Assembly (NCBI GenBank): GCA_038064915.1
Contig: JBBTSB010000005.1
Span: 10,615 to 74,614 of the forward strand
Origin: Patescibacteria group bacterium
GTDB taxonomy: Bacteria; Patescibacteriota; Minisyncoccia; 2-02-FULL-40-12; IGHO2-01-FULL-4-A
Length of the DNA stretch: 64,000 nt
Direction of reading: 5' to 3'
Under the pieces are notes generated by a model. The model was given only the letters and a program-made list of their open reading frames with translations, had not been told where the DNA came from and did not search any database. How positions within the stretch are numbered: position 1 is the stretch's first letter; every line of letters starts with the position of its first letter. The position numbers were made by a program, and so were the translations under genes. Of the stretch, positions 1 to 64,000 are shown in pieces.

Positions 1-209
1 TCAATGAGAATATAATCCCCATCTTCAAATGTATACTCCATCGAGGCGCCATTCACAAAGAACGGTTGTACCAAAAAGTAGCGAACGGGAATGATAATCG
101 CCAAAGAAATGATGACGACTTTGACGATTTCCCATAGAAAAGCAAGTCCCTGATACAGTGGTCCCGGTTCCTGAATGAGATCTTGTTGAGGATCTTCGGT
201 AGTGTACAT
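1..209 (-). CDS. lepB: Signal peptidase I, N-terminal portion (gene runs off window start)
   Basis: Minus-strand translation from ATG (209-207) gives MYTTEDPQQDLIQEPGPLYQGLAFLWEIVKVVIISLAIIIPVRYFLVQPFFVNGASMEYTFEDGDYILI: TM helix plus SPase I box-B-like GASME motif. The listed ORF 25..480(-) is another frame. Confidence 0.6.
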   Translation of the reverse strand, partial: MYTTEDPQQDLIQEPGPLYQGLAFLWEIVKVVIISLAIIIPVRYFLVQPFFVNGASMEYTFEDGDYILI

Positions 210-240
210 GAGGAAAAGTATACCATATACTGTTGTCAGT

Positions 241-681
241 ATGAAATTTCTCTTCGGTATAGGAAATCCAGGCAAGGAATATGAAGGCACGCGGCACAAT
301 ATCGGCCGCGCGTTCGCAGCGCATGAAGGCGGCCACGAGAGTGATGTCTTTGTAAATCAATCGGGTGAGGCGGTGCGGAAGCTCAAGGTGAAGCCACAGG
401 ATCTTATCGTTGCTCACGATGATCTGGACATAGATTTTGGAAAGTTTAAATTGTCTTTTGATCGCAACTCGGCCGGACACAAAGGCGTGGAGTCCATCAT
501 CAAAGCGCTCAAAACAAAAAAATTCTGGCGGTTGCGTTTTGGGATCGCGAATACGAAATTAAAGAAAATGAGAAAGGAAGGAAACGTAGCAGATTTTGTG
601 CTTTCAAAATTTACTCCCACGGAGCAAAAGCAACTCAAAGCCATTTTCAAAGAAGCGCATGATCGAATCACTCACGATTGA
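241..681 (+). CDS. pth: Peptidyl-tRNA hydrolase
   Basis: MKFLFGIGNPGKEYEGTRHNIGR... is the canonical Pth N-terminus; start moved to ATG at 241 inside ORF 202..681. Confidence 0.9.
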   Translation: MKFLFGIGNPGKEYEGTRHNIGRAFAAHEGGHESDVFVNQSGEAVRKLKVKPQDLIVAHDDLDIDFGKFKLSFDRNSAGHKGVESIIKALKTKKFWRLRFGIANTKLKKMRKEGNVADFVLSKFTPTEQKQLKAIFKEAHDRITHD

Positions 682-1513
682 CCACGAAAACTACCCGCCG
701 CTTCTGCGGCACATTTTCGATCCCCCACCGCTTCTGTATGTGTGGGGCAATGCCAACATCCTCAAGACCGAGTGCTTTGCTGTCGTGGGTACGCGAGCGC
801 ACACGGAGTATGGTAAACGCAGTGTGCAAGATCTCACGCGCGCCTTGTGTCGTGCGGGGTTTACCATCGTCAGCGGTCTTGCGCTGGGAATCGACTCGAT
901 GGCTCATACCATTGCCCTTGAAGAAAAAAAGCCAACGATTGCGGTATTTGGTGGAGGCTTGAACAAAGACCGCTGGTATCCGCCTCAAAACAAAAAACTC
1001 GCCCAGCGCATCCTCGACGAGGGTGGACTTTTGATCAGCGAACAATCCCAGGATGTACGTGCGCAGATTTTCACGTTCCCCAAGCGTAATCGCATCATAA
1101 GCGGTATGTCAAAAGGTGTGCTGGTGGTAGAGGGCGACATCAAGTCCGGTACGATGGTTACGGCAAAGTGCGCACTTGATCAGGGACGCGATGTGTTTTC
1201 CGTCCCGGGATCGATTTACGCATCCAAATCCGCCGGCACAAATTACTTAATTCAAAAAGGCGCAAAGCTTGTGGCAAAGCCAGAAGACATCCTCGAAGAG
1301 TACGGAATCTATTTGCAAACTGCCAAAATCCAAGGCTCAAATGCCAACGAAGAAGCAATTCTCAAAGCACTTGGAGACGACGCGCTGACGCCAGATGAGA
1401 TCATCCGCGAATCGGGCCTCGACACATCCGTTGCAACTTCGACACTCATGGTGATGGAGATGGAAAAAAAAGTGCGCAATTTGGGAAACGGCAAGTTTGT
1501 GGTATATTCGTGA
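659..1513 (+). CDS. dprA: DNA processing protein DprA (Smf family)
   Basis: YVWGN..AVVGTR..YG......L......G..IVSGLALGIDS.AH Rossmann-like DprA core; start at ATG 659 (MIESL) overlaps the pth end. Confidence 0.85.
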   Translation: MIESLTIDHENYPPLLRHIFDPPPLLYVWGNANILKTECFAVVGTRAHTEYGKRSVQDLTRALCRAGFTIVSGLALGIDSMAHTIALEEKKPTIAVFGGGLNKDRWYPPQNKKLAQRILDEGGLLISEQSQDVRAQIFTFPKRNRIISGMSKGVLVVEGDIKSGTMVTAKCALDQGRDVFSVPGSIYASKSAGTNYLIQKGAKLVAKPEDILEEYGIYLQTAKIQGSNANEEAILKALGDDALTPDEIIRESGLDTSVATSTLMVMEMEKKVRNLGNGKFVVYS

Positions 1514-1551
1514 TATTCCCTCCCTCAATCTCCCATTCATATACCCCCTAA

Positions 1552-1572
1552 CCCCCTTTACATTAAAGGGGG
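1552..1572 (+). repeat. Hairpin CCCCCTTTA-CAT-TAAAGGGGG immediately upstream of the 1581 start
   Basis: 9-bp perfect inverted repeat; the 3' arm AAAGGGGGA doubles as SD for the ATG at 1581; related to the hairpins at 2491, 2898 and 21702. Confidence 0.6.
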
Positions 1573-1580
1573 AATAAAAA

Positions 1581-2501
1581 ATGCCTGAACCAAAACCAGA
1601 AAATTCAAATCAACCGCCAGCCGAACAACGCCCAAACCAAGAGCGAGAACTTTCGACGGAACAGAAAGATGAAATCATGAAAAAGGTGCAGAATATTTTA
1701 AAACCAGGAACTTATTATACCGGTGTTGGGAATCAATATTATGGAAGCGACGAAGGCGGCAGTTTTATTCGGATGTTGAAAGAAGGGATATTGAGCCAAC
1801 ATGGAGAACGATCATTAAAAAAATGGGCGCTAAAGACAAAGAAGATAATGAAAGATAAAGAATTAGGAAAAGAGGATGAGCCTTATCATCGGAGGTATCA
1901 AGATAATTGGGTCAATACAGAAGTTCTAGGAATTTTTGTAAATATGGTGACAAAAGATCAACCTCTACATCAATACCATAGCGAGTCTAATGGCGTTACC
2001 TTTGTTTTAGATATTTCGGAATTTAAGGAGTTGCCTCCTTTGGGAATTCACGTCCGGTATCATAAGAGTGCACCAAGGGCAAAAACCATAGAAAGAACGC
2101 GTCAATTTTCTCCTCAATGGGAATGGTTACGAGACGGACGAAAAAATGAAATTTGGGAAAAAGATATTGAAGAGGCTTTCCCAGGCCGAGACATCCGAGA
2201 TCTTTCACATGAAGAGGTGCGTTCTAAATTTCCTAATCTATATGATCATCAAGGTGAGATAGACCGGAATGATACAGCTTTTGGATCTTTTGTGAGCTAT
2301 ATGATCCCCCCAAAAAAAATAACAGGCGTTATTATTGGAGACTATGCGGACCCGCAGTATATGGTTAAGGTCATGCAACAAGCCGGCCGATATGTTCCTA
2401 TTTACGATATGCGAGGAAACTTACGATGGCCTAAATACATGGGGCACGAAGAAGTAAAAAAATTTATTGCGGAGCGGGATGCAAAGCACCCCTCCCTTTA
2501 A
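1581..2501 (+). CDS. Hypothetical protein (306 aa), low-complexity N-terminus
   Basis: Long ORF with SD (AAGGGGGA) 8 nt upstream; no motif recognised. Confidence 0.55.
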   Translation: MPEPKPENSNQPPAEQRPNQERELSTEQKDEIMKKVQNILKPGTYYTGVGNQYYGSDEGGSFIRMLKEGILSQHGERSLKKWALKTKKIMKDKELGKEDEPYHRRYQDNWVNTEVLGIFVNMVTKDQPLHQYHSESNGVTFVLDISEFKELPPLGIHVRYHKSAPRAKTIERTRQFSPQWEWLRDGRKNEIWEKDIEEAFPGRDIRDLSHEEVRSKFPNLYDHQGEIDRNDTAFGSFVSYMIPPKKITGVIIGDYADPQYMVKVMQQAGRYVPIYDMRGNLRWPKYMGHEEVKKFIAERDAKHPSL

Positions 2502-2523
2502 GGTAAAGGGAGGTTGGGAGGGT
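2489..2523 (+). repeat. Direct repeat copy 1: hairpin CCTCCCTTTA-AGG-TAAAGGGAGG plus GGGAGGG SD
   Basis: About 35-40 bp nearly identical to 2896-2937; it overlaps the stop of the upstream gene and provides the SD for the DUF559 gene. Confidence 0.7.
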
Positions 2524-2529
2524 ATATTT

Positions 2530-2913
2530 ATGACAAAGATTCTCTACAATCATCCCAACTATCTAGAGCGCCGTCGAAATTTACGAAAAGATCAAACACC
2601 TGAAGAGAAAATTATTTGGGAGCACTTGCGCAAGAAAAAGCTTGGATATCTTTTTTGGCGGCAATACAGCGCAGGACTATATGTCCTCGATTTCTATTGT
2701 CCCAAGCTTCGGTTAGCTATTGAAATCGACGGCTTGCAGCATGCAACGCGGGATGGAAAAGAGTATGATGAAGAGCGAGAACAGTATCTTCTCGGACTTG
2801 ATATCAAGATGTTGCGTTTCTGGAATTCCGAAGTTCGTGCTAATCTTGAAACGGTTTTAGAAAAGATTAAGCGCGAAATAGCAAAATCCTCTGAACTCCT
2901 CCCTTTAAGGTAA
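2530..2913 (+). CDS. DUF559 endonuclease-domain protein (Vsr-like fold family)
   Basis: LYVLDFYCPKLRLAIEIDGLQH....D..R...L...G...LRFWNSEV is the typical DUF559 signature; real start ATG 2530 (MTKILYNHP). Confidence 0.8.
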   Translation: MTKILYNHPNYLERRRNLRKDQTPEEKIIWEHLRKKKLGYLFWRQYSAGLYVLDFYCPKLRLAIEIDGLQHATRDGKEYDEEREQYLLGLDIKMLRFWNSEVRANLETVLEKIKREIAKSSELLPLR

Positions 2914-2937
2914 AGGGAGGCCGGGAGGGTATAATAT
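2896..2937 (+). repeat. Direct repeat copy 2 (hairpin plus GGGAGGG SD) upstream of topA
   Basis: CCTCCCTTTAAGGTAAAGGGAGGccGGGAGGGTATAATATT matches 2489-2523 at 36 of 38 bp. Confidence 0.7.
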
Positions 2938-2938
2938 T

Positions 2939-5062
2939 ATGCCGTCGTTAGTAATCGTCGAATCTCCAACGAAAGCCAAAACGATTTCCAAATTTCTTGG
3001 CAGCGATTATGTTGTGCGTTCAAGCTTTGGGCATGTGCGGGATTTGCCCAAAAGCAAAATGGGCGTGGATACGGAACACGGCTTTACGCCCAAGTATGTC
3101 ATCCCCATCAAGGCGAAGGAAATCATTGCTGAACTGAAGAATTTGGAAAAGAAAACTGATGAAGTGATCCTCGCTTCCGATGAAGACCGCGAAGGAGAAG
3201 CGATTTCTTGGCATTTAATGCAAGCATTGGAACTCAAGAAACCGAAGCGTATCGTTTTTCATGAGATTACCAAATCATCCATCCTCGAAGCGCTGAAACA
3301 TCCTCGGGAAATAGACATGAAGCTCGTAGACGCGCAACAAGCGCGTCGTATCTTGGATCGTCTTGTTGGCTATGAGCTGTCGCCATTTCTGTGGCGCAAA
3401 ATTCGCTTTGGGCTTTCCGCCGGGCGCGTACAATCTGTTGCCGTGCGCCTAGTAGTGGAACGCGAGCGCGAGATCCAGGCTTTTAAAAAAGACGAATACT
3501 GGACGATTGATGCGATTTTTGATCGCTTCAAAGCGCGCTTAGTCCAAATCGGAGGTAAGAAACTTGATAAGCTTGCAATTCAGAATGAAATTGAAGCAAA
3601 AAAAATAATAGAAGATCTAGAAGGGAAAAAATACGAAGTAAAGGAAATAACAAAGAAAGAGGTTCAGCGCCATCCAGCAGCGCCGTTTACCACATCCACA
3701 CTTCAGCAAGAAGCAAGTCGCAAACTGGGGCTTTCCGCAAAGCAGACTATGATGCTTGCGCAAAAACTCTATGAGACAGGGCAAATCACGTACATGCGTA
3801 CCGATAGTGTAAATCTCGCAGAATCTGCAATTGCGCAGGCACAAGATGTGATCTCGAAGCAATTTGGCAAAGAATACTCCGAACCTCGTCGCTACTCCAC
3901 CAAATCCAAAGGCGCCCAGGAAGCACATGAAGCAATTCGTCCTACGGACTTTTCCCACCAATCAAAAGACAAGCTCTATGATTTGATTTGGAAGCGCGCT
4001 ATTGCTTCACAGATGGCAAGTGCAAAGCTTGATCAAACGAGCGTAGACATAGAGGCAGGAAATCATTTGTTTCGAGCAACCGGTAGCGTCATAAAATTTG
4101 ACGGTTTTATTCGTGCGTATACCGAAGGAAAAGATGAAGAGGAGGAAGTGGAGGGACAACTCCCTGAACTAGAAAAAGGCGAAGCACTCGATCTCAAAAA
4201 ACTTGAGCCCTTACAACACTTCACCGAGCCCCCTCCCCGCTATACAGATGCCACACTTGTCAAAGCCCTTGAAGGTTATGGCATAGGACGACCATCTACA
4301 TACGCGCCAACGCTAGCCACCATTCAAGAAAGGGGTTACGTAGAGAGAATAGACAAAAAATATCAGCCCACGGAGATTGGATTTCTCGTGAACGACATGC
4401 TTGTCGAGAATTTTCCAGAAATCGTCGATATCAACTTTACATCGCTCATCGAAAAGTCTTTTGATGAAATTGCTGAAGGCACAAAGAAGTGGGTACCAGT
4501 GATTTCTGATTTCTATAAGCCCTTTCACGCGCACTTAATAGCAAAAGAGGACGAAGTGAATAAACTGGTTGTTGAGTCCGATGTTGCGTGTGTTCACTGC
4601 GGCAAAAGAATGCTGATCAAGTTTGGCCGCAATGGCAAGTTCCTCGCCTGTCCCGATCCGGAGAGCAAAATCACTCAGCCCATGCCCGAAGAAGCCGCGC
4701 AGATCAAAGCTCTGCAAGAAAAAACCCAAGGCGAGAAATGTCCCATCTGCAGCAAAAATATGGAAATCAAGCGAGGGCGGTTTGGATTTTTCCTTGGATG
4801 TGTGGATTACCCCAAGTGCAAAGGCATCACGAAGATTTTAAACAAGACCGGATTCAAATGTCCGAACTGTTCCGTGGGTGATATCGTCGAGCGCAAATCC
4901 CGCGGACGTGGAAAAGTGTTTTATGCGTGCAGCAGATTTCCCGATTGTACCTTCCTCATGAGCAAGAAACCCGAATCCGAAGCCGATCTCGCTCCAGCTC
5001 TCCAACACTGGAAGGACAATCCACCGAAAGAGAAGAAAGAAAAACCTTGGCAGAAAAAATAA
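2939..5062 (+). CDS. topA: DNA topoisomerase I with C-terminal zinc-ribbon repeats
   Basis: MPSLVIVESPTKAKTISKFLG TOPRIM N-terminus, an active-site Tyr region, and C-terminal C4 zinc ribbons (CVHCGKRM, CPICSKNM, CPNCSVGD). Confidence 0.92.
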   Translation: MPSLVIVESPTKAKTISKFLGSDYVVRSSFGHVRDLPKSKMGVDTEHGFTPKYVIPIKAKEIIAELKNLEKKTDEVILASDEDREGEAISWHLMQALELKKPKRIVFHEITKSSILEALKHPREIDMKLVDAQQARRILDRLVGYELSPFLWRKIRFGLSAGRVQSVAVRLVVEREREIQAFKKDEYWTIDAIFDRFKARLVQIGGKKLDKLAIQNEIEAKKIIEDLEGKKYEVKEITKKEVQRHPAAPFTTSTLQQEASRKLGLSAKQTMMLAQKLYETGQITYMRTDSVNLAESAIAQAQDVISKQFGKEYSEPRRYSTKSKGAQEAHEAIRPTDFSHQSKDKLYDLIWKRAIASQMASAKLDQTSVDIEAGNHLFRATGSVIKFDGFIRAYTEGKDEEEEVEGQLPELEKGEALDLKKLEPLQHFTEPPPRYTDATLVKALEGYGIGRPSTYAPTLATIQERGYVERIDKKYQPTEIGFLVNDMLVENFPEIVDINFTSLIEKSFDEIAEGTKKWVPVISDFYKPFHAHLIAKEDEVNKLVVESDVACVHCGKRMLIKFGRNGKFLACPDPESKITQPMPEEAAQIKALQEKTQGEKCPICSKNMEIKRGRFGFFLGCVDYPKCKGITKILNKTGFKCPNCSVGDIVERKSRGRGKVFYACSRFPDCTFLMSKKPESEADLAPALQHWKDNPPKEKKEKPWQKK

Positions 5063-5065
5063 GGG

Positions 5066-5186
5066 TGTTAATTACATTTCTTCAACTATAAAATATATCG
5101 CCTTGGGGGGCGATGAAATGTTGATTTACCTAGTTTTCTGTAAATCCAACATGTAATTTTTTATAAAATTTAAAATGTAATTAACA
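5066..5186. repeat. 12-bp perfect inverted repeat TGTTAATTACAT / ATGTAATTAACA spaced ~97 bp apart in an AT-rich convergent intergenic region
   Basis: The arms at 5066-5077 and 5175-5186 are exact reverse complements; a third partial ATGTAATTTT lies at 5151. Confidence 0.5.
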
Positions 5187-5440
5187 GCCCTTTTTCAAAA
5201 ACCGGTGATTTTTCTGATGTAAAAGTTCTTTCACCTTTTGGAGAAATACCGTGGAATGAGCTTTCTCGATTCAGCGATACAGAAATGAAAAAATTGATGA
5301 TTAATGTCGTAAATCATTGCTATAATTTTCTTTATCTTTTGTATGGTGGCGCCAAAGGCGATGAGATCATTGAACTTTTAAAAGACACAGATCCCATGCC
5401 TCATTGGAACGACCCAACAGGAGAGCTGTACTGAATACGG

Positions 5441-5528
5441 CGGATAGGGTGGGATTCGAACCCACGGTCCGCCTAGGGCGGACGGCGGTTTAGTAAACCG
5501 CTGGTATAAACCACTAACCGACCTATCC
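5441..5528 (-). tRNA. Class II (long variable arm) Ser-like tRNA, apparent anticodon ACU
   Basis: Reverse complement folds as GGATAGG acceptor, T-loop GTGGG-TTCGAAT-CCCAC, variable hairpin GTCCGCC-CTAG-GGCGGAC and G73. The anticodon arm GCGGT-TTACTAA-ACCGC gives an unusual 5'-ACU-3'. No encoded CCA. Confidence 0.6.
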
Positions 5529-5542
5529 AAATTTTGACTTTG

Positions 5543-5630
5543 CGGAGGAGGTGGGACTCGAACCCACGAGCCAGTTTTACCCGGCAACCTCTTTAGCAAA
5601 GAGGCGGAATAGCCGCTATCCGACTCCTCC
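5543..5630 (-). tRNA. tRNA-Ser(GCU)
   Basis: GGAGGAG acceptor, anticodon arm CCTCT-TTGCTAA-AGAGG, long variable arm, T-loop TTCGAGT, G73; 88 nt. Confidence 0.8.
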
Positions 5631-5681
5631 AAATGCTTTTTATGTATACCATTTATTACACTTTTGCGCTATAGTTTCTCT

Positions 5682-6317
5682 ATGTCCAAAAAAGTCTATC
5701 TTGTCCGTCATGGGGAGACGGAAGATCTTGCAAAGAAGTTGCATCAGCAGAATGATTCTGTTCTTTCGGAGCGAGGAAATCAACAGGCGCAAGATGTTGC
5801 GGGGCGTTTTTCCAAAATACGCGCAGATATAGTTTATTCGAGTCCATTTCTCAGAACTCTTCAGACAGCGAAGCACATCGGTACCATAGCAGGTGCACCG
5901 GTTGAAACAAAAGAGCTTCTTCGTGAACGGAAACAACCAAAAGAGATTATGGGAAAACCGCGGGATGATGCGGAAGTGATGCGCATCAAAAACACTATCA
6001 ACGAACACAGACATGATCCCTCGTGGCATTATTCCGACGAAGAAAACTTTTTTGACCTTCGCGGTCGAGTGAAAGAATTTCAGAAATTTGTAGAAAACGA
6101 TACCCAAGAGAACGTGGTGTTAGTATCTCACGCGGTATTCATTAAAATGTTTACGCTGGTGAGTGTTTTTGGAGATTTACTCACACCGGATATGTTTTCA
6201 TCGTATTATCAACATGTGCGAACAAGCCAAACTGGTATTACTATGCTTGAGTTCACTGATAATGAATGGAAGCTTCTTACCTGGAATGATTATGCGCATT
6301 TAGGAGAAAATACATGA
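5682..6317 (+). CDS. Histidine phosphatase family protein (phosphoglycerate-mutase-like)
   Basis: VYLVRHGET catalytic RHG motif plus IVYSSPFLRTLQTA; start ATG 5682. Confidence 0.8.
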   Translation: MSKKVYLVRHGETEDLAKKLHQQNDSVLSERGNQQAQDVAGRFSKIRADIVYSSPFLRTLQTAKHIGTIAGAPVETKELLRERKQPKEIMGKPRDDAEVMRIKNTINEHRHDPSWHYSDEENFFDLRGRVKEFQKFVENDTQENVVLVSHAVFIKMFTLVSVFGDLLTPDMFSSYYQHVRTSQTGITMLEFTDNEWKLLTWNDYAHLGENT

Positions 6318-6784
6318 ATATGCAACAAACCATTCGCTGGAAAGCGCCGGCAACCTATCGGCGTGAGGGAACAAAAGCACCGTACTATTTTGTTGCAATT
6401 CTTTTGCTCGTGGCTTTGCTCATCGGTATTGTTCAGGGAGACCTGGTGGGCGCTATTCTGTTTGTCCTCATGGCCGTCATGACCCTGATCCACATTCGAA
6501 AACCGGTGGATATCGTTGACATTGAGGTAAGTCCCCTATCCGTGGTGGTGGGAGGAAAAACCTACCGTACGGAGGACATTACATCGTTTTGGATTGACTA
6601 TGTGCCGGAGAGTGATTTGAAAGAGTTGAGCCTGCACATGAAAAAGTGGACATCGCCGTATGTGAAAATTCAGCTTGGTGATCAAGACCCTGTTCAAGTT
6701 CGCGCGATTTTGATAGAGTTACTACCCGAGGTGAGACATGAAGGTACGCTGATACACGCCTTCGTCCGCCGGCTGGGATTGTGA
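6314..6784 (+). CDS. Hypothetical membrane protein (two TM helices then a PH-like soluble domain)
   Basis: ORF overlaps the previous stop by ATGA; hydrophobic stretch AILLLVALLIGIV...LFVLMAVMTLI. Confidence 0.5.
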   Translation: MNMQQTIRWKAPATYRREGTKAPYYFVAILLLVALLIGIVQGDLVGAILFVLMAVMTLIHIRKPVDIVDIEVSPLSVVVGGKTYRTEDITSFWIDYVPESDLKELSLHMKKWTSPYVKIQLGDQDPVQVRAILIELLPEVRHEGTLIHAFVRRLGL

Positions 6785-6795
6785 CTGGAAATAAT

Positions 6796-6867
6796 GCACC
6801 CGTCGTTCAACGGATAGGACGCAGGATTGCGGATCCTGCAATAGAGGTTCGATTCCTCTCGGGTGCA
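6796..6867 (+). tRNA. tRNA-Arg, apparent anticodon GCG
   Basis: GCACCCG/CGGGTGC acceptor, D-arm GTTC-AACGGATA-GGAC, anticodon arm CAGGA-TTGCGGA-TCCTG, T-arm AGAGG-TTCGATT-CCTCT, A73. Confidence 0.75.
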
Positions 6868-6892
6868 CACTTTCTTCGCTAAAGCTACGAAG

Positions 6893-6946
6893 TGCAAGCA
6901 AAAAAAGAAAAGGCACGTGATCGGGCGAAGTGTTCTGCCCGCGTGC
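6893..6946 (-). terminator. Rho-independent terminator for the small GC-rich ORF
   Basis: GGCACG..CGGGC...GCCCG..CGTGCC imperfect hairpin followed on the minus strand by a U-run (plus-strand AAAAAAAGAAAA at 6895-6910). Confidence 0.5.
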
Positions 6947-6982
6947 CTCTTGCCAGGTGCTCGGCCGAATTATTTCGCGGCC

Positions 6983-7180
6983 TCAGCTGAACAGCGGCAT
7001 CTGGACGGCGGCTTGAAGGCGCCTGCCCCGATGCTGCTTCACTGCGGCCTTTGCGAGGAGAGCCGCTTCCGCGACCCGTCGCTTGGCCTCCTCCTCGACC
7101 TTGCCCGGTGCGACCGCGCACTCACACGGTCCATCGAGCAGAACGAGGAGCTCCTTGGTCCACGCCGTACGGTTGGCCAT
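6983..7180 (-). CDS. Small GC-rich hypothetical protein (65 aa)
   Basis: ATG preceded by AAGGAGGT (5-nt spacer); ~65% GC (estimated by eye) against AT-rich flanks; sequence MANRTAWTKELLVLLDGPCECAVAPGKVEEEAKRRVAEAALLAKAAVKQHRGRRLQAAVQMPLFS. Confidence 0.55.
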   Translation of the reverse strand: MANRTAWTKELLVLLDGPCECAVAPGKVEEEAKRRVAEAALLAKAAVKQHRGRRLQAAVQMPLFS

Positions 7181-7198
7181 GTGACCTCCTTATTTTGT

Positions 7199-7227
7199 AT
7201 TTTACTATATTTTTATGTTAAAGTCAA
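7199..7227 (-). promoter_or_regulatory. Near-consensus sigma70 promoter TTGACT-N17-TAAAAT for the 65-aa ORF
   Basis: Minus-strand read: TTGACT ttaacataaaaatatag TAAAAT acaaaatAAGGAGGtcacATG. Confidence 0.55.
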
Positions 7228-7231
7228 ATAT

Positions 7232-9238
7232 ATGATTTCTCTCGAAACTTCCATAGAAAACCTGGCCCATGTCGGGCCTCGGACACTTCCGAGGCTGAAG
7301 CGTCTTGGTATCACCAAGGTAAAACATTTACTTTGGCACTTTCCCAGTCGGTATGAGGATTTTGCTGAGATCATTCCCATCGATCAAGCAACGCAAGTAG
7401 ACACGGTAGTGAGTATCCAGGGAGAAGTCCAAAAAATCGAAACTACTCGCGCGTGGCGGAAACACCTTAACATCACTACGGCCTATGTGGCCGATGATAC
7501 CGAGAGCATCCGGGTAGTGTGGTTCAATCAGCCATTCATCGAGCGCTCTCTTCCCGAAGGGACGCGAGTGAGCTGTTCGGGCAAGCTCAAGCTCGATAAA
7601 CGTGGCATCTATCTTTCCAGCCCTAGCTACGAAAAAATCACTCGCGATGAACTAACGCACACCGGGCGCTTGGTACCCGTGTATCCGGAGACGGATGGCA
7701 TTTCATCAAAGTATTTGCGTTTTCTCATCAAGCCCATTCTCGACCAACTCAAGGATGTCCCTGATCCCCTGCCAGTGAGTATCGTACAGAAATTCCAATT
7801 TCCCGATCTCCTCTATTCACTACGCACTATACACTTTCCCGAAACTGAACCTGATACAGTCGCGCCGCGGCAGAGGTTTGCATTTGAGGAATTGTTTTTT
7901 CTCCAGCTCCGTGCACTCATGGATCGCCAGAGAATGAAACTTTTGCCCGCGCCGCGCATTGCTTTTGAAAAAGAAAACATAGCCGCGCTGGTAAAATCTC
8001 TTCCTTTTACACTTACGAACGACCAGCGTCTTGCTGCCTTTGAAATTCTCAAAGACATAGAGCGTTCCTATCCTATGAATCGGCTTTTGAATGGCGACGT
8101 GGGTTCCGGAAAGACGGTTGTGGCACTAATTGCCGCCTATCAAACGGCACGTGCCGGGTATCAAACGGTGTTTATGGCACCGACGGAACTTCTTGCGACG
8201 CAGCACTATGGAACCATTTCAGAGCTCGTCCCCCCGGGTATCTCCCTGGGAATCTTGACGGGTAGCAAGAAAATAAATAAAGATGCTCAGATCATCGTTG
8301 GTACTCATGCCGTGATACAAAAAGGTGTTACGTTTAACAACCTAGGACTTGTGGTGATTGATGAGCAACACAGATTCGGTGTGAAACAGCGCATGAAATT
8401 AATAAAAGACCAAAAGCTCGTTCCGCATCTCCTCTCGATGACGGCGACCCCAATCCCCCGTACGCTGGCGCTGACGATATACGGCGACCTTGATGTGTCG
8501 CTCATCAAAGAAAAACCAAAAGGTCGGCAGGAAATTACCACGAAGGTCGTGTCTCATGAGAAACGAGCGGAAGCATATCAATTTATCGAAAAACAAATCC
8601 AAGAAGGAAGGCAAATTTTTGTGATTTGTCCGCGTATTGAAGCCAGCGAGGCAAAGACAGATATGAAGATGGTGACCGAAGAATTCAAAAAGCTCTCTGC
8701 GCTATTTCCTCATCGAAAAGTTGCCATGATGCACGGGAAGATGAGGGAGAAAGGCGAGATCATGCAAAAATTCAAAGATCATGAGATCGATGTTCTCGTT
8801 TCAACTTCGGTCATTGAAGTTGGTGTCGACGTTCCTAATGCCACGATTATGATGATCGAGTCGGCAGAGCGTTTTGGTCTTGCACAATTGCATCAATTCC
8901 GAGGACGTGTTGGACGCGGTGCACACCAGTCATATTGTCTTTTGTTTACGAGTAGTCCCGATATTACATCAACGCGCCGTCTCAAAGCAATGGAAGCAAC
9001 GAATGATGGCTTTAAACTTGCCGAGATGGATCTCAAAATCCGCGGCCCCGGGCAATTCACCGGCACCATACAGTCCGGTATACCCGATCTTGCCATGGCA
9101 TCGCTCTCTGATATCAACCTCATCAAAACCGCCCGGGATAGTGCCCAAGAACTTTTGAAAGAAGACGCTACGCTTTCACGCTATCCTTTACTTCATGCTC
9201 GTCTGGAAGAGCTTCAGAAGATGGTTCACTTTGAATAG
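7232..9238 (+). CDS. recG: ATP-dependent DNA helicase RecG
   Basis: Wedge domain, helicase motifs NGDVGSGKT, DEQHRFG, TATPIPRT and QLHQFRGRVGRG; real start ATG 7232 (the GC-rich 5' extension of ORF 6863.. is not RecG). Confidence 0.9.
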   Translation: MISLETSIENLAHVGPRTLPRLKRLGITKVKHLLWHFPSRYEDFAEIIPIDQATQVDTVVSIQGEVQKIETTRAWRKHLNITTAYVADDTESIRVVWFNQPFIERSLPEGTRVSCSGKLKLDKRGIYLSSPSYEKITRDELTHTGRLVPVYPETDGISSKYLRFLIKPILDQLKDVPDPLPVSIVQKFQFPDLLYSLRTIHFPETEPDTVAPRQRFAFEELFFLQLRALMDRQRMKLLPAPRIAFEKENIAALVKSLPFTLTNDQRLAAFEILKDIERSYPMNRLLNGDVGSGKTVVALIAAYQTARAGYQTVFMAPTELLATQHYGTISELVPPGISLGILTGSKKINKDAQIIVGTHAVIQKGVTFNNLGLVVIDEQHRFGVKQRMKLIKDQKLVPHLLSMTATPIPRTLALTIYGDLDVSLIKEKPKGRQEITTKVVSHEKRAEAYQFIEKQIQEGRQIFVICPRIEASEAKTDMKMVTEEFKKLSALFPHRKVAMMHGKMREKGEIMQKFKDHEIDVLVSTSVIEVGVDVPNATIMMIESAERFGLAQLHQFRGRVGRGAHQSYCLLFTSSPDITSTRRLKAMEATNDGFKLAEMDLKIRGPGQFTGTIQSGIPDLAMASLSDINLIKTARDSAQELLKEDATLSRYPLLHARLEELQKMVHFE

Positions 9239-10766
9239 GTTTTCTATGTTTGGGCGTGACCCAGAAACCCATATATTTTCCCAACATCAGGCGGGTTTGG
9301 CCATCGAGTGCGGGAAATGATCCGAAAATAATCGTTGTGACGGGGAACAATATCCATTGGATGAGCATCCACGAGTATTTCAAGAAACCTACATGTCGCG
9401 GCCGTGGCGGCAGAATAAAGAGAGATAGTATCAGAGGCGTAAGGAGCGCCAGGAGCGCAAGACGCATGATCGTATGGGAGAGCTGAGCGTGATTAAATGA
9501 GAGCACACTGCCATTGAATTCCGGTCCACCCAAAACTCCAGGTAGCCATCCCAACAAAAATAGCATTATCGCGTTTGTCGCCCACGACCAGTACCCTTCA
9601 AAAATAGTTATCGTATAGTGTAACTTTCGGGAAAAGTATATGGTTTTGTTTTTCATAAAACCCAGTAAGAAATATGGAACATTTTCTACACCGTAGCTCC
9701 ATCTGCGGTGTTGTTTGTAGACGTTGACCATGGTTTTCCAAAAGCTTCCACCGGTATTGGTATCCATAGATACGGGGTAATGCAATGGCACCACACGATA
9801 ATCACCATCATAGCGCAATAAACACTGCCAGAAGACACGTGAGTCTTCATTGACCATGTTGGTTTGCCAAAAGCCGATATCTACGACTGCCTGGAATGGC
9901 ATGGAGTGGCTGGAAAACGTAATCAGATTTTCGGGACGGGCTTGTTGGATGGTCTGCCAGAACGTAGAGCCAAAAGCAACCACTCGTGCAAACGCCGGCG
10001 CTTCCCAAATGTTGTTGGTAAAAAAAGGAACAGGTTGATACGAGGCGCGCATACGATTTTCGCTTGTCAAAAAGACATAGGTCAGTCGACTGAAATACTC
10101 TGGAAACACCACGGTATCGATATCAAAAATGGAAACAAGAATATCTTCGTAGGGAATATGCAGTGCGTCAATAATTTCTTTTTGCACTTGCCGCCCAGCC
10201 CAAGAGATATTTGCTCCTTTTCCAGCTTGCTCTCCTTCGATGCCATCGGGATGTTCGATAATGGTAAACCGAAAAAAAGAATCTCTGAATTCATTCTCCA
10301 AGGCATTGCGTACGGCTTCATTGTGCGTGCTTCCCGCCCTTCCCTCTTGGGCGAGGACCACGATCATTCGGTCTTGCGGATAGTTTGCTTTCGTGAGTCC
10401 AAGCAGTGAATCGCGAATAAGCTCTGCCGGTTCTTGATAGGTCGGAAGGATGATGAAGTGGTAGAGGTCTTGAAACTTGAAGCTTGAACCCTGAAGTTTT
10501 TCAAGCCAATTGATTTTCATATTCCTACGGGTTTGATTATACCCGGCCCGTAAGTGGAGTGACAGATAGATTGTTTTTACCAGCCAATAGATATCAAAAA
10601 TGATGATGAAAAGCGCTGTTTCCGCAGGGAAGAAAAAAGAACACACTACCACCGCAATGAGCGTAAGCCAGGAAAATAATCCTGGAAGAATTTCAAAAAA
10701 CCGGTACCATCGCCGGTCGCCGGGATTCTGCAGATCTCGAGCTTTGCCAATATGTAATGGAATCAC
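9168..10766 (-). CDS. Membrane glycosyltransferase, family 2 (cellulose/chitin-synthase-like)
   Basis: N- and C-terminal TM helices around a GT-A-like core (DIDTV..., QxxRW-like RRWSYG). Confidence 0.65.
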   Translation of the reverse strand: MIPLHIGKARDLQNPGDRRWYRFFEILPGLFSWLTLIAVVVCSFFFPAETALFIIIFDIYWLVKTIYLSLHLRAGYNQTRRNMKINWLEKLQGSSFKFQDLYHFIILPTYQEPAELIRDSLLGLTKANYPQDRMIVVLAQEGRAGSTHNEAVRNALENEFRDSFFRFTIIEHPDGIEGEQAGKGANISWAGRQVQKEIIDALHIPYEDILVSIFDIDTVVFPEYFSRLTYVFLTSENRMRASYQPVPFFTNNIWEAPAFARVVAFGSTFWQTIQQARPENLITFSSHSMPFQAVVDIGFWQTNMVNEDSRVFWQCLLRYDGDYRVVPLHYPVSMDTNTGGSFWKTMVNVYKQHRRWSYGVENVPYFLLGFMKNKTIYFSRKLHYTITIFEGYWSWATNAIMLFLLGWLPGVLGGPEFNGSVLSFNHAQLSHTIMRLALLALLTPLILSLFILPPRPRHVGFLKYSWMLIQWILFPVTTIIFGSFPALDGQTRLMLGKYMGFWVTPKHRKPIQSEPSSEALPDEHEVKDSVKA

Positions 10767-11518
10767 AATGAAAAAACAAACTGGTAGAGACCTTGTTCCA
10801 TATCATGCTCGCCCTTTTTCGCATCGAGTTCGAGTTGATGGAGGTTTTGATAGAGTTTTTTGAGTTTTCCATCATCAAAACGCTGGGACGCCATACGAGC
10901 TTTGCTGGCCACGTAGGGATGCACGCCGGTACGCCCAGGAGCGAGCATGTTGCGAAATTGGAATACGACCATCGAGAAAAGGTAGTACGGATCGGCACCA
11001 TTTGCAAGCTGGCGGTCCAGGAGCAGCAGCGCCTCGCCTTTATGTTTGTTCGCAATGGCGTCAGTGAGTTTAAAGATGTTTTCTTCTATTGTTACATTGC
11101 TTACCGCATCGAGGTCACGTTTCTCTATTCTCTTTTTTTCTTGAGCATAGTTGCAAAGTTTCTCGAGCTCGAGCTTCGTCTGCCAGGAGTCAACATAGCG
11201 AACAGCGAGGAGCGCAAGCGCATCGGAAGCGATCGCAAAACCCTCTTTTTTTAGTTCCCCTTGTATCCACTGCCGAATTTCATCGCCTTGCAATGGCTTA
11301 AACTCAACTCCTTTCTTTATTTTCTTTTCTGAAACAACAAAAACTTCCACATCATCCGGTATGTTTAGACTCTTGGGCGGATCGTAGAGGATCACCGGTG
11401 CTTGATCAAAAAGACCTTTTGTTTTCAATGCTTCCTCCCCCACCATGGCCCCCGCCGCGTGTTCTTGGAGGTACTGCTTGATCCGGTATTTGTCGAAACC
11501 GTACAAGTAAGTAATCAT
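10763..11518 (-). CDS. holA: DNA polymerase III delta subunit
   Basis: MITYLYGFDKYRIKQYL...; matches short HolA in length and motifs; start ATG 11518. Confidence 0.7.
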   Translation of the reverse strand: MITYLYGFDKYRIKQYLQEHAAGAMVGEEALKTKGLFDQAPVILYDPPKSLNIPDDVEVFVVSEKKIKKGVEFKPLQGDEIRQWIQGELKKEGFAIASDALALLAVRYVDSWQTKLELEKLCNYAQEKKRIEKRDLDAVSNVTIEENIFKLTDAIANKHKGEALLLLDRQLANGADPYYLFSMVVFQFRNMLAPGRTGVHPYVASKARMASQRFDDGKLKKLYQNLHQLELDAKKGEHDMEQGLYQFVFSL

Positions 11519-12519
11519 TGCGTCGCAATTTCGATCCACGTTGTGCCGATATTCAGTTTAAGTTCTTTGCCCTGCGCGTCTTTGAAGACCAGACGCGCCG
11601 CATCGGTCGATTTTTCCCACGTTCCGCTAACTGCTGTGCCGTTTTTGTAAAGCGTCATAGTTCCCGAGCCGGTGGTCTTGACGCGGTTATAGAGAATGCT
11701 TAAGTACTGGGAGGTTGTTTTCATGACGATGACATTATCTGCCTGGACCTGCAAATTATCCAGCGTATCTCGTTCCACGGTACCTCCACGGAAACGACTG
11801 TAGCGGTTTGTGGCCGGGTCATACGTCCACCGGACGGCAAAATCTCCAGCATAGAGCGTTGGCGACGTTAGGATTCCTTCACTTTCTCCCTCTTCAAATT
11901 TGTACCCCAATTCCTTTGCTACAGTGCTATATTTAAACTGTGCAATTTTTTCTGCAAGCAACGTTGGCGTAGAAAATCCATTGTGTGGGCGCGGGCGATT
12001 TGATTTGCGGCGGCAGGTGGTTCCGTCAAACTTAAGACAATCGATATTGTTGGTCGCTCCCGCATCAAGCTTTGCCAGTGCTTCATACTCCCCTCCCCAA
12101 TGCAGATAGAGCGCATCAAATCCCAGCACGAATGGAATAAAGTCCATGCGTGCTGAGCGAATTGACCCATACTCAGCAGGTTCTTCACATTGAAAAAGTG
12201 CCATCATGCGCGTCACCCCGCCCTCTGTAACCGGCATCTCGATAACCATGTCAGCACTTCCAATGCCCGACAGCGGGCGCGCTTCTGGATCAGAGGCATA
12301 CATGACGGCCAGTGGTCGCTTTGAGCCATTCTCGCATTCTTTGCCGCTTAGTGTTCCTTCTTGGAGTTTTGGTTTTGGGGTTTCTTTTACTGCGCTCGCA
12401 GGATTGGCAATGGCGATTTCATTTCCACCAATCTTTGCAATCGCAAATCCCCCAAGCGCAACAATCGCCACAACGGCGATGATAATGTAGTGCTTTTTGG
12501 TAAGTTGCGGAAAGCGCAT
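11515..12519 (-). CDS. DUF3048-domain lipoprotein-like protein (YerB-like)
   Basis: N-terminal TM/signal, then DUF3048-like core (MALFQ..., HWGG..., NRPRPHNGF). Confidence 0.6.
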   Translation of the reverse strand: MRFPQLTKKHYIIIAVVAIVALGGFAIAKIGGNEIAIANPASAVKETPKPKLQEGTLSGKECENGSKRPLAVMYASDPEARPLSGIGSADMVIEMPVTEGGVTRMMALFQCEEPAEYGSIRSARMDFIPFVLGFDALYLHWGGEYEALAKLDAGATNNIDCLKFDGTTCRRKSNRPRPHNGFSTPTLLAEKIAQFKYSTVAKELGYKFEEGESEGILTSPTLYAGDFAVRWTYDPATNRYSRFRGGTVERDTLDNLQVQADNVIVMKTTSQYLSILYNRVKTTGSGTMTLYKNGTAVSGTWEKSTDAARLVFKDAQGKELKLNIGTTWIEIATQ

Positions 12520-12563
12520 GTCTGCAGTATACCGCCTCTTGCAAAAATAGGCAAAGTATGTCG

Positions 12564-14681
12564 CTATATTTTTTCCATCTCTTGCCAGTTTTTGCCTGCC
12601 TTCACATCCACGACAATCGGCACGTCAAACTTGTGTACGGTTTCCATAGTGGATTTGAGTTTTGGAGCGACAGATGCGACAAGATCTTTTTTGATTTCAA
12701 ACACCAGTTCATCGTGCACTTGCAGGAGCATTCTTACCTCATTGTTTCCTTTAATCTCCTCATAGACTTTGACCATTGCCATTTTGATCAGATCCGCCGC
12801 CGTGCCCTGGAGGGGCATGTTGACCGCCATTCGTTCCCCCATCGCTTGCAGTTGTGGCATGGTAGATTTGATCTCCGGAATTTCTCGCCGTCGCCCAAAG
12901 AGGGTTTCGACATAGCCTTTTTCATGTGCTTGTTTCTTGGTTTCTTCAATATATCTGGCAACTCCCGTGAACTCTGCAAAATAGCGTTCTATAAACTGTT
13001 TTCCCTCTTCGCGACTGACACCGGCCGCTCGCGCTACGCCGAGCGATCCCATACCATAGAGAACGCCAAAATTCAGTACCTTTGCTTGGCGTCTCGTGAT
13101 GTGAAGGAGTTCAGCGGTGCGCTCGTGGATATCTGCGCCAGCACGAAATGCTTCAATCATTTTTTTGTCCTGGGCGATGTGCGCGACCATGCGCAATTCG
13201 ATCTGCGAATAATCGCAGGACACAAGCTCAAAACCCTCCTCGGCAATAAACGCTTTGCGGAACTCTTGTCCCAGTGGCGTGCGGATGGGAATATTTTGTA
13301 AATTGGGGTCTTTTGAGGAAAGCCGTCCCGTAGCCGCTCCCATTTGGTCGTAGGTCGTGTGAATGCGTCCGTCAGGGCCCACGAGGCTCGGGAAGGGCTC
13401 GATATAGGTATTCTTGAGCTTCTGGAGCTCTCGGTATTGCAAAATCATATCGATGATCACATGCTCACCGCGGAGCTTTTCCAGTTCCGGGGCCGCCGTG
13501 GAGCGTGCTCCGCCCTTTGTCTTCCTCACCTTGCCAAGAATTCCAAGCTTGTCGTATAAAATATCGCCCAGCTGGCTAGGAGAATTGATATTGAATTGAG
13601 TGCCTGCTTGTCTATAAATCTCCTTTTCCAGCTCTGAAATTTCCTTATTGGTTTTTTCTAATAGCTTCTTGAGCATGGGAACGTCGACTTTAATCCCCCA
13701 TTTCTCCATAGCACGAAGCACGGGGGTAAGAGGTTCTTCGATAGTACGAACGGACTCATCAAACAACATAGGTTGTTCACTGATCGGTCCAACCGCTAAG
13801 TCAATCTCATGAAGTCGTTTTACCAAGCTTTTAAAACCAAATTCAGTAAAAAGTTCTTCCAGGTTTTTTACGTCAACGTGACCTCTCCACTTAGCTTTTT
13901 TCAGATCAAACTCTATGTCCAGATCACATACAATTTGCGAAAGCTGTTTCGAAAAAAATGCCTGATCTTTGTGTTTCGCGATTTTTTCCGGCAAATCCTT
14001 GCTTTCAAAGACTTTTTCCAGCGTGCCATGTTCTTGAATCAGTTTGGTAGCTGTTTTTTCTCCGACTCCTGGGACGCCGGGGATATTGTCCGATGGATCC
14101 CCTTTCAAGCCTCGATAATCCACCAATTGGTTTGGTCTTAGACCATACCGTTCTATAACTGCCTTTTCGTCGTATAAAATCGTGTCATTAAACCCTTTTC
14201 TCATGGTGAAAACGACAATATTGTCGTCATCTACGAGTTGGAGGGTGTCCATATCGCCAGTAGCGATAATAACCTTAATTTGCTTGCTATTTTCATTGTG
14301 GCACTTCGTGGCAAGTGTTCCTATGAGGTCATCTGCTTCGTATCCTTGCTTCTCGAAAATGGGAATTCCGAAGCCATCAAGCACTCTCTTTACGAGAGGA
14401 ATTTGATCATACAGTTCCTGTGGCGCCTTGACACGTTTTGATTTATATTGCTCAAATTGTTCATGGCGAAACGTTGGCCCTGCCAAGTCAAAGGTGGCAA
14501 TGATGTATTCCGGCTTTATTTCTCTGATCATCTTTATCAAGATCGAGCTAAAACCAAATACCCCGTTCGTCACCTTACCGCTTGGAGACGTCAATGGTGG
14601 CAATGCGTGAAACGCCCGATGAACAAGGGCGTTGCCGTCAATCAATACTAATTTTTCTCTTGTTTTTGCTGACATGTTCAA
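12564..14681 (-). CDS. polA: DNA polymerase I lacking the 3'-5' exonuclease domain
   Basis: 5' nuclease domain (LVLIDGNALVHRAFHA) runs directly into the Pol A palm/fingers (FNINSPSQLGDILYDKLG, RRQAKVLNFGVLYGMG, LQVHDELVFE); 705 aa. Confidence 0.9.
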   Translation of the reverse strand: MNMSAKTREKLVLIDGNALVHRAFHALPPLTSPSGKVTNGVFGFSSILIKMIREIKPEYIIATFDLAGPTFRHEQFEQYKSKRVKAPQELYDQIPLVKRVLDGFGIPIFEKQGYEADDLIGTLATKCHNENSKQIKVIIATGDMDTLQLVDDDNIVVFTMRKGFNDTILYDEKAVIERYGLRPNQLVDYRGLKGDPSDNIPGVPGVGEKTATKLIQEHGTLEKVFESKDLPEKIAKHKDQAFFSKQLSQIVCDLDIEFDLKKAKWRGHVDVKNLEELFTEFGFKSLVKRLHEIDLAVGPISEQPMLFDESVRTIEEPLTPVLRAMEKWGIKVDVPMLKKLLEKTNKEISELEKEIYRQAGTQFNINSPSQLGDILYDKLGILGKVRKTKGGARSTAAPELEKLRGEHVIIDMILQYRELQKLKNTYIEPFPSLVGPDGRIHTTYDQMGAATGRLSSKDPNLQNIPIRTPLGQEFRKAFIAEEGFELVSCDYSQIELRMVAHIAQDKKMIEAFRAGADIHERTAELLHITRRQAKVLNFGVLYGMGSLGVARAAGVSREEGKQFIERYFAEFTGVARYIEETKKQAHEKGYVETLFGRRREIPEIKSTMPQLQAMGERMAVNMPLQGTAADLIKMAMVKVYEEIKGNNEVRMLLQVHDELVFEIKKDLVASVAPKLKSTMETVHKFDVPIVVDVKAGKNWQEMEKI

Positions 14682-14991
14682 AACGGATAGTAATGGTATC
14701 TTCTGGCAGGATATCTCGTACCCGATCCGCCCATTCTATGAAAACAATGTTTTTGGGATTTGAAAATATCTCCTGGATACCCAATTTTTCGAGTTCCTTT
14801 GCGTTTTTAAGCCGGTAGGCATCAATGTGGACGAGGTTACCATACTGCTTGATGATATTAAATGTTGGGCTTATAACCGTTTCCTTGACGCCGTAGGATT
14901 TGGCGAATTTTTGGACAAATGTGGTTTTCCCGGATCCCAGTTCACCAATTAATCCAACGACGGTTGCATTATGAGGAGTCTTCTGCGACAT
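14638..14991 (-). CDS. tsaE: tRNA threonylcarbamoyladenosine biosynthesis protein TsaE
   Basis: GELGSGKTTFVQ P-loop and ...HIDAYRL... motif; start ATG 14991. Confidence 0.85.
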   Translation of the reverse strand: MSQKTPHNATVVGLIGELGSGKTTFVQKFAKSYGVKETVISPTFNIIKQYGNLVHIDAYRLKNAKELEKLGIQEIFSNPKNIVFIEWADRVRDILPEDTITIRFEHVSKNKRKISID

Positions 14992-15331
14992 TTTTGAAGT
15001 GGGTGATCCGCGCCTTATCCTGACCCATAGTAACCGAAATAACATCTATGCGCCACTCCCGTTCAAGGTTGTTAAGGTAAAGTTTTGCTGTCCTGATTAC
15101 TTTTCGCAGTTTCAGGTAATCTGCCCGCACCTCGGGGCTAAAGGAACTTTCCGTTGCGTGTGAATTTGCCTTTACTTCAACAAATACCATGATATTTTCC
15201 TGCTTTGCGATGATATCTATCTCTCCCCACGGTTTTTGATAGTTTCTGTCTAGTATTTCGTAGCCTTTTTGCTTGAGATACCGTGTGGCGACCTCTTCAG
15301 CGGAATTGCCAAATTTTCTCCGTTCATCCAT
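14969..15331 (-). CDS. yraN: YraN family (UPF0102) endonuclease
   Basis: GE.A..YL...GY.IL.RN......GEIDIIA......VFVEVK signature. Confidence 0.8.
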   Translation of the reverse strand: MDERRKFGNSAEEVATRYLKQKGYEILDRNYQKPWGEIDIIAKQENIMVFVEVKANSHATESSFSPEVRADYLKLRKVIRTAKLYLNNLEREWRIDVISVTMGQDKARITHFKNVAEDSS

Positions 15332-15373
15332 TATCCACTATACCTCTTGACGAGGCATCCGTGGAAGAGTACG

Positions 15374-16468
15374 ATGTCTATTAGTAATTCTCGCAAGGGA
15401 ATTTTTGCCTTATATATGGGTAAATCATTACATTTTTGGGGTACCGTGGGCCTCGCAAGTCTTCTTTTGGCCTTCAAGGGATCCGGAAGTACCAATGTCC
15501 TAGACAATCTCGCCTTGGTCGCATTTGAGGAAACTCATGTGCTCGCCAGCACTACAGAAGTGTCGCCGAGCCAGGTTTTGGATATGAATACAATATCTGC
15601 ACAAGGCATTGGATCGGATTTGGGGGTGAATGCGTTATCGACAGTTCAGAATACGTTTCTTATTCCGCGTACCGCAACATTAGCTACGCTTTTCGAGGAG
15701 GATGAGCGAACGGGAAATGTTACGTACGTTGTGCAGGAGGGAGACGTTTTGGGAGGCATCGCTTCAGATTTCGGGATAACCCTTCAGACCATTATTTCAG
15801 CCAACAAGATAGCAAATATTGATGCCATAAAACCAGGAACAGAACTCACCATCCCGCCAGTAAGCGGGGTTGTTGTTATGGTAAAGAAAGGGGATACGGT
15901 AAGCTCTCTTGCGAAAAAGTATAGCGCTGATCAAGACAAGATTATCAGTTATAATGGCCTTCCGCTCGCAGGGGATTTGCGAATAGGGGACGAGATCATT
16001 ATTCCTGGAGGAACTCCTCCTGCAGCTTCCAAGGCGCCTACCAAAGCTATTACCGGAGGTCAGCGTTTTGCTGGACTTCCAAAATTTGAAGGCTATTTTA
16101 TTAACTCTGCCACTTGCAGAATCACCAACCTATCGCACGGAAGAAACGGACGGGATTGTGCCGCTGCAGTCGGCACTCCAATATACGCTGCGGCAAGCGG
16201 TCAGGTAGAGATTGCAGACGGTTCGGGCTACAACGGTGGCTATGGTAAATATGTAAGAATAAAACACGGAAATGGGACTTCTACGCTCTATGCACATTTG
16301 AGCAAAGTTCAAGTTGTTCCGGGAGAAACAATTTCCCAGGGACAGCAACTAGGCCTTATGGGTAGTACGGGGCGCTCTACGGGATCTCACTTGCATATTG
16401 AGTGCCATGGATGCCAAAACCCCCTTGCAGGCTATAAACTTGGAGCACAAGTAGTTGCTAAACAGTAG
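15374..16468 (+). CDS. LysM-domain M23 family metallopeptidase
   Basis: Two LysM-like segments (GDVLGGIASDFGITLQTI, GDTVSSLAKKYSADQDKI) and M23 motifs HGRNGRD.A, HLHIE. Confidence 0.8.
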   Translation: MSISNSRKGIFALYMGKSLHFWGTVGLASLLLAFKGSGSTNVLDNLALVAFEETHVLASTTEVSPSQVLDMNTISAQGIGSDLGVNALSTVQNTFLIPRTATLATLFEEDERTGNVTYVVQEGDVLGGIASDFGITLQTIISANKIANIDAIKPGTELTIPPVSGVVVMVKKGDTVSSLAKKYSADQDKIISYNGLPLAGDLRIGDEIIIPGGTPPAASKAPTKAITGGQRFAGLPKFEGYFINSATCRITNLSHGRNGRDCAAAVGTPIYAAASGQVEIADGSGYNGGYGKYVRIKHGNGTSTLYAHLSKVQVVPGETISQGQQLGLMGSTGRSTGSHLHIECHGCQNPLAGYKLGAQVVAKQ

Positions 16469-17999
16469 ATGTTTGGATGCGGTAGTTTACCGCCTCGGCA
16501 ACATGACTGCTACTGATTTCATCTCTTTCATCCAGATCGGCAATGGTTCGAGCTAGTTTCAGTATCTTGTGGTATCCACGTCCAGACAGGTGATGCATAT
16601 GCATCACTTTTTTCATGAGCAATTCCGCGTCAGATGACAAAACACAGTATTTTTCTATCTCTTTTGGGCCCATTTCGCTGTTAGTTGCCAACTTGGCAAG
16701 TGACAGCCGAGACTCCTGCCGAGCACGCGCTTTTGCTATACTAGCGCGCATATCCTCTGGTCGAGGACCAGTGGAACCCTTTGATCGAAGTTTTTCATAT
16801 GTTTCTCGTGGAACAGTTATTTGAATATCAATACGATCCAAAATGGGGCCGGAAAGCTTTTTTTGGTATTTTGCAATGGCGAAACTCGAACATACGCAGG
16901 CCTGCACAGGATCGCCATAATTTCCACAGGGACATGGATTCATAGCCGCTACGAGCATAAATCGTGCAGGAAACTTCACGGTGCGTGCGGCTCGCGATAC
17001 GATAACCTCACCGTTTTCCATAGGCTGGCGCAGAGCCTCTATGACGTTGCGAGGAAATTCAGGAAATTCATCGAGAAACAAAACACCACGATGAGCAAGA
17101 CTGATCTCGCCCGGGCGGGGATAGGACCCTCCTCCGACCACAGCAACAGCCGATGTAGTATGGTGCGGGCTTCTAAATGGTCGCTGGGTAATAATTGGGG
17201 TGTTTTGAACTAAACCAGCAACACTATACACTTTCGTGACTTCAATTGCCTCGTCCTGATTCATAGAGGGCATGATTCCGGCTAGAGCTTTTGCCAGGAG
17301 CGTTTTACCCGATCCTGGGGGTCCATGCATGAGGATATTATGCCCACCGCTTGCGGCAATCACAAGGGCGCGTTTTGCATTTTCTTGGCCCTTGATATGG
17401 TCCATCGAGAATCCTCCATCCGTTTCGTATTTAGCCAACTGGTCATAGTATCGAAGAGGGGATGCAGGAGAAATGAGGGAAGTCTTTTTCAAATGACCAA
17501 CTAATTGCGTGAGTGTAGAAACTCCAAAAATGGTTATGCCTTCGATGGCGGAGGCTTCACCTACATTATCTATCGGAAGAAATACTTCACGGTATCCATT
17601 TGCCTTGGCCATAGCGATCATGGGTAGGATGCTATTGATGCGCCGTACTGATCCGTCGAGAGACAATTCACCCAAAAAAAGACGGTGATGTGGATCGAAT
17701 TTCAATTGTTTGGTCACCAACAAATACCCCATGGCAATGGGGAGATCGTATCCTGCACCCTCTTTTTTTATATCTGCGGGGGCGAGATTAACAATAATAC
17801 GCTGATTTTTCTGCTTTGGTGCCACAAAACCGCTATTTCTCAAAGCGGAACCGATACGATCTTTTGATTCCTCAACTGTTTTATCTGGGAGCCCCACAAT
17901 GCTAAAGAAATGCAGTCCTGGAGTTGCATCCACCTCGACTTCTATGGAAAATGCATCAAGACCTATGGTTGCGGCAGAAAATACACGTATTGAGGCCAT
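16458..17999 (-). CDS. YifB/ComM family Mg-chelatase-like AAA+ ATPase
   Basis: Lon-like N-domain, Walker A GPPGSGKT, sensor regions, C-terminal Mg-chelatase ChlI-like helix. Confidence 0.85.
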   Translation of the reverse strand: MASIRVFSAATIGLDAFSIEVEVDATPGLHFFSIVGLPDKTVEESKDRIGSALRNSGFVAPKQKNQRIIVNLAPADIKKEGAGYDLPIAMGYLLVTKQLKFDPHHRLFLGELSLDGSVRRINSILPMIAMAKANGYREVFLPIDNVGEASAIEGITIFGVSTLTQLVGHLKKTSLISPASPLRYYDQLAKYETDGGFSMDHIKGQENAKRALVIAASGGHNILMHGPPGSGKTLLAKALAGIMPSMNQDEAIEVTKVYSVAGLVQNTPIITQRPFRSPHHTTSAVAVVGGGSYPRPGEISLAHRGVLFLDEFPEFPRNVIEALRQPMENGEVIVSRAARTVKFPARFMLVAAMNPCPCGNYGDPVQACVCSSFAIAKYQKKLSGPILDRIDIQITVPRETYEKLRSKGSTGPRPEDMRASIAKARARQESRLSLAKLATNSEMGPKEIEKYCVLSSDAELLMKKVMHMHHLSGRGYHKILKLARTIADLDERDEISSSHVAEAVNYRIQTSTV

Positions 18000-18006
18000 A
18001 TTATTG

Positions 18007-18384
18007 CTAAGCGAGAGTCGTTTTGGTAGCGCATACAATGCAAAACTTCACAGCTGGTTTGGCGATAAGGCGTTTTTTATCAATTGGAAGATTGCAATTA
18101 CTACAAATTCCATATGAACCCTTGTCAAGTTTTTCCAGCGTTTCGTCGATTTCTTTAAGACGTAGTTCAAGATTCTGCTCAATGGCGCGCCGCTCTTCCA
18201 AATTAGTAACCGTTTGTGCCTTTTCGTCAAGTGAGTCGGCGGGATCGGAAATATCTTGAGGGACGGAGGTCCAATCACCCTTTACGGCAGGATTTTTTTT
18301 GGCAATTTGGCTTAACTGTGCCTCAAGAGCGGCTTTCTCCTGCAGAAGAGATTTCTTCAGTTGTTCGGTTTGTTGTTTATCCAT
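18007..18384 (-). CDS. DksA/TraR family C4-type zinc-finger protein
   Basis: Coiled-coil N-terminus and C-terminal CSNC...x17...CIVC. Confidence 0.7.
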   Translation of the reverse strand: MDKQQTEQLKKSLLQEKAALEAQLSQIAKKNPAVKGDWTSVPQDISDPADSLDEKAQTVTNLEERRAIEQNLELRLKEIDETLEKLDKGSYGICSNCNLPIDKKRLIAKPAVKFCIVCATKTTLA

Positions 18385-18389
18385 GGATA

Positions 18390-19445
18390 TTATTTTCCTA
18401 ACACGACTCCGAGGACGCGGTCAATGATCGCAAACATATGATCACGCGTATTTGTCATCAAAAGGTATTGATCGCCGTCGGGCATGGTAACAATGGCATA
18501 GTCTAAGCTATTGAATGCATCAGGAAAGTTTCTGTATCGTATCACGGTATTTTGATAGGTATTGCTGAGAAAACCTTCGGATGCAGAACGTTGTGTGTTG
18601 AGCTGAAAGAATGTTTTCAGATCCCGAGCCATCGTGGATTCCCAGTCGGTCAAAGCTGTCTGCGCAGCTACAGTATCATTGATCTTGAATGCATATCCCA
18701 AACCACTTGATCCGTCTGGTTTTCCAAATGATGACCGATACACATATTCCGGATCAAATGAGAAGTCAAGAGCAGGAAATGGAAAATCAGCGAGAACAGC
18801 ATGAGACATCTTCAGTTCACCCACGGACAAGTTTCCCTCAAGGGATTGCGTCGGGTGAAATATCTCCTCGAATCCAAACATAGGGGTTGGTGTCGGAGTC
18901 GCGGAAGACGTAGGAGTTGGGGTCGGTTCGGGGTTGGACTTGCTTCCCAGGAGAAAGAGAACCACTAGCATAATAACTACAAATATGCCCACAATAATCC
19001 AAATCATTGGCTTTTTTCGGCGTTTTCCGTCAGGGGGCAAATTTACCGGAGCTGGCGGACGCGGGGGAGTTTGCCCGAATGATCGCTGTTCAGGGGGACG
19101 TGGCGTCGAAACAGCTGGTGGAACCGTAATACCAGAAGGTTTTGTTTTTGCTACGTCCTGCTCCATGGTTCTGACAGAAGAGCGAAACGTTGGTGGGGCC
19201 TGGCCAACGATCTGGGGACCTGAGGGGCGGGCGGGTGCTGGGGCAGGTTGCGGAACTCCCGATGGAGGCAAGTGGGGAGCAGGGGAAGGTGTAACATTTG
19301 AGAGATTGGTTTCCTTTACCGGGATCGTCGGAGGTGGCGAAATAGGCCGGGGCGGAAGTGTCGGCGGAGGCGTCGGAGGAACGGCCGGTTGTGGTGGTCG
19401 TGGAGGAAGAGTTGGCTTTGGTGGGAGAGGATTTACATCTGCCAT
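18390..19445 (-). CDS. Proline-rich membrane-anchored hypothetical protein
   Basis: PPxP-rich N-terminal 150 aa, one TM helix (WIIVGIFVVIMLVVLFLLG), Thr/Pro linker, C-terminal globular domain. Confidence 0.55.
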   Translation of the reverse strand: MADVNPLPPKPTLPPRPPQPAVPPTPPPTLPPRPISPPPTIPVKETNLSNVTPSPAPHLPPSGVPQPAPAPARPSGPQIVGQAPPTFRSSVRTMEQDVAKTKPSGITVPPAVSTPRPPEQRSFGQTPPRPPAPVNLPPDGKRRKKPMIWIIVGIFVVIMLVVLFLLGSKSNPEPTPTPTSSATPTPTPMFGFEEIFHPTQSLEGNLSVGELKMSHAVLADFPFPALDFSFDPEYVYRSSFGKPDGSSGLGYAFKINDTVAAQTALTDWESTMARDLKTFFQLNTQRSASEGFLSNTYQNTVIRYRNFPDAFNSLDYAIVTMPDGDQYLLMTNTRDHMFAIIDRVLGVVLGK

Positions 19446-19454
19446 AGAAGTGGA

Positions 19455-21524
19455 TTACTTCATTGTCAGATTTATTCTACCATACTCATCAATATTTTTA
19501 ACTCGAACGTGGATAACTTGCCCGACCTTGAGTATGTCAGACGGTTTTCTGATCCGTTCTTCTGACGGAATTTCACTTACGTGAACGAGTCCATCTTTGC
19601 CGGGAAGGTACTCAACCATGGCACCAAAATCCAGCAATCGCGTGATACGGCCGTCAAATTCGTCACCTGGTTTTGCTTCGTAGGTGATATTGAGAACCAG
19701 TTTTTTGGCTTCTTCCATGCTCGCAGGATTGTCGGAGGTGATAAATACCAGTCCACTATCATCAATATCGATGGCGACACCTGTTTGATCAATGATTTTG
19801 TTGATGACCTTGCCTCCGGGACCAATGAGGGCGCCGATTTTTTCAGGGTTGATTTCAATCGTGGCAACTCGGGGAGCGTATTTGGAAAGCTCCGCACGAG
19901 GCGCCTGAATTGCCTTTGCCATGCTTGCTAAAATTTCTAAACGTGCGGTCCGCGCTTGCTCGAGCGTCTTCATCAGCACCTCTTCAGTGATGCCCTCGAT
20001 CTTGACATCCATCTGCATAGCAGTGACACCATCCTTGGTGCCCGCAACTTTCATGTCCATGTCTCCATGGTGGTCTTCCGGGCCTTGGATGTCGGTGAGA
20101 ATTTTGTACTTTTCACCCTTGTCATCGAACATGAGCCCCATGGCGATACCGGCAGCGGGGCCTTTGATGGGGACGCCACCGTCCATCATGGCAAGCACGG
20201 ATCCACACACTGATGCCATGGAAGATGATCCGTTTGAGGACAAAATTTCAGATACCAAACGAATCGTATAGGGGAATTCTTCCTTGGGGGGCAGGAGTGG
20301 CTCCATGGCGCGCTCGGCAAGGTAACCATGGCCCATCTCACGGCGTTTGGGAGCACCGAAGCGTCCCACCTCTCCAACGGAGAACGGCGGGAAAACATAG
20401 TGGTGCATGAAGCGACGTTTGGTCAGATCGATTTCCATAGTTTCCACCCATTGTTCCATACCCGGAGCGCCGAGGGTGAGAATGGAGAGCGCTTGCGTTG
20501 TGCCGCGGTTGAAGAGTCCCGAGCCGTGCGAGTAGGGGAGGACGGCGACTTCGGAACTCAACGCGCGCAACTGATCAGTCTTGCGGCCATCCGGGCGCTT
20601 TTCGGATTCGAGAATGTTTTTGTGAACGATGCGATCGATTTCTTCTTCAAAAACCACCTTTGACTCAGCAAATTTTTCGGGCTGAACAAAATCTTTGAGT
20701 TCCTTTTCAATGCCGCGCAAACCCTCTACATACGCCATTTTGTGAGGCGTATAGAGGACTTTTTCAAGTTTTGGCGCAACAAAATCGCGAACCGACTTGT
20801 CGAGCTCCATGTCACGTGTTGCGATTTCCAATACGCGCTTTGGCGTATTAATTTCCGCAGCAATTTCGTTTTGGAATTTAATCAATTCCTGCATTTCCTT
20901 GAAACCCTCCACAATAGCATGGGCGATGTCTTTTTCAGGGACGATGTTGGCTCCGGCTTCGATCATGTTCATTTTGTCGGCAGTGCCGGCAACGACGATG
21001 TCAAAATCTGATTTGAGACGCTCCGCATAGGTAGGATTGAAGACGAGCTTGCCATCCACTCTGCCTACACGAATACCAGCGACAGGACCGTCAAAGGGGA
21101 TGTCGGAGATCATGAGAGCAAGGGAAGCGCCAAACAGCGCCAAGACATCGGTGTCATTGACGCGATCAAAGGACAAAACGGTGGCTACCACCTGAATATC
21201 ATTGCGAATGTTTGAATCAAAGCGGGGACGCAGGGCGCGATCGATCAAGCGTCCCGAAAGAATCGCTTCATCAGATGGTCGGCCTTCGCGCTTGATCCAC
21301 TTACTTCCTTTGATTTTGCCTGCGGCGTAGTATTTTTCTTCGTATTCTACCGAGAGAGGGAAATAGTCGGCTTGACCGGGTTTGGGAGCCATCACCGCAG
21401 TCACCAACACGGCGCTATCTCCGTAGCGCACAAATGCAGAACCATCGGCCTGTTGAGCCAATTTACCAAGTTCAACGGTCAAAGTTTTGCCCGCGAACTC
21501 ACGAGTATATTTTTTTACTTCCAT
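19455..21524 (-). CDS. pnp: Polyribonucleotide nucleotidyltransferase (PNPase)
   Basis: Two RNase PH domains, KH and S1 (GRVVRITDFGAFV-like GRITRLLDFGAMVE); 689 aa. Confidence 0.92.
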   Translation of the reverse strand: MEVKKYTREFAGKTLTVELGKLAQQADGSAFVRYGDSAVLVTAVMAPKPGQADYFPLSVEYEEKYYAAGKIKGSKWIKREGRPSDEAILSGRLIDRALRPRFDSNIRNDIQVVATVLSFDRVNDTDVLALFGASLALMISDIPFDGPVAGIRVGRVDGKLVFNPTYAERLKSDFDIVVAGTADKMNMIEAGANIVPEKDIAHAIVEGFKEMQELIKFQNEIAAEINTPKRVLEIATRDMELDKSVRDFVAPKLEKVLYTPHKMAYVEGLRGIEKELKDFVQPEKFAESKVVFEEEIDRIVHKNILESEKRPDGRKTDQLRALSSEVAVLPYSHGSGLFNRGTTQALSILTLGAPGMEQWVETMEIDLTKRRFMHHYVFPPFSVGEVGRFGAPKRREMGHGYLAERAMEPLLPPKEEFPYTIRLVSEILSSNGSSSMASVCGSVLAMMDGGVPIKGPAAGIAMGLMFDDKGEKYKILTDIQGPEDHHGDMDMKVAGTKDGVTAMQMDVKIEGITEEVLMKTLEQARTARLEILASMAKAIQAPRAELSKYAPRVATIEINPEKIGALIGPGGKVINKIIDQTGVAIDIDDSGLVFITSDNPASMEEAKKLVLNITYEAKPGDEFDGRITRLLDFGAMVEYLPGKDGLVHVSEIPSEERIRKPSDILKVGQVIHVRVKNIDEYGRINLTMK

Positions 21525-21691
21525 AACATACTATCCCGAGCGAAGAGAGGAGAGTAACGAGGATTCTGGCCACAACATTCGATGTTCGAATACTTTGGCT
21601 AGTGCCCCTTTATTCCATGTTCCTCATCTCGCTTTTTGCTTGGGAAATTACTAAAGAAAGCGTAGCATAGAATGACCTAAAACACTAGTAT

Positions 21692-21725
21692 CTCCTCCCA
21701 ACCTCCTCTTACCATTAAGAGGAGG
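21692..21725 (-). repeat. Hairpin CCTCCTCTTA-ATGG-TAAGAGGAGG followed by TTGGGAGGAG (minus-strand reading), ~170 nt upstream of pnp
   Basis: Same architecture as the elements at 2491 and 2898 (10-bp stem with an SD-like 3' arm, then TTGGGAGG). Confidence 0.6.
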
Positions 21726-21740
21726 GGCATAATTAATTTG

Positions 21741-22007
21741 TCACATTCGTTGCAGGAAAAAAATTGCAATAATTACCAGCAACACGAAGAAGACAAGAAT
21801 AATCCGTGCACGTTTAGCTGTAGGATAAGACATCGTGTATGCACGTTTCGCATAACCGTCTGCAATGCCGACTCTTTTCTTACACTCTTCATTTTCCCTG
21901 CATGCCAAAAAACTTCCCATCTCAACCATGGAGTCGCGGCAGATCCCTTTGCCGCAGTTTTTGCAGGTCCCAACCGCTTCTTTATTCGGGTGATAAAAGC
22001 AATTCAT
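21741..22007 (-). CDS. Zinc-ribbon (B-box-like) tail-anchored membrane protein, paralog A
   Basis: MNCFYHPNKEAVGTCKNCGKGICRDS...LAC...C then C-terminal TM ILVFFVLLVIIAIFFL; its ATG overlaps the upstream stop (ATGA). Confidence 0.6.
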   Translation of the reverse strand: MNCFYHPNKEAVGTCKNCGKGICRDSMVEMGSFLACRENEECKKRVGIADGYAKRAYTMSYPTAKRARIILVFFVLLVIIAIFFLQRM

Positions 22008-22201
22008 AGAGAAGTGATGATCATAGTAAGCACTAAAAGTCCGAGCCCAATGAGAACAAATGCGAACGTCTTGTATACTTTGGCGTGCGGTTTGCAAAAC
22101 AGCACCGTGCCCAAAGATTTGGAAGATTCTGCGCATATTCCACGCTTGCAGACACTACAGATGCCTATCGCTTCAGAGTTTTCGTGTTCATGGCATTGCA
22201 T
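22004..22201 (-). CDS. Zinc-ribbon tail-anchored membrane protein, paralog B (65 aa)
   Basis: MQCHEHENSEAIGICSVCKRGICAES...FCKPH then TM FAFVLIGLGLLVLTMIITSL. Confidence 0.55.
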   Translation of the reverse strand: MQCHEHENSEAIGICSVCKRGICAESSKSLGTVLFCKPHAKVYKTFAFVLIGLGLLVLTMIITSL

Positions 22202-22221
22202 ACCTGTATAGTACGCCAGCC

Positions 22222-22704
22222 TTAGCGCTCTGTAAACCGGAACGTGGAGAGAATCAAAGGAATTCTGCCGATGCCATCCCTTTCATCATCCACCACCGTG
22301 ATCTCAAAATCATTACCCATATGCTGAAACCGATAGTAATCCGTGCGAATATAGCCCTGTCGGCAAATGATATGGTTCATTTTTATGTCATTAACGACTT
22401 TTGTACTGGCTATAAAATCGGTCGAACCCTCACACAACCAGGAATTTTTGGGATTTACGTTTACGGTAAAAGACCCGATCGTGTCAAACCGTGCCGTTAC
22501 CATTATTCCCGCCATGTCCAGTTTCTTTTGGAGAGAAAAGTCATCAGGATATCTGAATTCAAATCCGTATTCCTTGTTTTGGTATATTGGCCAGGTGGTA
22601 GGATCTACCGACGGGGGAACCAAGCGCTGGGGAGCATCAATAACCAAGCTCGCGAAAATGCCGAGAACCCCGATAGCGATGAGGAGGTTGATGAAGCGGT
22701 TCAT
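22222..22704 (-). CDS. Secreted/signal-anchored protein with one YxNxEYGF motif domain, C-terminal ...LILSTFRFTER
   Basis: Start MNRFINLLIAIGVLGIFASL (signal anchor); motif WPIYQNKEYGFEFRYPDDF; paralog of 22991-24451. Confidence 0.6.
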   Translation of the reverse strand: MNRFINLLIAIGVLGIFASLVIDAPQRLVPPSVDPTTWPIYQNKEYGFEFRYPDDFSLQKKLDMAGIMVTARFDTIGSFTVNVNPKNSWLCEGSTDFIASTKVVNDIKMNHIICRQGYIRTDYYRFQHMGNDFEITVVDDERDGIGRIPLILSTFRFTER

Positions 22705-22967
22705 ACGGGAAAATGGAGGAATCGGGAGAGCAAAAGAGAAAGTAGCATGAACCCAACAATGATAATGAGAACAAGACGTATCCACTTCAAGTATCTCCTG
22801 GTACGAGTTGTGAGATCATTTGCTAGGTGAACTCTTGTCTGGCACTGGTCATTTTCCATGCATGCCAAAAAGCTTCCTATTTCTACCACCGAGTCGCGAC
22901 AGATTCCTTTTCCACAGTTTTTGCAGGTTCCCACAGCTTCTTTTTGCGGATGATAGAAACAGTTCAT
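22701..22967 (-). CDS. Zinc-ribbon tail-anchored membrane protein, paralog C
   Basis: MNCFYHPQKEAVGTCKNCGKGICRDSVVEIGSFLAC... has its first 26 aa almost identical to paralog A; C-terminal TM; its stop overlaps the next start (ATGA). Confidence 0.6.
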   Translation of the reverse strand: MNCFYHPQKEAVGTCKNCGKGICRDSVVEIGSFLACMENDQCQTRVHLANDLTTRTRRYLKWIRLVLIIIVGFMLLSLLLSRFLHFPV

Positions 22968-22990
22968 AGGCTCATCGTACGCCAGCTTTG

Positions 22991-24451
22991 CTAGTCTGTA
23001 AACCGAAACGTGGAGAGAATTTGTTGAGACCACGGCTCGTATGCGACCGTAGATATATCAAATGTTACATTCGCGCGTTGGACATAGAGTTGGTATATTG
23101 AAGGATATTTTTGCGGAAGTTCAATGCATGCTAATCCACGTTCACCGGCAAACGATATTTCATTTCCTTCACAGAATCCATTGATAAAGAGAGGATCTTT
23201 TTCGAGAAGAGTTCTGGGTGATTCCGTACGGATTGAAACGTCAAAGAATGGGGCACCCGCACCACGTTGGAACAAGGAAATATGATTTTCTTGTTCCATG
23301 ATTTCCCAATGACTTGGAATAGTAGTCTCAAATCCGTACTCCTCATTCCGATAGGTTTTCCATGGAGATGGATTGAATACCTTAACTGTCTCGATAATCT
23401 GTCCCGCAATATCATTGGCGTAGCTAAACCATCGAGGCGGAAGCGCAAATACATATTTGCTGTTTTGTCCCAATTTTATTGGACCAATGGGAGCGGCACT
23501 GACAACTAAACTCGAGTTTTGAACCAATTTCCACTGCTCACGAGTAAAAACTAAGACAGGAATATTTTGTAGCGACTCATCTGGTAGTTGTGGAGGATTG
23601 ATAGAGATTATGGGACCTGTGGTATCAGCAATGTCATTACCATTCCATGTATCAGCAGTAATCGAATATCCCTCCCAACTGGGTGGCAACAGGAAACTAA
23701 ATCCATATTGATCATTTCGGTAGAGTTTCCAGCCTCCGAGGGTCATGGTATCGAGAATTTGATAGATCGTCTGATCGGTTGCCTGCCATGGTTCGTCGGT
23801 ATGCTCAAGATCTTGAACGGAAACAATTATTTTCACAACAAACTTTTTGTCTGGACTTTCGATGTATACCGTACTCCAAAAAGGCCACTCTCCACCTGGA
23901 GAGTGATGAATGTTGTATCCGACCCATGCGGTTAAACCATTCGACGTCGTATATTTTTGTGGCACCGCTCCCGACTGGCGCAGATCTTCATCACCACCGT
24001 ATGCTTCGGCATCTCGGCTCTCAAGTTGAAACGAGTCGGCAAGTTCGCTTTGACTTGTTCCCGAGGGATAGCCCTTGTAAATCCATTGATCTTGAGAGGC
24101 AGAAAATTCATAGATTCCATTAGAACCCCAGTTGGTTGCATAGTATTGCATGCCGTTAAGTGGTCGCAGTAAAACTCGTGTTTCGAGCGTATCAGATGAG
24201 TCAGATATCTCTGGTCCACTATACGCACGAAACGCTTTTGTTTTCTCTAGGTATTCGTAAAACCTCGGATACTTGAATTCAATCTGGTGAGTGGGATTGA
24301 GATAGGTGAACCAGTTGAGTTTTTCTGATGAAACAACCGTGGTTGGAGAAGGAGAGAATGAGGTTTCTTTTGATAATTTTAGTCCCACAAACAAGCTCGC
24401 GATGATGCCGAGTACACCGACAGCGATGAGATAGTTGATGAAGCGGGTCAT
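22991..24451 (-). CDS. Secreted/signal-anchored protein with three W-x-Y-x-N-x-EYGF repeats, C-terminal ...QQILSTFRFTD
   Basis: Start MTRFINYLIAVGVLGIIASL; motifs at WFTYLNPTHQIEFKYP, WKLYRNDQYGFSFLLPPSW and WKTYRNEEYGFETTIPSHW. Confidence 0.6.
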   Translation of the reverse strand: MTRFINYLIAVGVLGIIASLFVGLKLSKETSFSPSPTTVVSSEKLNWFTYLNPTHQIEFKYPRFYEYLEKTKAFRAYSGPEISDSSDTLETRVLLRPLNGMQYYATNWGSNGIYEFSASQDQWIYKGYPSGTSQSELADSFQLESRDAEAYGGDEDLRQSGAVPQKYTTSNGLTAWVGYNIHHSPGGEWPFWSTVYIESPDKKFVVKIIVSVQDLEHTDEPWQATDQTIYQILDTMTLGGWKLYRNDQYGFSFLLPPSWEGYSITADTWNGNDIADTTGPIISINPPQLPDESLQNIPVLVFTREQWKLVQNSSLVVSAAPIGPIKLGQNSKYVFALPPRWFSYANDIAGQIIETVKVFNPSPWKTYRNEEYGFETTIPSHWEIMEQENHISLFQRGAGAPFFDVSIRTESPRTLLEKDPLFINGFCEGNEISFAGERGLACIELPQKYPSIYQLYVQRANVTFDISTVAYEPWSQQILSTFRFTD

Positions 24452-24458
24452 GGGATAG

Positions 24459-25523
24459 TTACGGTTCTGGTACCCAGAGTTCGTTGTTGACATAGATGTT
24501 GACGCTTTCTACTGAAGGAAACTGTTTGAGCGTGTTGGCGATTCCGGATTGAAAGGCAAGATCGCCGCAAAGTCCCATGTGAGCCGAGCCTGGGCCGTTG
24601 ATGTCATAATCAGGCAGACTAAACTTCACGGTGGCAACTCCATTGGTGATCGTCACAGAGTTTAGCGAAAGAAGACCGTACCCTCCTCCGGTGTACCCAA
24701 GCTTTTTTTCTTCCTCGGTGGGACCCTGCATCCATAAAGCAACAGATTCCGTTGCAGGAGTTTTTGTAATATGGATTTGTCGCTCAACCGGATAGGTTAC
24801 TCTGCAGTCGAGAATTTGAGAATCTTTGACGGTGTTGAAAAAGAATAGCTTAATGCTCATTCGCGGGAAATACTGCACCCATGTGTTGCTCACGTATGTT
24901 TCATAGGTTTGCGTGGAAAGATCATAGATTGTTGCCGAGATAACTCTTCCGTCTATGATAGGACCAGCATCATAGTCACCCCAGGTAAAGAATCGGTTAT
25001 TATCAAGCCAAGCAAAGTAATCAGTTCCGCAGAGGGCTGCACCACAGTACGCCAGCTGGTAAAAGTGATGATTTTTGAGATCCCAGAGAGCTATAAACGT
25101 ATCCGGATCGCATGCGGCAGGGGAGCTTTGAAGTGCATAGCGACCATCGGGAGAGTACAGAGGATCTGAAGCTTTTATGCCTCCGGAACATCCTTCACCC
25201 ATAAAAATTGGTTTGCCACTAGCATCGAAAAAATTCGGAGATTCTACCAGATTAATCTTTCCTTCTGTTTGCAGGGTAAAAACCAAATCGGGCATGTCAC
25301 GATCGGCTCGTTTTTGAGTGGCGAGATACCCCTTGAACTCGGCATTGCTGGCTATTTCTGATGGCAATGGTTTATCAGGTAAGATATCCGATGATGACGA
25401 TGGCGATGTTGTCGGAGTGGAAAAACTGGTTTGTTCGCCCAAGGTTCCAGGCCTTGTAAACAAGCTTGCAATGATGCCGAGAATGCCGATGGCGATTAAG
25501 AGGTTGGTTATATTCTTTTCCAT
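24459..25523 (-). CDS. Secreted protein with a related signal anchor and a C-terminal GerMN-like domain
   Basis: MEKNITNLLIAIGILGIIASL; the C-terminal ...ALWMQGPTEEEKKLGYTGG...SVTITNGVATVKFS resembles GerMN. Confidence 0.55.
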   Translation of the reverse strand: MEKNITNLLIAIGILGIIASLFTRPGTLGEQTSFSTPTTSPSSSSDILPDKPLPSEIASNAEFKGYLATQKRADRDMPDLVFTLQTEGKINLVESPNFFDASGKPIFMGEGCSGGIKASDPLYSPDGRYALQSSPAACDPDTFIALWDLKNHHFYQLAYCGAALCGTDYFAWLDNNRFFTWGDYDAGPIIDGRVISATIYDLSTQTYETYVSNTWVQYFPRMSIKLFFFNTVKDSQILDCRVTYPVERQIHITKTPATESVALWMQGPTEEEKKLGYTGGGYGLLSLNSVTITNGVATVKFSLPDYDINGPGSAHMGLCGDLAFQSGIANTLKQFPSVESVNIYVNNELWVPEP

Positions 25524-25783
25524 ACGTTTTGGTAAATCACGGATCGGTGTTGAATGATTAGTATTTTGACCACACGTTTCTCAATTTTGAAAATGACTCG
25601 GTGGTCACCTACGCGCAACTTGCGGTACCCATGCAGAGAACGACGCAGGGGTTTGCCGTACAGTTCCGGTTCGGTCGTCAGACGTGTTTCGATGGCCTGT
25701 TTGATCCGGTCCCGCATACGCTTCGGGAGCTCAGGAATATCGTTACGAACAACAAGCTCATGGTATCTGATCGTAAAACTCAT
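25508..25783 (-). CDS. RelE/ParE family type II toxin
   Basis: MSFTIRYHELVVRNDIPELPKRMRDRIKQAIE...LRVGDHRVIFKIEKRVVKILIIQHR is the typical RelE/StbE pattern. Confidence 0.8.
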   Translation of the reverse strand: MSFTIRYHELVVRNDIPELPKRMRDRIKQAIETRLTTEPELYGKPLRRSLHGYRKLRVGDHRVIFKIEKRVVKILIIQHRSVIYQNVWKRI

Positions 25784-26001
25784 GACCAGGCCTTCGCGTG
25801 GCTCACAAAGCGCGCTTTTTTGGTGTCGCGAGCTTGCGCCAAGCGATCCCAGGCTCCATCCTCCTCGATTTCAATAGCCAATTTGAGTAAATCAGCCGCT
25901 TTGGTGGCTTGTGGAACACGATCCCGCCTGGCGAGGTACGCCAGCGCCCTTTCTAGAGGATCAGAAAGCGATACATTGACGCGATGTTTTGTGGTAGGCA
26001 T
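25780..26001 (-). CDS. RHH/CopG-type antitoxin partner
   Basis: A 73-aa ORF overlapping the toxin start by 4 nt; ribbon-helix-helix-like HRVNVSLSDPLERALAYLARRD. Confidence 0.7.
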   Translation of the reverse strand: MPTTKHRVNVSLSDPLERALAYLARRDRVPQATKAADLLKLAIEIEEDGAWDRLAQARDTKKARFVSHAKAWS

Positions 26002-26050
26002 GTCTTGAGTGTATCAAAAGTGTAGCACCGAGGTCAAGAACCGGAGGGAG

Positions 26051-26557
26051 TTAGTGTATCAAAAACTTTTTTACTTCGCTTTCGAGATCATGGAATACAT
26101 CCACAGCCTCTTTGAGTTTGCCGGAGGTACTGCGGCCAAAGGACATCGCTTCGACTTTGAGGCCTTTGTTGATTTTGAGGTATTCTACCAACGGAATGAA
26201 ATCGCCGTCGCCACTTACAATCACGGCCACATCAATTTTGTCAGCCAAAATTACGGCATCCATGGCCATTCCGACGTCCCAGTCAGCCTTTTTGGCACCA
26301 CCAGCAAACACCTGGAGGTCTTTGACTTTGATTTCGTAGCCTGACTTTTCGAGGGCTTCAATAAAGGCCGTTTCATCGCCGGCCTCGGTCTTGATGACGT
26401 ACACAAAGGCCCGGATGAGCTTGCGCGTACCCACCGCTTCCTCCAGCACTTTCTTAAAATTTACCTTGGCGTGGTAGAGGTTCTTTGCCGTGTGGTACAT
26501 GTTTTGCGCATCAACAAACACACCGACGCGCTGGTGCTCTGACTCTTGAGTATTCAT
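26051..26557 (-). CDS. NYN-domain (LabA/DUF88) protein
   Basis: VGVFVDAQNMYH...DVAMAMDAV...VIVSGDGDFIPLV has the NYN/LabA acidic residues. Confidence 0.8.
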   Translation of the reverse strand: MNTQESEHQRVGVFVDAQNMYHTAKNLYHAKVNFKKVLEEAVGTRKLIRAFVYVIKTEAGDETAFIEALEKSGYEIKVKDLQVFAGGAKKADWDVGMAMDAVILADKIDVAVIVSGDGDFIPLVEYLKINKGLKVEAMSFGRSTSGKLKEAVDVFHDLESEVKKFLIH

Positions 26558-26613
26558 TTTTTGAGGCTTAGTAATTATGAAAAAGAAAAATTATGAAAAA
26601 TATCTGTTCGAAC

Positions 26614-26880
26614 TTACCCTCGCAAACCCAACGACTTTACGATCTTTCCATGTCGGGTAGGATCCTCACGCTTCAAAAAATCCAGCATACGCTTGCGTTT
26701 GGCAACCATTTTCAAAAGGCCTCGGCGCGAGCTTATGTCTTTGACGTGCTTTTTCAAATGCTTTGCCAGCCGCTCAATTTCCTCGGTGAAGAGAGAAATC
26801 TGCACTTCCGGCGATCCCGTATCGCCCTCATGCGTGGCGGCTTTGGTGATCACTTTAGCTTTTTGTTGAGGCGCTAACAT
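26614..26880 (-). CDS. rpsO: 30S ribosomal protein S15
   Basis: MLAPQQKAKVITKAATHEGDTGSPEVQISLFTEEIERLAKHLKKHVKDISSRRGLLKMVAKRKRMLDFLKR; start ATG 26880. Confidence 0.92.
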   Translation of the reverse strand: MLAPQQKAKVITKAATHEGDTGSPEVQISLFTEEIERLAKHLKKHVKDISSRRGLLKMVAKRKRMLDFLKREDPTRHGKIVKSLGLRG

Positions 26881-26903
26881 GAAGATTATGATATCATAAG
26901 TTC

Positions 26904-27743
26904 GTGGATATTGCAAGACTCAAAACTGAATTCCTAGAGTACTTGGAAATTGAGAAAAACCGTTCTCCCAAGACGATCGAGAATTATGATCACTATATTG
27001 GCCGTATTTTGCAGTTTTTGAATGCGAAAACTCCCGGAGATCTTACCGAAGAGGGGATACGGAAGTTTCGTATCGACCTTAATCGTCAGCCTATAAAAAA
27101 AATCACCCAGAACTACCATATCATCGCCTTGCGATCGTTTTTGAAATATTTGGCGAAGCGCGATATCAAGGCGCTCGCACCGGAAAAACTCGAGCTTTCA
27201 AAACAGGAAGATCGCGAGGTTTCATTTCTGGAGCAGGATGAATTAAACAAAGTTCTGACATCTGCCGAGAACTTGCGCGATCGGGCCATTCTGGAAACAC
27301 TCTTCTCTACCGGTTTGCGCGTTTCTGAATTGATTTCGTTGAAGAGAAATGAGATTGACTTTAATCGTGGCGAGTTCACCGTCCGAGGGAAGGGGAGCAA
27401 GTTGCGTGTCGTTTTTCTTTCGGATTCGGCGATCGAGGCTATCGAGGCATATTTGGAAAAACGCACGGACATTGAGCCGGAACTGTTTCCCCTTACGGTG
27501 CGACAAATTCAGCGCATTGTCCGCAAATATGCTATCAAGGCTGGCATCGTCGGCAAGAAAGTTTCGCCACACTCACTTCGTCACAGCTATGCGACAGACC
27601 TGCTTCGTAACGGCGCGGATATTCGTAGCGTCCAAGCCATGCTCGGCCACGCGTCAGTCACCACTACGCAAATTTACACCCACGTGACGGACAAACAGCT
27701 TCGCGATATCCACAAACGATTTCATGGAAAATCCAAAGAATAG
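26904..27743 (+). CDS. Tyrosine recombinase (XerC/XerD family)
   Basis: N-terminal SAM-like core-binding domain; catalytic R..HSLRHSYAT...LGH....TTQIYTHV with Tyr. Confidence 0.85.
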   Translation: MDIARLKTEFLEYLEIEKNRSPKTIENYDHYIGRILQFLNAKTPGDLTEEGIRKFRIDLNRQPIKKITQNYHIIALRSFLKYLAKRDIKALAPEKLELSKQEDREVSFLEQDELNKVLTSAENLRDRAILETLFSTGLRVSELISLKRNEIDFNRGEFTVRGKGSKLRVVFLSDSAIEAIEAYLEKRTDIEPELFPLTVRQIQRIVRKYAIKAGIVGKKVSPHSLRHSYATDLLRNGADIRSVQAMLGHASVTTTQIYTHVTDKQLRDIHKRFHGKSKE

Positions 27744-27755
27744 TGATATGCTGAT

Positions 27756-28883
27756 GTGATGGATATCACACAACAAGAACCAGTACAACAAGAACCAGTA
27801 GCGGCACCGGTTACCTCTTCGCATAAGAAACTCATCGGCATCATCGTTGCCGTTCTTTTACTAGGCGGTATTGGCGCCTATGCGTATACCTCGGGGTGGA
27901 CCAGTTTTAAAGAAGCAGAAGTTGTCGATGTGATTGAGAGCATGGTTGAGGTGGAGTCCGCTCGCTACGAGATGTCGTTTCAGGCGAGTATCCAATCTTC
28001 GCCTCAACCTTCACCTATTGTAGTGAAGGGAACGTTTAAGGGAATTCTCAATACCAAAGATCTGGAGAATATACAGTCCTCGGTTGATGGTGATATTTCG
28101 ATAACCGGCGTTGAGTACGTTTCAACAGAACCTATTCAAATCGGTTTTGAGCTTCGTACCATAGGAAAAACTTCCTACGCAAAGCTCAAAAGCATCTCCG
28201 GACTCACCGGACTCGGACTTCAAATCAGCCAGAGCAAGTGGATTCGCATCAACGAAACGGATCTTCAAGAGCTCTATAACCTCGGTGGAGCAGACATCTC
28301 TACACCAGAAGTCAACGCGGAAGCTTTAGAGCGTATCCAGGACACGTATGGACCGCAGTTCAGCGCTTTGGCCAAAAAACACGACCTCATATCGATTCTT
28401 TCCGTTAAAAATTCCGAACGAATTGACGGAGAGGGTACACGCACCACGTCGTTTCGTTTGCAGGAAGACGCCACCATAGCATTTTCCAAGGAAGCCCTTC
28501 CCCTATACTTCGCGCTGATCAAGGATGTCATCAAAACCATGCCGCAGTACAAGGATATGATGGAAGATGAGGCATTCACGATAAGCGACGAAGACTATCG
28601 GGCGATAGAAGAAGGTCTGCGTGAGTTTTTCAAAAGCACCGATACGACATTTTCAGCAACTATCGGAAAGCGAACCGCGCATCTCTACAGCCTGATCATG
28701 GACATGAAAATCCATGATGAAATGTCCGGAGGAGAGGGGACAGTTACAGCAACTATGATGCTTCGCGACTTCGACAAAGATCTTTCCGTGGAAGTTCCCA
28801 CCGATGTCATTCCATTGCGGGAGTTTATGGAGAGCCTCATGGGAGGGGAGCCAGGTGGACAAGATTTTCCCGTGACAAGATAA
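27756..28883 (+). CDS. Hypothetical membrane-anchored/secreted protein (375 aa)
   Basis: N-terminal TM LIGIIVAVLLLGGIGAYAY; no recognised motif. Confidence 0.5.
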   Translation: MMDITQQEPVQQEPVAAPVTSSHKKLIGIIVAVLLLGGIGAYAYTSGWTSFKEAEVVDVIESMVEVESARYEMSFQASIQSSPQPSPIVVKGTFKGILNTKDLENIQSSVDGDISITGVEYVSTEPIQIGFELRTIGKTSYAKLKSISGLTGLGLQISQSKWIRINETDLQELYNLGGADISTPEVNAEALERIQDTYGPQFSALAKKHDLISILSVKNSERIDGEGTRTTSFRLQEDATIAFSKEALPLYFALIKDVIKTMPQYKDMMEDEAFTISDEDYRAIEEGLREFFKSTDTTFSATIGKRTAHLYSLIMDMKIHDEMSGGEGTVTATMMLRDFDKDLSVEVPTDVIPLREFMESLMGGEPGGQDFPVTR

Positions 28884-28909
28884 CATAGTAACTTATCATT
28901 TTTTTTATC

Positions 28910-31900
28910 ATGAAGCACTCATCACATGTTCTCGTAGTTCTCGTAGGGGTAGCGATACTAGTTGGTGGTACGTTGTTACGCGATGGAGGAGGGGATGTTC
29001 AAAACCAAAGTCCGGACGATCTTACCGCAAATATTAGTGAGGCAGTGGATTTGGAAACTTATGATCCTCAGAAACAGACTCTCTCTAGCATGGGCGCCGA
29101 GTCTATGAGTGATGGACCAAAACTTGCCAGCGATCAGATTTTAATGAAGATTAAGAACTCTTCTGCCCAAACCAGCGCTCAAGCAACTACAATTTTTAAA
29201 AGGTACGGCAAGGTGAAAACCGTACAGGAACATAAACTCAGAAAGACTAAGGGGGGAAGCGAGGAAGCTCTATTTGCCGCTGAATATCAGGTTGACAGAA
29301 AAACGTTGCCAGGTCTTTTACAGAAACTGAAAAAGGATTCTCGGGTAGAATACGCGCAGTTCAATTTTATCTATGAGCCCGACCTGATCCCCAACGACGC
29401 AAAATATACGAGCCAATGGGCTCACACCAAGACGAATGCTCCTGCCGGATGGGATCAATCGACGGGAAACGGTAGTGTAGTCATTGCTGTCATCGGAACG
29501 GGAGCAAAATTTGACCACGAGGATCTTGCCGCAAATATCTGGACCAACATTCTCGAGATTCCTTCGAATGGTATTGACGATGATGCGAATGGATTTGTTG
29601 ATGATATTCGCGGGTGGAATTTTGGAAGCAACAACAACAATGTGTCCGATACCGATGGACATGAAACGTCGGTAGCCGGAAGTGCCGCTGCGACGGGAAA
29701 CAACGTACTGGGAGTTGCTGGTGTGTGTTGGTCCTGCAAAATTATGCCCATTAAAGTGACATATACCTCTGCCAACGTATCTAAGGCAATTTACTATGCC
29801 GCCAACAATGGGGCGAAAGTGATTAACATGAGTTTTGGAAGTTACACCGTTGGTACATTTGGTCCGGATTCGGTAGTACGGACGGCAGTTGACTATGCTG
29901 TATCCAAGGGAGTGCTGGTGATTGCAACTGCGGGCAATGATTCCATAGAAACCAAGCGCTATCCCGGGGCGCTAGAAAATGTAATCGGTGTTGCCTCAAC
30001 GGACTCTTCAAATGGAAGATCAGGTTTTTCCAACTATGGAAGTTGGGTTGATATCGCTGCCCCAGGGTCAGGCGTTCTTTCTACCAAGACTACCGGCTAT
30101 GGATCCGTAAGTGGTACCTCGTTTTCCGCACCGTACATTGCAGGTTTAGCAGGGCTCTTGTTTTCTAAATATCCCGCTTTGTCAGTAGAAGATGCGCGTA
30201 ATGCCATAGAGTTTAATGCCAAAAAAATTGTTACCGATCAGTACATCGGTTCAGGGCTGGTGGACGTGGGTAAGAGCCTTGCTAATCCATACCCGACGCT
30301 TTTTGCAACGATAACGAGTCCTACCAATAATTCTATGATTTTCTCGACCGCGCCATTTCCCATAATCGGTACGGCAATCGGATCAAGCTACAAGCTGGAA
30401 TATCAAGCAGAAGGATCGAGTACATGGGTGCAATTTGGTAGCGGACCTCAAGTGATCAAGGGGGTGCTCGGTAAACTTGCCCTGAGCGATTTACCTACCT
30501 CCGTCTATGACTATAGAATACGCCTTACTGCCATCAACGGATCATTGGAGACGACGGATACCATTCTCGTATCTCGTCCGGGACCATACTTGTCCGGTTG
30601 GCCCAAGACTTCAGCTACGTCTCCCATCCTTGGAGCGCCAAAAATAGTAGATATCGATGGCAATGGAGATATGGAGCTCATCTATGGAGACAATCTTGGG
30701 TACGTGCGCATTCTCAATCACGATGGCCTTCCGCTCACCGGTTGGCCCCAAAAAGCAGCAGGAAACTATATTTTTGGAACACCGGCCGTGGGTGATGTTG
30801 ATGGTGATGGAGACAGGGAAGTAGTAGTGGCAACCTACAACGGAAGTGGAGTAGGGTATGTCACGATCTGGCATCACAATGGATCAAGACTCAATACTTC
30901 GTCACTTTCCGTTGGGCAGGTTCGTGGAGCAGTAGCTTTGGAGAACATGGATGATGACCAAGCTTTAGAGTTGGTTGTTGTAGGTGGTCGTTACCTAGAG
31001 GTACGCAATGCCGACTTCACAACCGTTCCCGGATGGCCCGCACTTTCCAAAGAGACGAACAACCAAACCCCATCAGCAACAGGTGATCTTAATGGCGATG
31101 GAAAAAAAGAAGTGGTTGCCTGTGGTTACCAGTATTGCACTGTCTACGACAACACCGGCAAGGTGATGGTTGACTGGCAGAAAGCCTCGTCCAATGTTCC
31201 TCCAACGTTGGCTGATGTCAACAATGACGGTACCGTTGATATTATTTATAGCGATAACAGTAAGCTGATCGTTAAGGACTATACTGGAAGTACTTTGTTC
31301 AGTACGACCATAGGCGTTGCAAGCGGCTACAACTTCTTGACAGTTGCAGATATCGATAACGACAACGTACCGGAGGTATTCCTTGCCACCCATACTGCTC
31401 CATACAAAATCTACGCTTGGCGTGTGAATGGGACATCACTGGCTGGTTGGCCCAAGAATTTGAGCTCAAGCGGGAGTGAGGTTTCTGTTGGAGATATCAA
31501 CGGTGATGGCAAACAAGATGTCCTTGTTGCTACGGAGGCCGATGGTAAGGTACACGCGTGGTCCTACGATGGTTCAGCTCTCGCAGGATTTCCTCTTAGT
31601 ACCGGTGGATTGATATGGCGCATACCAGCTATTGGAGATCTCAATGGAGATGGCAAAGTAGATATCGCAGTAGGTGATAGTCGTGGTACCATCCACGTGT
31701 GGTCGCAAGGATTTCCTTATCGCACTACCTCTATGCTGTGGCCTTCCGAGCGTATGAATGACAGCAACAACGCATATATTGTGGCAAAGACTATTCCCAG
31801 TCCGACTCCCACGCCAACTCCCACGCCGACTCCCACCACAACTCCAACTACTACTGCTACACCAACACCGACAGCAACACCCACGTCTACTCCTACCCCA

Positions 31901-32446
31901 ACGCCTACTTCTACACCGACAGCTACTCCAACTCCTACGGCAACACCTACAACTACGGTGACGTTGTCAGTAACCAAATCTGGTATTGGCAAGGGTAAGG
32001 TAACGAGTGCTCCTACAGGCATCGACTGCGGCAGCGTCTGTAGTGCAAACTTTGTCAAAGGCAATCTCGTGACACTCACCGCAACCCCGGAAGTGGGCTC
32101 ATATTTCTCAGCTTGGAGTGGTGCATGCACCGGAATTTCAAAGACCTGTACGGTCACTATGGACGTAGCAAAGACTGTCAATGCGCAGTTTAATCTCCCA
32201 AATCAACTGTTGACGGTAACAAAAAATGGCACCGGGACTGGCACCGTCGTCAGCAATGTGGCGCCAGTTAACTGCGGCACCACCTGTTCAGGATATTACA
32301 CCTTTGGTCGTGCCATAACTCTGACCGCCACACCGGCGGTGGGATCAATATTTACCGGCTGGAGTGGCTCTTGTACCGGTACCTCGACGTGCTCACTCCT
32401 GATGACTGAAGCAAAGAACGTCACAGCAACATTCTCGATACAATGA
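28910..32446 (+). CDS. Subtilisin-like (S8) serine protease with FG-GAP/VCBS beta-propeller, Thr/Pro-rich linker and two InlB-B-repeat-like C-terminal domains
   Basis: Catalytic triad contexts VIAVIGTGAKFDHEDL, DTDGHETSVAG and GTSFSAPYIAGLAG; repeated DIDGNGDMEL / VGDVDGDGDREVVVA / GDLNGDGKKEV motifs; PTPTPTPT linker; 2x V..S.P.GI.CG..CS..F..G..VTLTA.P..GS.F.GWSG.CTG. Confidence 0.85.
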   Translation: MKHSSHVLVVLVGVAILVGGTLLRDGGGDVQNQSPDDLTANISEAVDLETYDPQKQTLSSMGAESMSDGPKLASDQILMKIKNSSAQTSAQATTIFKRYGKVKTVQEHKLRKTKGGSEEALFAAEYQVDRKTLPGLLQKLKKDSRVEYAQFNFIYEPDLIPNDAKYTSQWAHTKTNAPAGWDQSTGNGSVVIAVIGTGAKFDHEDLAANIWTNILEIPSNGIDDDANGFVDDIRGWNFGSNNNNVSDTDGHETSVAGSAAATGNNVLGVAGVCWSCKIMPIKVTYTSANVSKAIYYAANNGAKVINMSFGSYTVGTFGPDSVVRTAVDYAVSKGVLVIATAGNDSIETKRYPGALENVIGVASTDSSNGRSGFSNYGSWVDIAAPGSGVLSTKTTGYGSVSGTSFSAPYIAGLAGLLFSKYPALSVEDARNAIEFNAKKIVTDQYIGSGLVDVGKSLANPYPTLFATITSPTNNSMIFSTAPFPIIGTAIGSSYKLEYQAEGSSTWVQFGSGPQVIKGVLGKLALSDLPTSVYDYRIRLTAINGSLETTDTILVSRPGPYLSGWPKTSATSPILGAPKIVDIDGNGDMELIYGDNLGYVRILNHDGLPLTGWPQKAAGNYIFGTPAVGDVDGDGDREVVVATYNGSGVGYVTIWHHNGSRLNTSSLSVGQVRGAVALENMDDDQALELVVVGGRYLEVRNADFTTVPGWPALSKETNNQTPSATGDLNGDGKKEVVACGYQYCTVYDNTGKVMVDWQKASSNVPPTLADVNNDGTVDIIYSDNSKLIVKDYTGSTLFSTTIGVASGYNFLTVADIDNDNVPEVFLATHTAPYKIYAWRVNGTSLAGWPKNLSSSGSEVSVGDINGDGKQDVLVATEADGKVHAWSYDGSALAGFPLSTGGLIWRIPAIGDLNGDGKVDIAVGDSRGTIHVWSQGFPYRTTSMLWPSERMNDSNNAYIVAKTIPSPTPTPTPTPTPTTTPTTTATPTPTATPTSTPTPTPTSTPTATPTPTATPTTTVTLSVTKSGIGKGKVTSAPTGIDCGSVCSANFVKGNLVTLTATPEVGSYFSAWSGACTGISKTCTVTMDVAKTVNAQFNLPNQLLTVTKNGTGTGTVVSNVAPVNCGTTCSGYYTFGRAITLTATPAVGSIFTGWSGSCTGTSTCSLLMTEAKNVTATFSIQ

Positions 32447-32470
32447 TATTAATGTAATAATAATATACCT

Positions 32471-33151
32471 ATGAAAAAATATCTTGCCGGAGGACTTGTA
32501 GGGGTCGGACTTGCGCTCTTTATGTTTCTTGTTTTTGACGAATCGGGAGGTTTCACCGTAGATCGAAATCGTTCTGAAGCTGGAAATTTAAGTGGATCGC
32601 ACTACAATCTGAATATTATTGGTGTACCGAATGGCAAAAGTGTATCAGGCACGGGTTCCAGCGGACATCGCATTTTTGTGCCTCTGGTTGGTTCCTGTAG
32701 GATAAATCTTGCACAGGGAGATTTCAAAGTATTGGATTTCAATTGTACTGATGGGAGTTCGCAGTTCCAACTGCCCAATCCTGATCCGGACAACGATGGC
32801 CTAACGGTATATTCCGTTTGGGCTCGTGCACTCGGCAAACCAGGGGGAAGCTCGACGACCACGACGTGTGCAAAAGATCCTGTTGACGGCGCAGACTACT
32901 GTTCGGTGTATTCCATGGTACAGGTTCGCAAGAAAGGCCAAAGTTCATTCAGCAACGTAAGTAAACAACTTCTCTACGTATACGCGGATATCGATGCCGA
33001 TGGCGTACTTGACCGTATGCCGCTCTTTGATGATCGGCTCCAGGATTACTACTGGTCATATGACAACAATGGCATGAGGCTCATGCAATTGCGATTCTAT
33101 CCAATTGGCACCAACGTTGAAGCTGGGGCTACGATACAGCCGATACGATAA
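32471..33151 (+). CDS. Hypothetical secreted protein (226 aa)
   Basis: Signal-like N-terminus MKKYLAGGLVGVGLALFMFLVF; no motif recognised. Confidence 0.5.
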   Translation: MKKYLAGGLVGVGLALFMFLVFDESGGFTVDRNRSEAGNLSGSHYNLNIIGVPNGKSVSGTGSSGHRIFVPLVGSCRINLAQGDFKVLDFNCTDGSSQFQLPNPDPDNDGLTVYSVWARALGKPGGSSTTTTCAKDPVDGADYCSVYSMVQVRKKGQSSFSNVSKQLLYVYADIDADGVLDRMPLFDDRLQDYYWSYDNNGMRLMQLRFYPIGTNVEAGATIQPIR

Positions 33152-33152
33152 C

Positions 33153-33512
33153 CTAGGACTTGAGAATTTTTATGCCTCCGATCAATGGAGATGGTTTCAT
33201 CGTGCCTTGAGCGGCGCTGATGATACCCATGATCATAATGACGAAGCAGAATATGTAGAGGAGGAAGCCGATGAAAACAAAGGTCAGGAATCCGGAAATG
33301 ACCCATGCAATCAGCTGAACAAGCTGCTGGTTTGCGTGAAACATGGCAAACGGGCTTTTCTTGCCGTCATCCGAGAGAAGCGGGATGAAAAACAAGATGG
33401 GAATGATATACCCGAGGATGGCAAACGCTTTATGCTTGTTTGCGTCGTCATTCATACTGCTCTGTGGCGCCTGCTGACCCATAGACTGCTGCTGGTTCAT
33501 GTTATTGTCCAT
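33153..33512 (-). CDS. DUF4870-family small membrane protein
   Basis: Gln-rich N-terminus, then KHKAFAILGYIIPILFFIPLL...HANQQLVQLIAW, typical of DUF4870. Confidence 0.7.
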   Translation of the reverse strand: MDNNMNQQQSMGQQAPQSSMNDDANKHKAFAILGYIIPILFFIPLLSDDGKKSPFAMFHANQQLVQLIAWVISGFLTFVFIGFLLYIFCFVIMIMGIISAAQGTMKPSPLIGGIKILKS

Positions 33513-33546
33513 AGAAAATAATTAACTATTATCACCATGGTAGCAA

Positions 33547-33578
33547 CAACAAAACCGCCTTGCAAGGCGGTTTTGTTG
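33547..33578. terminator. Bidirectional rho-independent terminator AAAACCGCC-TTGCAA-GGCGGTTTTGTTG
   Basis: 6-bp GC stem flanked by an A-run and a T-run. Confidence 0.65.
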
Positions 33579-33589
33579 TAAGCAGTGGA

Positions 33590-34048
33590 CCAGGGGGTAT
33601 TGAAACCCCGTCTGGAAATATGTTTAACCGAGTACTACACGCGTAGCCCATCTTCTGTACAGATGATACTCAAAGTCGGGCGAAACGTATCATCCGTGTA
33701 CTGATTGATACAATGCATATCCAGCAGGACAACTAGAGATACAAGGCTACTCGCTTTTGACGCCCACTCCTCCTAGCGAGTATCAGGGGGTGAACGACAG
33801 CTTAACCGAAGTTAGGCTGTAGCGTATCCATAGCCGGAGCTATAGGCAGCTGAATAGGTGTTTTTAGCACTTATAGGTTTGCGAATAGTTTCACGAGGTG
33901 TTCGCAAGCTCGGCGTGCACTTGGTGTAAAGGTACTTCCATCAAAACTCGCAGGCCCATATGAAAATACTAACGCATTTCGTAAAAAAGTGTTACAACCC
34001 GCAGGGCCGACGCGTCGCCTTTCGGCAACGATCGACCCCACGGGGGAG
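33590..34048 (-). other. ~460-nt hairpin-rich non-coding segment (candidate structured RNA or long 3' UTR) between the GC-rich ORF and the terminator
   Basis: No ORF over 30 codons with an SD; several inverted repeats (GTATCA..TGATAC, TTGCGAA..TTCGCAA, GCC-TTTC-GGC); I could not match tmRNA or RNase P hallmarks by eye. Confidence 0.35.
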
Positions 34049-34642
34049 CTACTGGATGCGGTGCGGCGCGGGAACGCTCCCTAGCAGGAGCCGGCGGAGG
34101 TCGAAGAACTCGCAGATGAAGTTCTTCGCGAGCTCATCGAACCGTCGCGCCTTGTCCTCGGGGACGCTGGCGATCTGACCGATCGTCAGGACCTCGAGCC
34201 CGTTGACTCCGAGGCCGCAGAGGGCGATGAGGGCCTTGACGAGCTCGATGTGCGTGTCGGTGAAGGAAGTCTCCGAGGACCTCTTGGGAGGCTCGAAGAG
34301 CTCCATCATCCTCGCCTCGCCGACCTTGCTGAGGACCGGGACGCGGTAGTGGGTGCCGCCGGCCTTGCCCCAGGCGATCCGGAGAAGCCCGCGCTCGCGG
34401 AGCATGTTCCAGTTCGCCGTGAGGTGCGCCTTCCCGCCGACGTCGGCGACGGCGCGACGGAGCCGATGGAGGCCGATCCCGATCGCACCCCTCCGGTTCA
34501 CCCACAGCTTGTTGTCGTCGATGAACCGGTTGACGTTCACGACGAGCTTCGCGAAGTCCTCGAGTTTCGTGGTGACCCGGGGGAGCTCGCTTACCAGTGC
34601 GAGATCCAGCCCAGGCATCATGCCGTCGCTTCGCATACTCAT
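34049..34642 (-). CDS. GC-rich hypothetical protein (197 aa), probably horizontally acquired
   Basis: ~65% GC (estimated by eye) with very high GC3; AAGGAGGA SD 8 nt before the ATG; no catalytic motif recognised. Confidence 0.6.
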   Translation of the reverse strand: MSMRSDGMMPGLDLALVSELPRVTTKLEDFAKLVVNVNRFIDDNKLWVNRRGAIGIGLHRLRRAVADVGGKAHLTANWNMLRERGLLRIAWGKAGGTHYRVPVLSKVGEARMMELFEPPKRSSETSFTDTHIELVKALIALCGLGVNGLEVLTIGQIASVPEDKARRFDELAKNFICEFFDLRRLLLGSVPAPHRIQ

Positions 34643-34708
34643 ACCTTCATTCCTCCTTGTTGGTCTGTGTACGAAAAGCCGCGGGGGATCCGCGACTATC
34701 GTGAATGA

Positions 34709-34737
34709 ATCATAGCACTATAGTATAAAATAGTCAA
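34709..34737 (-). promoter_or_regulatory. Near-consensus sigma70 promoter TTGACT-N17-TATGAT for the 197-aa ORF
   Basis: Minus strand: cTTGACTattttatactatagtgcTATGATtc, ~65 nt upstream of the ATG. Confidence 0.55.
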
Positions 34738-35171
34738 GTTTTTAGTTCCCTTGCGATTGTGCGTTTTGCTTCGCGTTTTTTGATGGTTTCGCGTTTGTCG
34801 TATTTCTTTTTGCCTCGCGCGATGCCGAGTTCGAGCTTGAGGAGGCCGTGGTGGTCAAAGATTTTGAGGGGAACGAGGGTAAGACCGCGTTCATCGGCTT
34901 TGCCGATGAGGTATTTGAGTTCTGATTTTTTTAAAAGTAGCTTGCGTGTGCGCTGATCGTCGTAGTCTTTTGGCATATTCCCCGGCTGGTAGGGGGCGAT
35001 GGTGGCGCCCACAAGATATGCCTCACCCCCGAGGATTTTTACGTACGATCCCTTGATAGAAATCTTGCCGGTGCGGATAGATTTTACTTCAGGGCCATGC
35101 AAAACGAGACCAGCGGTAAGGGTTTCCAAAATTTCATAATCGAACCTAGCTTGTTGATTTTCGATTTGCAT
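34734..35171 (-). CDS. smpB: SsrA-binding protein
   Basis: ARFDYEILETLTAGLVLHGPEVKSIRTGKISIKGSYVKILGGEAYLVGATIAPY...KLLLKKSEL.. aligns with SmpB; start ATG 35171. Confidence 0.9.
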   Translation of the reverse strand: MQIENQQARFDYEILETLTAGLVLHGPEVKSIRTGKISIKGSYVKILGGEAYLVGATIAPYQPGNMPKDYDDQRTRKLLLKKSELKYLIGKADERGLTLVPLKIFDHHGLLKLELGIARGKKKYDKRETIKKREAKRTIARELKT

Positions 35172-35436
35172 TTTCGTTTTTTTGATGAGTATACTCCAAA
35201 AGTCGCAGCCCAAGAAATCTTCTTCCTTGAGTAGTTTTTAGATAATGTTCTCTTCGTCTAGCATCCTGTTCGTTTGTACAACCCTCGAAGTATATCAAAT
35301 TAAACGGCAAGCGGAACTTAGTCGAAAAGGTACGACCCTTCTTATGTTGTTCGATTCTTTGACGGAGATTGCTCGTATACCCAGTATACCTATCTCCATC
35401 TTTCAAACTTTCAAGAACATAAATATAGAAAAACAT
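35146..35436 (-). CDS. GIY-YIG nuclease family small protein
   Basis: YIYVLESLKDGDRYTGYTSNLRQRIEQH GIY-YIG motif. Confidence 0.75.
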   Translation of the reverse strand: MFFYIYVLESLKDGDRYTGYTSNLRQRIEQHKKGRTFSTKFRLPFNLIYFEGCTNEQDARRREHYLKTTQGRRFLGLRLLEYTHQKNENANRKSTS

Positions 35437-35465
35437 CGAGCTTTGTCATTATCCCAGTATATCAA

Positions 35466-35508
35466 CTTCCCGTAGCTTCGCTATTTGCGGCAAAGCCGCA
35501 ACGGGAAG
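35466..35508. other. Nested intergenic hairpin CTTCCCGT...(TTGCGGC-AAA-GCCGCAA)...ACGGGAAG
   Basis: 8-bp outer and 7-bp inner perfect inverted repeats. Confidence 0.5.
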
Positions 35509-35521
35509 TTGTATTACTGGG

Positions 35522-35911
35522 TTATAAATCGGCTGCATCGATGGTTTTTTTGATGGCAGCTAGTTGTCGCTTGATGGATTCCAAATCCTTATCGATATGG
35601 TAGAGCTCGATTTCTTCTTTTTGGATTTCTGTTTCCGTTTTTTCATCCAGGCGTTTTTCCTGTTTCAATCCAGACAGTATGATTTGCTCTCCGATAAAAA
35701 ATGATACAAACGTACCCGTAAGCAGCATGATGACAAGGCTCAAGATCAGCGCGGTCCAGTGGCCGATGTAAAGTCCCGACAAATCCCAAATGCCTCGCCA
35801 AAATAAGACCACTCCTATACCTCCAATCATGGCATAGAGCACCGGATAGCGACTCAAGCGGTGCCTGATCCGATCCTCCAGTTCATCAAAAAATTTAATG
35901 ACGTTCTTCAA
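35522..35911 (-). CDS. Hypothetical membrane protein (129 aa) with a C-terminal coiled coil
   Basis: Two TM helices and a Lys/Glu-rich tail. Confidence 0.5.
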   Translation of the reverse strand: MKNVIKFFDELEDRIRHRLSRYPVLYAMIGGIGVVLFWRGIWDLSGLYIGHWTALILSLVIMLLTGTFVSFFIGEQIILSGLKQEKRLDEKTETEIQKEEIELYHIDKDLESIKRQLAAIKKTIDAADL

Positions 35912-36950
35912 GTTTGATTTGGGTTGTTATCTTTTCACCTCCACGAAGGACATATAGCGTCAGCTTGTCTCCAACCTTGGCGGCCTCCACGACATCGGCG
36001 AGTTCATTTTTTTCGGTGAGCTGGATGCCGTTGATTTCCAGGACGATGTCATTTTCCTTGAGACCACCCTTGTCGGCAGGGGAGTCTTTGACAACAGCTT
36101 CAGAGCCCGGCAGGTGGTCTTTGATAACCAGCGCACCATAATCCACGGTCAGATTATACTTTTCTTGGAGCTCTTTGTTTAGCATGATGTAGCGCAAGCC
36201 GATGTATGGGCGAATTATGCGGCCGTACTTGGCAAGTTCTTCTAGGTCGGTTTTTGCCCAGTTGATGGGAAGTGCAAAGCCGATGTTTTGGGCCCCAAAA
36301 ATAATGGCCGTATTGATACCGATGACCTCGCCGTCAAGATTTACAAGCGGCCCGCCAGAATTACCCTGGTTTATGGCAACATCGGTCTGGATGACGTGGC
36401 GAAGGTTTTCAATCATGCCCCCTTGGCCCAGCGCCGCGGAAATCTTGCGTCCGAGGCCGGAAATAATGCCCTTGGAAACCGTATTGCTAAAAAGTCCGAG
36501 CGCATTTCCGATGGCGATCGCCGTCTGGCCAAGTTCAACTTTATCTGAGTTGCCCAGTGTGGCAGTTGGTAAATCCTTCGCTTCAATCTTGAGCATTGCC
36601 ACATCATTTATGGGGTCTCGAGTAAGAACTTTAGCCTGATACTCCTTTTCGTCACTCATCACGACGGTGTACTCCGCATCTGTTTCATAAACGACGTGTT
36701 TGTTGGTGAGGATGAGGCCGTCTGGAGAGACCACAAACCCTGAACCTCCACCCACTTTTACCTTTTGTTTTTCGCCACCATCGGGAAGCGGCAGTTCCGT
36801 AAGGGGCAGAGGGAAGTGTTCTACGGGCTTGAATTCCGGCGTCAACGAAAGTTTTTGCACCTGCGGCATCATTTTTGAGATCACAATACTTACGACAGCG
36901 GGAGCGACCTTTTTGACGGTTTGAATTGTTTGTTGTTCGAGTGAATCCAT
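35895..36950 (-). CDS. htrA: HtrA/DegP-family serine protease (trypsin-like S1C plus PDZ)
   Basis: GNSGGPLVNLDGEVIGINTA catalytic Ser context, TNKHVV His context, C-terminal PDZ; start ATG 36950 (MDSLEQQ). Confidence 0.85.
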   Translation of the reverse strand: MDSLEQQTIQTVKKVAPAVVSIVISKMMPQVQKLSLTPEFKPVEHFPLPLTELPLPDGGEKQKVKVGGGSGFVVSPDGLILTNKHVVYETDAEYTVVMSDEKEYQAKVLTRDPINDVAMLKIEAKDLPTATLGNSDKVELGQTAIAIGNALGLFSNTVSKGIISGLGRKISAALGQGGMIENLRHVIQTDVAINQGNSGGPLVNLDGEVIGINTAIIFGAQNIGFALPINWAKTDLEELAKYGRIIRPYIGLRYIMLNKELQEKYNLTVDYGALVIKDHLPGSEAVVKDSPADKGGLKENDIVLEINGIQLTEKNELADVVEAAKVGDKLTLYVLRGGEKITTQIKLEERH

Positions 36951-36965
36951 GGTAAAAATAATAGC

Positions 36966-38462
36966 ATGATCAAGGAGAAGCTCCAACAACTTACTGGCGC
37001 TGAAGTCACCAAACCAAAACCTGAATTTGGGGATTATGCTGTGTTTGTTGGGAAGGAGGCTCAAGCGCTAAGCGAAAAGCTAAAAGCGCAAAGTATTCCA
37101 GAAATCGAAAAAATCGAAGTCAAAGGCCAGTATATTAATTTCTTTTTGAGTTCTGCATACGTTCAGCAACAGCTTTATTCTGATTTTGCTTTTGATCCGT
37201 ATCTGAAAGACAAGACAATCATAGTCGAGTACACGGACCCTAATCCCTTTAAGTTGTTTCACATTGGACATCTCATGAGCAACGCAATAGGCGAGTCAAT
37301 CGCGCGACTCTACGAAGCAAGTGGAGCGAAGGTGATACGGGTAACTTGGCAAGGAGACGTGGGCATGCATATCGCAAAAGCGGTGTGGGCTGATGGTGAC
37401 TATGCTGCAGGCGCAAAGGCGTTTGATGAAGATCCCAAAGCAAAGCAAGAAATCGAAGCAATCAACAAAAAAATCTATGATCGCAGCGATTTGGAGATCA
37501 ATAAGCGCTATGATGAGGGGCGCAAAGCGAGTCTAGAGTATTTTGAAAAGGAGTACGAGCGCCTGGGATCAAAGTTTGATCGGTATTTCTTTGAGAGCGA
37601 GGAGGGACCGAAAGGCCTAGCGTTGGTGAAGGCTCATCCGGAGGTTTTCGTGCCAAGCGAGGGCGCAATTGTCTTTCATGGAGAGCACACGAGAGTATTT
37701 GTGAATTCACAAGGCCTGCCGACGTATGAAGCCAAAGAGCTGGGTTTAAATCAGGAAAAGTTCAAGCTTTATCATCCCGACCTCTCTGTCATCGTCACGG
37801 GTAATGAGATCAAGGAGTATTTTCATGTGCTCATGGAGGCCATGAAACTTGTCATGCCTGACGTTGCGGAAAAAACTCGCCATGTTCCGCATGGCATGCT
37901 GCGTCTTCCGACCGGTAAGATGTCATCGCGCACGGGCGATGTGATCACCGCCGATGAACTCATTGAAGAAGTAAGGGAAAAAACAAAATCAGAAGAAGTA
38001 GCTACTGGCGCGATCAAGTACGCCATTCTCAAGCAGGGGATAGGTAATGATATTATCTTTGATCGGGAAAAATCCATAGCCGTGCACGGTGATACAGGCG
38101 TGTATTTGCAGTATACGTATGCCCGATTGATCAGTATACTGACCAAATCGGGAATTTCCAATTTCCAATTTCCAATTTCCAATGAATTTCTCAATGAAAA
38201 AAATGAACTAAACATCATTAAACATTTGATAGAGTTTCCTGATGCCGTCCGTGAAGCCACGGAGCGCATTGCACCCAATATCATGGCGCTCTACTGCTAC
38301 GAGCTGGCCAATCTCGCAAATCGATACTACGAAGAAGTGAGGATTCTTGATGATATCAATGAAGATAGAAAACAGGCACGGTTAGTGCTGGTAAGAACAG
38401 TTGCTGATATCTTAAAGCGAGGTCTAGGACTTTTAGGAATTGCGGCTCCGGAACGAATATAG
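36966..38462 (+). CDS. argS: Arginine--tRNA ligase (short form)
   Basis: Class I HIGH (NPFKLFHIGHLMSNAIGESIARL), MSSR in place of KMSKS, C-terminal DALR-type anticodon-binding helix bundle. Confidence 0.7.
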   Translation: MIKEKLQQLTGAEVTKPKPEFGDYAVFVGKEAQALSEKLKAQSIPEIEKIEVKGQYINFFLSSAYVQQQLYSDFAFDPYLKDKTIIVEYTDPNPFKLFHIGHLMSNAIGESIARLYEASGAKVIRVTWQGDVGMHIAKAVWADGDYAAGAKAFDEDPKAKQEIEAINKKIYDRSDLEINKRYDEGRKASLEYFEKEYERLGSKFDRYFFESEEGPKGLALVKAHPEVFVPSEGAIVFHGEHTRVFVNSQGLPTYEAKELGLNQEKFKLYHPDLSVIVTGNEIKEYFHVLMEAMKLVMPDVAEKTRHVPHGMLRLPTGKMSSRTGDVITADELIEEVREKTKSEEVATGAIKYAILKQGIGNDIIFDREKSIAVHGDTGVYLQYTYARLISILTKSGISNFQFPISNEFLNEKNELNIIKHLIEFPDAVREATERIAPNIMALYCYELANLANRYYEEVRILDDINEDRKQARLVLVRTVADILKRGLGLLGIAAPERI

Positions 38463-38813
38463 TGCTCCCACCACTCCTCCCAGCGTGTCCATGAGTAGGT
38501 CTTTCATGGTGTCGTCAAGATCGCCCTGGAGAGACACGGGGAGAATTTGGCCCAGTACGTACTCATGAAATTCCCACAATACGCCAACTCCTATCGTCAT
38601 CCCGAGAACACAAAAGAAACGGAGCAGTTGTGAAAGTTTGCCAAATTGGGTAGCATAATAGGATGCCACAAGGAGAGCTATACCCAGGCCCCCGATAAAG
38701 TGGAAATACGTATTGCCAATTTCGATATACCATGTTCCGCCCCACCAACCTCCGGTATAGCCGAGCAAAAAGAGAACAACAAGACCAAAAAAAATAACGC
38801 GTGTTTGTCGCAT
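38433..38813 (-). CDS. Hypothetical small membrane protein
   Basis: Three or four TM helices; start at MRQTRVIFF. Confidence 0.45.
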   Translation of the reverse strand: MRQTRVIFFGLVVLFLLGYTGGWWGGTWYIEIGNTYFHFIGGLGIALLVASYYATQFGKLSQLLRFFCVLGMTIGVGVLWEFHEYVLGQILPVSLQGDLDDTMKDLLMDTLGGVVGALYSFRSRNS

Positions 38814-41800
38814 GGATATCAGTATAACAAAAATAGAAGAAAAAATCCTCAAATTCTGGAATGACCGGGAGATTTTCAGGCGCTCACTGGAGGCGCGTCT
38901 GGGCAAAAAGCGTTTTGTCTTTTTTGAAGGACCTCCCACCGCCAATGGACGGCCCGGGATACATCACGTTATGGGGCGTGCATTCAAGGATCTCTGGCCT
39001 AGATACAAGACCATGCGTGGATACTACGTAGAGCGCAAGGCAGGCTGGGATACGCATGGCTTGCCGGTGGAAATCGAAGTGGAAAAGGAGCTGAGCTTTA
39101 CCAATAAAAAAGAAATTGAAAAATACGGCATTGCAAAATTTAATGCCAAAGCCAAAAAAAGTGTTTGGAAGTACAAAGACGAGTGGCAAAAGCTCACGCA
39201 TCGGGTTGGATTTTGGTTGGACCTTGAGCACCCCTACATCACGTACGAACCGCAGTATATAGAGAGCCTATGGTGGGTGATAGCCCAGATCGACAAGAAA
39301 AAACTTCTCTATGAAGGTCACAAAGTTTTGCCCTGGTGTCCGCGATGCGGAACGGCGCTTTCAAGTCATGAGGTAGCGCAAGGATACAAGGACGTGACCG
39401 AAGATTCTGTTTACGTAAAGCTCAAAACCAGCAAGGGTGAGCTACTTGCCTGGACCACGACCCCCTGGACGTTGCCAGGCAACGTGGCATTGGCAGTTGG
39501 GGAGGATATTGACTACGTAAAAACAAAAGAAGGATACATTTTGGCAAAATCTCTCGTCGAAGCGGTATTGGGCAAAGCAGATATTGTAGAGGAGTTCAAA
39601 GGGAGTGAACTTGTCGGGCTCAAGTATCAGCCTTTGTTTGAGGTAAAAGCATTGCAAAATAAAAAATCGCATACGGTCTATGGGGCAGACTTTGTGACGA
39701 CCACCGACGGTACTGGCATCGTGCATACGGCAGTCATGTATGGTGAAGATGACTACGAACTGGGGAAAAAACTGGGTTTGCCCATGCACCACACGGTGGC
39801 TCCTGATGGGACGTTTACGAAGGATGTTAAAGAATTTGCGGGACGCAATGTCAAAGAAGCCGAACCAGATATTTTGAAGTATCTGGAAGCTAAAAGCTAT
39901 AAGCTAAAAGCTATAAGCTATGCCCATAGCTATCCACATTGTTGGCGGTGCAAGACTCCACTCATCTACTATGCCAAAGATTCCTGGTTTGTGGGAATGT
40001 CCAAGCTCCGCAAACAGCTTTTAAAAAATAACTCCAAAGTAAACTGGTATCCCGAGCACCTCAAAGAGGGGAGATTTGGGGAATTCCTCAAAGAGGTCAA
40101 AGACTGGGCGTTTTCTCGTGAGCGCTACTGGGGCACACCGCTTCCCATATGGAAATGTAAAGAGGGCCATCAGCGCGTGGTTGGATCATTTGCAGAACTC
40201 GAAGCGTTTCGATACGCGCCACCAACAACATTTCTGTTGGTGCGTCATGGAGAAAGTACAAGAAATGTTCCTGGCGGAGAGACACTCATTGCGTACAAAT
40301 TGGAAAGCGATACTGTTCCACTGACTGAAACGGGAAAGCAACAAATGGAAACTCTTGCGCAGAAGCTGTCGGAGAGCAAAGAAGTGGATTTGATCTACTC
40401 TTCACCATTCCAGCGGACAAAGCAATCGGCCGACATTATTGCAAAAAAACTCGGGAAAAAAGTTTTCGTTGATGAAGGCTTGAAAGAGTATGATCATGAG
40501 CATGAGGATTATGCAACACTCCGGGCGCGGATGATCGTTTGTCTGCGGAACCTTGAACGTGAATATCCCGGCAAAAAAATTCTTGTGATGAGTCATGCTG
40601 ATCCCATCATGGTGTTAAATGATTGGACATTGCCGGAGGTCGGGGAAATGCGTGAGTTTACGCTTAATAACTATCCCTATAACAAATCCGGTGAGCTTGA
40701 TCCGCACAGGCCATATATCGACGAGATTGCACTTAAATGCGATCAATGTGGGAATAAAATGCACCGCGTCAAAGAAGTCGTCGATGTATGGTTTGATTCG
40801 GGTGCGATGCCATACGCGCAGTATCACTATCCGTTCGAGAACCAAGATCAGTTTGATGCGCAGTTTCCCGCTGACTTTATTTCCGAGGCCATTGATCAAA
40901 CCCGCGGGTGGTTTTATACACTACTTGCCGTCAGCACACTCTTGGGCAAAAAGGCTCCGTACAAAAACGTCGTCTGCTACAGCCATGTTCTTGATGAGAA
41001 GGGTAAGAAAATGTCCAAAAGCATCGGCAATGTGGTCAATCCCTGGGATGTCATTGAGAAACATGGCGTAGATGCGACGCGCTGGTATTTTTATAGTGTG
41101 AACAATCCCGGCGATCCAAAGCTCTTTGCCCTTGAAGATGTAGGCAAGGTTCAGCGGGGGTTTATCACAACGCTCATGAACTGCCTTCGCTTTTATGATC
41201 TATATGCACTATCCACTAATCACTCTCCACTGAATCCAAAGCCCACGGAGCCCCTCGATGACTGGATCTTGTCGCGTCTGCATCGGCTGATTGCATTTGT
41301 AACGGAATCTCTGGACACCCTTGATCCAACTGCCGCATCGCGTGCGATAGAAAATTTCGTTGTCAATGATCTCTCAAATTGGTGGATCAGGAGATCGCGC
41401 GGCAGAGATGATATGGTAGAAATGTTGAGGTATACGCTTACTGAAACAAGCAAGCTCCTCGCACCGTTCATTCCTTTTACTGCAGACCATATCTACAAGC
41501 AGGTGAGCAATCGCAGTGAATCCGTGCATTTGGAGGATTGGCCAAAAGCGAAAAGCAAATACATAAAACCAGAATTAGAGGAAGAGATGAAAAAAGCTAG
41601 AGAAATTGTCGCACTTGGTCTTGCCGAACGAAAAAAAGCCGGAATCAAAGTTCGTCAACCGTTGGCCTCTCTCAATTCACAATGGGCCGTCGGTGTTGTT
41701 ACGCAAAAATATATTTTAGATGAAGTCAACGTAAAACTAGTTCTCTTTGCTCCGAGCCAAGCAGTACCCGTTACTATAGACACCCATATCACCGAAGCGC

Positions 41801-42036
41801 TCAAGATCGAAGGCTACGCGCGCGAAATCTCCCGTGCTATCCAGGATATGCGCAAAGACGCCGGCTACCAGATGGGGGATAAGGTGAGTGTGTTTTGGGA
41901 ATCCTCAAGCCCACAAGCAAAAGAAGCCATAGCGATGGTCAAAGACATAGAGTCCAAGAGCGGCGATACCTTTGATATTTCAAAAGAATTTGAGTTGGGA
42001 CCCAACATAAAAGTATGGCTCGGTATCAAGCGATAG
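38812..42036 (+). CDS. ileS: Isoleucine--tRNA ligase (type 2) with an inserted histidine-phosphatase domain
   Basis: FFEGPPTANGRPGIHHV (type-2 HIGH), CP1 editing region, KMSKSIGN; residues ~465-610 (FLLVRHGES...IYSSPFQRTKQSA...SHADPIMVL) form a PGAM-like HP fold domain. Confidence 0.88.
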   Translation: MDISITKIEEKILKFWNDREIFRRSLEARLGKKRFVFFEGPPTANGRPGIHHVMGRAFKDLWPRYKTMRGYYVERKAGWDTHGLPVEIEVEKELSFTNKKEIEKYGIAKFNAKAKKSVWKYKDEWQKLTHRVGFWLDLEHPYITYEPQYIESLWWVIAQIDKKKLLYEGHKVLPWCPRCGTALSSHEVAQGYKDVTEDSVYVKLKTSKGELLAWTTTPWTLPGNVALAVGEDIDYVKTKEGYILAKSLVEAVLGKADIVEEFKGSELVGLKYQPLFEVKALQNKKSHTVYGADFVTTTDGTGIVHTAVMYGEDDYELGKKLGLPMHHTVAPDGTFTKDVKEFAGRNVKEAEPDILKYLEAKSYKLKAISYAHSYPHCWRCKTPLIYYAKDSWFVGMSKLRKQLLKNNSKVNWYPEHLKEGRFGEFLKEVKDWAFSRERYWGTPLPIWKCKEGHQRVVGSFAELEAFRYAPPTTFLLVRHGESTRNVPGGETLIAYKLESDTVPLTETGKQQMETLAQKLSESKEVDLIYSSPFQRTKQSADIIAKKLGKKVFVDEGLKEYDHEHEDYATLRARMIVCLRNLEREYPGKKILVMSHADPIMVLNDWTLPEVGEMREFTLNNYPYNKSGELDPHRPYIDEIALKCDQCGNKMHRVKEVVDVWFDSGAMPYAQYHYPFENQDQFDAQFPADFISEAIDQTRGWFYTLLAVSTLLGKKAPYKNVVCYSHVLDEKGKKMSKSIGNVVNPWDVIEKHGVDATRWYFYSVNNPGDPKLFALEDVGKVQRGFITTLMNCLRFYDLYALSTNHSPLNPKPTEPLDDWILSRLHRLIAFVTESLDTLDPTAASRAIENFVVNDLSNWWIRRSRGRDDMVEMLRYTLTETSKLLAPFIPFTADHIYKQVSNRSESVHLEDWPKAKSKYIKPELEEEMKKAREIVALGLAERKKAGIKVRQPLASLNSQWAVGVVTQKYILDEVNVKLVLFAPSQAVPVTIDTHITEALKIEGYAREISRAIQDMRKDAGYQMGDKVSVFWESSSPQAKEAIAMVKDIESKSGDTFDISKEFELGPNIKVWLGIKR

Positions 42037-42506
42037 TTCTCAAAAAACAACCCATCCGCGAACATGATGAGCTCATCATGTGCTATACACAGCATGCGGG
42101 GAAGCAGAGGTATGTGGCGAAAAGCTCACAACTGGCAAGCTCCTTACAGGGAAGTCACTTGGATGTGCTCAACCATATCTCGTTTAACCTCGTTGCGGGC
42201 AAGCATTTTGATATTCTCGCAAGCGCGCAGGCGGTGAATACGTTTCCGGAGCTGAAGTCATCGCTTTCGGCACTTGCCAACACTTTTTTTATCTTAGAAT
42301 GCTTTGATAAACTGGTGTATGACAACGAACCCGATGAGAAACTCTGGCAATTTCTCTTGGATCGTCTTGGCGATCCCGTCACCGAGCAGGAAATCATCGC
42401 TATCATGGGTCACCATGCGCCCACTCGCTTTTCTGAACTCACGCGTGCTAGAATAGTTCCATGGATCCCGTTAGAAGTCGCCCCAACGGGTAAATATCCA
42501 CGATGA
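42015..42506 (+). CDS. recO: DNA repair protein RecO (short form)
   Basis: N-terminal OB-fold pattern A.VL...P..E.D.I...T...G....AKS......L.G.L resembles RecO; 163 aa. Confidence 0.55.
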   Translation: MARYQAIVLKKQPIREHDELIMCYTQHAGKQRYVAKSSQLASSLQGSHLDVLNHISFNLVAGKHFDILASAQAVNTFPELKSSLSALANTFFILECFDKLVYDNEPDEKLWQFLLDRLGDPVTEQEIIAIMGHHAPTRFSELTRARIVPWIPLEVAPTGKYPR

Positions 42507-42515
42507 AACGTAATT

Positions 42516-44291
42516 ATGAATCCTACGACTTCTAACGGGATGGAAGATTTCAAGATAGAGTCTCTCTCACCGGCAGACGAAGGAAAACCATTGCGTTTGC
42601 CTCAATTTTCTACGGCGCTCAAAGTCGTTGCACTTGCTGTTGCCGTCCTGCTCATTGGCGGAGGTTCACTCTATGTATTTGGCAGGTCTCAGTTCAGCGA
42701 ACAGAAGATTGAATTTACCGTTAGCGGCCCTGATGAAGTTGCCGCGGGAGACGAAGCCGTGTTTGTAGTTCGCTATGAAAACACCAACCGTGCAGCCATA
42801 GAGAACGTAAGGCTGGTTTTTTCCTATCCTGTCGAATCTCTTCCGCTTCATGATGGGGCGCCCGTCCATATTACCCAAGAGGAACTGAATATCGGTACCA
42901 TCCCCGCGCACGAGAAAGGGGAGCGGCAGTTCCAAGCCATCATTGTTGGCCATCAGGGGAACGTGAAAACTGCTCGAGCAGTGTTGGGTTTTTCTCCTGA
43001 GCATCTCACCACGCAACTGCAGGTCTCCGCGGAAGCCACTACTACCATAACTACCATGCCGGTGGAGCTCAATATTGTTGCTCCCCCCACAGTATTGAGC
43101 GGCCAAACCGTAACCTATACCATTGACTATAAAAACCAAACACCAGAAACGCTTCGGAACCTAGAATTGCATGTGCGATTTCCGGATGGATTTACTGCTA
43201 CCAAGCCCAAGACGACCTGGGAGATACCGACTCTTGAGGCGGGGGAGAGCTCACGCATTACAGTCACCGGCACTATTATAGGAAACGAGCGAGAAGTAAA
43301 AACTATCTTCATTGCACTCCAAAAGGAGGTGGTGACATCGACGAGCCGTTTTGTCATTGAATTTGAAAAAGCCGATGCCTCTTCCGTGATATCCACGCCC
43401 CTGCTTTCGGCGGCGATCGGTATCAAAGGATCGCGTGAGTACACGGCTCATACGGGCGATACCCTCTCCTATACGACGACCATCACCAACACGACCGATG
43501 TTGATCTCACCAGTCTGGTGCTGACTGTCCGTCTTGATGGATCTATGTATGATATGAGCACTATTGATGGGTACGGAGGATCATTTGACGGAAGATTGAA
43601 GACGATCACCTGGAATTCATCGGTGGTTCCTGAACTTGGATTTCTCCGCGCTCACCAGAGTGTCACCGTGCTTTTTAGTGTAACGTTGAAAAACAGCTTT
43701 CCTAGTACGCTCCAGGTAAAAGACTCGTTCATCAAAGCTTCCGCGCATGTGGAAACGGTCAATGTTCCCGAATCCCTTCCTGTTGATAGTTTGAGTGCCG
43801 CAGATGAGCTCATCACGAGGATCACTACTTCACCTTCTTTTTCCCAGAGCCTGATCGTCGACGACACGCAGTTTGGGGCGTCAACACCGTACCCACCCAA
43901 AGTAGACCAGACCACAACCTTTACCGTGAAGTGGAGCGTGGCCAACCCTTCTAATGGTCTTACGCCCGCGAAGGTTACAGGAATTTTGCTCCCTGGGGTG
44001 ACGTGGAAGGGAATGTATCGTGTGGCCGGGGGGACCCAGGCACAGCCGGTGTATGACAGTAAAACCAGTACCATCACATGGAACCTCAATACGGTTCCTC
44101 CTGGCACAGGTATTGCGTCGCCGCCCTATGAACTCTTTTTCCAGGTTTCAATCACTCCTTCCGTGAATGAGGCACGGCAAACTCCAACGCTGGTAAGCGG
44201 TGCTCGTTTTGAAGGTACGGACGTCCTTACGCAAGAGGAGATTGTATTGACTCAGCGAGATTTGACTACACAATCTGCCGTACAACCATAA
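42516..44291 (+). CDS. Membrane-anchored protein with repeated DUF11/Ig-like domains
   Basis: N-terminal TM VVALAVAVLLIGGGSLYVF, then repeated ~100-aa beta-rich segments with a T.T....N.G motif. Confidence 0.55.
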   Translation: MNPTTSNGMEDFKIESLSPADEGKPLRLPQFSTALKVVALAVAVLLIGGGSLYVFGRSQFSEQKIEFTVSGPDEVAAGDEAVFVVRYENTNRAAIENVRLVFSYPVESLPLHDGAPVHITQEELNIGTIPAHEKGERQFQAIIVGHQGNVKTARAVLGFSPEHLTTQLQVSAEATTTITTMPVELNIVAPPTVLSGQTVTYTIDYKNQTPETLRNLELHVRFPDGFTATKPKTTWEIPTLEAGESSRITVTGTIIGNEREVKTIFIALQKEVVTSTSRFVIEFEKADASSVISTPLLSAAIGIKGSREYTAHTGDTLSYTTTITNTTDVDLTSLVLTVRLDGSMYDMSTIDGYGGSFDGRLKTITWNSSVVPELGFLRAHQSVTVLFSVTLKNSFPSTLQVKDSFIKASAHVETVNVPESLPVDSLSAADELITRITTSPSFSQSLIVDDTQFGASTPYPPKVDQTTTFTVKWSVANPSNGLTPAKVTGILLPGVTWKGMYRVAGGTQAQPVYDSKTSTITWNLNTVPPGTGIASPPYELFFQVSITPSVNEARQTPTLVSGARFEGTDVLTQEEIVLTQRDLTTQSAVQP

Positions 44292-44293
44292 TC

Positions 44294-45568
44294 ATGAAAC
44301 ATGAAACACAAAACATGGAGAAAATAGTATCGTTGTGCAAACGCCGTGGATTTATTTTCCAAGGTAGTGAAATCTACGGTGGTTTTGCCAATAGCTGGGA
44401 CTACGGACCATTGGGAGTACAGCTCAAGCGCAACATTGAGGCCGAATGGTGGAAGATGTTTGTGGAGCGTAGAAATGACATGTACGGCATTGACCCGGCC
44501 ATCATCATGAATCCCAAAGTGTGGGAAGCAAGCGGCCATGTGGCGGAGTTTTCCGATCCGCTCGTGGAGTGTAAAAAATGTCACAGCCGGTACCGTGGTG
44601 ATCAAATTGAAGAGGTTTGCCCCAACTGCGGCGGCAAAGAATTTTCTGAAGCTAAGCAATTTAATTTGCTGTTTAAGACCTTCATCGGTCCTACCGAAGG
44701 CACATCGACGACCGCTTATTTGAGGGGAGAGCTGGCGCAGGCGATGTTTGTAAACTACCTCAACGTCATGCAGACAATGCGACCGGACTTGCCCTTCGGT
44801 ATAGCGGCACAGGGGAAGGTGTTTCGCAACGAAATTACACCGGGTAACTTTATCTTCCGCACTCGGGAGTTTAGTCTGATGGAGTTTGAGTATTTTGTAA
44901 GAGCCGAGGAATGGGAGAAGTGGTTTGCGTATTGGAGAGCCGAAATGCAAACGTGGCTCAAACACCTGGGCGTCAACTTGGATCACATCCATGAAGTGGA
45001 AATTCCAGACGGCGAGCGCGCACACTACAGCAAGCGCACGATAGACTTTGAATATGACTATCCGTTTGGGCAAAAGGAACTCTATGGACTCGCATATCGG
45101 ACGGACTATGATTTGAAACGCCATCAAGAAAAGAGTGGCCAAAACTTCGGCGAAATCCCGCATGTAATAGAGCCGACATTTGGTATAGACCGCTCGCTCC
45201 TCGTCGCGATGCTGGAAGCGTATCACGAAGAGGAAGTTGAAGGAGAGATAAGAGTTGTATTGCGATTTCCCAAGTGGATGGCTCCCGTGCAAGTAGCTGT
45301 CTTGCCGTTGTCTAAAAAAGAGGAACTTATGAAACCCGCTAAAGAAATCCTTGCGTCGTTGGCTACTCATTTTCGCGTCGAATATGACGAGACCCAATCC
45401 ATCGGCAAACGCTACCGGCGCCAAGATGAAATTGGCACGCCGTTTTGCGTCACCATCGATTTTGAAACGCTCAATGACAACGCGGTAACCGTACGTGACC
45501 GAGACACCATGAAACAGCAGCGGATAGCTATTGCGGAACTGGCTGAGTATGTTAAGAACAATCTATGA
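44294..45568 (+). CDS. glyQS: Glycine--tRNA ligase (dimeric GlyQS type)
   Basis: Class II motifs FRNEITPGNFIFRTREF..MEFEYF and GIDR; C-terminal anticodon-binding domain. Confidence 0.88.
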   Translation: MKHETQNMEKIVSLCKRRGFIFQGSEIYGGFANSWDYGPLGVQLKRNIEAEWWKMFVERRNDMYGIDPAIIMNPKVWEASGHVAEFSDPLVECKKCHSRYRGDQIEEVCPNCGGKEFSEAKQFNLLFKTFIGPTEGTSTTAYLRGELAQAMFVNYLNVMQTMRPDLPFGIAAQGKVFRNEITPGNFIFRTREFSLMEFEYFVRAEEWEKWFAYWRAEMQTWLKHLGVNLDHIHEVEIPDGERAHYSKRTIDFEYDYPFGQKELYGLAYRTDYDLKRHQEKSGQNFGEIPHVIEPTFGIDRSLLVAMLEAYHEEEVEGEIRVVLRFPKWMAPVQVAVLPLSKKEELMKPAKEILASLATHFRVEYDETQSIGKRYRRQDEIGTPFCVTIDFETLNDNAVTVRDRDTMKQQRIAIAELAEYVKNNL

Positions 45569-46842
45569 ATCACGGCAAATTTGTTTATCCCAATGGCCTG
45601 CGTCTTCTCACGATTCCCATGCAAAGCACCGAGACGGTGACCGTTCTTGTGTTAGTTGGCACCGGCTCCCGCTATGAGACGCGTGAGATCAATGGTATCT
45701 CTCATTTCCTCGAACACTTGATGTTTAAAGGTACAACCAAACGGCCGGGGGCTTTGGACATTTCTGAAGAACTCGATGCAATCGGTGCGGAGTACAATGC
45801 ATTTACGTCCAAAGAATACACCGGCTACTATGTAAAGTGCGCCGCGGCAAAACTCGATATTGCACTTGATGTGATTTCGGATATTTTTCAAAACTCAAAA
45901 TTTGATGCCGGAGAAATCGACCGTGAGCGTGGACCGGTGAAAGAAGAAATTAACATGTACTTTGATACACCGGCGCGCTATGTGGGGACGCTCTATGAAC
46001 TGCTCATGTATGGTGACCAGCCGTTGGGATGGGATATCGCGGGACCAAAGGAAAACATCGACAAGTTGCAACGGGATCAGTTTGTCGAGTATTTCAATAC
46101 CCACTATTTTGCACAAAATACAGTCATAGCCGTTGCTGGAAACATCGAGAGTGAAGCGGCAAAGACAAAAATACAAAAGTACTTCAACAACATTCGGGAA
46201 CATGAACACATCAAACCTGCCACTGCGCCTATGGAACAGGATTCACCGCGGCTTACAGTATTTCATAAAACGACCGAACAAACTCATATTGAGCTGGGAT
46301 TCCGAGCGTGGAGTCGTTTTGATCCTCGCTACGAAACCCTCGAGGTTATTGCTACGATTCTTGGCGGCGGTATGAGTTCACGCATGTTTGTGGAAGTTCG
46401 TGAGCGGCGCGGGCTGGCCTATCGGGTGAGTACCGGGGTGGACGTCTACCATGAGACAGGGGACCTCACGACGAGTGCGGGGTTGACCAACAGCAAACTG
46501 CACGAGGCACTCAACGTCATTCTAGAGCAGTATCACCGTCTCGTTCGCGATCCTGTTCCTGCAAAGGAACTCTTGAAAGCGAAGGATTATCTCAAAGGCA
46601 AGTTTCTCATAGGCCTGGAGCCATCTGATGCGCAGGCGGGCTTTTACGGAGAACAGGAGCTTTTGGAAAATCGTATTCTCACGCCCGAAGAACGCTTAGC
46701 AAAAATCGACGAAGTAACTTCCGAACACATCCAAAAGGTTGCCACGGAACTCTTTCGTCCAGATCGTCTCAACTTTGCACTCGTAGGTCCCCAAAAAGGG
46801 GAAGATGAGTTGAAAAAAATCCTCCATGACTTTGGAAATTGA
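45565..46842 (+). CDS. M16 family (insulinase-like) zinc peptidase
   Basis: HFLEHLMFKGT inverted zinc motif HxxEH. Confidence 0.85.
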   Translation: MNHGKFVYPNGLRLLTIPMQSTETVTVLVLVGTGSRYETREINGISHFLEHLMFKGTTKRPGALDISEELDAIGAEYNAFTSKEYTGYYVKCAAAKLDIALDVISDIFQNSKFDAGEIDRERGPVKEEINMYFDTPARYVGTLYELLMYGDQPLGWDIAGPKENIDKLQRDQFVEYFNTHYFAQNTVIAVAGNIESEAAKTKIQKYFNNIREHEHIKPATAPMEQDSPRLTVFHKTTEQTHIELGFRAWSRFDPRYETLEVIATILGGGMSSRMFVEVRERRGLAYRVSTGVDVYHETGDLTTSAGLTNSKLHEALNVILEQYHRLVRDPVPAKELLKAKDYLKGKFLIGLEPSDAQAGFYGEQELLENRILTPEERLAKIDEVTSEHIQKVATELFRPDRLNFALVGPQKGEDELKKILHDFGN

Positions 46843-47836
46843 AGCAAAAACGGTCATAAAAATCATACTTGTTATCCTGGCATTTCTTTTTCTCTATCTG
46901 TTACGGGATGTTTTGATGGTACTTTTGTTTTCTATCATCATTGCGTCCGCGGTGAGTCCCTTTGCGTCATGGCTTGAGTCTAAGCGGGTTCCACGCATGG
47001 TGGGCGTCATGCTTTTTTATGTACTGTTTTTTGGTCTCTTGGTCGCTTTTCTCTCCTTGGCCATTCCTATTGTAGCGTCAGAATTGAACCAGCTAACACA
47101 AACCCTGCCAAAACTATTTGAACAAGTTCAGCAAGCAGGCTCTTCCCGATATGTGGATTTTGTGACAGAAATCCAAAACTTTCTTGAGTCTTCATCGCAG
47201 TTTCTTCAGACAACCTCTAGCTCGATATTTAGTTTGCTCATCGATATTTTTGGAGGACTGATTTCATTCATTTCCATCATCGTGATTTCCTTTTACTTTT
47301 CCGTCATGAAGCAGGGAGTGGCGACATTTTTCAAATCCATCCTACCGGCAACGCACGAGGGATATGCCATTGGCTTGTGGAAACGTGCCGAGGCAAAGGT
47401 GGGGAAGTGGCTCCAGGGTCAATTGCTCCTGGCGCTCATCGTGGGGTTTGTCGTCTTTGTCGGACTTTCGCTCTTGAACGTCAAATACGCGTTGCTCTTG
47501 GGTATCATTGCGATGATTTTTGAACTCATTCCCTATGTGGGGCCCGTGATGGCCGCTGTACCGGCACTTATCCTGGCCTTTTTGCAATCGCCAACTCTTG
47601 GATTTTGGGTTTTGATTTTTTACGTTGCGGTTCAACAACTGGAAAATCAGTTGTTGACACCATTGATTTTGGGCAAGACGACGGGACTCCATCCGGTTAC
47701 CGTGGTGGTGGCGCTCTTGATCGGCGCGAAGCTCGCTGGTATTCTGGGAGTGCTGTTGGCGGTACCGGTGGCGGTGATTCTCGTAGAAGTGTTTGAGGAC
47801 CTTGCCGCACAGCGCCATAAGGCAATGCCGATGTAG
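46826..47836 (+). CDS. AI-2E family transporter (UPF0118/PerM-like)
   Basis: ~8 TM helices with the conserved ...ELIPYVGP... motif. Confidence 0.75.
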   Translation: MTLEIEAKTVIKIILVILAFLFLYLLRDVLMVLLFSIIIASAVSPFASWLESKRVPRMVGVMLFYVLFFGLLVAFLSLAIPIVASELNQLTQTLPKLFEQVQQAGSSRYVDFVTEIQNFLESSSQFLQTTSSSIFSLLIDIFGGLISFISIIVISFYFSVMKQGVATFFKSILPATHEGYAIGLWKRAEAKVGKWLQGQLLLALIVGFVVFVGLSLLNVKYALLLGIIAMIFELIPYVGPVMAAVPALILAFLQSPTLGFWVLIFYVAVQQLENQLLTPLILGKTTGLHPVTVVVALLIGAKLAGILGVLLAVPVAVILVEVFEDLAAQRHKAMPM

Positions 47837-47902
47837 CTCAGCTGGTAGAGCAATTCTTTCGTAAAGAATAGGTCGTCGGTTCGAATCCGACCATCGGCTC
47901 CA
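47827..47902 (+). tRNA. tRNA-Thr(CGU)
   Basis: GCCGATG acceptor, D-arm GCTC-AGCTGGTA-GAGC, anticodon arm ATTCT-TTCGTAA-AGAAT, T-arm GTCGG-TTCGAAT-CCGAC, encoded CCA; overlaps the stop of the upstream CDS. Confidence 0.85.
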
Positions 47903-47937
47903 CTTTCATTTTTCACTCAATTTGATAAAATAAGATC

Positions 47938-48940
47938 ATGCCCTCTCCGCGCGAAATGCTCGAAGAAATGCAGTCGAAACTCCCGGCAATCCGGGAGCGG
48001 CTTTGACCTGGACGGCTCTCGTGCCCGTATAGCCGATCTTGAGCTTGAGATGCAAAGTCCAGACTTTTGGACGGATCATCAAAAAGCGAGTCAGATAGCC
48101 AAAGAACTTGAGAGTCTGAAGCGAGAAGTGACATTCTGGGAAGGTTTTGAGGAGCGGCTCGCATCAGGATCGGATATTCCGGCGCTCAAAAAAGAATTTG
48201 ATACGCAGTACGTAAAGATTTTTCTTTCGGGCAAGTATGATCACAACCACGCACTTCTCTCTATCCATAGCGGTGCCGGGGGAGAGGATGCTGCAGATTG
48301 GGCGCGCATGCTCTTTGATATGTATCGTAAATACTGTGAACGTGAGGGATTCGGATTTTTGATCCTAGATGACTTGACCGCAGAAGTGAGCGGCCACTAT
48401 GCCTTCGGGTACCTCAAGGGGGAGTCGGGTGTACACCGACTTGTGCGCGTTTCACCTTACGATGCCAATAAGCGCCGACATACGTCGTTTGCGCTGGTTG
48501 AGGTGCTCCCGGAAATTGAAAATCTGAAATTGGAAATTCGCAGTGAAGATCTGCGCGTAGATACGTTCCGTTCATCGGGGCCAGGCGGACAAAATGTCAA
48601 TAAACTCGAGACAGCCGTTCGTGTTACCCATATTCCCACCAATACGGTGGTTGCGGTACAGTCAGAGCGATCCCAGGCGCAGAATAAGGAAAAAGCGATG
48701 CATGTGTTACAATCAAAACTAGCAAAGCTTTTGGAGGAACACCAGGCAAAGGAACTTTCTGAATTACGTGGTAAAATAAAAGATCAGGCTATCGAGTGGG
48801 GGAATCAGATTAGATCATATGTGTTAAATCCCTATAAACAAGTAAAGGACCACCGGACGGGAGTCGAATCAACCCAACCCGACAAGGTTTTAGAAGGTGG
48901 ACTCGACGATTTTATCCAAGCAGAAATAACCCATGATTGA
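47938..48940 (+). CDS. prfB: Peptide chain release factor 2 (needs a programmed +1 frameshift at 48001-48007)
   Basis: Frame 0 reads MPSPREMLEEMQSKLPAIRERL-stop; the +1 frame continues DLDGSRARIADLELEMQSPDFW... to the SPF/GGQ domains (GGQNVNK). Confidence 0.9.
47995..48007 (+). promoter_or_regulatory. RF2 autoregulatory +1 frameshift site: GGGAGC (SD-like) cgg CTT TGA C
   Basis: Classic CUU-UGA-C slippery/stop context with an upstream SD-like GGGAG. Confidence 0.85.
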
Positions 48941-49616
48941 ATTTAAGGGAGTACAAAAAATTTACGAGCCTAACGATGTCGTTTTGGACAACATTGATCT
49001 TACGATCAAGAAAGGAGAATTCGTGTCCCTGGTCGGGCTTTCCGGTGCCGGTAAGTCCACGCTCATGCGCATCCTCACCAAAGAGCTGAAGCCAACCGCC
49101 GGCAATGTAAGCGTAGACGGAACAGATTTGAATGATATCGCTGACAAGGAAGTTCCATATTTTCGCCGAAAGTTCGGGACGATCTACCAGGATTTCAAAC
49201 TCTTGAACAATAAAACGGCTCATGAAAATGTTGCATTCGCAATGGAAGTTTCTGATGCAACGCCGGAGGATATCGCCCGTGATGTGCCACAGATTCTTTC
49301 TATCGTTGGTTTAGCTGACAAGGCACAGAATTTTCCTAACCAGCTCTCCGGGGGAGAACAGCAAAGACTTGCCATTGCGCGCGCCATGATCCATCGGCCG
49401 AAGATTTTACTTGCCGATGAACCTACGGGAAATCTGGATTTGGTGAATAGCTATGATGTGGTAAAATTATTGCTAAAGATCAATGAGTTTGGCACTACGG
49501 TGGTGCTTGCGACCCATGATACCCATATTGTGAATACCATTGGTAGGCGTGTCGTGACAATGGATAAAGGTAAAATCGTACGCGACCAGCTTGAGGCCGG
49601 CCGTTACATCATATGA
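48933..49616 (+). CDS. ftsE: Cell division ATP-binding protein FtsE
   Basis: Walker [13 protein letters not shown] signature LSGGEQQR, Walker [12 protein letters not shown]. Confidence 0.9.
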
Positions 49617-50521
49617 AACACAATCTCCTTCGCATTTTCAAAACGGGGTGGACAAATTTTACCCGCAATAGTTATATGAGCTTTGCGGTAACTGGTGTTA
49701 TGGCTCTCGCTTTGCTTCTTTTCCTTGGATTACTGACATTTCAGGTTCTTACCGGACGCGTGGTCAGCTCGATACAGGAGAAGGTTGATATTAGCGCCTA
49801 TTTTAAAACAACAACATCCGAAGAACAAATTATTTCCGTAAAAGCTGATCTTGAAAAGCTTCCCGAGGTTGCCGCAGTAACCTATGTTTCCTCAGAACAA
49901 GCTCGAGAAGATTTTAAAAAACGGCACGAGGATGATACCCTCATACAGGAATCGCTCGACCAACTGGATACCAATCCTTTTGGAGCGACACTCAACATTC
50001 GTGCGCGAGATCCAGAGAATTATTCTGCAGTGGCGACATTTTTAGAGAATAGCCGCTATCGAGACCAGATGAGCGAAATCAATTACAATGAAAACAAAGC
50101 GGTAATCGACAAGATCAATAGCTTTGCCAGAAGTCTTCGAGCTTGGGGACTCATTGTGACCTTTATGCTGGTGATTATCGCCACACTTATAACGTTCAAT
50201 ACTATTCGCCTAACTATCTACAATCAAAAGCAAGAGATCGAAATCATGCGCCTTGTTGGGGCTTCCAACTGGCATATTCAGGGTCCGTACCTTGCCGAAG
50301 GGGGGATCTATGGGGCCATCGCGGCACTTGTGGCGCTTTTCATTTTCTATCCTATTCTCTATCTCGCATCGCATCGGCTTCTCATTTTTGTGCCTGACGT
50401 AAACCTATTTCGATACTTTCTCATCAACAGTTGGCAGATTGTTCTCCTTGCATTGATTGTTGGCGTGCTTCTTGGTATGGTTTCGAGTATCGTTGCAATC
50501 CGACGACATTTGAAGATCTAA
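49613..50521 (+). CDS. ftsX: Cell division permease-like protein FtsX
   Basis: N-terminal TM, periplasmic domain, three C-terminal TM helices; translationally coupled to ftsE. Confidence 0.85.
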   Translation: MKHNLLRIFKTGWTNFTRNSYMSFAVTGVMALALLLFLGLLTFQVLTGRVVSSIQEKVDISAYFKTTTSEEQIISVKADLEKLPEVAAVTYVSSEQAREDFKKRHEDDTLIQESLDQLDTNPFGATLNIRARDPENYSAVATFLENSRYRDQMSEINYNENKAVIDKINSFARSLRAWGLIVTFMLVIIATLITFNTIRLTIYNQKQEIEIMRLVGASNWHIQGPYLAEGGIYGAIAALVALFIFYPILYLASHRLLIFVPDVNLFRYFLINSWQIVLLALIVGVLLGMVSSIVAIRRHLKI

Positions 50522-50524
50522 CCA

Positions 50525-51976
50525 ATGTACGCATTCCTCTCGGTCTACAGCAAAACAGGTATTGAAGACTTTGCGCGCGAGTTGCGCAAGCTTGGCTACC
50601 ATATTATTGCTTCCGGCGGTACGGCCAAGCATCTCAAGGCAGCTGCAGTGCCGGTCACCGACCTTGCCAAGCTCATTGGAGCGGGGGAGATGCTCCATCA
50701 CAAAGTAGTGACTCTTGATCGCAAGTTTCATGCGATGCTTTTGGCGGATGAGAGCCCAGAGGAGACTATGGAACTCAATAAGCTCGGGGTACCTCGAATA
50801 GACTTGCTCTGCTGTGATTTTTATCCGCAAGTGAAAATTGGTCAAACCGATATTGGTGGACCTACTATGATACGTGCTGCTACCAAAGGCAAGCGAATCG
50901 TGATCTGTGACGTTGCGGATCGAGATCGGGTGATCTCTGCTCTCAATAAGGACAAGATCGAAGGGCTCAAGAAACAACTTTGGGCGAAAGCAGAGCTTAG
51001 TGTTGCCGAGTATGTGCGCGAGTCTGCACAAAAGTACTTGCCGCATCTTCCTGTGAAATATGGTGAAAATCGCTGGCAAAAAAATTCATCACTTCTTATA
51101 ACGGCTAATGAAGATCCATTTTCTCCGGAGAAGTTTACTCTCAAAGAGGGGAGTGATAGGAGCTATATCAATTTCACGGACATTGATCGATTGCTTCAAT
51201 CAGCGACGCACATCGCGGCAGGATTCAAAAAGAATTTCAAAAACATTCCAAAGCTTGCCATCGGTGCTAAACATGGGAACTTATGTGGCGCTGGTATCGG
51301 AGGGGATGCTTTAAAAAAAATGCTATCTGGAGATCCTCAAGCAATCTCTGGTGGTTGGGTCCTTGTCAATTTCGCTATAGGACAAAAAGAAGCGAAGCTT
51401 CTCAAGGAAGGAAGAATTCTTGATGGTGTGATTGCTCCGGCAATTACCGATGATGCTATAGAAATACTTGCAAGAAAAAGTGGTAAGTGCAGGATCGTAG
51501 TAAATAAGAAACTGCGTACGCACCTACACATGCTTGATGAGCATCTTCGCTTCCGCTACATTCGCGGTGGGGTTCTCACACAATCAAACTACACGTTTGT
51601 GCCAGTATTAAAAAATAAAGATTTGCTTCTTGCCTGGGCCGTAGGCAGTACTAGTAACAGCAATACGGTTACACTCGTAAGAGATGGAACACTCATTGCA
51701 AATGCAACCGGCCAGCAATCTCGCGTGCTAGCCTGTCGCCTCGCATTGATGATCGCAAAAAATTCTGGACACGAAATCAATGGGTCTGCAGCTTACAGTG
51801 ATAGCTTCTTTCCATTTCTGGATGGTCCAAAGCTGCTTGTGGATAACGGTGTCAAGTCATTATTTGTCACATCGGGGTCCATTCGCGACAAAGAAGTTTT
51901 CGACTATCTAAAGTCATCTGAAATAAAAGTATTCTCACCATCAGATGAAGAAGCTCGAGGCTTTTACGCTCATTAG
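50525..51976 (+). CDS. PurH-like protein (MGS-like/AICARFT-IMPCHase family)
   Basis: N-terminal MGS-like domain: LSVYSKTGIEDFARELRKLGYHIIASGGTAKHL......VTDL......EML...V.TL..K.H. Confidence 0.55.
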   Translation: MYAFLSVYSKTGIEDFARELRKLGYHIIASGGTAKHLKAAAVPVTDLAKLIGAGEMLHHKVVTLDRKFHAMLLADESPEETMELNKLGVPRIDLLCCDFYPQVKIGQTDIGGPTMIRAATKGKRIVICDVADRDRVISALNKDKIEGLKKQLWAKAELSVAEYVRESAQKYLPHLPVKYGENRWQKNSSLLITANEDPFSPEKFTLKEGSDRSYINFTDIDRLLQSATHIAAGFKKNFKNIPKLAIGAKHGNLCGAGIGGDALKKMLSGDPQAISGGWVLVNFAIGQKEAKLLKEGRILDGVIAPAITDDAIEILARKSGKCRIVVNKKLRTHLHMLDEHLRFRYIRGGVLTQSNYTFVPVLKNKDLLLAWAVGSTSNSNTVTLVRDGTLIANATGQQSRVLACRLALMIAKNSGHEINGSAAYSDSFFPFLDGPKLLVDNGVKSLFVTSGSIRDKEVFDYLKSSEIKVFSPSDEEARGFYAH

Positions 51977-52113
51977 CTATATAAACCTTACTACTAGCAT
52001 TGTATGCTCTAGTAATGTTATTATAGCAATATCATTGTCGTGGCAATATGGACATTTTCGTTCTGTATTGATCACCAAAATATCTTCTTTTCGCTGTCGC
52101 TCTTCTATGGATG

Positions 52114-52827
52114 CTAAATAATAGATGAAATTCCTCTCATCCATCCGGCAATTTGACGAGCTAAAAGTGAGCTCGCTCGTACTCTGATCCGAAGCAGTCC
52201 AAATGGTGAAGATGGTGAAGACTGCCTCTTTTGTTTATAGCGGTGGGACGTTTGTTTAAAAAAATAAATTCTATTTAAATCTGATGCTGGCGATTTTGTA
52301 ATACGACTCCAGTGGAGAAGAATATTATGTTTGTTGTTCCGATGTTCCTCCTTCAAAAAAATATCAAATAGTATGTCATCCTTGGATAGTTTTCCAATCT
52401 CGAGGAGCCATCGAAGAAATAATTTGATTTGAAAATCATCAGAGCTGGTGAATGACACTCCTTTGCGTAGATCTGACTCTCTCTCGCGTCGCAGTCGTTC
52501 GCGTCCGTAGAGAATTATTCCCATCAGCCAGAGTTCTCTAGTTGAAATTTGTTTAATGTCATGAACAGATGACTCGCGAATTTCTCGAATCGACTTTATT
52601 GTGTTCTCAATTTTTTTCCATGCACCTGCGCGTGCGCCCTCGCGTCGTCGTCGAGCGACTCTTTCCTGTTGCGGGGGAGTGAGTTGGAAACTTTTTAGCC
52701 AGTTACCGAGGGTGGATTTGGGTACGGAGAGGCGTTCTTGGATTTCGGCGTATGAATACCCCTGCCGACGGAGGCTCTTGGCAAGCTCTTTTGTTTTTTC
52801 GGGAGTGGTGAAAATGGTCATAGACAA
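52114..52827 (-). CDS. Hypothetical HTH-domain protein (237 aa), Arg/Lys-rich
   Basis: N-terminal HTH GYSYAEIQERLSVPKSTLGNWLK; flanked by AT-rich non-coding DNA on both sides. Confidence 0.5.
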   Translation of the reverse strand: MSMTIFTTPEKTKELAKSLRRQGYSYAEIQERLSVPKSTLGNWLKSFQLTPPQQERVARRRREGARAGAWKKIENTIKSIREIRESSVHDIKQISTRELWLMGIILYGRERLRRERESDLRKGVSFTSSDDFQIKLFLRWLLEIGKLSKDDILFDIFLKEEHRNNKHNILLHWSRITKSPASDLNRIYFFKQTSHRYKQKRQSSPSSPFGLLRIRVRASSLLARQIAGWMRGISSII

Positions 52828-52937
52828 GCCAACTATATTAGTACGAATATGCTAACATCGGCCCGTATTTGTGTCTAGATATAATTATCAACATTCCGTG
52901 GTGGATTAATTTGATTGGTGGTGATATAGTAGTATTT

Positions 52938-54398
52938 ATGCGTATATTATTTGTGGCCTCGGAAGCTGCTCCATATGTAAAAGTCGGTGGTCTCGGTGAA
53001 GTTATGTTCTCGTTGCCGCGGGCTCTTAATGCGTTGGGGCATGACGCACGGGTGATAATTCCTCGATATGCAACTATCAACCACGAGCAGTATCCGGTTA
53101 CGACGGTAATCGAAGGACTCGCGGTACCGATGGGATTGAAGGAGCCTATTATGTGCAATGTTAAGGTGCATGAGAAGACGTTTTTCCTGGAAAATCTAGA
53201 ATACTACGAGAAGCGGGCAAACGTGTATGGATATGATGATGACGCAGCGCGATGGGCCGTTTTGTGTCGGGGCGTTCTTGAGTTTGTTCGGCAATATGTT
53301 GACTGGCGTCCTGATGTCATCGTAGCTGCGGACTGGCAGGGTGGGCTCATTCCCAACTACATGCATGGGGAGTACAAGCAGGACCCGGTGTTGTCAAAAA
53401 TACCTGTGGTGTTTTCCATTCACAATCTCTATTACCAAGGAATGTTTGATCACAACTTTGTGACCGAGATGGACTACGATGACGGTCAGTCCGAAATTCC
53501 CGCTCTCACTGATCAGCGCATGCTAAAGATCAATTTTATGAGGCGCGGTATCCGCTATGCTGATGTGATCAATACGGTTTCTCCAACCTATGCAAAGGAG
53601 ATTACTGCTCCGGAGTATGGCGAGAAACTTGATCCGCTCCTTGCAGAGCGAAGATCGCGACTTTTTGGCATACTCAATGGGATCGACTATGCTAGCAATA
53701 ATCCCGAAACCGACTCACGTCTTGAGTATCGCTTTTCACAACGCAAGCTCACGGAACGCAAGAAAAATAAGGCAGTTTTGCGACAAAAGTTCAACTTGCC
53801 CGAACCTGCGGGCGAGGATATCCCGATCATCGGCATCGTTTCGCGCTTGAGCACACAAAAAGGACTCGATTTAGTCATGGAAGTACTTGAACCGCTTTTG
53901 GAGAATGCGCGCTTTCAGTTTGTTGTCGTGGGGACGGGGGAGGGGAGATTTTTGCAGTACTTTCAGGATATGGATAAAAAATATGATCGTGTCGCCGCTC
54001 ATCTTTCCTATGATGCTATGTTGCCTCCGATCGTCTATGCAGGTGCCGATGCGATATTGGTTCCTTCTCGATATGAGCCATGTGGACTGACCCAGATGGA
54101 AGCGATGCGCTATGGTGCTGTTCCCATCGTCCGAAAGACGGGTGGGTTGGCGGATAGTGTAGAAGACTACAATCCGCGCAACCAGACCGGGACGGGATTT
54201 GTTTTTGAACCGTACAGCTCTTTCGCGTTGTTTGGTGCTGTCATTCGTGCGCTCGAGGCCTACCACAATGAAAAAGTCTGGGAAGGACTCCAAAAGCGTG
54301 CTATGCAAATGGATTTTTCTTGGGACACGTCAGCAAAAGAATACGAGAAGCTTTTTGAACGGGCCGTAGATTTACACACTCGCAATGCGCTGGGCTAA
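52938..54398 (+). CDS. glgA: Glycogen/starch synthase (GT5, GlgA-like)
   Basis: MRILFVASEAAPYVKVGGLGEV K-x-GGL motif and C-terminal E...GLTQ..AMRYG. Confidence 0.88.
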   Translation: MRILFVASEAAPYVKVGGLGEVMFSLPRALNALGHDARVIIPRYATINHEQYPVTTVIEGLAVPMGLKEPIMCNVKVHEKTFFLENLEYYEKRANVYGYDDDAARWAVLCRGVLEFVRQYVDWRPDVIVAADWQGGLIPNYMHGEYKQDPVLSKIPVVFSIHNLYYQGMFDHNFVTEMDYDDGQSEIPALTDQRMLKINFMRRGIRYADVINTVSPTYAKEITAPEYGEKLDPLLAERRSRLFGILNGIDYASNNPETDSRLEYRFSQRKLTERKKNKAVLRQKFNLPEPAGEDIPIIGIVSRLSTQKGLDLVMEVLEPLLENARFQFVVVGTGEGRFLQYFQDMDKKYDRVAAHLSYDAMLPPIVYAGADAILVPSRYEPCGLTQMEAMRYGAVPIVRKTGGLADSVEDYNPRNQTGTGFVFEPYSSFALFGAVIRALEAYHNEKVWEGLQKRAMQMDFSWDTSAKEYEKLFERAVDLHTRNALG

Positions 54399-55878
54399 TT
54401 TTTTACACTTCTATCAGCCGGCGGGACAACAAGACGATATTTTGGAAGCTATCGTCGATCAATCGTATCGGCCGCTCTTTGAAGGGTTTGCTGCGCGCCC
54501 GCGACTGCGCCTCACCATCAACATCAATGGTTCTCTCATGGAACTGTTTGATACAACAAAATATCGCGGGCTGATTGACATCTTACGAACGATGGGCAAA
54601 GAGGGGAGACTAGAGTTTACCTCTACGGCAAAATTCCACGCAGTATTGCCATTTATCAATGAACAGGAAATCCTTCGCCAGGTTACGCTCAACGACGAGA
54701 CGAATCGTTTCTATCTTGGCGAGGCATACCAACCGCGGGGGTTTTTTGCGCCGGAGATGGCGTACAAGCCGGAGCTTACGTCCATTATCGAAAACATGGG
54801 ATTTCAGTGGCTGATTCTGGATGAAATTGCCGGCACCGGTGGCACAGGTCTCATTGACTATACCAAAACCCATCAGATCAAGGGATCAAGCCTCCGTGTA
54901 TTTTTCCGCGAGCGTCGCTTGAGCAACCTCATCATGAGCGCGGTGGTGCGTTCACCGGAGACGCTTAAAGATGCGATGAAAGATGATCTTGCCAGCGGCC
55001 GCTACATGGTGACAGCGATGGATGGGGAGACGTTTGGCCACCACCGGCCGGGGTTGCATCGGCTCTTGCTGGGAATTTACGACACGCCGGATTTTGAACT
55101 GATTCAGGTTTCCGAGATTGAGAAATATTTTCCGGAGATCAAAGAGATCCAACTCATCGCCTCCACCTGGGCGTCAAGCAAGGAAGATATCGAGCGTGGC
55201 GCGCAGTTTTTGTCCTGGTCTGATCCGGAGAATGTATTGCATCACCTGCAGTGGGACTTTACCAAGCTCGTGCTCGATGAAGTGTACCGGCTTGCTCCGA
55301 GCCATCCCGCATATCCCATAGTGCGAAATAAAATGGATATGGCGCTTGCCAGTGACCATTTTTGGTGGGCATCGGCAAAGCCATGGTGGAGTCTCGAAAT
55401 GATCGAGATCGGCGCATTCCGCTTGCTTGATACGATCCGTCAAATTCCCGATGTCGCCGTCGAACGCCTCGAGCGGGCAAGCAACTACTACATGGAAATT
55501 GTTATCACAGCATTTGCCTGGCAGCGTTCCGGGAAAATTCGCTCTATGATGAAGGAACAGCAGTCGATGCTCCGCATTCCGTTTAAAGACCGGACCATTG
55601 GTCGTGGAGGAGCGGAAGAGGGCGTGTACCATGCCTTTATCGATATGATGAAAGATCTGGAGCAAAAAGCGGCGCAGACCGGAGAATATGAAAAGGCGAT
55701 TCTCTGGCGCGACGCGCTGTTTAAGCTCGAAAACAAACTCGACATCTACGATACTATCAATGCCATTGATCTTTTGCGCGTGGAAATTCCGCACAAGGAC
55801 GTTGAGGCAACGATCGAAAAGTACAAAGCAAAATATCACGCCATCCGCGGTGGCCAACCCGAACAGCGGGGAAGCTAA
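54385..55878 (+). CDS. Glycoside hydrolase family 57 protein (alpha-glucan processing)
   Basis: N-terminal ...NFLHFYQP... and the catalytic region E..FGHH are typical of GH57. Confidence 0.65.
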   Translation: MRWANFLHFYQPAGQQDDILEAIVDQSYRPLFEGFAARPRLRLTININGSLMELFDTTKYRGLIDILRTMGKEGRLEFTSTAKFHAVLPFINEQEILRQVTLNDETNRFYLGEAYQPRGFFAPEMAYKPELTSIIENMGFQWLILDEIAGTGGTGLIDYTKTHQIKGSSLRVFFRERRLSNLIMSAVVRSPETLKDAMKDDLASGRYMVTAMDGETFGHHRPGLHRLLLGIYDTPDFELIQVSEIEKYFPEIKEIQLIASTWASSKEDIERGAQFLSWSDPENVLHHLQWDFTKLVLDEVYRLAPSHPAYPIVRNKMDMALASDHFWWASAKPWWSLEMIEIGAFRLLDTIRQIPDVAVERLERASNYYMEIVITAFAWQRSGKIRSMMKEQQSMLRIPFKDRTIGRGGAEEGVYHAFIDMMKDLEQKAAQTGEYEKAILWRDALFKLENKLDIYDTINAIDLLRVEIPHKDVEATIEKYKAKYHAIRGGQPEQRGS

Positions 55879-55923
55879 GAAACCGTATTGCTGAAGAGGG
55901 TGATAGGGAGTGGGAGTAGTGGT

Positions 55924-56916
55924 TTACCGAGGTGATTTTTCAGGGTACCAATTGACGATTTCTTCGTGAAGCACAAAAATGTCGTTACTGATGACATCGC
56001 CTGCAAAGGTATTGCGGATGTTATTTATGATTTCCTTAAGACGCGTGTTATGGGCGACTGCAAACTCAAGCACAAGATCGTATTTACCCAAAAGTGTACT
56101 GGCAAAGGTGGATTCGGGAATCGTGGTTGCATGTTTGATGATCGACTCCACTACGGTTTGTGACTTGAGAGTAAATACCACCTGATAATGCTCCACACCA
56201 AATTTCCCGAAATTAATATCGAGTACAGGCGCACCGAGGATGCCGGTCTTTTTTAACTTTTCAATTCGATAGCGAACGACATTTACATGTGTTTTTGCCT
56301 GTCGCGCGATGGCAGAAAGATTTTCTCGCGCATTTTGGGCAAGTCGTTTGATGATGAGATGATCGATATCATCGATATTGGTTTGCTGTAAATCTTCAGG
56401 ATACGTATCGCGTTGCACCTTGCCGCCGTCGTAAAAGAAGCGAAAATTGAAACGATTTACCTGTGTTAGGGTGAGAATTTCCTGTTCGAGAATATATTCA
56501 CCAAACTTTGCCTTGAATGGTTGTAGGAATTGCTGAAGATCTTCGAGATTGCGTGCGATAACCAAAAAAGTTACATCATAACGTCCCTCAAGTCCTGCCA
56601 AGTAGGCGATAGATTTGTGGTGTTTGAGATAATTGGTTATTTCTTCTTCTTTTTGCTGTGTAGCCTTCTGAAACTTAAAGAAAAATTTGTAATAGTAGTA
56701 TCCAAGGCGTGAAATATGCACCGTCGTGCGAAAGTTTTTGATAAAACCGTTGGCGGTGAGACGCTTAACTCGAAAAGCTACCGTCTCCTTCGGGATTTTT
56801 ATTTTGTCAGCCAATCCCTGAAAAGAAGCATCGCTTTTGAGATCAAGCTCATAAAGTAGCTTTTGATCAGTAATATCGAGGTTTTTTTGTATTTTTGTCA
56901 TATTTCTATTGCTCAA
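55924..56916 (-). CDS. Tandem Lrp/AsnC-type transcriptional regulator
   Basis: Two HTH_AsnC-like segments (DQKLLYELDLKSDASFQGLADKIKIPKETVAFRVKRL; DHLIIKRLAQNARENLSAIARQAKTHVNVVRYRIEKL), each followed by a RAM-like domain. Confidence 0.65.
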   Translation of the reverse strand: MSNRNMTKIQKNLDITDQKLLYELDLKSDASFQGLADKIKIPKETVAFRVKRLTANGFIKNFRTTVHISRLGYYYYKFFFKFQKATQQKEEEITNYLKHHKSIAYLAGLEGRYDVTFLVIARNLEDLQQFLQPFKAKFGEYILEQEILTLTQVNRFNFRFFYDGGKVQRDTYPEDLQQTNIDDIDHLIIKRLAQNARENLSAIARQAKTHVNVVRYRIEKLKKTGILGAPVLDINFGKFGVEHYQVVFTLKSQTVVESIIKHATTIPESTFASTLLGKYDLVLEFAVAHNTRLKEIINNIRNTFAGDVISNDIFVLHEEIVNWYPEKSPR

Positions 56917-56969
56917 CTATACATAAGTCTAGCATATATTTTAATATTGTGCAAGTTTTATATCAACAG

Positions 56970-56997
56970 CTTGACCAAATATAGAATAGGTATATAA
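56970..56997 (+). promoter_or_regulatory. Near-consensus sigma70 promoter TTGACC-N16-TATAAT for the GC-rich two-gene cassette
   Basis: cTTGACCaaatatagaataggtaTATAATtacg. Confidence 0.5.
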
Positions 56998-57028
56998 TTA
57001 CGTTAAGCCTGTGGAAAGGGGGAAGAAA

Positions 57029-57367
57029 GTGAAATGTGGGGTGAGGGGTCCTGATCGTGACACGATTCTTCAGATGCCGACGAAGGTCTACGAAAGATGG
57101 CTCTTGGATGAGGAAGCGCTCGAGTACTATGTCCGCGGAGGACCGGATGAAGACCGGCACATCTGGCTCCTCGACGGTGAGCGGAACGTCCTGATCGAGC
57201 TAAAGCAGGGATACAGGAGTACCGATCACTGGAGCGACAGGGTGGGAGAAACTATCGGCAAGGTGATAGAGAAGTTGAAAGCAGAGGGTAAGCGTCCACG
57301 CTTCGCCCTGATCATCAACGATCCGCCCGGCATGGACGGATGCCAAGGTCTCTACGTCATCGCATAA
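57029..57367 (+). CDS. GC-rich hypothetical protein (~112 aa; alternative GTG start at 57011)
   Basis: SD AAGGGGGAAG 6 nt before GTG 57029; elevated GC (~55-58%, estimated by eye); sequence ...LDGERNVLIELKQGYRSTDHWSDRVGETIGKVIEKLKAEGKRPRFALIINDPPGMDGCQGLYVIA. Confidence 0.5.
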   Translation: MKCGVRGPDRDTILQMPTKVYERWLLDEEALEYYVRGGPDEDRHIWLLDGERNVLIELKQGYRSTDHWSDRVGETIGKVIEKLKAEGKRPRFALIINDPPGMDGCQGLYVIA

Positions 57368-57376
57368 GGAGTAGCC

Positions 57377-57541
57377 ATGAAGCATCGACCGTGCAGTTGT
57401 ACCAAAAAGATCCAGGAACTCGAGAGCAAGCTGCAAAAGATCGGGGAGCGTGTGCTCGGACTCGAAGCGCTTGCGATGCAAAAGGCCCTCCGAGATTTAC
57501 GAGCTGAGGCTCGGCTTCTCAAGGAGGAGCTTGAACGGTGA
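57377..57541 (+). CDS. Small coiled-coil protein (54 aa), second gene of the GC-rich cassette
   Basis: AAGGAG SD 6 nt before ATG 57377; MKHRPCSCTKKIQELESKLQKIGERVLGLEALAMQKALRDLRAEARLLKEELER; not in the supplied ORF track (under 60 aa). Confidence 0.5.
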   Translation: MKHRPCSCTKKIQELESKLQKIGERVLGLEALAMQKALRDLRAEARLLKEELER

Positions 57542-57581
57542 TAGTTCTCTGCCAAGTCCAGGGATAGGCTCCGGGTTGCGC

Positions 57582-57623
57582 GGTATCCTGTGCGCGTAAA
57601 AAGCGGATACCATCTTTTTTTTT
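57582..57623 (+). terminator. Rho-independent terminator GGTATCC-N16-GGATACC followed by T9
   Basis: 7-bp stem plus a poly-T run; a second hairpin AAATCCCC-GAAA-GGGGATTT follows at 57644-57663. Confidence 0.6.
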
Positions 57624-57683
57624 GGCGCTAAGAAACAAGGCATTAAATCCCCGAAAGGGGATTTAATGTTGAGACCGAAATAT

Positions 57684-58253
57684 TTATCGATTAACGAGGA
57701 GCGGCAGGGGATTGAGGGCTTCACGATGAGCGTACATCCCAAAGTGCAGATGTGGAGGGGTGGTTTCGGCATTGCCAGTGTTTCCTACATATCCGATGAC
57801 CGTATCGGGAGTGACCGATTGGCCGATGTGAATGCCATCCGCAAACCGGTCCAGGTGTGCGTAGTAATATCGGCGCGCCCCCGAGCCGATGATGTACATG
57901 GCATTTCCTCCAAGCTCCACGTCTCCTTTATAGAGGACGTAGCCGGAGGTTCCGGAAAACACGGGTGTTCCTTTTGTAGCAAAAATATCCTGGCCTTCAT
58001 GTGTTCGATCATTCCCGCGCGGCGCGCCCCAGGTATCGGTAATACCCGATACTTTTGTTCCATACACCGGCATGAGGATAGTAGCATCCGGCTCCTGCGA
58101 CGCAAGCTTTGCTATTTTGTATGGTAGAGTGACCTGCTCAATAAAGCTCGTGATTTTTTCGGGGTGAGTTTTTACATATCGTATTCCAAACGCAAAAAAA
58201 CCCACTACGCAGATGAGAAATAATCCGCAAATGATAAAAAGTTTTTTGGGCAT
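57684..58253 (-). CDS. M23 family metallopeptidase (LytM-like), membrane-anchored
   Basis: N-terminal TM; HEGQDIFA....PV....G and PHLHFGMY M23 motifs. Confidence 0.8.
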   Translation of the reverse strand: MPKKLFIICGLFLICVVGFFAFGIRYVKTHPEKITSFIEQVTLPYKIAKLASQEPDATILMPVYGTKVSGITDTWGAPRGNDRTHEGQDIFATKGTPVFSGTSGYVLYKGDVELGGNAMYIIGSGARRYYYAHLDRFADGIHIGQSVTPDTVIGYVGNTGNAETTPPHLHFGMYAHREALNPLPLLVNR

Positions 58254-58424
58254 CTAGATACTATATACTACAAAAGAAAAAGAAAAAACTTACGATAAAC
58301 TGAGATTGTTAAAAGAGTTTCAATAGTGACAAAATAAACAACACGCCAGCAACGATCAGATAAATTCCATTTCGTGACCGGAAGTAAAGAAATATTCCAC
58401 AGAGCATGAGAATAAAATAAATCA

Positions 58425-58750
58425 TTTGCTCCCGGGCAGGGACTCAGTCGCGCCTCTCGCGATGCCGTCGCATCGCTCGGGCTGACCACCACCTCGCGGA
58501 TTCATCTGCTGATTCATCATCGCTCCGGCGTTCTCGCCCTGACGTGAGTGCGATTGCGCACTCACTCCCGTCATCAAACGTGAAGCGTTTGCTCCCGGGC
58601 AGGGACTCAGTCGCGCCTCTCGCGATGCCGTCGCATCGCTCGGGCTGACCACCACCTCGCGGATTCATCTGCTGATTCATCATCGCTCCGGCGTTCTCGC
58701 CCTGACGTGAGTGCGATTGCGCACTCACTCCCGTCATCAAACGTGAAGCG
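58425..58750. repeat. Two perfect 163-bp tandem repeats, each a 142-bp GC-rich unit plus the last 21 nt of tRNA-Gln
   Basis: Units 58425-58587 and 58588-58750 appear identical; each starts with TTTGCTCCCGGGCAGGGACTC (reverse complement of the tRNA-Gln 3' end) and carries the hairpins GCGATGC-CGTC-GCATCGC and GTGAGTGCG-ATT-GCGCACTCAC. Confidence 0.85.
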
Positions 58751-58754
58751 TTTG

Positions 58755-58825
58755 CTCCCGGGCAGGGACTCGAACCCCAATTACATGATTCAGAGTCATG
58801 TGTCCTACCATTAGACGACCCGGGA
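58755..58825 (-). tRNA. tRNA-Gln(CUG)
   Basis: U1:A72 and G73; D-arm GTCT-AATGGTA-GGAC; anticodon arm CATGA-CTCTGAA-TCATG; T-arm TGGGG-TTCGAGT-CCCTG. Confidence 0.8.
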
Positions 58826-58878
58826 ATGTTTCTATACAATACCGAAAAATTGCGTTAGAGTAAAGAGAAAATCGAGCC

Positions 58879-59343
58879 ATGAAGCAAATCGAAAAAGCAA
58901 AATATGAAATGCCGTTTGAAAGTTCTGAAGAAGATTCCCATACGGTTAGCGTTTATGAAAAAAAATATGATGTATATCGTTTAATGCAACTTGCCCAAGA
59001 ACTTATCGTCACCCGTTTCAACACAGAACAATTGGCCTTAAAATTCCTTGATGATGAATGTTGGGATGATGAAAATGGAAATTTAACTACACCAAGAAAA
59101 GTTCTTGAAGCAATTCAATCAGTACGGGGAAATTATGGAGACGCTATGCGGAATCATCCTCTCTTACTTGATCATATTGCTGCTATAAAAGAAGCCGATC
59201 CTAATTATCCCATTCTCCTTGGACCGGATGGAACTGTTATTGATGGTGCACATCGTGTTATAAAGGCTCTACTAAATGGTGCGTCTGATGTTCCCATACG
59301 TCGGTTTGAGACTATGCCAGAAGATGCTAAGATGCAATCTTAA
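58879..59343 (+). CDS. ParB-like nuclease domain protein (154 aa)
   Basis: C-terminal ILLGPDGTVIDGAHRVIKAL resembles the ParB/sulfiredoxin-fold DGxHR motif. Confidence 0.5.
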   Translation: MKQIEKAKYEMPFESSEEDSHTVSVYEKKYDVYRLMQLAQELIVTRFNTEQLALKFLDDECWDDENGNLTTPRKVLEAIQSVRGNYGDAMRNHPLLLDHIAAIKEADPNYPILLGPDGTVIDGAHRVIKALLNGASDVPIRRFETMPEDAKMQS

Positions 59344-59348
59344 ATTTT

Positions 59349-59588
59349 ATGTACACGCTTTACCTCATGCTCTGTCGCGACGACTCCATCTACACCGGCA
59401 TTACGACGGATATGGAACGGAGATTTAAGGAGCACCAAAATGGAGAGGGGAGCAGGTATACGCGGGCGAAAAAGGCAGTGAAGATTTTGTATACGGAAAA
59501 GTTTAAGACGCGAAGTAAAGCGTCAAAGAGGGAATATGAGATCAAGAGCTGGAGTAGGCAGAGAAAGTTAGCTATGATCAGCATATGA
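59349..59588 (+). CDS. GIY-YIG nuclease family small protein
   Basis: YTLYLMLCRDDSIYTGITTDMERRFKEHQNG GIY-YIG motif. Confidence 0.75.
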   Translation: MYTLYLMLCRDDSIYTGITTDMERRFKEHQNGEGSRYTRAKKAVKILYTEKFKTRSKASKREYEIKSWSRQRKLAMISI

Positions 59589-60517
59589 CGATTACAGATC
59601 TCAAACTTGGCCTCGGTACCTGGAAAGCGCCGGCGGATAAAGCGGGAGCTGTGGTGGAGTTTGCGCTCATGGAGGCGGAGTACAACCACATCGACTGCGC
59701 GGCGATCTATCGGAATGAAAAGGAAATCGGTGAGGCGTTTGCTCGCGTGTTTGGTAGCTCAAGAAAACGGGAAGATGTCTTTATTACGAGCAAGCTTTGG
59801 AATACCGAACACAAAGCAGAGCGGGTGATGCCAGCATGCAAGAATACGCTCGCTGATCTTCAACTCGATTATCTCGATCTGTACCTAATGCACTGGGGGA
59901 TAGCGATTCCGCCCAACGAAAGCGAGGCGCTGAATGTCCATGGAAGACTCAAAGAGCAGCTCGATGCAAACGGCTACCTCGTCACCGAAAAAGTTTCTGT
60001 GTGCGAGACGTGGGAAGCCATGGAGGGGCTCGTGAAAGCGGGTCTGGTCAAAGCCATCGGCGTGGCAAACTTTACTGCACCGATGATCCAGGATTTGCTT
60101 TCATATACAACAATTGCACCTGCGACTAATCAAATCGAGCTCCATCCGTACTTGCAACAGACCGCACTAGTAGAGTATTGCCATTACAATAATATCGCCG
60201 TCACTGCCTATTCACCGCAGGGCTCTCCAGGAAATTATGGTAAAGCCAAAAACATGCCGGTCATCGCGGAAGATCCCGTTATCATGGACATCGCAAAGCG
60301 TCACCGCAAATCTCCGACACAGATCATGATCCGCTGGGCAATACAGCGCAATACCATTCCCATTCCCAAGAGTCTCGATCCCGTGCATATCAAAGAAAAC
60401 ATCGATGTGTTTGATTTTGAGCTCTCAGCTGATGATATGCAAGCCATTGCCACTCTCAACCGCGACCTACATTTTGTAAATCCTTACGCTTGGTGGAAGA
60501 TACCGTATTTTAATTAA
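59585..60517 (+). CDS. Aldo/keto reductase
   Basis: LGTWK, DCAAIYRNE, tetrad-containing motifs and the IPKS C-terminal signature. Confidence 0.85.
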   Translation: MTITDLKLGLGTWKAPADKAGAVVEFALMEAEYNHIDCAAIYRNEKEIGEAFARVFGSSRKREDVFITSKLWNTEHKAERVMPACKNTLADLQLDYLDLYLMHWGIAIPPNESEALNVHGRLKEQLDANGYLVTEKVSVCETWEAMEGLVKAGLVKAIGVANFTAPMIQDLLSYTTIAPATNQIELHPYLQQTALVEYCHYNNIAVTAYSPQGSPGNYGKAKNMPVIAEDPVIMDIAKRHRKSPTQIMIRWAIQRNTIPIPKSLDPVHIKENIDVFDFELSADDMQAIATLNRDLHFVNPYAWWKIPYFN

Positions 60518-60609
60518 ATGGAAATTATCACCGCTCAAAATACTCCCGAAGAATTTGCTGGGTTCCAGAAACTGGAGGCAATGGGATTTCAAGTAGATCA
60601 ACTCCGGAT

Positions 60610-61011
60610 GTGGAAGAAATTATAATGAAGGAAACCAACCTAACCATCACCATTAATAAGCTCATCCAGGAAGTTTTTGATTTTTGCATTAATCCCAAGA
60701 ACACGCCGTTGTGGATTGACGGTATACTACGAGAAGAAACAAACGAATGGCCGGTGAAAGTAGGCAGTATCTATAGGAATCAAAATATGAGAAATGAGTG
60801 GTCAGAATATGTGCTCACTGAGTTTCAACCTCCTAAGCTTTTTACTATGCATAAAAAAGATGCGCACTATACGGTGCGTTATACATTAAAACCTATAGGC
60901 GATGCAACAGAATTGAATTATTACGAGTGGATGGATGTAGGCGAACTGGAAGAGCCTTTCACTCTGGAAATTTTGCAAAAGCTTAAGTTAGCTATTGAAC
61001 AATCACTTTGA
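60610..61011 (+). CDS. SRPBCC (START/Bet v1-like) family protein
   Basis: Size and beta-grip pattern; weak call. Confidence 0.45.
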   Translation: MEEIIMKETNLTITINKLIQEVFDFCINPKNTPLWIDGILREETNEWPVKVGSIYRNQNMRNEWSEYVLTEFQPPKLFTMHKKDAHYTVRYTLKPIGDATELNYYEWMDVGELEEPFTLEILQKLKLAIEQSL

Positions 61012-61686
61012 CACAATCAGTGCAATCTTGCGAGTAGGATCGGTGGTTTGGGTTTTGCTGTCCCAGTCGACGGCGGCGTTTTTGAGTATTGCAAACGTAT
61101 AGACATTGTCAGAGCCATCATCGCTACCGGGATCATGTACAATGAATCCCATTTCGTTGTACCCGATGACCGCCAGCATATGATAAAACGGCCCGCCATC
61201 CGCATAGTGCTGAGGGTTTTCCAGGAGTCGTGCGCTGAGGGGGAGTAGTACCACATGGCCATTTGCCAGTGCACGTTTCAAATCTGATTCTGTATAATCG
61301 CGTATTTGTCTTACGTCTAGGTCCAAAACCTTTTTTGCCATGCGAGATGTTTCATCGGCGCCGGTATCTTCATGATGGCCAAACGTTTTATCTTCCCAGG
61401 CGTTGAGCTCGTCGATCTTTTGTTGGACTTCAGCGGCAGGGAGGATTTTTTCCTTGCGGCCATCAAAGTAAGCTTGTGCCATGATAAGACTCGTCTCCTC
61501 GCAGTTCTCGTTATTTTCCCAGATTCCGGTGGGGGCTTGGGGCGAGAAGGGGACATCGAGTGTCAGCGATTCGGGTGTACTAGCAAGACTTTCAAAAAAC
61601 GAAATTTTGGATACAAAAAGAAATAGGACGATAAGGCCGAAGACGCTGACGATGACTATGTGCTTTTTGGAAAAACTAGCGAGCAT
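61003..61686 (-). CDS. Secreted C39-like (papain-fold) peptidase domain protein
   Basis: N-terminal TM/signal; Q..P.GCE.TSL.MA context CEETSLIMAQAYF and a downstream His/Asp. Confidence 0.55.
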   Translation of the reverse strand: MLASFSKKHIVIVSVFGLIVLFLFVSKISFFESLASTPESLTLDVPFSPQAPTGIWENNENCEETSLIMAQAYFDGRKEKILPAAEVQQKIDELNAWEDKTFGHHEDTGADETSRMAKKVLDLDVRQIRDYTESDLKRALANGHVVLLPLSARLLENPQHYADGGPFYHMLAVIGYNEMGFIVHDPGSDDGSDNVYTFAILKNAAVDWDSKTQTTDPTRKIALIVSK

Positions 61687-61739
61687 ACTCTATTGTACAC
61701 CGTTTTTGAAGTTTCGTATACTGGTGCTACAATGCGCTC

Positions 61740-62906
61740 ATGGAACCCCTTGCGTCACGCATTCGCCCCAAAAAGCTTGATGAATTTGTTGGACAGAGTC
61801 ATTTAGTTGGTCCCGGAAAACCATTGCGCGTGGCCATCGAAAAAGGCCATATTTTTTCGTTTATTCTGTGGGGACCACCTGGAGTTGGGAAGACCACGCT
61901 TGCAAAAATCTATGCAAAGTCGCTAGGTGCTGATTTACACGAACTCTCTGCCGTGTCAGCCGGTAAAGATGACATACGCGAAATTGTTGGAGGCGGCTCC
62001 GCCTTCGCTAAAGCTTCGGCGAGACAAGCGCAGTTGATGACGCAAATTTTGTTTCTGGACGAAATACATCGCTTCAATAAAGCCCAACAGGATTTCCTGT
62101 TGCCGTATGTGGAGAGAGGGGAGCTAATTCTCATCGGTGCCACGACCGAAAACCCCAGCTTTGAAATCATCTCGGCGCTTCTTTCGCGGTGCCGGGTTTT
62201 TGTTTTGAATTCGCTCTCGCCTGATGAAATGAAGCAAATCATTACTCAGACCAATATAAAAATACCTGCCGAAGCTCGTGATTGGCTGATCCAAATGGCA
62301 GACGGCGATGCGAGGCAAGCAATTACGGTTTTGGAAAACACCCTGTCTCTATACAAAAAAATTACCGTTGAAACCCTCAAAGACACGATTCAAAACAAAT
62401 TCCTGCGTTTCGATAAAAAGGGCGAGGAGCACTATAATACGATCTCTGCGTATATCAAAAGCATGCGCGCATCACAGCCCGATGCGGCGCTCTATTATCT
62501 GGCGCGGATGATCGAGTCAGGTGAGTCGCCGACGTTTATCGCGCGGCGCATGGTGATCTTTGCATCGGAAGACATTGGTATGGCGCATCCTACGGCACTG
62601 GTGGTGGCAAATGAAGTCATGGCCGCCGTGGATGCTGTGGGATTTCCCGAAGCGGCGATCAATCTTGCTCACGGCACGATCTACATGGCCACGGCTCCCA
62701 AAGACCGCGCGGTTGTCGATTCCCTGGGATTGGCCATGTCTGACGTCAAAGAACACGGCAATCTCCCGATCCCCATGTCGATCCGTAATGCACCTACAAA
62801 ACTAATGAAGAATCTGGGCTATGGAGCAGGCTATAAAAAATACACGAGCGAGGACTTGCTTCCGGAGAAAATAAAAGGGAAGAAGTACTACAAGCCGAAG
62901 CAATGA
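61740..62906 (+). CDS. rarA: Replication-associated recombination protein A (RarA/MgsA AAA+ ATPase)
   Basis: RPKKLDEFVGQSHLVG...LWGPPGVGKTTLA Walker A, ILFLDEIHRFNKAQQD Walker B/sensor, C-terminal MgsA domain. Confidence 0.9.
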   Translation: MEPLASRIRPKKLDEFVGQSHLVGPGKPLRVAIEKGHIFSFILWGPPGVGKTTLAKIYAKSLGADLHELSAVSAGKDDIREIVGGGSAFAKASARQAQLMTQILFLDEIHRFNKAQQDFLLPYVERGELILIGATTENPSFEIISALLSRCRVFVLNSLSPDEMKQIITQTNIKIPAEARDWLIQMADGDARQAITVLENTLSLYKKITVETLKDTIQNKFLRFDKKGEEHYNTISAYIKSMRASQPDAALYYLARMIESGESPTFIARRMVIFASEDIGMAHPTALVVANEVMAAVDAVGFPEAAINLAHGTIYMATAPKDRAVVDSLGLAMSDVKEHGNLPIPMSIRNAPTKLMKNLGYGAGYKKYTSEDLLPEKIKGKKYYKPKQ

Positions 62907-62992
62907 AATGCATGATCATGACCGCTGCAGACCTGAGTGATTTTGAAAAAGATCGCTGAAGTCTGTACGAATTTGAAGTAATTGGCAAAATA

Positions 62993-63334
62993 GTGTATAA
63001 TGAAACCATGAAGCAAATGTTGGCTATTTTACTGGTTATTTCCTTCATCGGAATTCTCGTCCCGCTTTTTTTGATGGGACATCATGGAAACATTGGCGAT
63101 ACCTCATGTTTGGCGAGCTGCTATATACTGCCGTTTGAAACTTCCGGTAATTTTGCCCAAGCGCTACAAAGCGTCCTTACTATTTTTGCAGTTTTGGCGC
63201 TTGTTGTATTGGGAGCAGTTGGCGTCATATTTTTCAAACAAGATTTTTCATATTCTCGTCACCGACCGCTCGTTTCTTTTCGTCATCAATTCGATCGCTG
63301 GTTTTCTCTTCTCGAACACAGTCCGACTCTTTAG
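62993..63334 (+). CDS. Hypothetical small membrane protein
   Basis: Two or three TM helices; no motif. Confidence 0.45.
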   Translation: MYNETMKQMLAILLVISFIGILVPLFLMGHHGNIGDTSCLASCYILPFETSGNFAQALQSVLTIFAVLALVVLGAVGVIFFKQDFSYSRHRPLVSFRHQFDRWFSLLEHSPTL

Positions 63335-63371
63335 AAGAACGTTGTAAGCGTAACAGCTTTAATTTTCTTCT

Positions 63372-63866
63372 ATGAACAAATTAATTATTGTAATTGTCAG
63401 TATTCTTGTGCTAGGCGCGATTGTTTGGTACGCGCGGCCAGGCGCAAAAGGAACGAGCGATCCAACAGAAACTCCCACGGGACCAAGTATTCTCACATCT
63501 TCAGAGATGAAGTATGACTTTGGCACGATCTCGATGAAAGACGGCAACATCAGTCATCTCTTTACGGTGACCAACACCGGAACAGAAGCCGTTACCGTCA
63601 GCAAACTCTACACCTCCTGCATGTGTACGACCGCATCCATCATGAACGGCACTGAAAAAGTGGGGCCGTTTGGCATGCCAGGACATGCGGGTATCCCATC
63701 GATCAAGGTTGTTCTTGAGCCTGGAGCATCAACGCAAGTGGAGGCGATCTTTGATCCCAACGCCCACGGACCTGCGGGAGTGGGGAAAATTGAAAGAGTA
63801 GTGATCTTGGAAAATAGCGCAGGAAAGCCGCTTGAGTTAGCTTTTTCTGCTAATGTAACTCCCTAA
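63372..63866 (+). CDS. DUF1573 domain protein, signal-anchored
   Basis: KYDFGTISMKDGNISHLFTVTNTGTEAVTV is the typical DUF1573 beta-sandwich start. Confidence 0.7.
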   Translation: MNKLIIVIVSILVLGAIVWYARPGAKGTSDPTETPTGPSILTSSEMKYDFGTISMKDGNISHLFTVTNTGTEAVTVSKLYTSCMCTTASIMNGTEKVGPFGMPGHAGIPSIKVVLEPGASTQVEAIFDPNAHGPAGVGKIERVVILENSAGKPLELAFSANVTP

Positions 63867-63868
63867 AA

Positions 63869-64000
63869 ATGTCTAAAACATTAAAAACGCTCCTGATTAT
63901 CGCAGGATTGGTAGTTGCCTTTGTCGTTGTCATGAGACTGGGAACCGCTGGAACGGAGCTTACCTGGAACATCAGTCGGCAGGGAACCTGGCTTTTGCCG
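63869..64000 (+). CDS. Hypothetical membrane protein, N-terminal fragment (runs off window end)
   Basis: ATG 63869: MSKTLKTLLIIAGLVVAFVVVMRLGTAGTELTWNISRQGTWLLP. Confidence 0.4.
   Translation, partial: MSKTLKTLLIIAGLVVAFVVVMRLGTAGTELTWNISRQGTWLLP

Follow-up and report, generated by a model that had tools for sequence, protein, structure and literature searches.

A GC-rich block between tRNA-Arg and recG in a groundwater Patescibacteria species: a candidate acquired, moron-like single-gene unit

INTRODUCTION

Species-specific orphan genes occur in chromosomal gene-transfer hot spots that are flanked by core genes. The origins of orphan genes have been discussed previously (bioRxiv 10.1101/2023.07.17.549306). 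Phage morons, first found in HK97 and HK022, are independent transcription units that a genome has acquired; they stand out as extra DNA relative to related genomes, with a deviant GC content and with a promoter and terminator of their own (PMC3594210). Genomic islands have tRNA and tmRNA genes as their usual targets, and the Islander criteria define such tRNA- and tmRNA-gene islands (PMC4383910).

Here, we describe a 363-nt block of DNA located between a tRNA-Arg gene and recG in a Patescibacteria species from groundwater of Hainich well H51, a site that has been described together with its Patescibacteria (PMC8672522). Strand-specific metatranscriptomes from this well have also been reported (PMC12960796). 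We analyzed the block in its context of 64 kb (from here on, the window is this whole stretch of DNA) and in related loci. The interpretation we favor, and consider somewhat probable, is that the block is an acquired, self-contained, moron-like single-gene unit in a hypervariable slot. As such, it represents one more gene that a single lineage has acquired at a variable locus, which is nothing out of the ordinary, and not a new kind of system.

RESULTS

The block is GC-rich and fills a hypervariable slot

The housekeeping neighbors of the block are topA, a histidine phosphatase gene, tRNA genes, recG, and a holA-like gene. The features of the locus are as follows.

6796-6868, plus strand: tRNA-Arg (anticodon GCG) by ARAGORN, with an Rfam score of 60.8 bits over 6796-6867; conserved left border of the slot
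6869..7231, no strand: inserted block of 363 nt, the gap from tRNA-Arg to recG
6900..6947, minus strand: predicted intrinsic terminator of ORF65, a GC-rich hairpin plus U-run
6983..7180, minus strand: ORF65, 65 aa plus stop (TGA at 6985-6983), an orphan
7184..7191, minus strand: Shine-Dalgarno (SD) sequence AAGGAGGT, followed by CAC and then ATG, thus 3 nt ahead of the ATG
7199..7227, minus strand: predicted sigma-70-type promoter of ORF65, TTGACT-N17-TAAAAT
7227-7222 and 7204-7199, minus strand: -35 box TTGACT and -10 box TAAAAT of this promoter, 10/12 consensus positions matched
7216..7224, plus strand: candidate extended -10 element of recG, TGtTAAAGT, inferred from sequence and overlapping the ORF65 -35 box
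7232..9238, plus strand: recG, 668 aa (Pfam RecG_wedge, DEAD, and Helicase_C; RecG in the source annotation); conserved right border of the slot

The whole gap (6869-7231) has a GC content of 56%, which is distributed unevenly along its length. The left end (6869-6913) is AT-richer at 38% GC, the 270-nt core (6914-7183) reaches 65.9% GC compared to 48-49% in the flanking genes and a window mean of 47.2%, and the right end (7184-7231) is extremely AT-rich at 19% GC. Only 0.4% of the 270-nt windows across the 64 kb are as GC-rich as the core. The original prediction of a GC-rich block directly 3' of tRNA-Arg was borne out, with the core at 66% GC and all of the claimed features present. It had also placed the -35 box 5 nt from recG; the box does adjoin the recG ATG (7232), but the spacing is actually 4 nt (7228-7231).

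Comparison with relatives revealed that the order of tRNA-Arg(GCG) followed by recG is conserved across about 18 related loci, with a gap of 1 to 1643 nt between the two genes. Among the relatives, L003 is the closest one found (RecG 70% identical), and its recG starts 3 nt past tRNA-Arg; in a relative from the same well (L048), recG starts 1 nt past. The block is absent from both, and both flanks are colinear with relatives. On this comparison, which agrees with the earlier proposal of an integration at the tRNA-Arg/recG junction, the block is a true insertion. In ∼16 further relatives, the gap is filled with 67-1643 nt of unrelated content. Depending on the relative, the gap holds nothing, a terminator and a recG promoter (L018, L024, and L031), or unrelated ORFs of 69-303 aa. 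Because its content differs among relatives, the tRNA-Arg/recG gap is a hypervariable hot spot. The presence/absence check proposed for this block therefore had a clear outcome: one species has it, and no relative carries it. The relatives of its RecG put the host near Yanofskybacteria-type Patescibacteria.

A separate observation concerns recG expression in the two relatives with empty slots. The abutment of recG on the tRNA-Arg 3' end (L003, 3997-4001; L048, 1335-1337) implies a tRNA-mRNA cotranscript, in which case maturation of the tRNA 3' end would leave recG with a leaderless mRNA.

Promoter, Shine-Dalgarno sequence, and terminator around ORF65

The claimed TTGACT-N17-TAAAAT promoter, perfect SD, and hairpin plus U-run terminator are each present at the locus. 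Promoter matches of the 10/12 grade occur at 10 sites in the window on both strands, the ORF65 promoter being one of them, and this promoter sits in sequence of 12-19% GC, where promoter-like hexamers arise easily. Given the usual spacing after a -10 box, transcription would start near 7192 and leave a leader of ∼12 nt. The SD sequence has only two occurrences in the window, and the joint promoter-SD pattern was found once in the window and in 0/100 shuffles.

The terminator was overlooked by a simple scanner and was revealed by folding. Its stem, GGCACGCGGGC...GCCCG..CGUGCC (6947-6912), is followed by UUUUCUUUUUUU (6911-6900), and the minus-strand region 6869-6985 folds with −43.6 kcal/mol (z = −3.2). 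The terminator sets in ∼35 nt past the ORF65 stop codon. It is predicted to act in one direction because the plus-strand stem precedes TCTTGCC, and tRNA-Arg is not followed by a plus-strand terminator. As predicted from these sequences, the block would have both a consensus-like promoter of its own and a terminator made up of a hairpin and a U-run.

ORF65 has coding periodicity and no detectable relatives

The 65-aa minus-strand ORF lies at 6983..7180, and the translation quoted in the original prediction is exact. By count of its charged residues, the protein is net basic, and its sequence contains the tryptic peptides ELLVLLDGPCECAVAPGK and VAEAALLAK. How much does an open frame of this size mean in such DNA? 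Four of the six frames in the block stay open beyond 55 codons, and base frequencies indicate that at 66% GC about one frame in 4 or 5 stays open for 65 codons. The length of ORF65 is therefore weak evidence, since frames that stay open for 65 codons are not rare in DNA of this composition.

The base pattern of ORF65 is more specific. GC by codon position is 0.75/0.48/0.79, with a permutation P value of 0.0002 for the 3-base periodicity, and GC3 is about 0.77-0.79 compared to 0.37-0.55 in native genes. We scored all six frames with a codon model trained on two other GC-rich, clearly coding ORFs, namely, ORF197 of the window (see below) and an ORF of relative L056. The ORF65 frame was the best of the six, with a score of +0.28 bits per codon; its codon-aligned antisense counterpart scored +0.01, and the other four ranged from −0.59 to −0.93; cross-validated ORF197 gave the same ranking of frames. 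ORF65 exactly fills the interval from the SD to the terminator.

Searches with the protein returned no relative. A word-indexed search of 5.8 billion clusters recovered only self-matches, and an exhaustive phmmer search of 1.84 billion representative proteins recovered no credible homologue. We dismissed two weak phmmer matches, P0014 (with cadherin-like repeats) and P0015 (with TPR-like repeats), on the grounds that their repeat families are unrelated, that both align with one and the same Ala/Glu/Lys-rich stretch, and that the multiplicity of the repeats accounts for the E values. There were zero matches in Pfam, NCBIfam, and PADLOC, zero among the sequences of solved structures in the PDB, nothing in IMG/VR, and nothing better than an E value of 0.09 in PHROGs; when the block was compared by blastn with records of phages and plasmids, just 31-nt AT-rich chance matches came up. 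The suggested search of toxin, antitoxin, and small-protein families thus yielded no family and no relative. A single-sequence AlphaFold2 model has low confidence (mean pLDDT of 66.6) and places helices at residues 9-15 and 27-59. The protein would be cytoplasmic and is probably helical. Our guess for its role is a small accessory factor that binds nucleic acid or protein, of the sort carried by mobile elements. The NCBI pipeline apparently skipped ORF65, since accessions MEK7615906, MEK7615907, and MEK7615908 run consecutively across the site.

As no homologue of ORF65 was found anywhere in these searches, there is no sign of selection from conservation, which counts against a gene. The original prediction had held that an ORF conserved nowhere would point to a chance ORF. 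Its premise, nonconservation, stands, but its conclusion is at odds with the periodicity, the frame score, and the placement of the signals. Altogether, the block has foreign composition, coding periodicity, and SD-led signals, and its protein is an orphan.

Initiation signals of the host and the case for an inert relic

We surveyed 48 nonoverlapping long ORFs of the window for a 5-mer SD before the candidate start. An SD was present in 4 of the 48, one of which is the inserted ORF197, and this frequency is not above the internal control. A TAnnnT hexamer 4-10 nt ahead of the start was found in 16 of the 48 ORFs compared to 5/48 in a control three times longer. From the rarity of SDs and the enrichment of TAnnnT, initiation in this host appears to be mostly SD-free and probably leaderless, which suggests that leaderless mRNAs are widespread in the genome. 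Since native genes are nearly SD-free, the 8-nt SD of ORF65 is foreign in style and would mark ORF65 as an import from an SD-using donor. With SD-led initiation barely used by the host, AAGGAGGT may be a relic of the donor and not a working signal.

The main rival to an acquired gene follows this line. The block could be an inert relic, a foreign coding fragment that some old integration or repair event left at the tRNA flank. The ORF would then stay open by virtue of GC content, the SD would be a leftover of the donor, the promoter-like hexamers would be a side effect of the AT-rich composition, and no functional protein would be made. We regard this as possible but unlikely. It fits an orphan ORF in a block with 4/6 frames open over 55 codons, a host that does not use SDs, and an ORF apparently uncalled by the NCBI pipeline, and geneless GC-rich scraps do lie by other tRNA genes (the 163-bp units at tRNA-Gln and the L037 insert, described below). 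It does not lead one to expect the retention of all four signals intact: the start lies exactly behind a perfect 8-nt SD and a 10/12 promoter that is correctly placed, a joint pattern unmatched in the 100 shuffles; the stop lies just ahead of a strong one-directional terminator; and the sense frame of ORF65 outscores its antisense partner.

The promoter of recG

In this genome, recG stands 363 nt from tRNA-Arg behind a convergent unit. The candidate extended -10 element TGtTAAAGT ends 7 nt ahead of the recG ATG, and it is possible that it would yield a leaderless recG mRNA, in keeping with the host pattern. Resembling motifs, TGTTAAAAT / TGGTAAAAT, lie upstream of recG in L018, L019, and L024, with TGTTAAAAT in L018 and L019. 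We also considered whether recG extends N-terminally into the block, where a plus frame is open from 6863, and rejected this because the RecG proteins of relatives start at the same MISL/MxxL position, an SD or start context is absent, and the codon model gives the frame a score close to zero.

Could the product of the insertion be a change in recG expression, with the ORF incidental? The block would then rewire recG by supplying a new leaderless promoter, and a transcript that is divergent or antisense would modulate read-through from tRNA-Arg. This idea draws on the abutment of recG on tRNA-Arg in L003 and L048, since an insertion that splits recG from tRNA-Arg leaves recG in need of a new promoter; TGtTAAAGT is suitably placed at 7 nt from the ATG, where it overlaps the -35 box of ORF65. 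It also draws on the lack of a plus-strand terminator after tRNA-Arg and on the fold of the block core, which has a z score of about −3 against shuffles on both strands (a z score of −5.3 for the whole block was discounted, as shuffling mixes its AT-rich and GC-rich parts). Equal z scores on the two strands indicate inverted repeats at the level of DNA and not a strand-specific RNA, however, and in an Rfam scan of the block only the tRNA passed, the next best hit having 21 bits against a threshold of 111 bits. Moreover, a promoter needs only ∼40 nt, which leaves unexplained a 270-nt GC-rich core with periodicity and an SD. We therefore consider rewiring as the main product of the block to be very unlikely.

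tRNA-targeted integration in the clade

The original prediction had viewed the tRNA 3' flank as an integration site. For the clade, this view was supported. In L037 and L038, the same tRNA-Arg/recG slot holds a GC-rich insert of ∼155 bp between the copies of a 55-bp direct repeat. The tRNA-Arg 3' end is part of this repeat, and its duplication indicates that the tRNA flank is a real integration target. For the ORF65 block itself, it was not: the proposed search for flanking repeats revealed no direct repeats or target duplication above chance, no displaced tRNA-Arg 3' fragment in 6300-7700, and no integrase in or near the block, which encodes ORF65 only. The 20 nt ahead of recG are AT-rich and unlike a tRNA end. 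Because an integrase and a duplicated tRNA end are absent, the block is not a canonical tRNA-gene island.

Four GC-rich islands were found in the window, and the three that are not explained by protein composition adjoin tRNA or tmRNA genes. The remaining patch at 19.2 kb (19147-19432) was rejected as an insertion; it encodes the proline-rich N-terminal segment of a membrane protein with 351 aa (18390..19445, minus strand), a composition effect. Behind tRNA-Gln (58420-58771, minus strand) lie two tandem GC-rich units of 163 bp, each with a copy of the tRNA 3' end, so that the window holds three copies of this end. The tRNA-Gln units share a core of ∼120 nt with L037 (1908-2133), L038 (661-783), and L003 (2524-2646), in which GAGAA-NN-CCGGAGCGATG is followed by a variable hairpin and then by CCGCGAGG... 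This core has no match in Rfam; it may represent either a small RNA that resembles tRNA or the att-proximal end of an element that targets tRNA genes. The ORF65 block has zero similarity to the L037 insert, the tRNA-Gln units, or the other GC-rich islands.

These results bear on whether the block is the remnant of a tRNA-gene island, in which a tyrosine-integrase element recombined within tRNA-Arg and rebuilt the 3' end of the gene, and the cassette is the last surviving cargo. Its position directly 3' of a tRNA, the repeat-flanked insert at the same tRNA-Arg in L037 and L038, the three tRNA-Gln 3'-end copies, and the three GC-rich islands next to tRNA or tmRNA genes, the usual island targets, all speak for such an origin. 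We nonetheless judge it highly improbable, given that a displaced tRNA-Arg fragment and a nearby integrase are missing, that 363 nt is far below island size, that the sequence before recG does not resemble a tRNA end, and that the block is unlike the L037 and tRNA-Gln elements.

An abrupt change in composition and a metagenome source would also be features of foreign reads chimerically joined in assembly or binning, but such an artifact is scarcely credible here, with flanks that are colinear with relatives and with block and junctions 100% identical in four independent assemblies (the 0.1-μm and 0.2-μm fractions of ENA Hain_H51 and two Logan runs). These assemblies come from separate libraries and different assemblers and show zero sequence variation, and their identity indicates that the block is real DNA. 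ORF65 and its neighbors are identical also in an NCBI Patescibacteria metagenome-assembled genome (AAB420 locus tags).

GC-rich units at 34.7 and 57 kb

From an identical promoter and SD grammar, the original prediction had suggested that units at 34.7 and 57.0 kb are related mobile units. The promoter at 34.7 kb is TTGACT-N17-TATGAT (34737-34709, minus strand), with TGCTATGAT as its -10 box. In relative L053 (SmpB 83% identical), the tmRNA gene lies 32 nt behind smpB, and TGCTATGAT lies 16 nt ahead of the tmRNA 5' end. Because it is conserved in L053, where the slot is empty, the 34.7-kb promoter is the native promoter of ssrA, the tmRNA gene. ORF197 (197 aa; 34049..34642, minus strand) has a GC3 of 0.90 and the SD AAGGAGGA, and it is inserted between this promoter and the tmRNA 5' end (33957), in a slot that spans 33958-34737. 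Given this arrangement, transcription of the tmRNA precursor should include ORF197 as a leader ORF. It is an orphan by search and has no phage match. In L055 and L056 (SmpB 81% identical), a different, nonhomologous GC-rich ORF with a GC3 of 0.86 occupies the same smpB-ssrA slot in the same orientation, and in other relatives, including L058 and L059, the slot is empty or holds AT-rich membrane ORFs. Compared across these loci, smpB-ssrA is seen as a second hypervariable slot adjoining a stable-RNA gene. We also observed tyrosine-recombinase (Phage_integrase) genes in three relatives, L053 (3851-4684), L058 (3415-4266), and L059 (4432 onwards), where they follow the tmRNA gene at a distance of 0.4-0.8 kb.

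The 57-kb unit (56971-57600, 55% GC) contains ORF118 and ORF54 (118 and 54 aa) and diverges from an AsnC-like regulator gene; its promoter is TTGACC-N16-TATAAT. In clusters at the 90% identity level, the two proteins group with the same species only, and family and viral scans were negative. No sequence is shared among ORF65, the 34.7-kb unit, and the 57-kb unit, which speaks against the latter two as relatives of the block. Of the suggested common grammar, what remains is a further GC-rich orphan ORF at 34.7 kb; the promoter there belongs to ssrA.

DISCUSSION

On the interpretation we favor, an acquired single-gene unit, the sigma-70-type promoter at the recG-proximal end of the block would fire away from recG, and the short transcript would start just ahead of the perfect SD. 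This transcript would yield the 65-aa basic and probably helical protein in the cytoplasm and would halt at the hairpin plus U-run before an antisense run into tRNA-Arg. We infer that the unit is both transcribed and translated. It may have arrived as the cargo or remnant of mobile DNA or by recombination via the conserved flanks; our searches recovered no donor, and an att repeat is likewise absent, as are an integrase and a target duplication. The AT-rich end of the block may now also serve as the promoter of recG, a gene that in the nearest relatives, L003 and L048, is presumably cotranscribed with the abutting tRNA-Arg.

The block gives a very reduced genome one more orphan gene that is specific to its lineage, and it shows where such genomes take in new DNA. 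The tRNA-Arg/recG and smpB/ssrA slots turn over between close relatives and can be used for tracking gene flow into Patescibacteria. Acquired ORFs with textbook SDs offer a simple, testable marker of recent foreign genes in uncultured bacteria, and the presence of such SD-led genes in a nearly SD-free host raises the question of whether they are translated at all. A broader proposal, which we think rather unlikely, is that the clade habitually captures unrelated, often GC-rich, SD-bearing orphans at stable-RNA slots, where they borrow strong native promoters or terminators. The clearest case for it is the smpB-ssrA slot, with ORF197 here and a nonhomologous orphan in L056. If true, the habit would amount to an integrase-less expression platform for foreign genes in leaderless, SD-free translators, and the DNA could come from hosts or neighbors through the DNA-uptake machinery of the clade.

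How does the block compare with the described systems? Like an island by the Islander criteria, it lies directly 3' of a tRNA gene and has foreign composition, and the same tRNA-Arg is the attachment point in L037 and L038. Unlike such an island, it lacks an integrase and a pair of regenerated and displaced tRNA ends, and it measures 363 nt compared to kilobases. We found no sign of membership in a toxin-antitoxin or anti-phage defense system, ORF65 being monocistronic, with no family match and no partner ORF.

The block resembles phage morons in form. The block is extra DNA between genes that are adjacent in related genomes (363 versus 1-3 nt), its GC content deviates from that of its neighbors (65.9% versus 48-49%), and it has a predicted promoter and terminator of its own around a single small gene of unknown origin. 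In contrast to a phage moron, it is part of a cellular chromosome, where it lies between tRNA-Arg and recG with no phage genes nearby, and it is found in one species only, with no sign of spread between genomes. Because the phage context is absent, the block falls outside the definition of a prophage moron; by analogy, it appears to work like a moron and is not filed as one.

With the orphans of chromosomal hot spots, the block shares a slot that is bounded by conserved genes and whose content differs in nearly every relative, and here, too, the occupant has no homologue and mobility genes are absent. It differs from them in being strikingly foreign in GC content and in carrying an SD in an SD-poor host, a combination that argues for an outside origin of the block rather than an origin in place.

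Follow-up and report, generated by a model that had tools for sequence, protein, structure and literature searches.

A variable gene slot, probably a hypervariable envelope-protein locus, between rpsO and pnp in Candidatus Yanofskybacteria

Why does about 5 kb of DNA lie between rpsO and pnp in a small bacterial genome? In E. coli, rpsO is upstream of pnp on the same strand, within one operon. The same order and orientation are found in the 64,000-nucleotide stretch of DNA that we analyzed (the window), which is from a MAG of Candidatus Yanofskybacteria (Parcubacteria, CPR), an ultra-small groundwater bacterium. Unlike in E. coli, an NYN RNase gene intervenes, and pnp and rpsO are 5089 bp apart. 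A preliminary description of this DNA viewed the interval as an insertion hotspot. The ~5 kb interval and the genes that it listed are all present where it placed them, and an independent assembly (Logan ERR3858114) contains the islet at 100% identity, which excludes an assembly artefact. The features that we discuss are:

19455-21524, minus strand: pnp, polynucleotide phosphorylase (Pfam RNase_PH twice, KH, and S1 domains)
21544-21633, minus strand: structured pnp 5' leader, a long irregular stem-loop (RNAalifold, covariation)
21635-26050, minus strand: variable segment (cargo), about 4.4 kb, missing from the empty-site relative L002
21640-21670, minus strand: short block TATGCTA...TAGTAATTT, upstream of the leader, conserved with L001, L002, and L003 (alignment A1)
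21692-21725, minus strand: 10-bp hairpin plus GGGAGGAG, at the 3' end of the cargo
21741-22007, minus strand: zr1, zinc-ribbon tail-anchored protein, paralog of zr3 (61% amino acid identity)
22004-22201, minus strand: zr2, short zinc-ribbon tail-anchored paralog, 65 amino acids
22222-22704, minus strand: sec160, membrane-anchored, with a single domain of the PsbP/Mog1 fold
22701-22967, minus strand: zr3, with an N-terminal C-x2-H-x8-C-x2-C-x4-C zinc ribbon and a C-terminal TM helix
22991-24451, minus strand: sec500, anchored, with three W-x-Y-x-N-x2-YGF...ILSTFRF (PsbP_2-like) repeats (PF18933, 38.6 bits, cutoff 27; domain HMM)
24459-25523, minus strand: GerMN protein, with an N-terminal membrane anchor and a C-terminal GerMN domain (PF10646, 37.7 bits)
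25508-25783, minus strand: ParE/RelE-superfamily toxin, 91 amino acids (PF05016, 32.8 bits, cutoff 23)
25780-26001, minus strand: putative RHH-type antitoxin, 73 amino acids (from its position and its 4-nt overlap with the toxin gene)
26008-26037, minus strand: candidate promoter-like site TTGACC-18-(TG)TACACT, upstream of the antitoxin gene (consensus scan)
26051-26557, minus strand: NYN-domain gene (LabA-like, PIN-fold), a predicted RNase (PF01936, 125 bits)
26614-26880, minus strand: rpsO, ribosomal protein S15 (Pfam Ribosomal_S15, 102.8 bits)
26904-27743, plus strand: Xer-type tyrosine recombinase (Pfam Phage_integrase, 146 bits; NCBIfam XerA, 250.6 bits)

The NYN gene had been counted as cargo, but in Parcubacteria it belongs to the conserved core of an rpsO-NYN-pnp arrangement. 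This order, with NYN directly upstream of pnp, is found in 59 of 80 related genome loci from across the Parcubacteria, and NYN likewise comes after rpsO in the metagenome loci. NYN is also 93% identical to its counterpart in the closest relative (L001), as compared to 86% for pnp and 70% for rpsO. Because NYN is kept between the two genes and is more conserved than either, we consider it to be part of the backbone. (The nearest solved structure to the NYN protein is 2QIP, with E = 1e-21.) The full backbone is the divergent xer gene, rpsO, NYN, the variable slot, pnp with its leader, a membrane protein, dksA, and comM.

The tyrosine recombinase gene reported on the rpsO side is indeed there. 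Its XerA score is above the cutoff of 220 bits, and in 33 genome loci it adjoins rpsO in divergent orientation, whether or not the slot is filled. It is a housekeeping-type Xer protein and a conserved neighbor of the backbone. We considered it as an integrase for the islet and ruled this out, given the XerA match and its position next to rpsO regardless of what the slot contains.

The slot is bounded by the stop codon of NYN on one side and by the pnp leader, which is its fixed boundary on the pnp side, on the other. In relative L002 the slot is empty (143 nt), and blastn homology to L002 is limited to 27724..26058 and 21634..19459. The gap between NYN and pnp has a median of 176 nt across the 59 genome loci and is over 500 nt in 13 of them. 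Among 49 metagenome loci, the gap is over 500 nt in 21 and over 1 kb in 17, with a maximum of 5352 nt. The slot of L001 contains GH10 and SLH genes, while that of L089 contains Ig-like genes on the opposite strand. Among relatives whose slots can be read, these two are the closest, and their cargo is unrelated to the cargo in the window.

The cargo comprises nine tightly packed genes on the same strand, three of which are joined by ATGA start/stop overlaps. The itemized genes are the toxin-antitoxin pair, the GerMN protein, two PsbP/Mog1-fold proteins (sec500 and sec160), and the tail-anchored zinc-ribbon proteins zr1, zr2, and zr3. All three larger proteins have type-II anchoring and combine a TM helix at the N-terminus with a Pro/Thr/Ser linker and an extracytoplasmic domain; sec500 likely begins at Met15 of its 500-amino-acid open reading frame. 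The anchor sequence M-x-RFINxLIAxGxLGIxASL is common to proteins of this genome only. Identity to known PsbP/Mog1-fold proteins (Pfam PsbP_2, BT_1490, mycobacterial MTC28/LpqN, and the T6SS immunity proteins TplEi/Tsi3) is just 6–16%, and in contrast to them, the signature W-x-Y-x-N-x2-YGF...ILSTF(K/R)F is specific to this CPR group.

The public gene calls omit zr1, zr2, and zr3; the coordinates listed above for these genes, sec160, and sec500 are corrected ones. Within their first 36 codons (the zinc ribbon), zr1 and zr3 have 15 synonymous differences and 4 non-synonymous differences, which implies that they are real genes. With dS saturated and dN/dS of about 0.02–0.06, they are under purifying selection. 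zr3 overlaps sec160, and zr2 overlaps zr1, by ATGA. The duplication of secreted and zinc-ribbon modules, which had been noticed before, is borne out by the similarity of zr1 to zr3 and by a 139-nt repeat (21871-22009 and 22831-22969; 82% identical) and a 47-nt repeat (83% identical). Internal duplication and homogenization are shown by repeats D1, D2, and D4, by the dS-saturated zr1 and zr3, by the anchor sequence confined to this genome, and by the lack of paralogs elsewhere in the 64 kb.

As for the reported RHH/RelE pair, the toxin and the 4-nt overlap hold up, but the assignment of the antitoxin is weak: the 73-amino-acid protein has no match in Pfam and a weak match to RelB/DinJ (E = 0.03). 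As in type II RelE/ParE-RHH modules, the toxin gene and a small antitoxin gene upstream of it share 4 nt, the toxin is above Pfam's ParE_toxin threshold, and a promoter-like site with a repeated sequence lies upstream. The pair differs from these modules in its weak antitoxin assignment and in a 16-nt overlap of the toxin gene with the GerMN gene, and it is putative here. Because of the 16-nt overlap, the toxin may be co-translated with the cargo. In the promoter-like site, the -10 region duplicates 12 nt (TTTTGATACACT) from the 3' end of NYN (repeat D14), 45 nt downstream of the original.

Families from this cargo recur in the slot of more distant relatives: anchored PsbP/Mog1-fold proteins, GerMN proteins, zinc-ribbon membrane proteins, and assorted toxin-antitoxin pairs. 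(In the slot of other relatives, secreted hydrolases replace them.) The identity of the recurring families is 22–50%, which is too low for dependable orthology calls. Slot homologs of sec500 are found in L090, L135, L139, L032/L033, and L006; there are three tandem sec genes in L090/L091 and four in L135. In L139, GerMN is followed by sec, as in the window; L004 has sec and GerMN; and GerMN is also found in L108/L109. L093 has a homolog of zr1 (44% identity) directly 3' of NYN, and toxin-antitoxin pairs are present in L006/L100, L016, and L125. When we ran an HMM for the sec domain across 10 kb on either side of pnp in the 80 genome loci, matches were nearly confined to slot genes. Relative to the L090 proteins, sec500 is 35% identical and sec160 is 29% identical, while p351, a membrane protein encoded downstream in synteny, shows 41% identity across the same distance. 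Such divergence of the sec proteins fits vertical descent.

The preliminary description had set a hotspot against an ancestral arrangement, in which close relatives would carry the same genes with core-like conservation. The recurrence of the cargo families in distant relatives makes the arrangement partly ancestral by that standard, but core-like conservation is absent. Conversely, gene content does turn over between rpsO and pnp, as L001, L002, and L089 all differ, but there are no signs of integration.

We think that the slot is probably a long-standing hypervariable locus for envelope proteins, shaped by duplication, divergence, loss, and replacement, and not a mobile element brought in by the adjacent recombinase. 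The sec, GerMN, and zr families would have been inherited within the slot and would have evolved rapidly, with tandem duplication of sec-zr modules and homogenization of the 5' anchor regions inside the genome. Sister lineages would have lost these families or exchanged them for others, with homologous recombination across the conserved flanks (NYN and pnp) as the probable route. Beside NYN, the toxin-antitoxin pair may be a later, self-contained addition with its own promoter-like site. The cargo may be tolerated because it lies upstream of pnp's own structured leader, which would leave the regulation of pnp undisturbed; this link is imperfect, as L158, L160, and L164 have filled gaps yet lack the R1-type leader. 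We infer the mode of turnover, as well as the co-transcription, surface location, and function of the cargo.

Variable slots between core genes that are turned over by homologous recombination have been described for many bacterial pangenomes. Like other genomic plasticity hotspots, this slot has fixed flanks (NYN and the leader with pnp) around content that differs between close relatives, is enriched in toxin-antitoxin modules and surface or secreted proteins, and has native composition and no dedicated integrase or att sites. Unlike them, it is found in a streamlined CPR genome, between genes that elsewhere form the rpsO-pnp operon, and the PsbP-like, GerMN, and zinc-ribbon families persist in it across deep divergence. 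The persistence of a few families suggests that part of the slot's content was inherited and not imported.

On the other hand, other CPR genomes also have PsbP_2-like genes between different housekeeping genes, in many cases just behind a toxin-antitoxin pair, which fits cassette-like mobility. Also, since L001 and L089 have unrelated cargo and L002 has none, vertical inheritance needs genes to have been lost or replaced several times. A possible alternative is that gene families abundant in CPR were inserted into the slot repeatedly and independently. A specific version, which we consider rather unlikely, is that small mobile cassettes (such as a toxin-antitoxin pair, sometimes joined by an adjacent PsbP-like gene) were captured again and again without an integrase, so that recurrence would reflect abundance instead of ancestry. 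Cassettes might move among intergenic sites of CPR genomes by illegitimate recombination, for instance, or through recombination that follows natural transformation; comM, which marks natural competence, is near in the backbone. Consistent with capture, PsbP_2-like genes directly follow HicA (L085), DUF4258/DUF2283 (L086), HicBA (L006), or ParE (L016), the GC content of the toxin-antitoxin segment (about 51%) exceeds that of the remainder of the islet, the duplicate of the NYN 3' end lies at the pair's promoter-like site, and sister genomes have unrelated cargo. However, no ends or repeats can be defined for such cassettes, and a single conserved cassette is lacking, since the adjacent toxin-antitoxin families vary. 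Furthermore, the order of GerMN then sec is common to the window and the distant L139, the sec proteins are as diverged from L090 as the syntenic ortholog is, and the composition is native overall.

The idea that the entire interval, including NYN, is a mobile islet that was inserted site-specifically by the adjacent recombinase, with the hairpin and GGGAGGAG marking its end, is already largely refuted, and we give it very little credence. A tyrosine recombinase does abut rpsO, the interval does vary among relatives, and the hairpin at the pnp-side end is unique, but NYN is kept here across Parcubacteria, and the recombinase is of the Xer type and stays beside rpsO with the slot empty or full. 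We found no att-like repeats at either boundary, where a search for attL/attR-like direct repeats had been suggested, no more direct or inverted repeats between the boundaries than chance would give, and no tRNA gene, as a target, within 14 kb. Nor is the composition foreign: the islet is host-like, with GC content of 45.6% vs. 47.2%, a tetranucleotide rank of 35/120, and codon scores within 1 standard deviation. The islet has no similarity to phages, viruses, or defense systems.

We also strongly doubt that the cargo is tied to RNA metabolism as an extended operon from rpsO and NYN to pnp, in which a RelE-type mRNA interferase and zinc-ribbon proteins would join the NYN RNase and PNPase: the genes are tightly packed on one strand between two RNA-metabolism genes, the toxin's superfamily (PF05016) includes mRNA interferases, and zinc ribbons can bind nucleic acids, but in most relatives the slot is without cargo or encodes secreted hydrolases, the larger proteins of the cargo are anchored at their N-termini and have extracytoplasmic folds, and we found no link to RNA for the zr proteins, which belong to a broad family of membrane proteins (about 1500 representative clusters).

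To return to the probable hypervariable envelope-protein locus, the hairpin that had been taken to mark its pnp side is present at the end of the islet (CCTCCTCTTA-ATGG-TAAGAGGAGG at 21702-21725, then TTGGGAGGAG at 21692-21701; unique in the window), but the conserved landmark on that side is the leader. The hairpin lacks a U-tract and was not called by a terminator scan; with GGGAGGAG, it may be a transcription stop or a stabilizer of an RNA 3' end. The conserved block at 21640-21670 may be pnp's own promoter, and it is a poor match to sigma-70.

The leader stem-loop ends 19 nt short of the ATG of pnp. Its predicted structure has 25 pairs, 15 of them with compensatory changes; 90.9% of cells are paired, as compared to 73.9% in shuffles, and the covariation score of 0.509 (vs. 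0.203 in shuffles) was exceeded in 0/500. Matches to its covariance model were found solely upstream of pnp in the 1.94 Mb searched, and it has no match in Rfam. It resembles the RNase III-processed leader of E. coli, which is involved in PNPase autoregulation, in being a long irregular stem-loop in the 5' leader of pnp; the enterobacterial leader has no Rfam or sequence relation to it. The islet in itself is ordinary, and the more interesting by-products of this analysis are the rpsO-NYN-pnp arrangement and a new pnp leader RNA.

The window sequence is identical to contig CAYHVA010000002.1 of the metagenome-assembled genome GCA_964360345.1 from Hainich groundwater, and an independent Logan assembly contains the islet (the variable segment between the NYN-domain gene and pnp) at 100% identity. 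Judging by its PNPase relatives, we assign the organism to Candidatus Yanofskybacteria (Parcubacteria/Paceibacterota, CPR); the closest PNPase matches are from loci L001 (86% identity) and L002 (78% identity). Every gene that the preliminary description named was found in the window, with some coordinates corrected as shown below. ATGA overlaps join three gene pairs of the islet. The zinc-ribbon genes zr1, zr2, and zr3 are all missing from the public gene calls of the contig.

Features of the rpsO-pnp region (window positions)
19455-21524, minus strand: pnp
21544-21633, minus strand: pnp 5' leader, a 90-nt long irregular stem-loop with covariation
21741-22007, minus strand: zr1, zinc-ribbon tail-anchored protein (corrected coordinates)
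22004-22201, minus strand: zr2, zinc-ribbon tail-anchored protein (corrected coordinates)
22222-22704, minus strand: sec160, PsbP_2-like anchored protein (corrected coordinates)
22701-22967, minus strand: zr3, zinc-ribbon tail-anchored protein (corrected coordinates)
22991-24451 (probable), minus strand: sec500, PsbP_2-like anchored protein (corrected coordinates)
24459-25523, minus strand: GerMN, anchored GerMN-domain protein
25508-25783, minus strand: ParE/RelE toxin, overlapping the upstream 73-aa gene by 4 nt
25780-26001, minus strand: putative antitoxin, 73 aa, weakly RelB/DinJ-like
26051-26557, minus strand: NYN
26614-26880, minus strand: rpsO
26904-27743, plus strand: tyrosine recombinase, divergent from rpsO

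To separate conserved genes from cargo, we used tblastn to compare all of the window's genes to 80 genome loci that were retrieved with PNPase. The order xer (on the opposite strand), rpsO, NYN, pnp, p351, dksA, comM is widely kept in Parcubacteria. NYN lies immediately 5' of pnp in 59/80 genome loci, and the same arrangement is seen in the metagenome loci (L089-L168). Among the 80 genome loci, NYN is missing only in outgroups (Firmicutes, Dehalococcoidia, Saccharibacteria, Peribacteria, CPR3, and Kuenenbacteria), and in the outgroup loci that lack NYN, the rpsO-pnp gap is 57-474 nt. NYN is also the most conserved protein of the set: its identity to the L001 counterpart is 93%, whereas PNPase reaches 86% and S15 reaches 70%. 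It matches PF01936 (LabA-like; 125 bits, cut-off 24.2) and PDB entry 2QIP (E = 1e-21), and the motifs FVDAQN, DWDVG, and SGDGDF are readable in its sequence, so we annotate it as a putative ribonuclease of the NYN family.

The recombinase exceeds the threshold for NCBIfam's XerA (250.6, cut-off 220), and 33 genome loci have an Xer-type recombinase next to rpsO, regardless of whether the slot between NYN and pnp is full or empty. We did not find an element-specific integrase that co-varies with the presence of the islet. Given the conservation of NYN and the independence of Xer from slot content, neither gene is cargo: NYN had been counted as part of the islet and the recombinase had been noted to abut its rpsO side, but both belong to the backbone. 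A literature search for the NYN domain together with rpsO and pnp gave no paper with the NYN term among its 15 best matches. We consider the conserved rpsO-NYN-pnp arrangement to be more noteworthy than the islet itself.

The gene after pnp, p351 (18390-19445, minus strand), encodes a proline-rich membrane protein whose position is kept in relatives at 24-46% identity. In one Yanofskybacteria relative (L009, positions 1-10000), the leader and pnp are present, and NYN, rpsO, and xer are absent within 10 kb upstream; four large same-strand ORFs (517, 317, 1303, and 1057 aa) are found instead. Either a far larger insertion or a rearrangement could underlie this difference.

The empty slot of the close relative L002 defines the boundaries of the islet. 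Nucleotide homology to L002 runs over 27724-26058 and 21634-19459, and these breaks imply a lineage-specific segment of 4.4 kb at about 21635-26050. NYN and pnp are separated by a median of 176 nt in the genome loci; the gap exceeds 500 nt in 13/59 cases and reaches at most 2578 nt. Scanning metagenomes with NYN yielded 49 further loci with both NYN and pnp; their gaps exceed 500 nt in 21/49 cases and 1 kb in 17, with a maximum of 5352 nt (L139). The window's gap of 4526 nt is the second largest. Even among close relatives, the presence of cargo is patchy: L002 is empty, L001 encodes GH10 and SLH domains, and L090 has three sec genes. The contents of other slots vary as well.

Contents of the NYN-pnp slot in related loci
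L001: GH10+SLH
L089: Ig-like genes, on the opposite strand
L105: papain-like protease
L107: reprolysin-like protease, and a PsbP_2-like anchored protein
L006 and L100: HicBA pairs
L016 and L125: ParE pairs
L093: MNT/HepT, and a zr homolog (44% identical) directly after NYN
L004, L006, L011, L016, L024, L090 (three in tandem), L107, L135 (four in tandem), L138, and L139: PsbP_2-like anchored proteins
L004, L108/L109, and L139 (followed by a sec gene, as in the window): GerMN

In a search of the 80 genome loci, out to 10 kb on both sides of pnp, an HMM for the sec domain matched essentially only slot genes. The window's cargo families are 22-50% identical to their homologs in other slots. The syntenic gene p351 served us as a reference for rapid evolution; it, too, is no more than 39-46% identical in the closest relatives, and this makes fast vertical divergence of the slot families plausible.

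Some relatives have a second variable slot, in the space that separates xer from the divergent rpsO (L001, 1379-3201; L010, 2035-4639; L077, 4137-6729). By reading of the sequences, this slot appears to contain a DNA methyltransferase and a restriction-enzyme-like pair in L001, a transposase-like ORF in L010, and a small toxin-like ORF in L008. In the window it is empty (23 nt, 26881-26903). In some single-Xer systems, dif adjoins xer, so by analogy Xer-mediated capture at the xer-rpsO slot is conceivable.

Most of the window's cargo encodes anchored proteins. Sec500 matches PsbP_2 (PF18933; 38.6 bits, Pfam cut-off 27), sec160 is tied to the same PsbP_2-like family by a domain HMM (E = 3e-39), and the PsbP-like alpha/beta sandwich of the PsbP/Mog1 fold was recovered. 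Homologs are hypothetical proteins of about 200 aa from many CPR lineages. Elsewhere in CPR, PsbP_2-like genes lie between housekeeping genes, often just 3' of toxin-antitoxin pairs. Examples right 3' of such pairs are at L085 4781-5621, L086 4503-5546, L006 8304-9317, and L016 8494-9589; the preceding pairs are of different families (HicAB, DUF4258/DUF2283, and ParE), and stop and start codons sometimes overlap. The GerMN protein matches PF10646 at residues 243-348 (37.7 bits, cut-off 23).

The zr proteins fall into a large family whose members are about 120 aa long and have an N-terminal C-x2-H-x8-C-x2-C-x4-C ribbon and TM segments; about 1500 representative clusters match in an exhaustive HMMER search. 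With zr or sec160 as the query, word-indexed protein searches recovered nothing but the query itself; the homologs of both were recovered by exhaustive HMMER search and a multi-sequence profile. An exact-protein look-up of zr3 found nothing on record. In the first 36 codons, 15 synonymous and 4 non-synonymous changes separate zr1 from zr3. This excess of synonymous changes indicates that these are real genes from an old duplication, and the zr genes are under purifying selection. The corrected annotation adds three zinc-ribbon genes under selection that had been overlooked.

The islet had been described as containing duplicated modules, and we found three repeats within it that bear this out. 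Repeat D1 is the zinc-ribbon coding region. Repeat D4 comprises the conserved ILSTFRFT C-terminus and the spacer before the zr genes. Repeat D2 (22642-22704, 24389-24451, and 25458-25520) is the N-terminal TM anchor shared by GerMN, sec500, and sec160. The D2 anchor DNA is 84% identical between sec160 and sec500 and 68% identical to GerMN, while the ectodomains of the three proteins are about 30% identical at the protein level or unrelated. Near-identical anchor DNA with divergent ectodomains points to tandem duplication and homogenization within the genome, which suggests gene conversion or module shuffling. The third and fourth sec genes of L135 show the same pattern. Within the 64-kb window, the cargo's paralogs exist only inside the islet.

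The islet was also said to carry an RHH/RelE toxin-antitoxin pair. The RelE part and the 4-nt overlap hold: the 91-aa toxin matches PF05016 (ParE/RelE superfamily; 32.8 bits, cut-off 23), and a small gene lies upstream and overlaps it. In these features, the predicted toxin-antitoxin pair resembles type II (RelE/ParE) systems. The putative antitoxin has no Pfam match, and its match to RelB/DinJ is weak (E = 0.03, residues 7-33). The toxin-antitoxin segment is somewhat GC-richer and has its own promoter-like site, so it looks like a later addition to the islet. An exact 12-nt direct repeat, TTTTGATACACT (minus strand), occurs at 26008-26019 and 26053-26064, 45 nt apart; the copies lie in the -10 region of the promoter-like site and in the 3' end of NYN. 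The repeat may serve as an operator for the antitoxin or be a scar left when the toxin-antitoxin pair was inserted. As an att site or target duplication, it is suggestive but unproven.

Did the islet arrive on a mobile element? Its composition is not foreign: GC content is 45.6% versus 47.2%, the tetranucleotide distance ranks 35/120, and codon scores are within 1 standard deviation. Nor is there a link to tRNA genes, as the nearest are at 6.8 kb and 47.8 kb of the window. A search for att-like direct repeats at the boundaries had been proposed, and none were found: the longest words common to the boundary regions (6-9 nt) are no better than in shuffles, and we found no boundary-spanning direct or inverted repeats across the region. 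A blastn search against phages and a scan of viral contigs with sec500 found nothing. With PADLOC, the cargo had no match to defense systems, and only NYN matched, weakly, to a generic NYN model. Genomic islands are reported to be abundant in Patescibacteria generally, in a groundwater study (PMC12455944). Overall, the idea of an insertion hotspot survives as variable gene content among relatives, but not as integrase-borne insertion with the classical signs of mobility. We think this is probably a hotspot of genomic plasticity, home to a toxin-antitoxin pair along with rapidly evolving anchored proteins of the envelope, and that most of it grew within the lineage through duplication, divergence, and replacement. 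The islet is real but ordinary in kind.

The structured element next to pnp is less ordinary. The 90-nt leader is also found just upstream of pnp in L001-L016, L090, L135, L139, and other loci. Its RNAalifold consensus has 25 pairs, 15 of them with compensatory changes; 90.9% of cells are paired, whereas shuffles give 73.9%. For covariation, the score is 0.509 versus 0.203 (exceeded in 0/500 shuffles), and slid controls give 0.17 or less. A covariance model found the leader in 45 of the searched loci, including sequences outside the training set. All of its plus-strand matches are between the NYN and pnp matches, with none elsewhere in 1.94 Mb; the minus-strand matches are weak and at the same sites. 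The leader ends 15-33 nt before the start of pnp, mostly 15-24 nt (29 loci, located by regular expression). GAGGAA is found on the 5' strand of the leader and UUACUCNCCUCUC on its 3' strand, GGG and AAUC are invariant in the middle, and pnp lacks an obvious Shine-Dalgarno sequence. Rfam gave no family at E ≤ 1 for 19-28 kb of the window, leader included. The leader appears to be new, and we consider it more noteworthy than the islet.

Wherever the model detects the leader in a filled slot, the leader is on the pnp side of the cargo, which fits pnp being a unit that keeps its own regulation notwithstanding the upstream cargo. The leader might have been a prerequisite for a filled slot (13/31 versus 0/28 in the genome set), but L158, L160, and L164 contradict this: filled gaps without this leader in these three distant metagenome loci make the correlation only partial. 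Just 5' of the leader is a conserved block that might be a promoter for pnp, but it does not match the sigma-70 consensus. The hairpin that had been proposed to mark the pnp side (21702-21725) is present, right after zr1, and is unique in the window, but the conserved landmark on that side is the leader. The hairpin lacks a U-tract and was not called by a terminator scan, so we rejected it as an intrinsic terminator.

As in the enterobacterial rpsO-pnp operon, pnp has a structured leader hairpin, although the window's leader has no sequence or Rfam relation to enterobacterial or other known pnp leaders. The operons differ in having NYN between rpsO and pnp, here and in 59/80 loci. It is possible, though we think it unlikely, that the predicted NYN endoribonuclease fixed between rpsO and pnp in Parcubacteria and the undescribed leader of the Yanofskybacteria clade form a new autoregulatory circuit of RNA decay. 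In such a circuit, the NYN RNase, instead of or besides RNase III, would cleave the pnp leader, and PNPase would govern the mRNA that encodes it. Decoupling by the leader might then be what let surface-protein genes build up a hypervariable locus within an operon that is otherwise universal.

The conserved rpsO-NYN-pnp order and the covariation-supported leader RNA are observations that can be reused. No mobile-element mechanism is needed for a hypervariable locus to lie within a near-universal operon, and CPR bacteria, with their streamlined and very small genomes, still keep dedicated loci for fast-evolving envelope proteins and toxin-antitoxin pairs. Because surface proteins are likely the interface of CPR episymbionts with their hosts, a mapped hypervariable slot between fixed flanks offers a practical way to study strain-level variation.

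Follow-up and report, generated by a model that had tools for sequence, protein, structure and literature searches.

Genes for tRNA and tmRNA are classic integration sites, typically at their 3′ ends. Phage morons, reportedly recognized by Hendrix, Juhala, and colleagues in about 2000, are said to be autonomous promoter-gene-terminator units of deviant composition lying between prophage genes. Genomic islands of the Islander type, at tRNA or tmRNA genes, have also been described (Mantri and Williams 2004, as cited in PMC4131195). Classical examples occupy the 3′ end of the RNA gene, span kilobases, and encode a tyrosine or serine integrase.

We analyzed a 64,000-nt stretch of DNA from a Patescibacteria group bacterium (the window), in which a block of foreign composition of about 0.7 kb, with one intact protein gene, lies between smpB and ssrA. 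Like the Islander-type islands, it is foreign DNA beside ssrA at a site reused across lineages, target duplications flank the inserts of two relatives (loci L102 and L001), and the distribution among close relatives is patchy. However, the window insert lies 5′ of ssrA, is 0.7 kb long with a single gene, and has neither an integrase nor a clear direct repeat. It resembles a moron in being a single small gene with a sigma-70-type promoter, a strong Shine-Dalgarno sequence (SD), a downstream hairpin, and a deviant composition, a unit design seen three times in the window. Unlike a moron, it is outside a prophage, with no phage genes near and no PHROG or phage match, its terminator is not canonical, and it may be transcriptionally fused to ssrA. 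Integron cassettes, too, are small, have a single ORF with an imperfect palindrome behind it, and accumulate at a fixed site, but the window unit has its own promoter directly upstream, forms one cassette only, and has a hairpin without the attC R′/R″ core (GTTRRRY); gene calls over the surrounding 20-kb locus included no intI. The last comparison is with small GIY-YIG genes (PF01541; YhbQ/UPF0213-like), which five relatives have in this slot in the same orientation, apparently with the promoter on one side and the tmRNA on the other, and one of which also flanks smpB in the window. These genes match host GC, whereas the window cargo has a foreign composition and no GIY-YIG or other nuclease motif. 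In the papers searched, we found no description of a reused slot 5′ of ssrA at the smpB stop, and nothing relevant on genes between an ssrA promoter and its tmRNA or on GIY-YIG proteins with bacterial tmRNA. The gene in the window is most likely a moron-like acquired single-gene unit, an accessory passenger.

The GC-rich block and its resident neighbor ssrA

The 197-aa ORF of the block (Table 1) stands out against a window mean GC of 0.472, and 300-nt windows across it reach 0.65 to 0.69. Its GC3 compares with 0.494 ± 0.09 for window ORFs of at least 150 aa, among which it is the only one beyond 3 SD (+4.5 SD). These values bear out the preliminary description, which had placed an ORF of about 65% GC and very high GC3 in a context of about 45 to 50% GC and had seen in it a foreign-looking, self-contained expression unit beside smpB; composition, promoter, and SD are all as it proposed. 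Codon-position values like these are usual in genomes of about 65% GC, and the pattern GC3 >> GC1 > GC2 is found in this frame alone, with the other frames shifted. Judged by its composition, the ORF is a real coding gene of foreign origin, horizontally acquired, although its intactness within 65% GC DNA is only mild evidence of function. The block is surrounded by smpB, ssrA, an htrA-like gene, and argS. Of these, the adjacent smpB is intact and its product is 100% identical to a protein named SmpB in NCBI (P0003), and the GIY-YIG ORF that overlaps the smpB start is a neighbor outside the orphan unit.

Table 1. Features of the unit, its neighbors, and the two further units (window positions)
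Feature	Position	Strand	Details
Perfect 17+17 palindrome	33546..33579	minus	stem AAAACCGCCUUG/CAAGGCGGUUUU, then U-rich tract; directly 3′ of tmRNA
ssrA (tmRNA)	33583..33957	minus	Rfam RF00023; complete one-piece gene, CCA not encoded
tmRNA tag frame	33812..33868	minus	resume codon GCU, then AKNTYSAAYSSGYGYATA, then UAA; alignment with relatives
AT-rich segment	33966..33996	minus	TGTAACAC...GCGTTAGTAT; contains P2
21-bp GC-rich hairpin	33998..34044	minus	GAAA loop; begins 5 nt after ORF stop codon
Orphan ORF, 197 aa	34049..34642	minus	GC 0.655; GC1/2/3 0.65/0.41/0.90
Shine-Dalgarno sequence	34651..34658	minus	AAGGAGGA, 8 nt upstream of ATG
GC-rich 5′ hairpin	34678..34696	minus	GUCGCGG-AUCCC-CCGCGGC, then UUUUCG; start of predicted P1 transcript
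P1, sigma-70-like promoter	34709..34737	minus	TTGACT-N17-TGcTATGAT; consensus score 10/12, extended TG
smpB (SsrA-binding protein), 145 aa	34734..35171	minus	ATG at 35171; Pfam PF01668, 8.7e-52
Small GIY-YIG ORF, 96 aa	35146..35436	minus	Pfam PF01541, 9.1e-16; overlaps smpB start
Second unit	6885..7227	minus	TTGACT-N17-TAAAAT (7227-7199), AAGGAGG, 65-aa ORF, hairpin + T-run
65-aa ORF of second unit	6983..7180	minus	GC 0.67, GC3 0.77
Third unit	56971..57625	plus	TTGACC-N16-TATAAT (56971-56998), 11/12; two ORFs, hairpin + T-run
118-aa ORF of third unit	57011..57367	plus	GC 0.55, GC3 0.67
54-aa ORF of third unit	57377..57541	plus	GC 0.55, GC3 0.60

The hairpin-rich, noncoding tail of about 460 nt (33590-34048) that had been assigned to the unit is instead a complete tmRNA gene together with a spacer of only 91 nt (33958-34048) on the side of the 197-aa ORF. 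The ssrA gene scores 90.7 bits with RF00023 (gathering score 47, E = 6.2e-34, model positions 1-374 of 374) and aligns end to end with the tmRNAs of 13 relatives. The supposed structured tail is therefore the resident, ordinary ssrA, and so is the RNA component once suspected for the cassette; the preliminary description had suspected ssrA here, as a frequent neighbor of smpB, but had seen no tmRNA fold. The hairpin at 33547-33578, taken as the end of the unit, is indeed a perfect palindrome, but it is the terminator of ssrA.

The window ssrA has the usual tmRNA attributes: it is a one-piece gene with tRNA-like ends and a tag ORF that starts at an Ala resume codon and closes with a stop. Like the ssrA of most relatives, it is encoded downstream of smpB and in the same direction. 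Its 5′ GGGCCUG pairs with the 3′ CUGGUCC-A in the acceptor stem, including a G3-U pair, and the T-arm is GGGGUUUCAAUACCCC. The tag is typical of the lineage and in register with the AKNNYS... tags of relatives, which ARAGORN gives as AKNNYSGALAFA and similar, and that of the closest relative, L001, also ends in ...ATA. On the other hand, the window ssrA scores below all others of the clade with Rfam (90.7 versus 106 to 149 bits) and has a longer tag (18 aa, ending in ATA), a U-U mismatch in the acceptor stem, and a distance of 776 nt from smpB compared with about 50 in relatives. ARAGORN reported no tmRNA in the window, a result overruled by the Rfam match, and it also missed 2 of the 13 relatives tested (L001 and L002); tmRNA may thus be annotated too rarely in Patescibacteria.

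The 197-aa protein matched only itself in a word-seeded search of 5.8 billion protein clusters and in an exhaustive phmmer search of 1.84 billion representatives. It had no match in Pfam (E ≤ 1), PHROGs, PADLOC, or NCBIfam, no meaningful sequence match in the PDB, and no real match in phages, plasmids, IMG/VR, or JGI metagenomes. In these searches it did not behave as a conserved core gene, the possibility that the preliminary description had held against a foreign origin. Several apparent leads were discarded: a viral contig match (L081; residues 123-167, 42%) lies on the strand opposite a genuine phage gene, with the search pattern DTHIELVK as its seed, and we took it as chance; a plasmid tblastn match (E = 0.4) fell within an ABC transporter and was noise. 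The single-sequence AlphaFold model had a pLDDT of 48.9 and was not used for a fold search because of this poor quality. The proposal of a toxin or defense-like cargo gained nothing from these databases, and we found no evidence for a toxin, defense, or RNA-partner role.

Two further units of similar design in the window had been suggested to form, with this one, a recurring family of mini-cassettes (6893-7231 and 56970-57623). The design does recur: among the 12 promoter-like sites of at least 10/12 in the window, a TTGAC −35 occurs in three, all at the three units. However, they are not a sequence family, since the proteins and the DNA of the three units are unrelated to each other. The second unit, which adjoins the 3′ end of tRNA-Arg (6796-6868), had no Pfam, PHROG, PADLOC, or NCBIfam match, and the third had no match to a PADLOC family. 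The 118-aa protein of the third unit matched just one sequence, a copy at 99% that came from the same aquifer (word-seeded search, 5.8 billion proteins). Other GC-rich oddities in the window also adjoin tRNA genes.

The smpB-ssrA slot in related Patescibacteria

We compared the slot in about 70 related Patescibacteria loci, a check for which the preliminary description had called, and found it empty or filled with unrelated genes. In 58 relatives, ssrA follows smpB on the same strand with a median gap of about 50 nt; the gap exceeds 200 nt in 10 of them, 5 of which have a GIY-YIG gene there (L001, L005, L033, L050, and L059). L034 has an ORF with a GC3 of 0.79 in its slot and a pair of small opposite-strand ORFs (72 and 95 aa) in a toxin-antitoxin-like layout, and the slot of one relative holds a housekeeping-type PPK2. 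Among closer relatives (L091 to L103), with SmpB 80 to 83% identical, the slot is empty in L091 to L093 and L100 (gaps of 32 and 24 nt), holds an ORF with a GC3 of 0.86 in L097 to L099 and one of 323 to 337 aa in L101 to L103, and contains an opposite-strand ORF, with ssrA inverted, in L094 to L096. The cargos are mutually unrelated, except that of L101 to those of L102 and L103. A donor search in phages, plasmids, and IMG/VR for the cargos of L098, L034, and L103 found none. A PADLOC match of the L103 cargo to LmuB (E = 0.0016) involved a coiled-coil tail and was disregarded, and a motif that by eye the 197-aa protein seemed to share with the L101 and L103 cargo proteins (GLL..GK..GG..YR..P) was dropped, as it had no BLASTP support and an hhalign probability of 0.1%. 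This comparison of sequences indicates that the spacer between smpB and ssrA is a hypervariable slot for cargo, a site of recurrent capture and replacement in the clade.

Traces of insertion were found at several loci. The right flank of the L102 insert is identical at 36 of 38 positions to the native smpB tail and promoter (0 of 1,000 shuffles), and in L001 a 39-nt direct repeat that includes the first tmRNA bases surrounds a 1.5-kb insert. The target duplicates around the cargo in these two relatives indicate insertion at the boundary of the smpB tail and the ssrA promoter rather than slow divergence. The flank of L098 shares homology with the window over the smpB tail and the start of P1 (0 of 1,000 shuffles), and a TTGAC −35 at −3 from the smpB stop with a 17-nt spacer is common to the window, L098, and L102. 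In the short-gap relatives L002, L016, and L005, the ssrA promoter overlaps the smpB end, as P1 does in the window.

In the window itself, the AT-rich segment is similar to a native-like segment of L102 over TGTAAC...CGTTAGTA, a similarity reached by 22 of 2,000 dinucleotide shuffles (a post hoc signal of about 0.01) and not significant against L091 or L100; it is possibly a relic of a former smpB stop and ssrA leader. Three other candidate signatures were rejected. P1 and P2 were not significant as duplicates made by an insertion (83 of 500), nor was a precise insertion between the ssrA −10 and its leader (TGCTATGAT / ACGTTAGTA) in an unbiased spliced alignment (75 of 300). A 10-nt direct repeat, TCCCCCGYGG (9/10 match), and a 10-nt inverted repeat around the ORF were not read as element ends, because they are parts of two hairpins and of a size expected by chance. 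We found no integrase or transposase in or beside the block, which has a single ORF without a Pfam match; the nearest Phage_integrase-type gene, on the far side of ssrA at a distance of about 6 to 7 kb, has a syntenic position in relatives.

Transcription of the orphan gene and weighing of the alternatives

Both the TTGACT-N17-TATGAT promoter and the strong SD reported in the preliminary description are present (Table 1). The smpB TGA lies within the P1 −35, a hexamer that begins 3 nt ahead of the end of this codon. A promoter scan of the region found two sites versus 1.4 expected, so the P1 site alone is not beyond chance. The 5′ hairpin (−21 kcal/mol, z −2.3), terminator-like in a terminator scan, is possibly an mRNA-stabilizing 5′ stem or a weak smpB terminator.

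In this groundwater Parcubacteria/Yanofskybacteria-like lineage, ssrA normally begins no more than a few tens of bases past smpB, with the −35 of its promoter overlapping the smpB end. The block would have been inserted in this spacer, with P1, a strong promoter at the smpB stop, transcribing the orphan gene. Transcription would then probably run on into ssrA, because there is no canonical terminator and only a degenerate promoter next to it. RNase P, whose role in processing the tmRNA 5′ end is established and was reportedly described by Komine et al. in 1994, would cut at G1 and release the tmRNA, leaving the 21-bp hairpin behind as protection of the mRNA 3′ end. The promoters of relatives offer a parallel: at the GIY-YIG loci L001 and L005, a strong promoter lies upstream of the ORF and none beside ssrA, whereas in L034, L018, and L006, in which a terminator or a gene on the opposite strand comes in between, ssrA has its own promoter of 10 to 11/12, 6 to 9 nt upstream. 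The dichotomy is imperfect, as weak terminator-like hairpins precede ssrA in L033 and L059. We consider it reasonably probable that a foreign orphan gene sits in a reused smpB-ssrA slot, with ssrA as its supposed tail and with a P1 transcript that probably extends into ssrA and would be released by RNase P.

The same region could also contain two independent units, with P1 driving an orphan gene that ends at the 21-bp hairpin and U-run and P2 driving ssrA, a layout we find possible but rather unlikely. The cargo would then be a mere neighbor that neither uses nor feeds ssrA expression. The hairpin is very stable (33950-34060, −48.6 kcal/mol, z −4.0, with 0 of 200 shuffles equally stable), UUUUUU follows before P2, and the −10-like TAGTAT of P2 ends exactly 8 nt before the tmRNA G1, as is canonical in L002, L007, L034, and L076; two promoters are clear in L034 and L102. 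However, because the U6 run lies about 9 to 10 nt past the stem, the hairpin is not a canonical intrinsic terminator, and two terminator scans called neither it nor any other terminator between the ORF and ssrA. P2 (GTAACA-N18-TAGTAT) reaches only 8/12 without an extended TG, compared with 10 to 11/12 for the ssrA promoters of relatives, and tmRNA is normally a very abundant RNA. Nonetheless, the hairpin and U-run could terminate a fraction of transcripts, and P2 alone could suffice for ssrA. A bolder proposal, which we regard as doubtful, makes the junction of smpB tail and ssrA promoter a site dedicated to capture in this clade, at which integrase-less single-gene cassettes from an unsampled high-GC pool would be inserted and swapped, the promoter of the resident cassette taking over ssrA expression. 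Each cassette would replace the SmpB tail with its own, in which a TTGAC −35 overlies the stop codon, and mRNA and tmRNA would be made as one precursor separated by RNase P. The pool, with a GC3 of 0.8 to 0.9 and no relatives among about 15 billion proteins, might be a virus or plasmid carried by these ultra-small bacteria or by their hosts.

For the cargo itself, a tie to trans-translation or phage conflict, as a tmRNA-SmpB modulator or inhibitor, an immunity or defense gene, or a toxin or antitoxin, could be read from the autonomous unit with its strong promoter and SD, from the several unrelated cargos that share the slot, and from the small ORF pair of L034. Such a tie would account for the gathering of these genes at exactly this position. 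We think this improbable: no cargo had a PADLOC, Pfam, PHROG, or NCBIfam match, and a winged-helix reading of the 197-aa protein came only from a helix-helix-β-hairpin hint in the pLDDT 49 model that failed in hhalign and BLAST. Moreover, a neutral hotspot fits better than a functional guild, because the cargos show no relationship to each other and include PPK2. More improbable still is a decaying piece of foreign high-GC DNA (a dead passenger or pseudogene), or else a structured RNA rich in GC, with a long ORF that merely reflects stop-poor sequence. Other frames do contain ORFs of 120 to 152 aa, no homolog proves conservation, and all available copies of the 197-aa ORF are identical and thus without polymorphism. 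Against this stand the codon-position signature confined to the 197-aa frame, an ORF that fills the block from the well-spaced strong SD to the hairpin, an ordinary protein composition with predicted helices and strands, and no Rfam family at E ≤ 1 in 33940-34760. The least credible alternative is a chimeric join that placed a high-GC fragment into a Patescibacteria contig, for which the abrupt GC change, a coverage of about 5x according to the ENA contig name, and a cluster of contig ends of several assemblies in the nearby 3′ part of ssrA could be cited. Mis-assembly, a possibility raised in the preliminary description, is excluded because five assemblies from different runs and assemblers share both smpB/ORF/ssrA junctions at 100% identity (the window MAG, GCA_964360345.1, ENA ERZ1292643, and Logan ERR3858113 and ERR3858115). 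The ENA and Logan data derive from wells H51 and H52 of the Hainich aquifer. In addition, the same genome lies on both flanks, the ORF sits exactly behind its SD and promoter, analogous cargos occupy the slot in sister lineages, and the contig breaks, at 33550-33694, are away from the block edges.

Meaning for gene flow into Patescibacteria

For annotation, the tail should be called ssrA, and the 197-aa ORF should remain hypothetical, horizontally acquired. This reused position 5′ of ssrA contains very short single genes that come without an integrase, and several of them combine extreme GC3 with a lack of relatives. If it is true that the cargo rides the ssrA promoter, a selfish or accessory gene would be borrowing one of the strongest promoters of the cell. 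The source of such 65% GC orphans in highly reduced genomes of 45 to 50% GC bears on gene flow into candidate-phyla bacteria.

Layout and integrity of the smpB-ssrA locus

The promoter, Shine-Dalgarno (SD) sequence, ORF, and hairpins of the preliminary description proved to be real (see the table; L numbers denote smpB/ssrA loci or contigs of relatives and same-population assemblies). The GC-rich block was also borne out as compositionally foreign, with a GC content of 65.5% in the 197-codon ORF versus 47.2% for the window.

Features of the smpB-ssrA locus and other elements of the window
Feature	Coordinates	Strand	Remarks
smpB	35171-34734	-	TGA stop overlapped by the P1 -35
P1, promoter-like site	34737-34709	-	TTGACT-N17-TGcTATGAT
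Small GC hairpin	34696-34678	-	Downstream of P1, ahead of SD; BamHI (GGATCC) and SacII (CCGCGG) sites side by side
SD	34658-34651	-	AAGGAGGA; strong
197-codon ORF	34642-34049	-	
21-bp GC hairpin	34044-33998	-	GAAA loop; z -4.0
Short AT-rich segment	between 21-bp hairpin and ssrA	-	
ssrA (tmRNA gene)	33957-33583	-	Complete
Terminator	33579-33546	-	Perfect 17+17 palindrome
Small GIY-YIG gene	35146-35436	-	Overlaps smpB start
Second GIY-YIG copy	59349-59588	+	Near tRNA-Gln; assigned by eye only
Second unit	7227-6885	-	TTGACT-N17-TAAAAT, AAGGAGG, 65-aa ORF (GC3 0.77), hairpin + T-run; abuts tRNA-Arg
Third unit	56971-57625	+	TTGACC-N16-TATAAT; 118-aa and 54-aa ORFs, GC 0.55
recG-like gene, mechanical ORF list	6863-9238	+	Joined to upstream GTG at 6863
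Repeat region	58420-58771		GC 59%; 163-nt units 58420-58582 and 58583-58745 in tandem (99% identity), partial copy 58746-58771
tRNA-Gln	58754-58825	-	3' end overlapped by the partial copy

The ~460-nt hairpin-rich tail behind the ORF, previously read as a possible RNA component of the cargo and the most intriguing element of that description, is explained by a tmRNA gene of the ordinary kind. The Rfam tmRNA model matches it from end to end (score 90.7 bits, gathering threshold 47; E = 6.2e-34). Its 5' GGGCCUG and 3' CUGGUCC-A ends form a tRNA-Ala-like acceptor with a G3-U pair, and the tag frame, in register with those of relatives, opens at GCU and specifies AKNTYSAAYSSGYGYATA ahead of UAA. 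Tags in relatives are AKNNYSGALAFA and similar, the ...ATA ending being common to the window and its closest relative. Judged by these features, the tmRNA looks intact. ARAGORN called no tmRNA in the window and likewise missed those of L001 and L002; in this clade the program is limited in sensitivity. When the GC block was scanned permissively with Rfam, no family appeared at E <= 1.

The identical SmpB protein was found on contigs of GCA_964360345.1 (NCBI MAG, 107 kb), ERZ1292643 (ENA assembly, Hainich well H51), and the per-run Logan assemblies ERR3858113 and ERR3858115. All four carry the ORF at equal spacing and match the window at 100% identity across both junctions, which rules out the chimeric assembly that had been raised as a concern. 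The nearby contig breaks, at 33550-33694, fall within the 3' part of ssrA or just past it, away from both GC-block edges. Within this single 150-nt stretch, contigs of four independent assemblies terminate (L084-L086 end and L088-L090 start there), and the last 33 nt of the ENA contig L084 are without a match to the window. This clustering could reflect strain heterogeneity at the ssrA 3' end, where islands classically integrate, or an assembly break caused by a hairpin. Elsewhere, the tmRNA profile match of L075 falls into two pieces (4653-4767 and 7929-8003) ~3.1 kb apart, which could be an interruption, island, or intron within ssrA, and the tmRNA of L004 (5417-5931) has a ~170-nt internal insertion, its Rfam match being 517 nt long.

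An orphan ORF of high-GC origin and two units of similar design

The codon-position GC1/2/3 of the ORF (0.65/0.41/0.90) is the classic signature of a true frame evolved in a high-GC genome, and in ORFs that compete in the block's other frames the pattern is shifted, as would be expected if those frames are wrong. GC3 was 0.494 +/- 0.09 among window ORFs of at least 150 aa, with this ORF alone more than 3 SD out. A protein search of 5.8 billion clusters returned only the protein itself, labelled "hypothetical protein, Patescibacteria group bacterium," as did an exhaustive phmmer search of 1.84 billion cluster representatives. There was no match in Pfam, PHROGs, PADLOC, NCBIfam, or PDB sequences, and translated searches of phage records, plasmid records, IMG/VR, and JGI metagenomes gave nothing real; the sole IMG/VR match was rejected, since it runs antisense to a phage gene and arose from the search-pattern seed. 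A single-sequence AlphaFold model was too poor for use (pLDDT 48.9). The toxin- or defence-like cargo suggested earlier as a possibility went unsupported by PADLOC, Pfam, and NCBIfam, and no support was found for toxin, defence, or DNA-binding assignments.

Among 12 promoter-like sites scoring at least 10/12 on both strands of the 64 kb, a TTGAC -35 occurs only in this unit and two others. The earlier idea of a family of mini-cassettes holds insofar as both further units exist and follow a similar design, but not as a sequence family, the proteins and DNA of all three being unrelated to one another; the three units are a class by design (moron-like). The proteins of the other two had no family matches, and the sole database match of the 118-aa protein comes from the same aquifer and is a 99% copy. 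The mechanical recG-like ORF masks the opposite-strand 65-aa ORF; its true start is probably the ATG at 7231, and automated annotation could repeat this fusion error, hiding the small ORF. Since the third copy of the 163-nt repeat overlaps the tRNA-Gln 3' end, each unit starts with a copy of the tRNA 3' 18-26 nt, and the array looks like stacked att-type scars or tRNA-3'-fragments.

A reused slot between smpB and ssrA

From species-representative genomes we took 80 smpB loci, those of Minisyncoccia and Yanofskybacteria matching best (SmpB at most 75% identical), and located ssrA by Rfam and an nhmmer profile. It lay downstream of smpB on the same strand in 58 of them, with a median gap of ~50 nt (interquartile range 18-123). 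Room permitting, a strong promoter stands right before the tmRNA in relatives, its -10 ending 6-9 nt from G1; in the short-gap loci L002 and L016, its -35 overlaps the smpB end. The gap exceeded 200 nt in ten loci, five of which (L001, L005, L033, L050, and L059) hold a small same-strand GIY-YIG gene, while the slot of L018 holds PPK2 on the opposite strand. That of L034, from the same aquifer, holds a GC-rich ORF (166 aa, GC3 0.79, in a 45% GC locus) behind TTGACG-N17-TATATT, 4 nt past the smpB stop, and ending at a strong terminator, beyond which ssrA has its own 11/12 promoter. The L034 slot also carries, on the opposite strand (5282-5784, minus), a pair of small ORFs of 95 and 72 aa that overlap and have their own SD, a toxin-antitoxin-like layout for which Pfam and PADLOC gave no match. 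Small GIY-YIG genes (86-96 aa) recur near smpB/ssrA, one lying directly after ssrA in L091-093, which suggests that they are mobile and favour t(m)RNA neighbourhoods.

Closer relatives, found via SmpB variants 80-85% identical and their contigs, conserve the htrA-like/129-aa/smpB synteny and differ in slot content. The slot is empty in L091-093 (32 nt) and L100 (24 nt); L097-099 have an 813-nt gap with a same-strand ORF (GC1/2/3 0.58/0.39/0.86), L101 and L102/L103 a same-strand ORF of 323-337 aa, and L094-096 an opposite-strand low-GC ORF with ssrA inverted. Except for L101 with L102/L103, the cargos were unrelated to one another and to the 197-aa protein by all-against-all BLASTP, blastn, and one hhalign comparison. 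The cargos tested, PPK2 and GIY-YIG genes aside, matched no family and no defence, phage, plasmid, or viral sequence.

Unoccupied sites have the sequence ...GGGCTTTACAAAGGTAA|GAAAATTTGCTATGATACGT...|GGG(tmRNA). In L102, a 36/38-identical copy of the empty-site smpB tail and promoter follows the 1.7-kb cargo on its right and immediately precedes the tmRNA (0/1000 shuffles), and the functional smpB has a different tail, ending ...AAGTTGACA. In L001, a 1.5-kb insert lies between the two copies of a 39-nt direct repeat, which takes in the first tmRNA bases. These duplications are signatures of insertion at the boundary between smpB tail and ssrA promoter, in which incoming DNA restores the interrupted end. 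The window, L098, and L102 share a TTGAC -35 that is placed exactly at position -3 relative to the smpB stop and followed by a 17-nt spacer, and L098 has a degenerate copy of the window's smpB tail and P1 start (0/1000 shuffles); therefore, the left junction is shared and the cargo different. The AT-rich flanks in the window are not significant duplicates of each other, and an insertion point sought by unbiased spliced alignment to the native promoter was not significant (75/300). The right flank, TGTAAC...GCGTTAGTA, resembles the native-like segment of L102 in a comparison chosen post hoc and reached by ~1% of shuffles. GGATCC-bearing GC hairpins like that in the window are likewise found after the smpB stop or promoter of L001 (GATCCGCTTTGCGGATC) and L005 (GGGGATCCCGCC), and may be a coincidence or a conserved element.

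Transcription and classification of the unit

P1 is near consensus and is followed by a strong SD and an intact foreign ORF, with no canonical terminator between this ORF and ssrA. P1 would transcribe the orphan gene and read through into ssrA. RNase P makes the tmRNA 5' end; its cut would release the tmRNA from the joint transcript, and the 21-bp hairpin would then shield the mRNA 3' end. The main rival is two independent units, in which the hairpin and a U-run serve as a partial terminator and P2, a promoter-like site beside ssrA scoring only 8/12, as the ssrA promoter. In L034, L018, and L006, with a terminator or an opposite-strand gene in between, a promoter scoring 10-11/12 is retained 6-9 nt ahead of ssrA; in L001 and L005, where the intervening gene is a same-strand GIY-YIG, the strong promoter precedes that gene and ssrA has none beside it. 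The window resembles the latter class. We place mRNA-tmRNA co-transcription only slightly above two independent units.

Like a genomic islet at a t(m)RNA gene, the unit sets a foreign gene beside ssrA, but it is on the ssrA 5' side and has no clear att repeat in the window and no integrase, neither integrase nor transposase being found in the GC block. It is similar to a phage moron but is not in a prophage, and its likeness to an integron cassette is superficial, as it has no attC or intI. As it lacks defining features of each, we file it as an accessory gene that was acquired horizontally and sits in a t(m)RNA-associated hotspot. Three points of interest remain: repeated use of the slot at the smpB stop, a possible mRNA-tmRNA co-transcript, and the high-GC origin of several orphan cargos hosted by small genomes of 45-50% GC.
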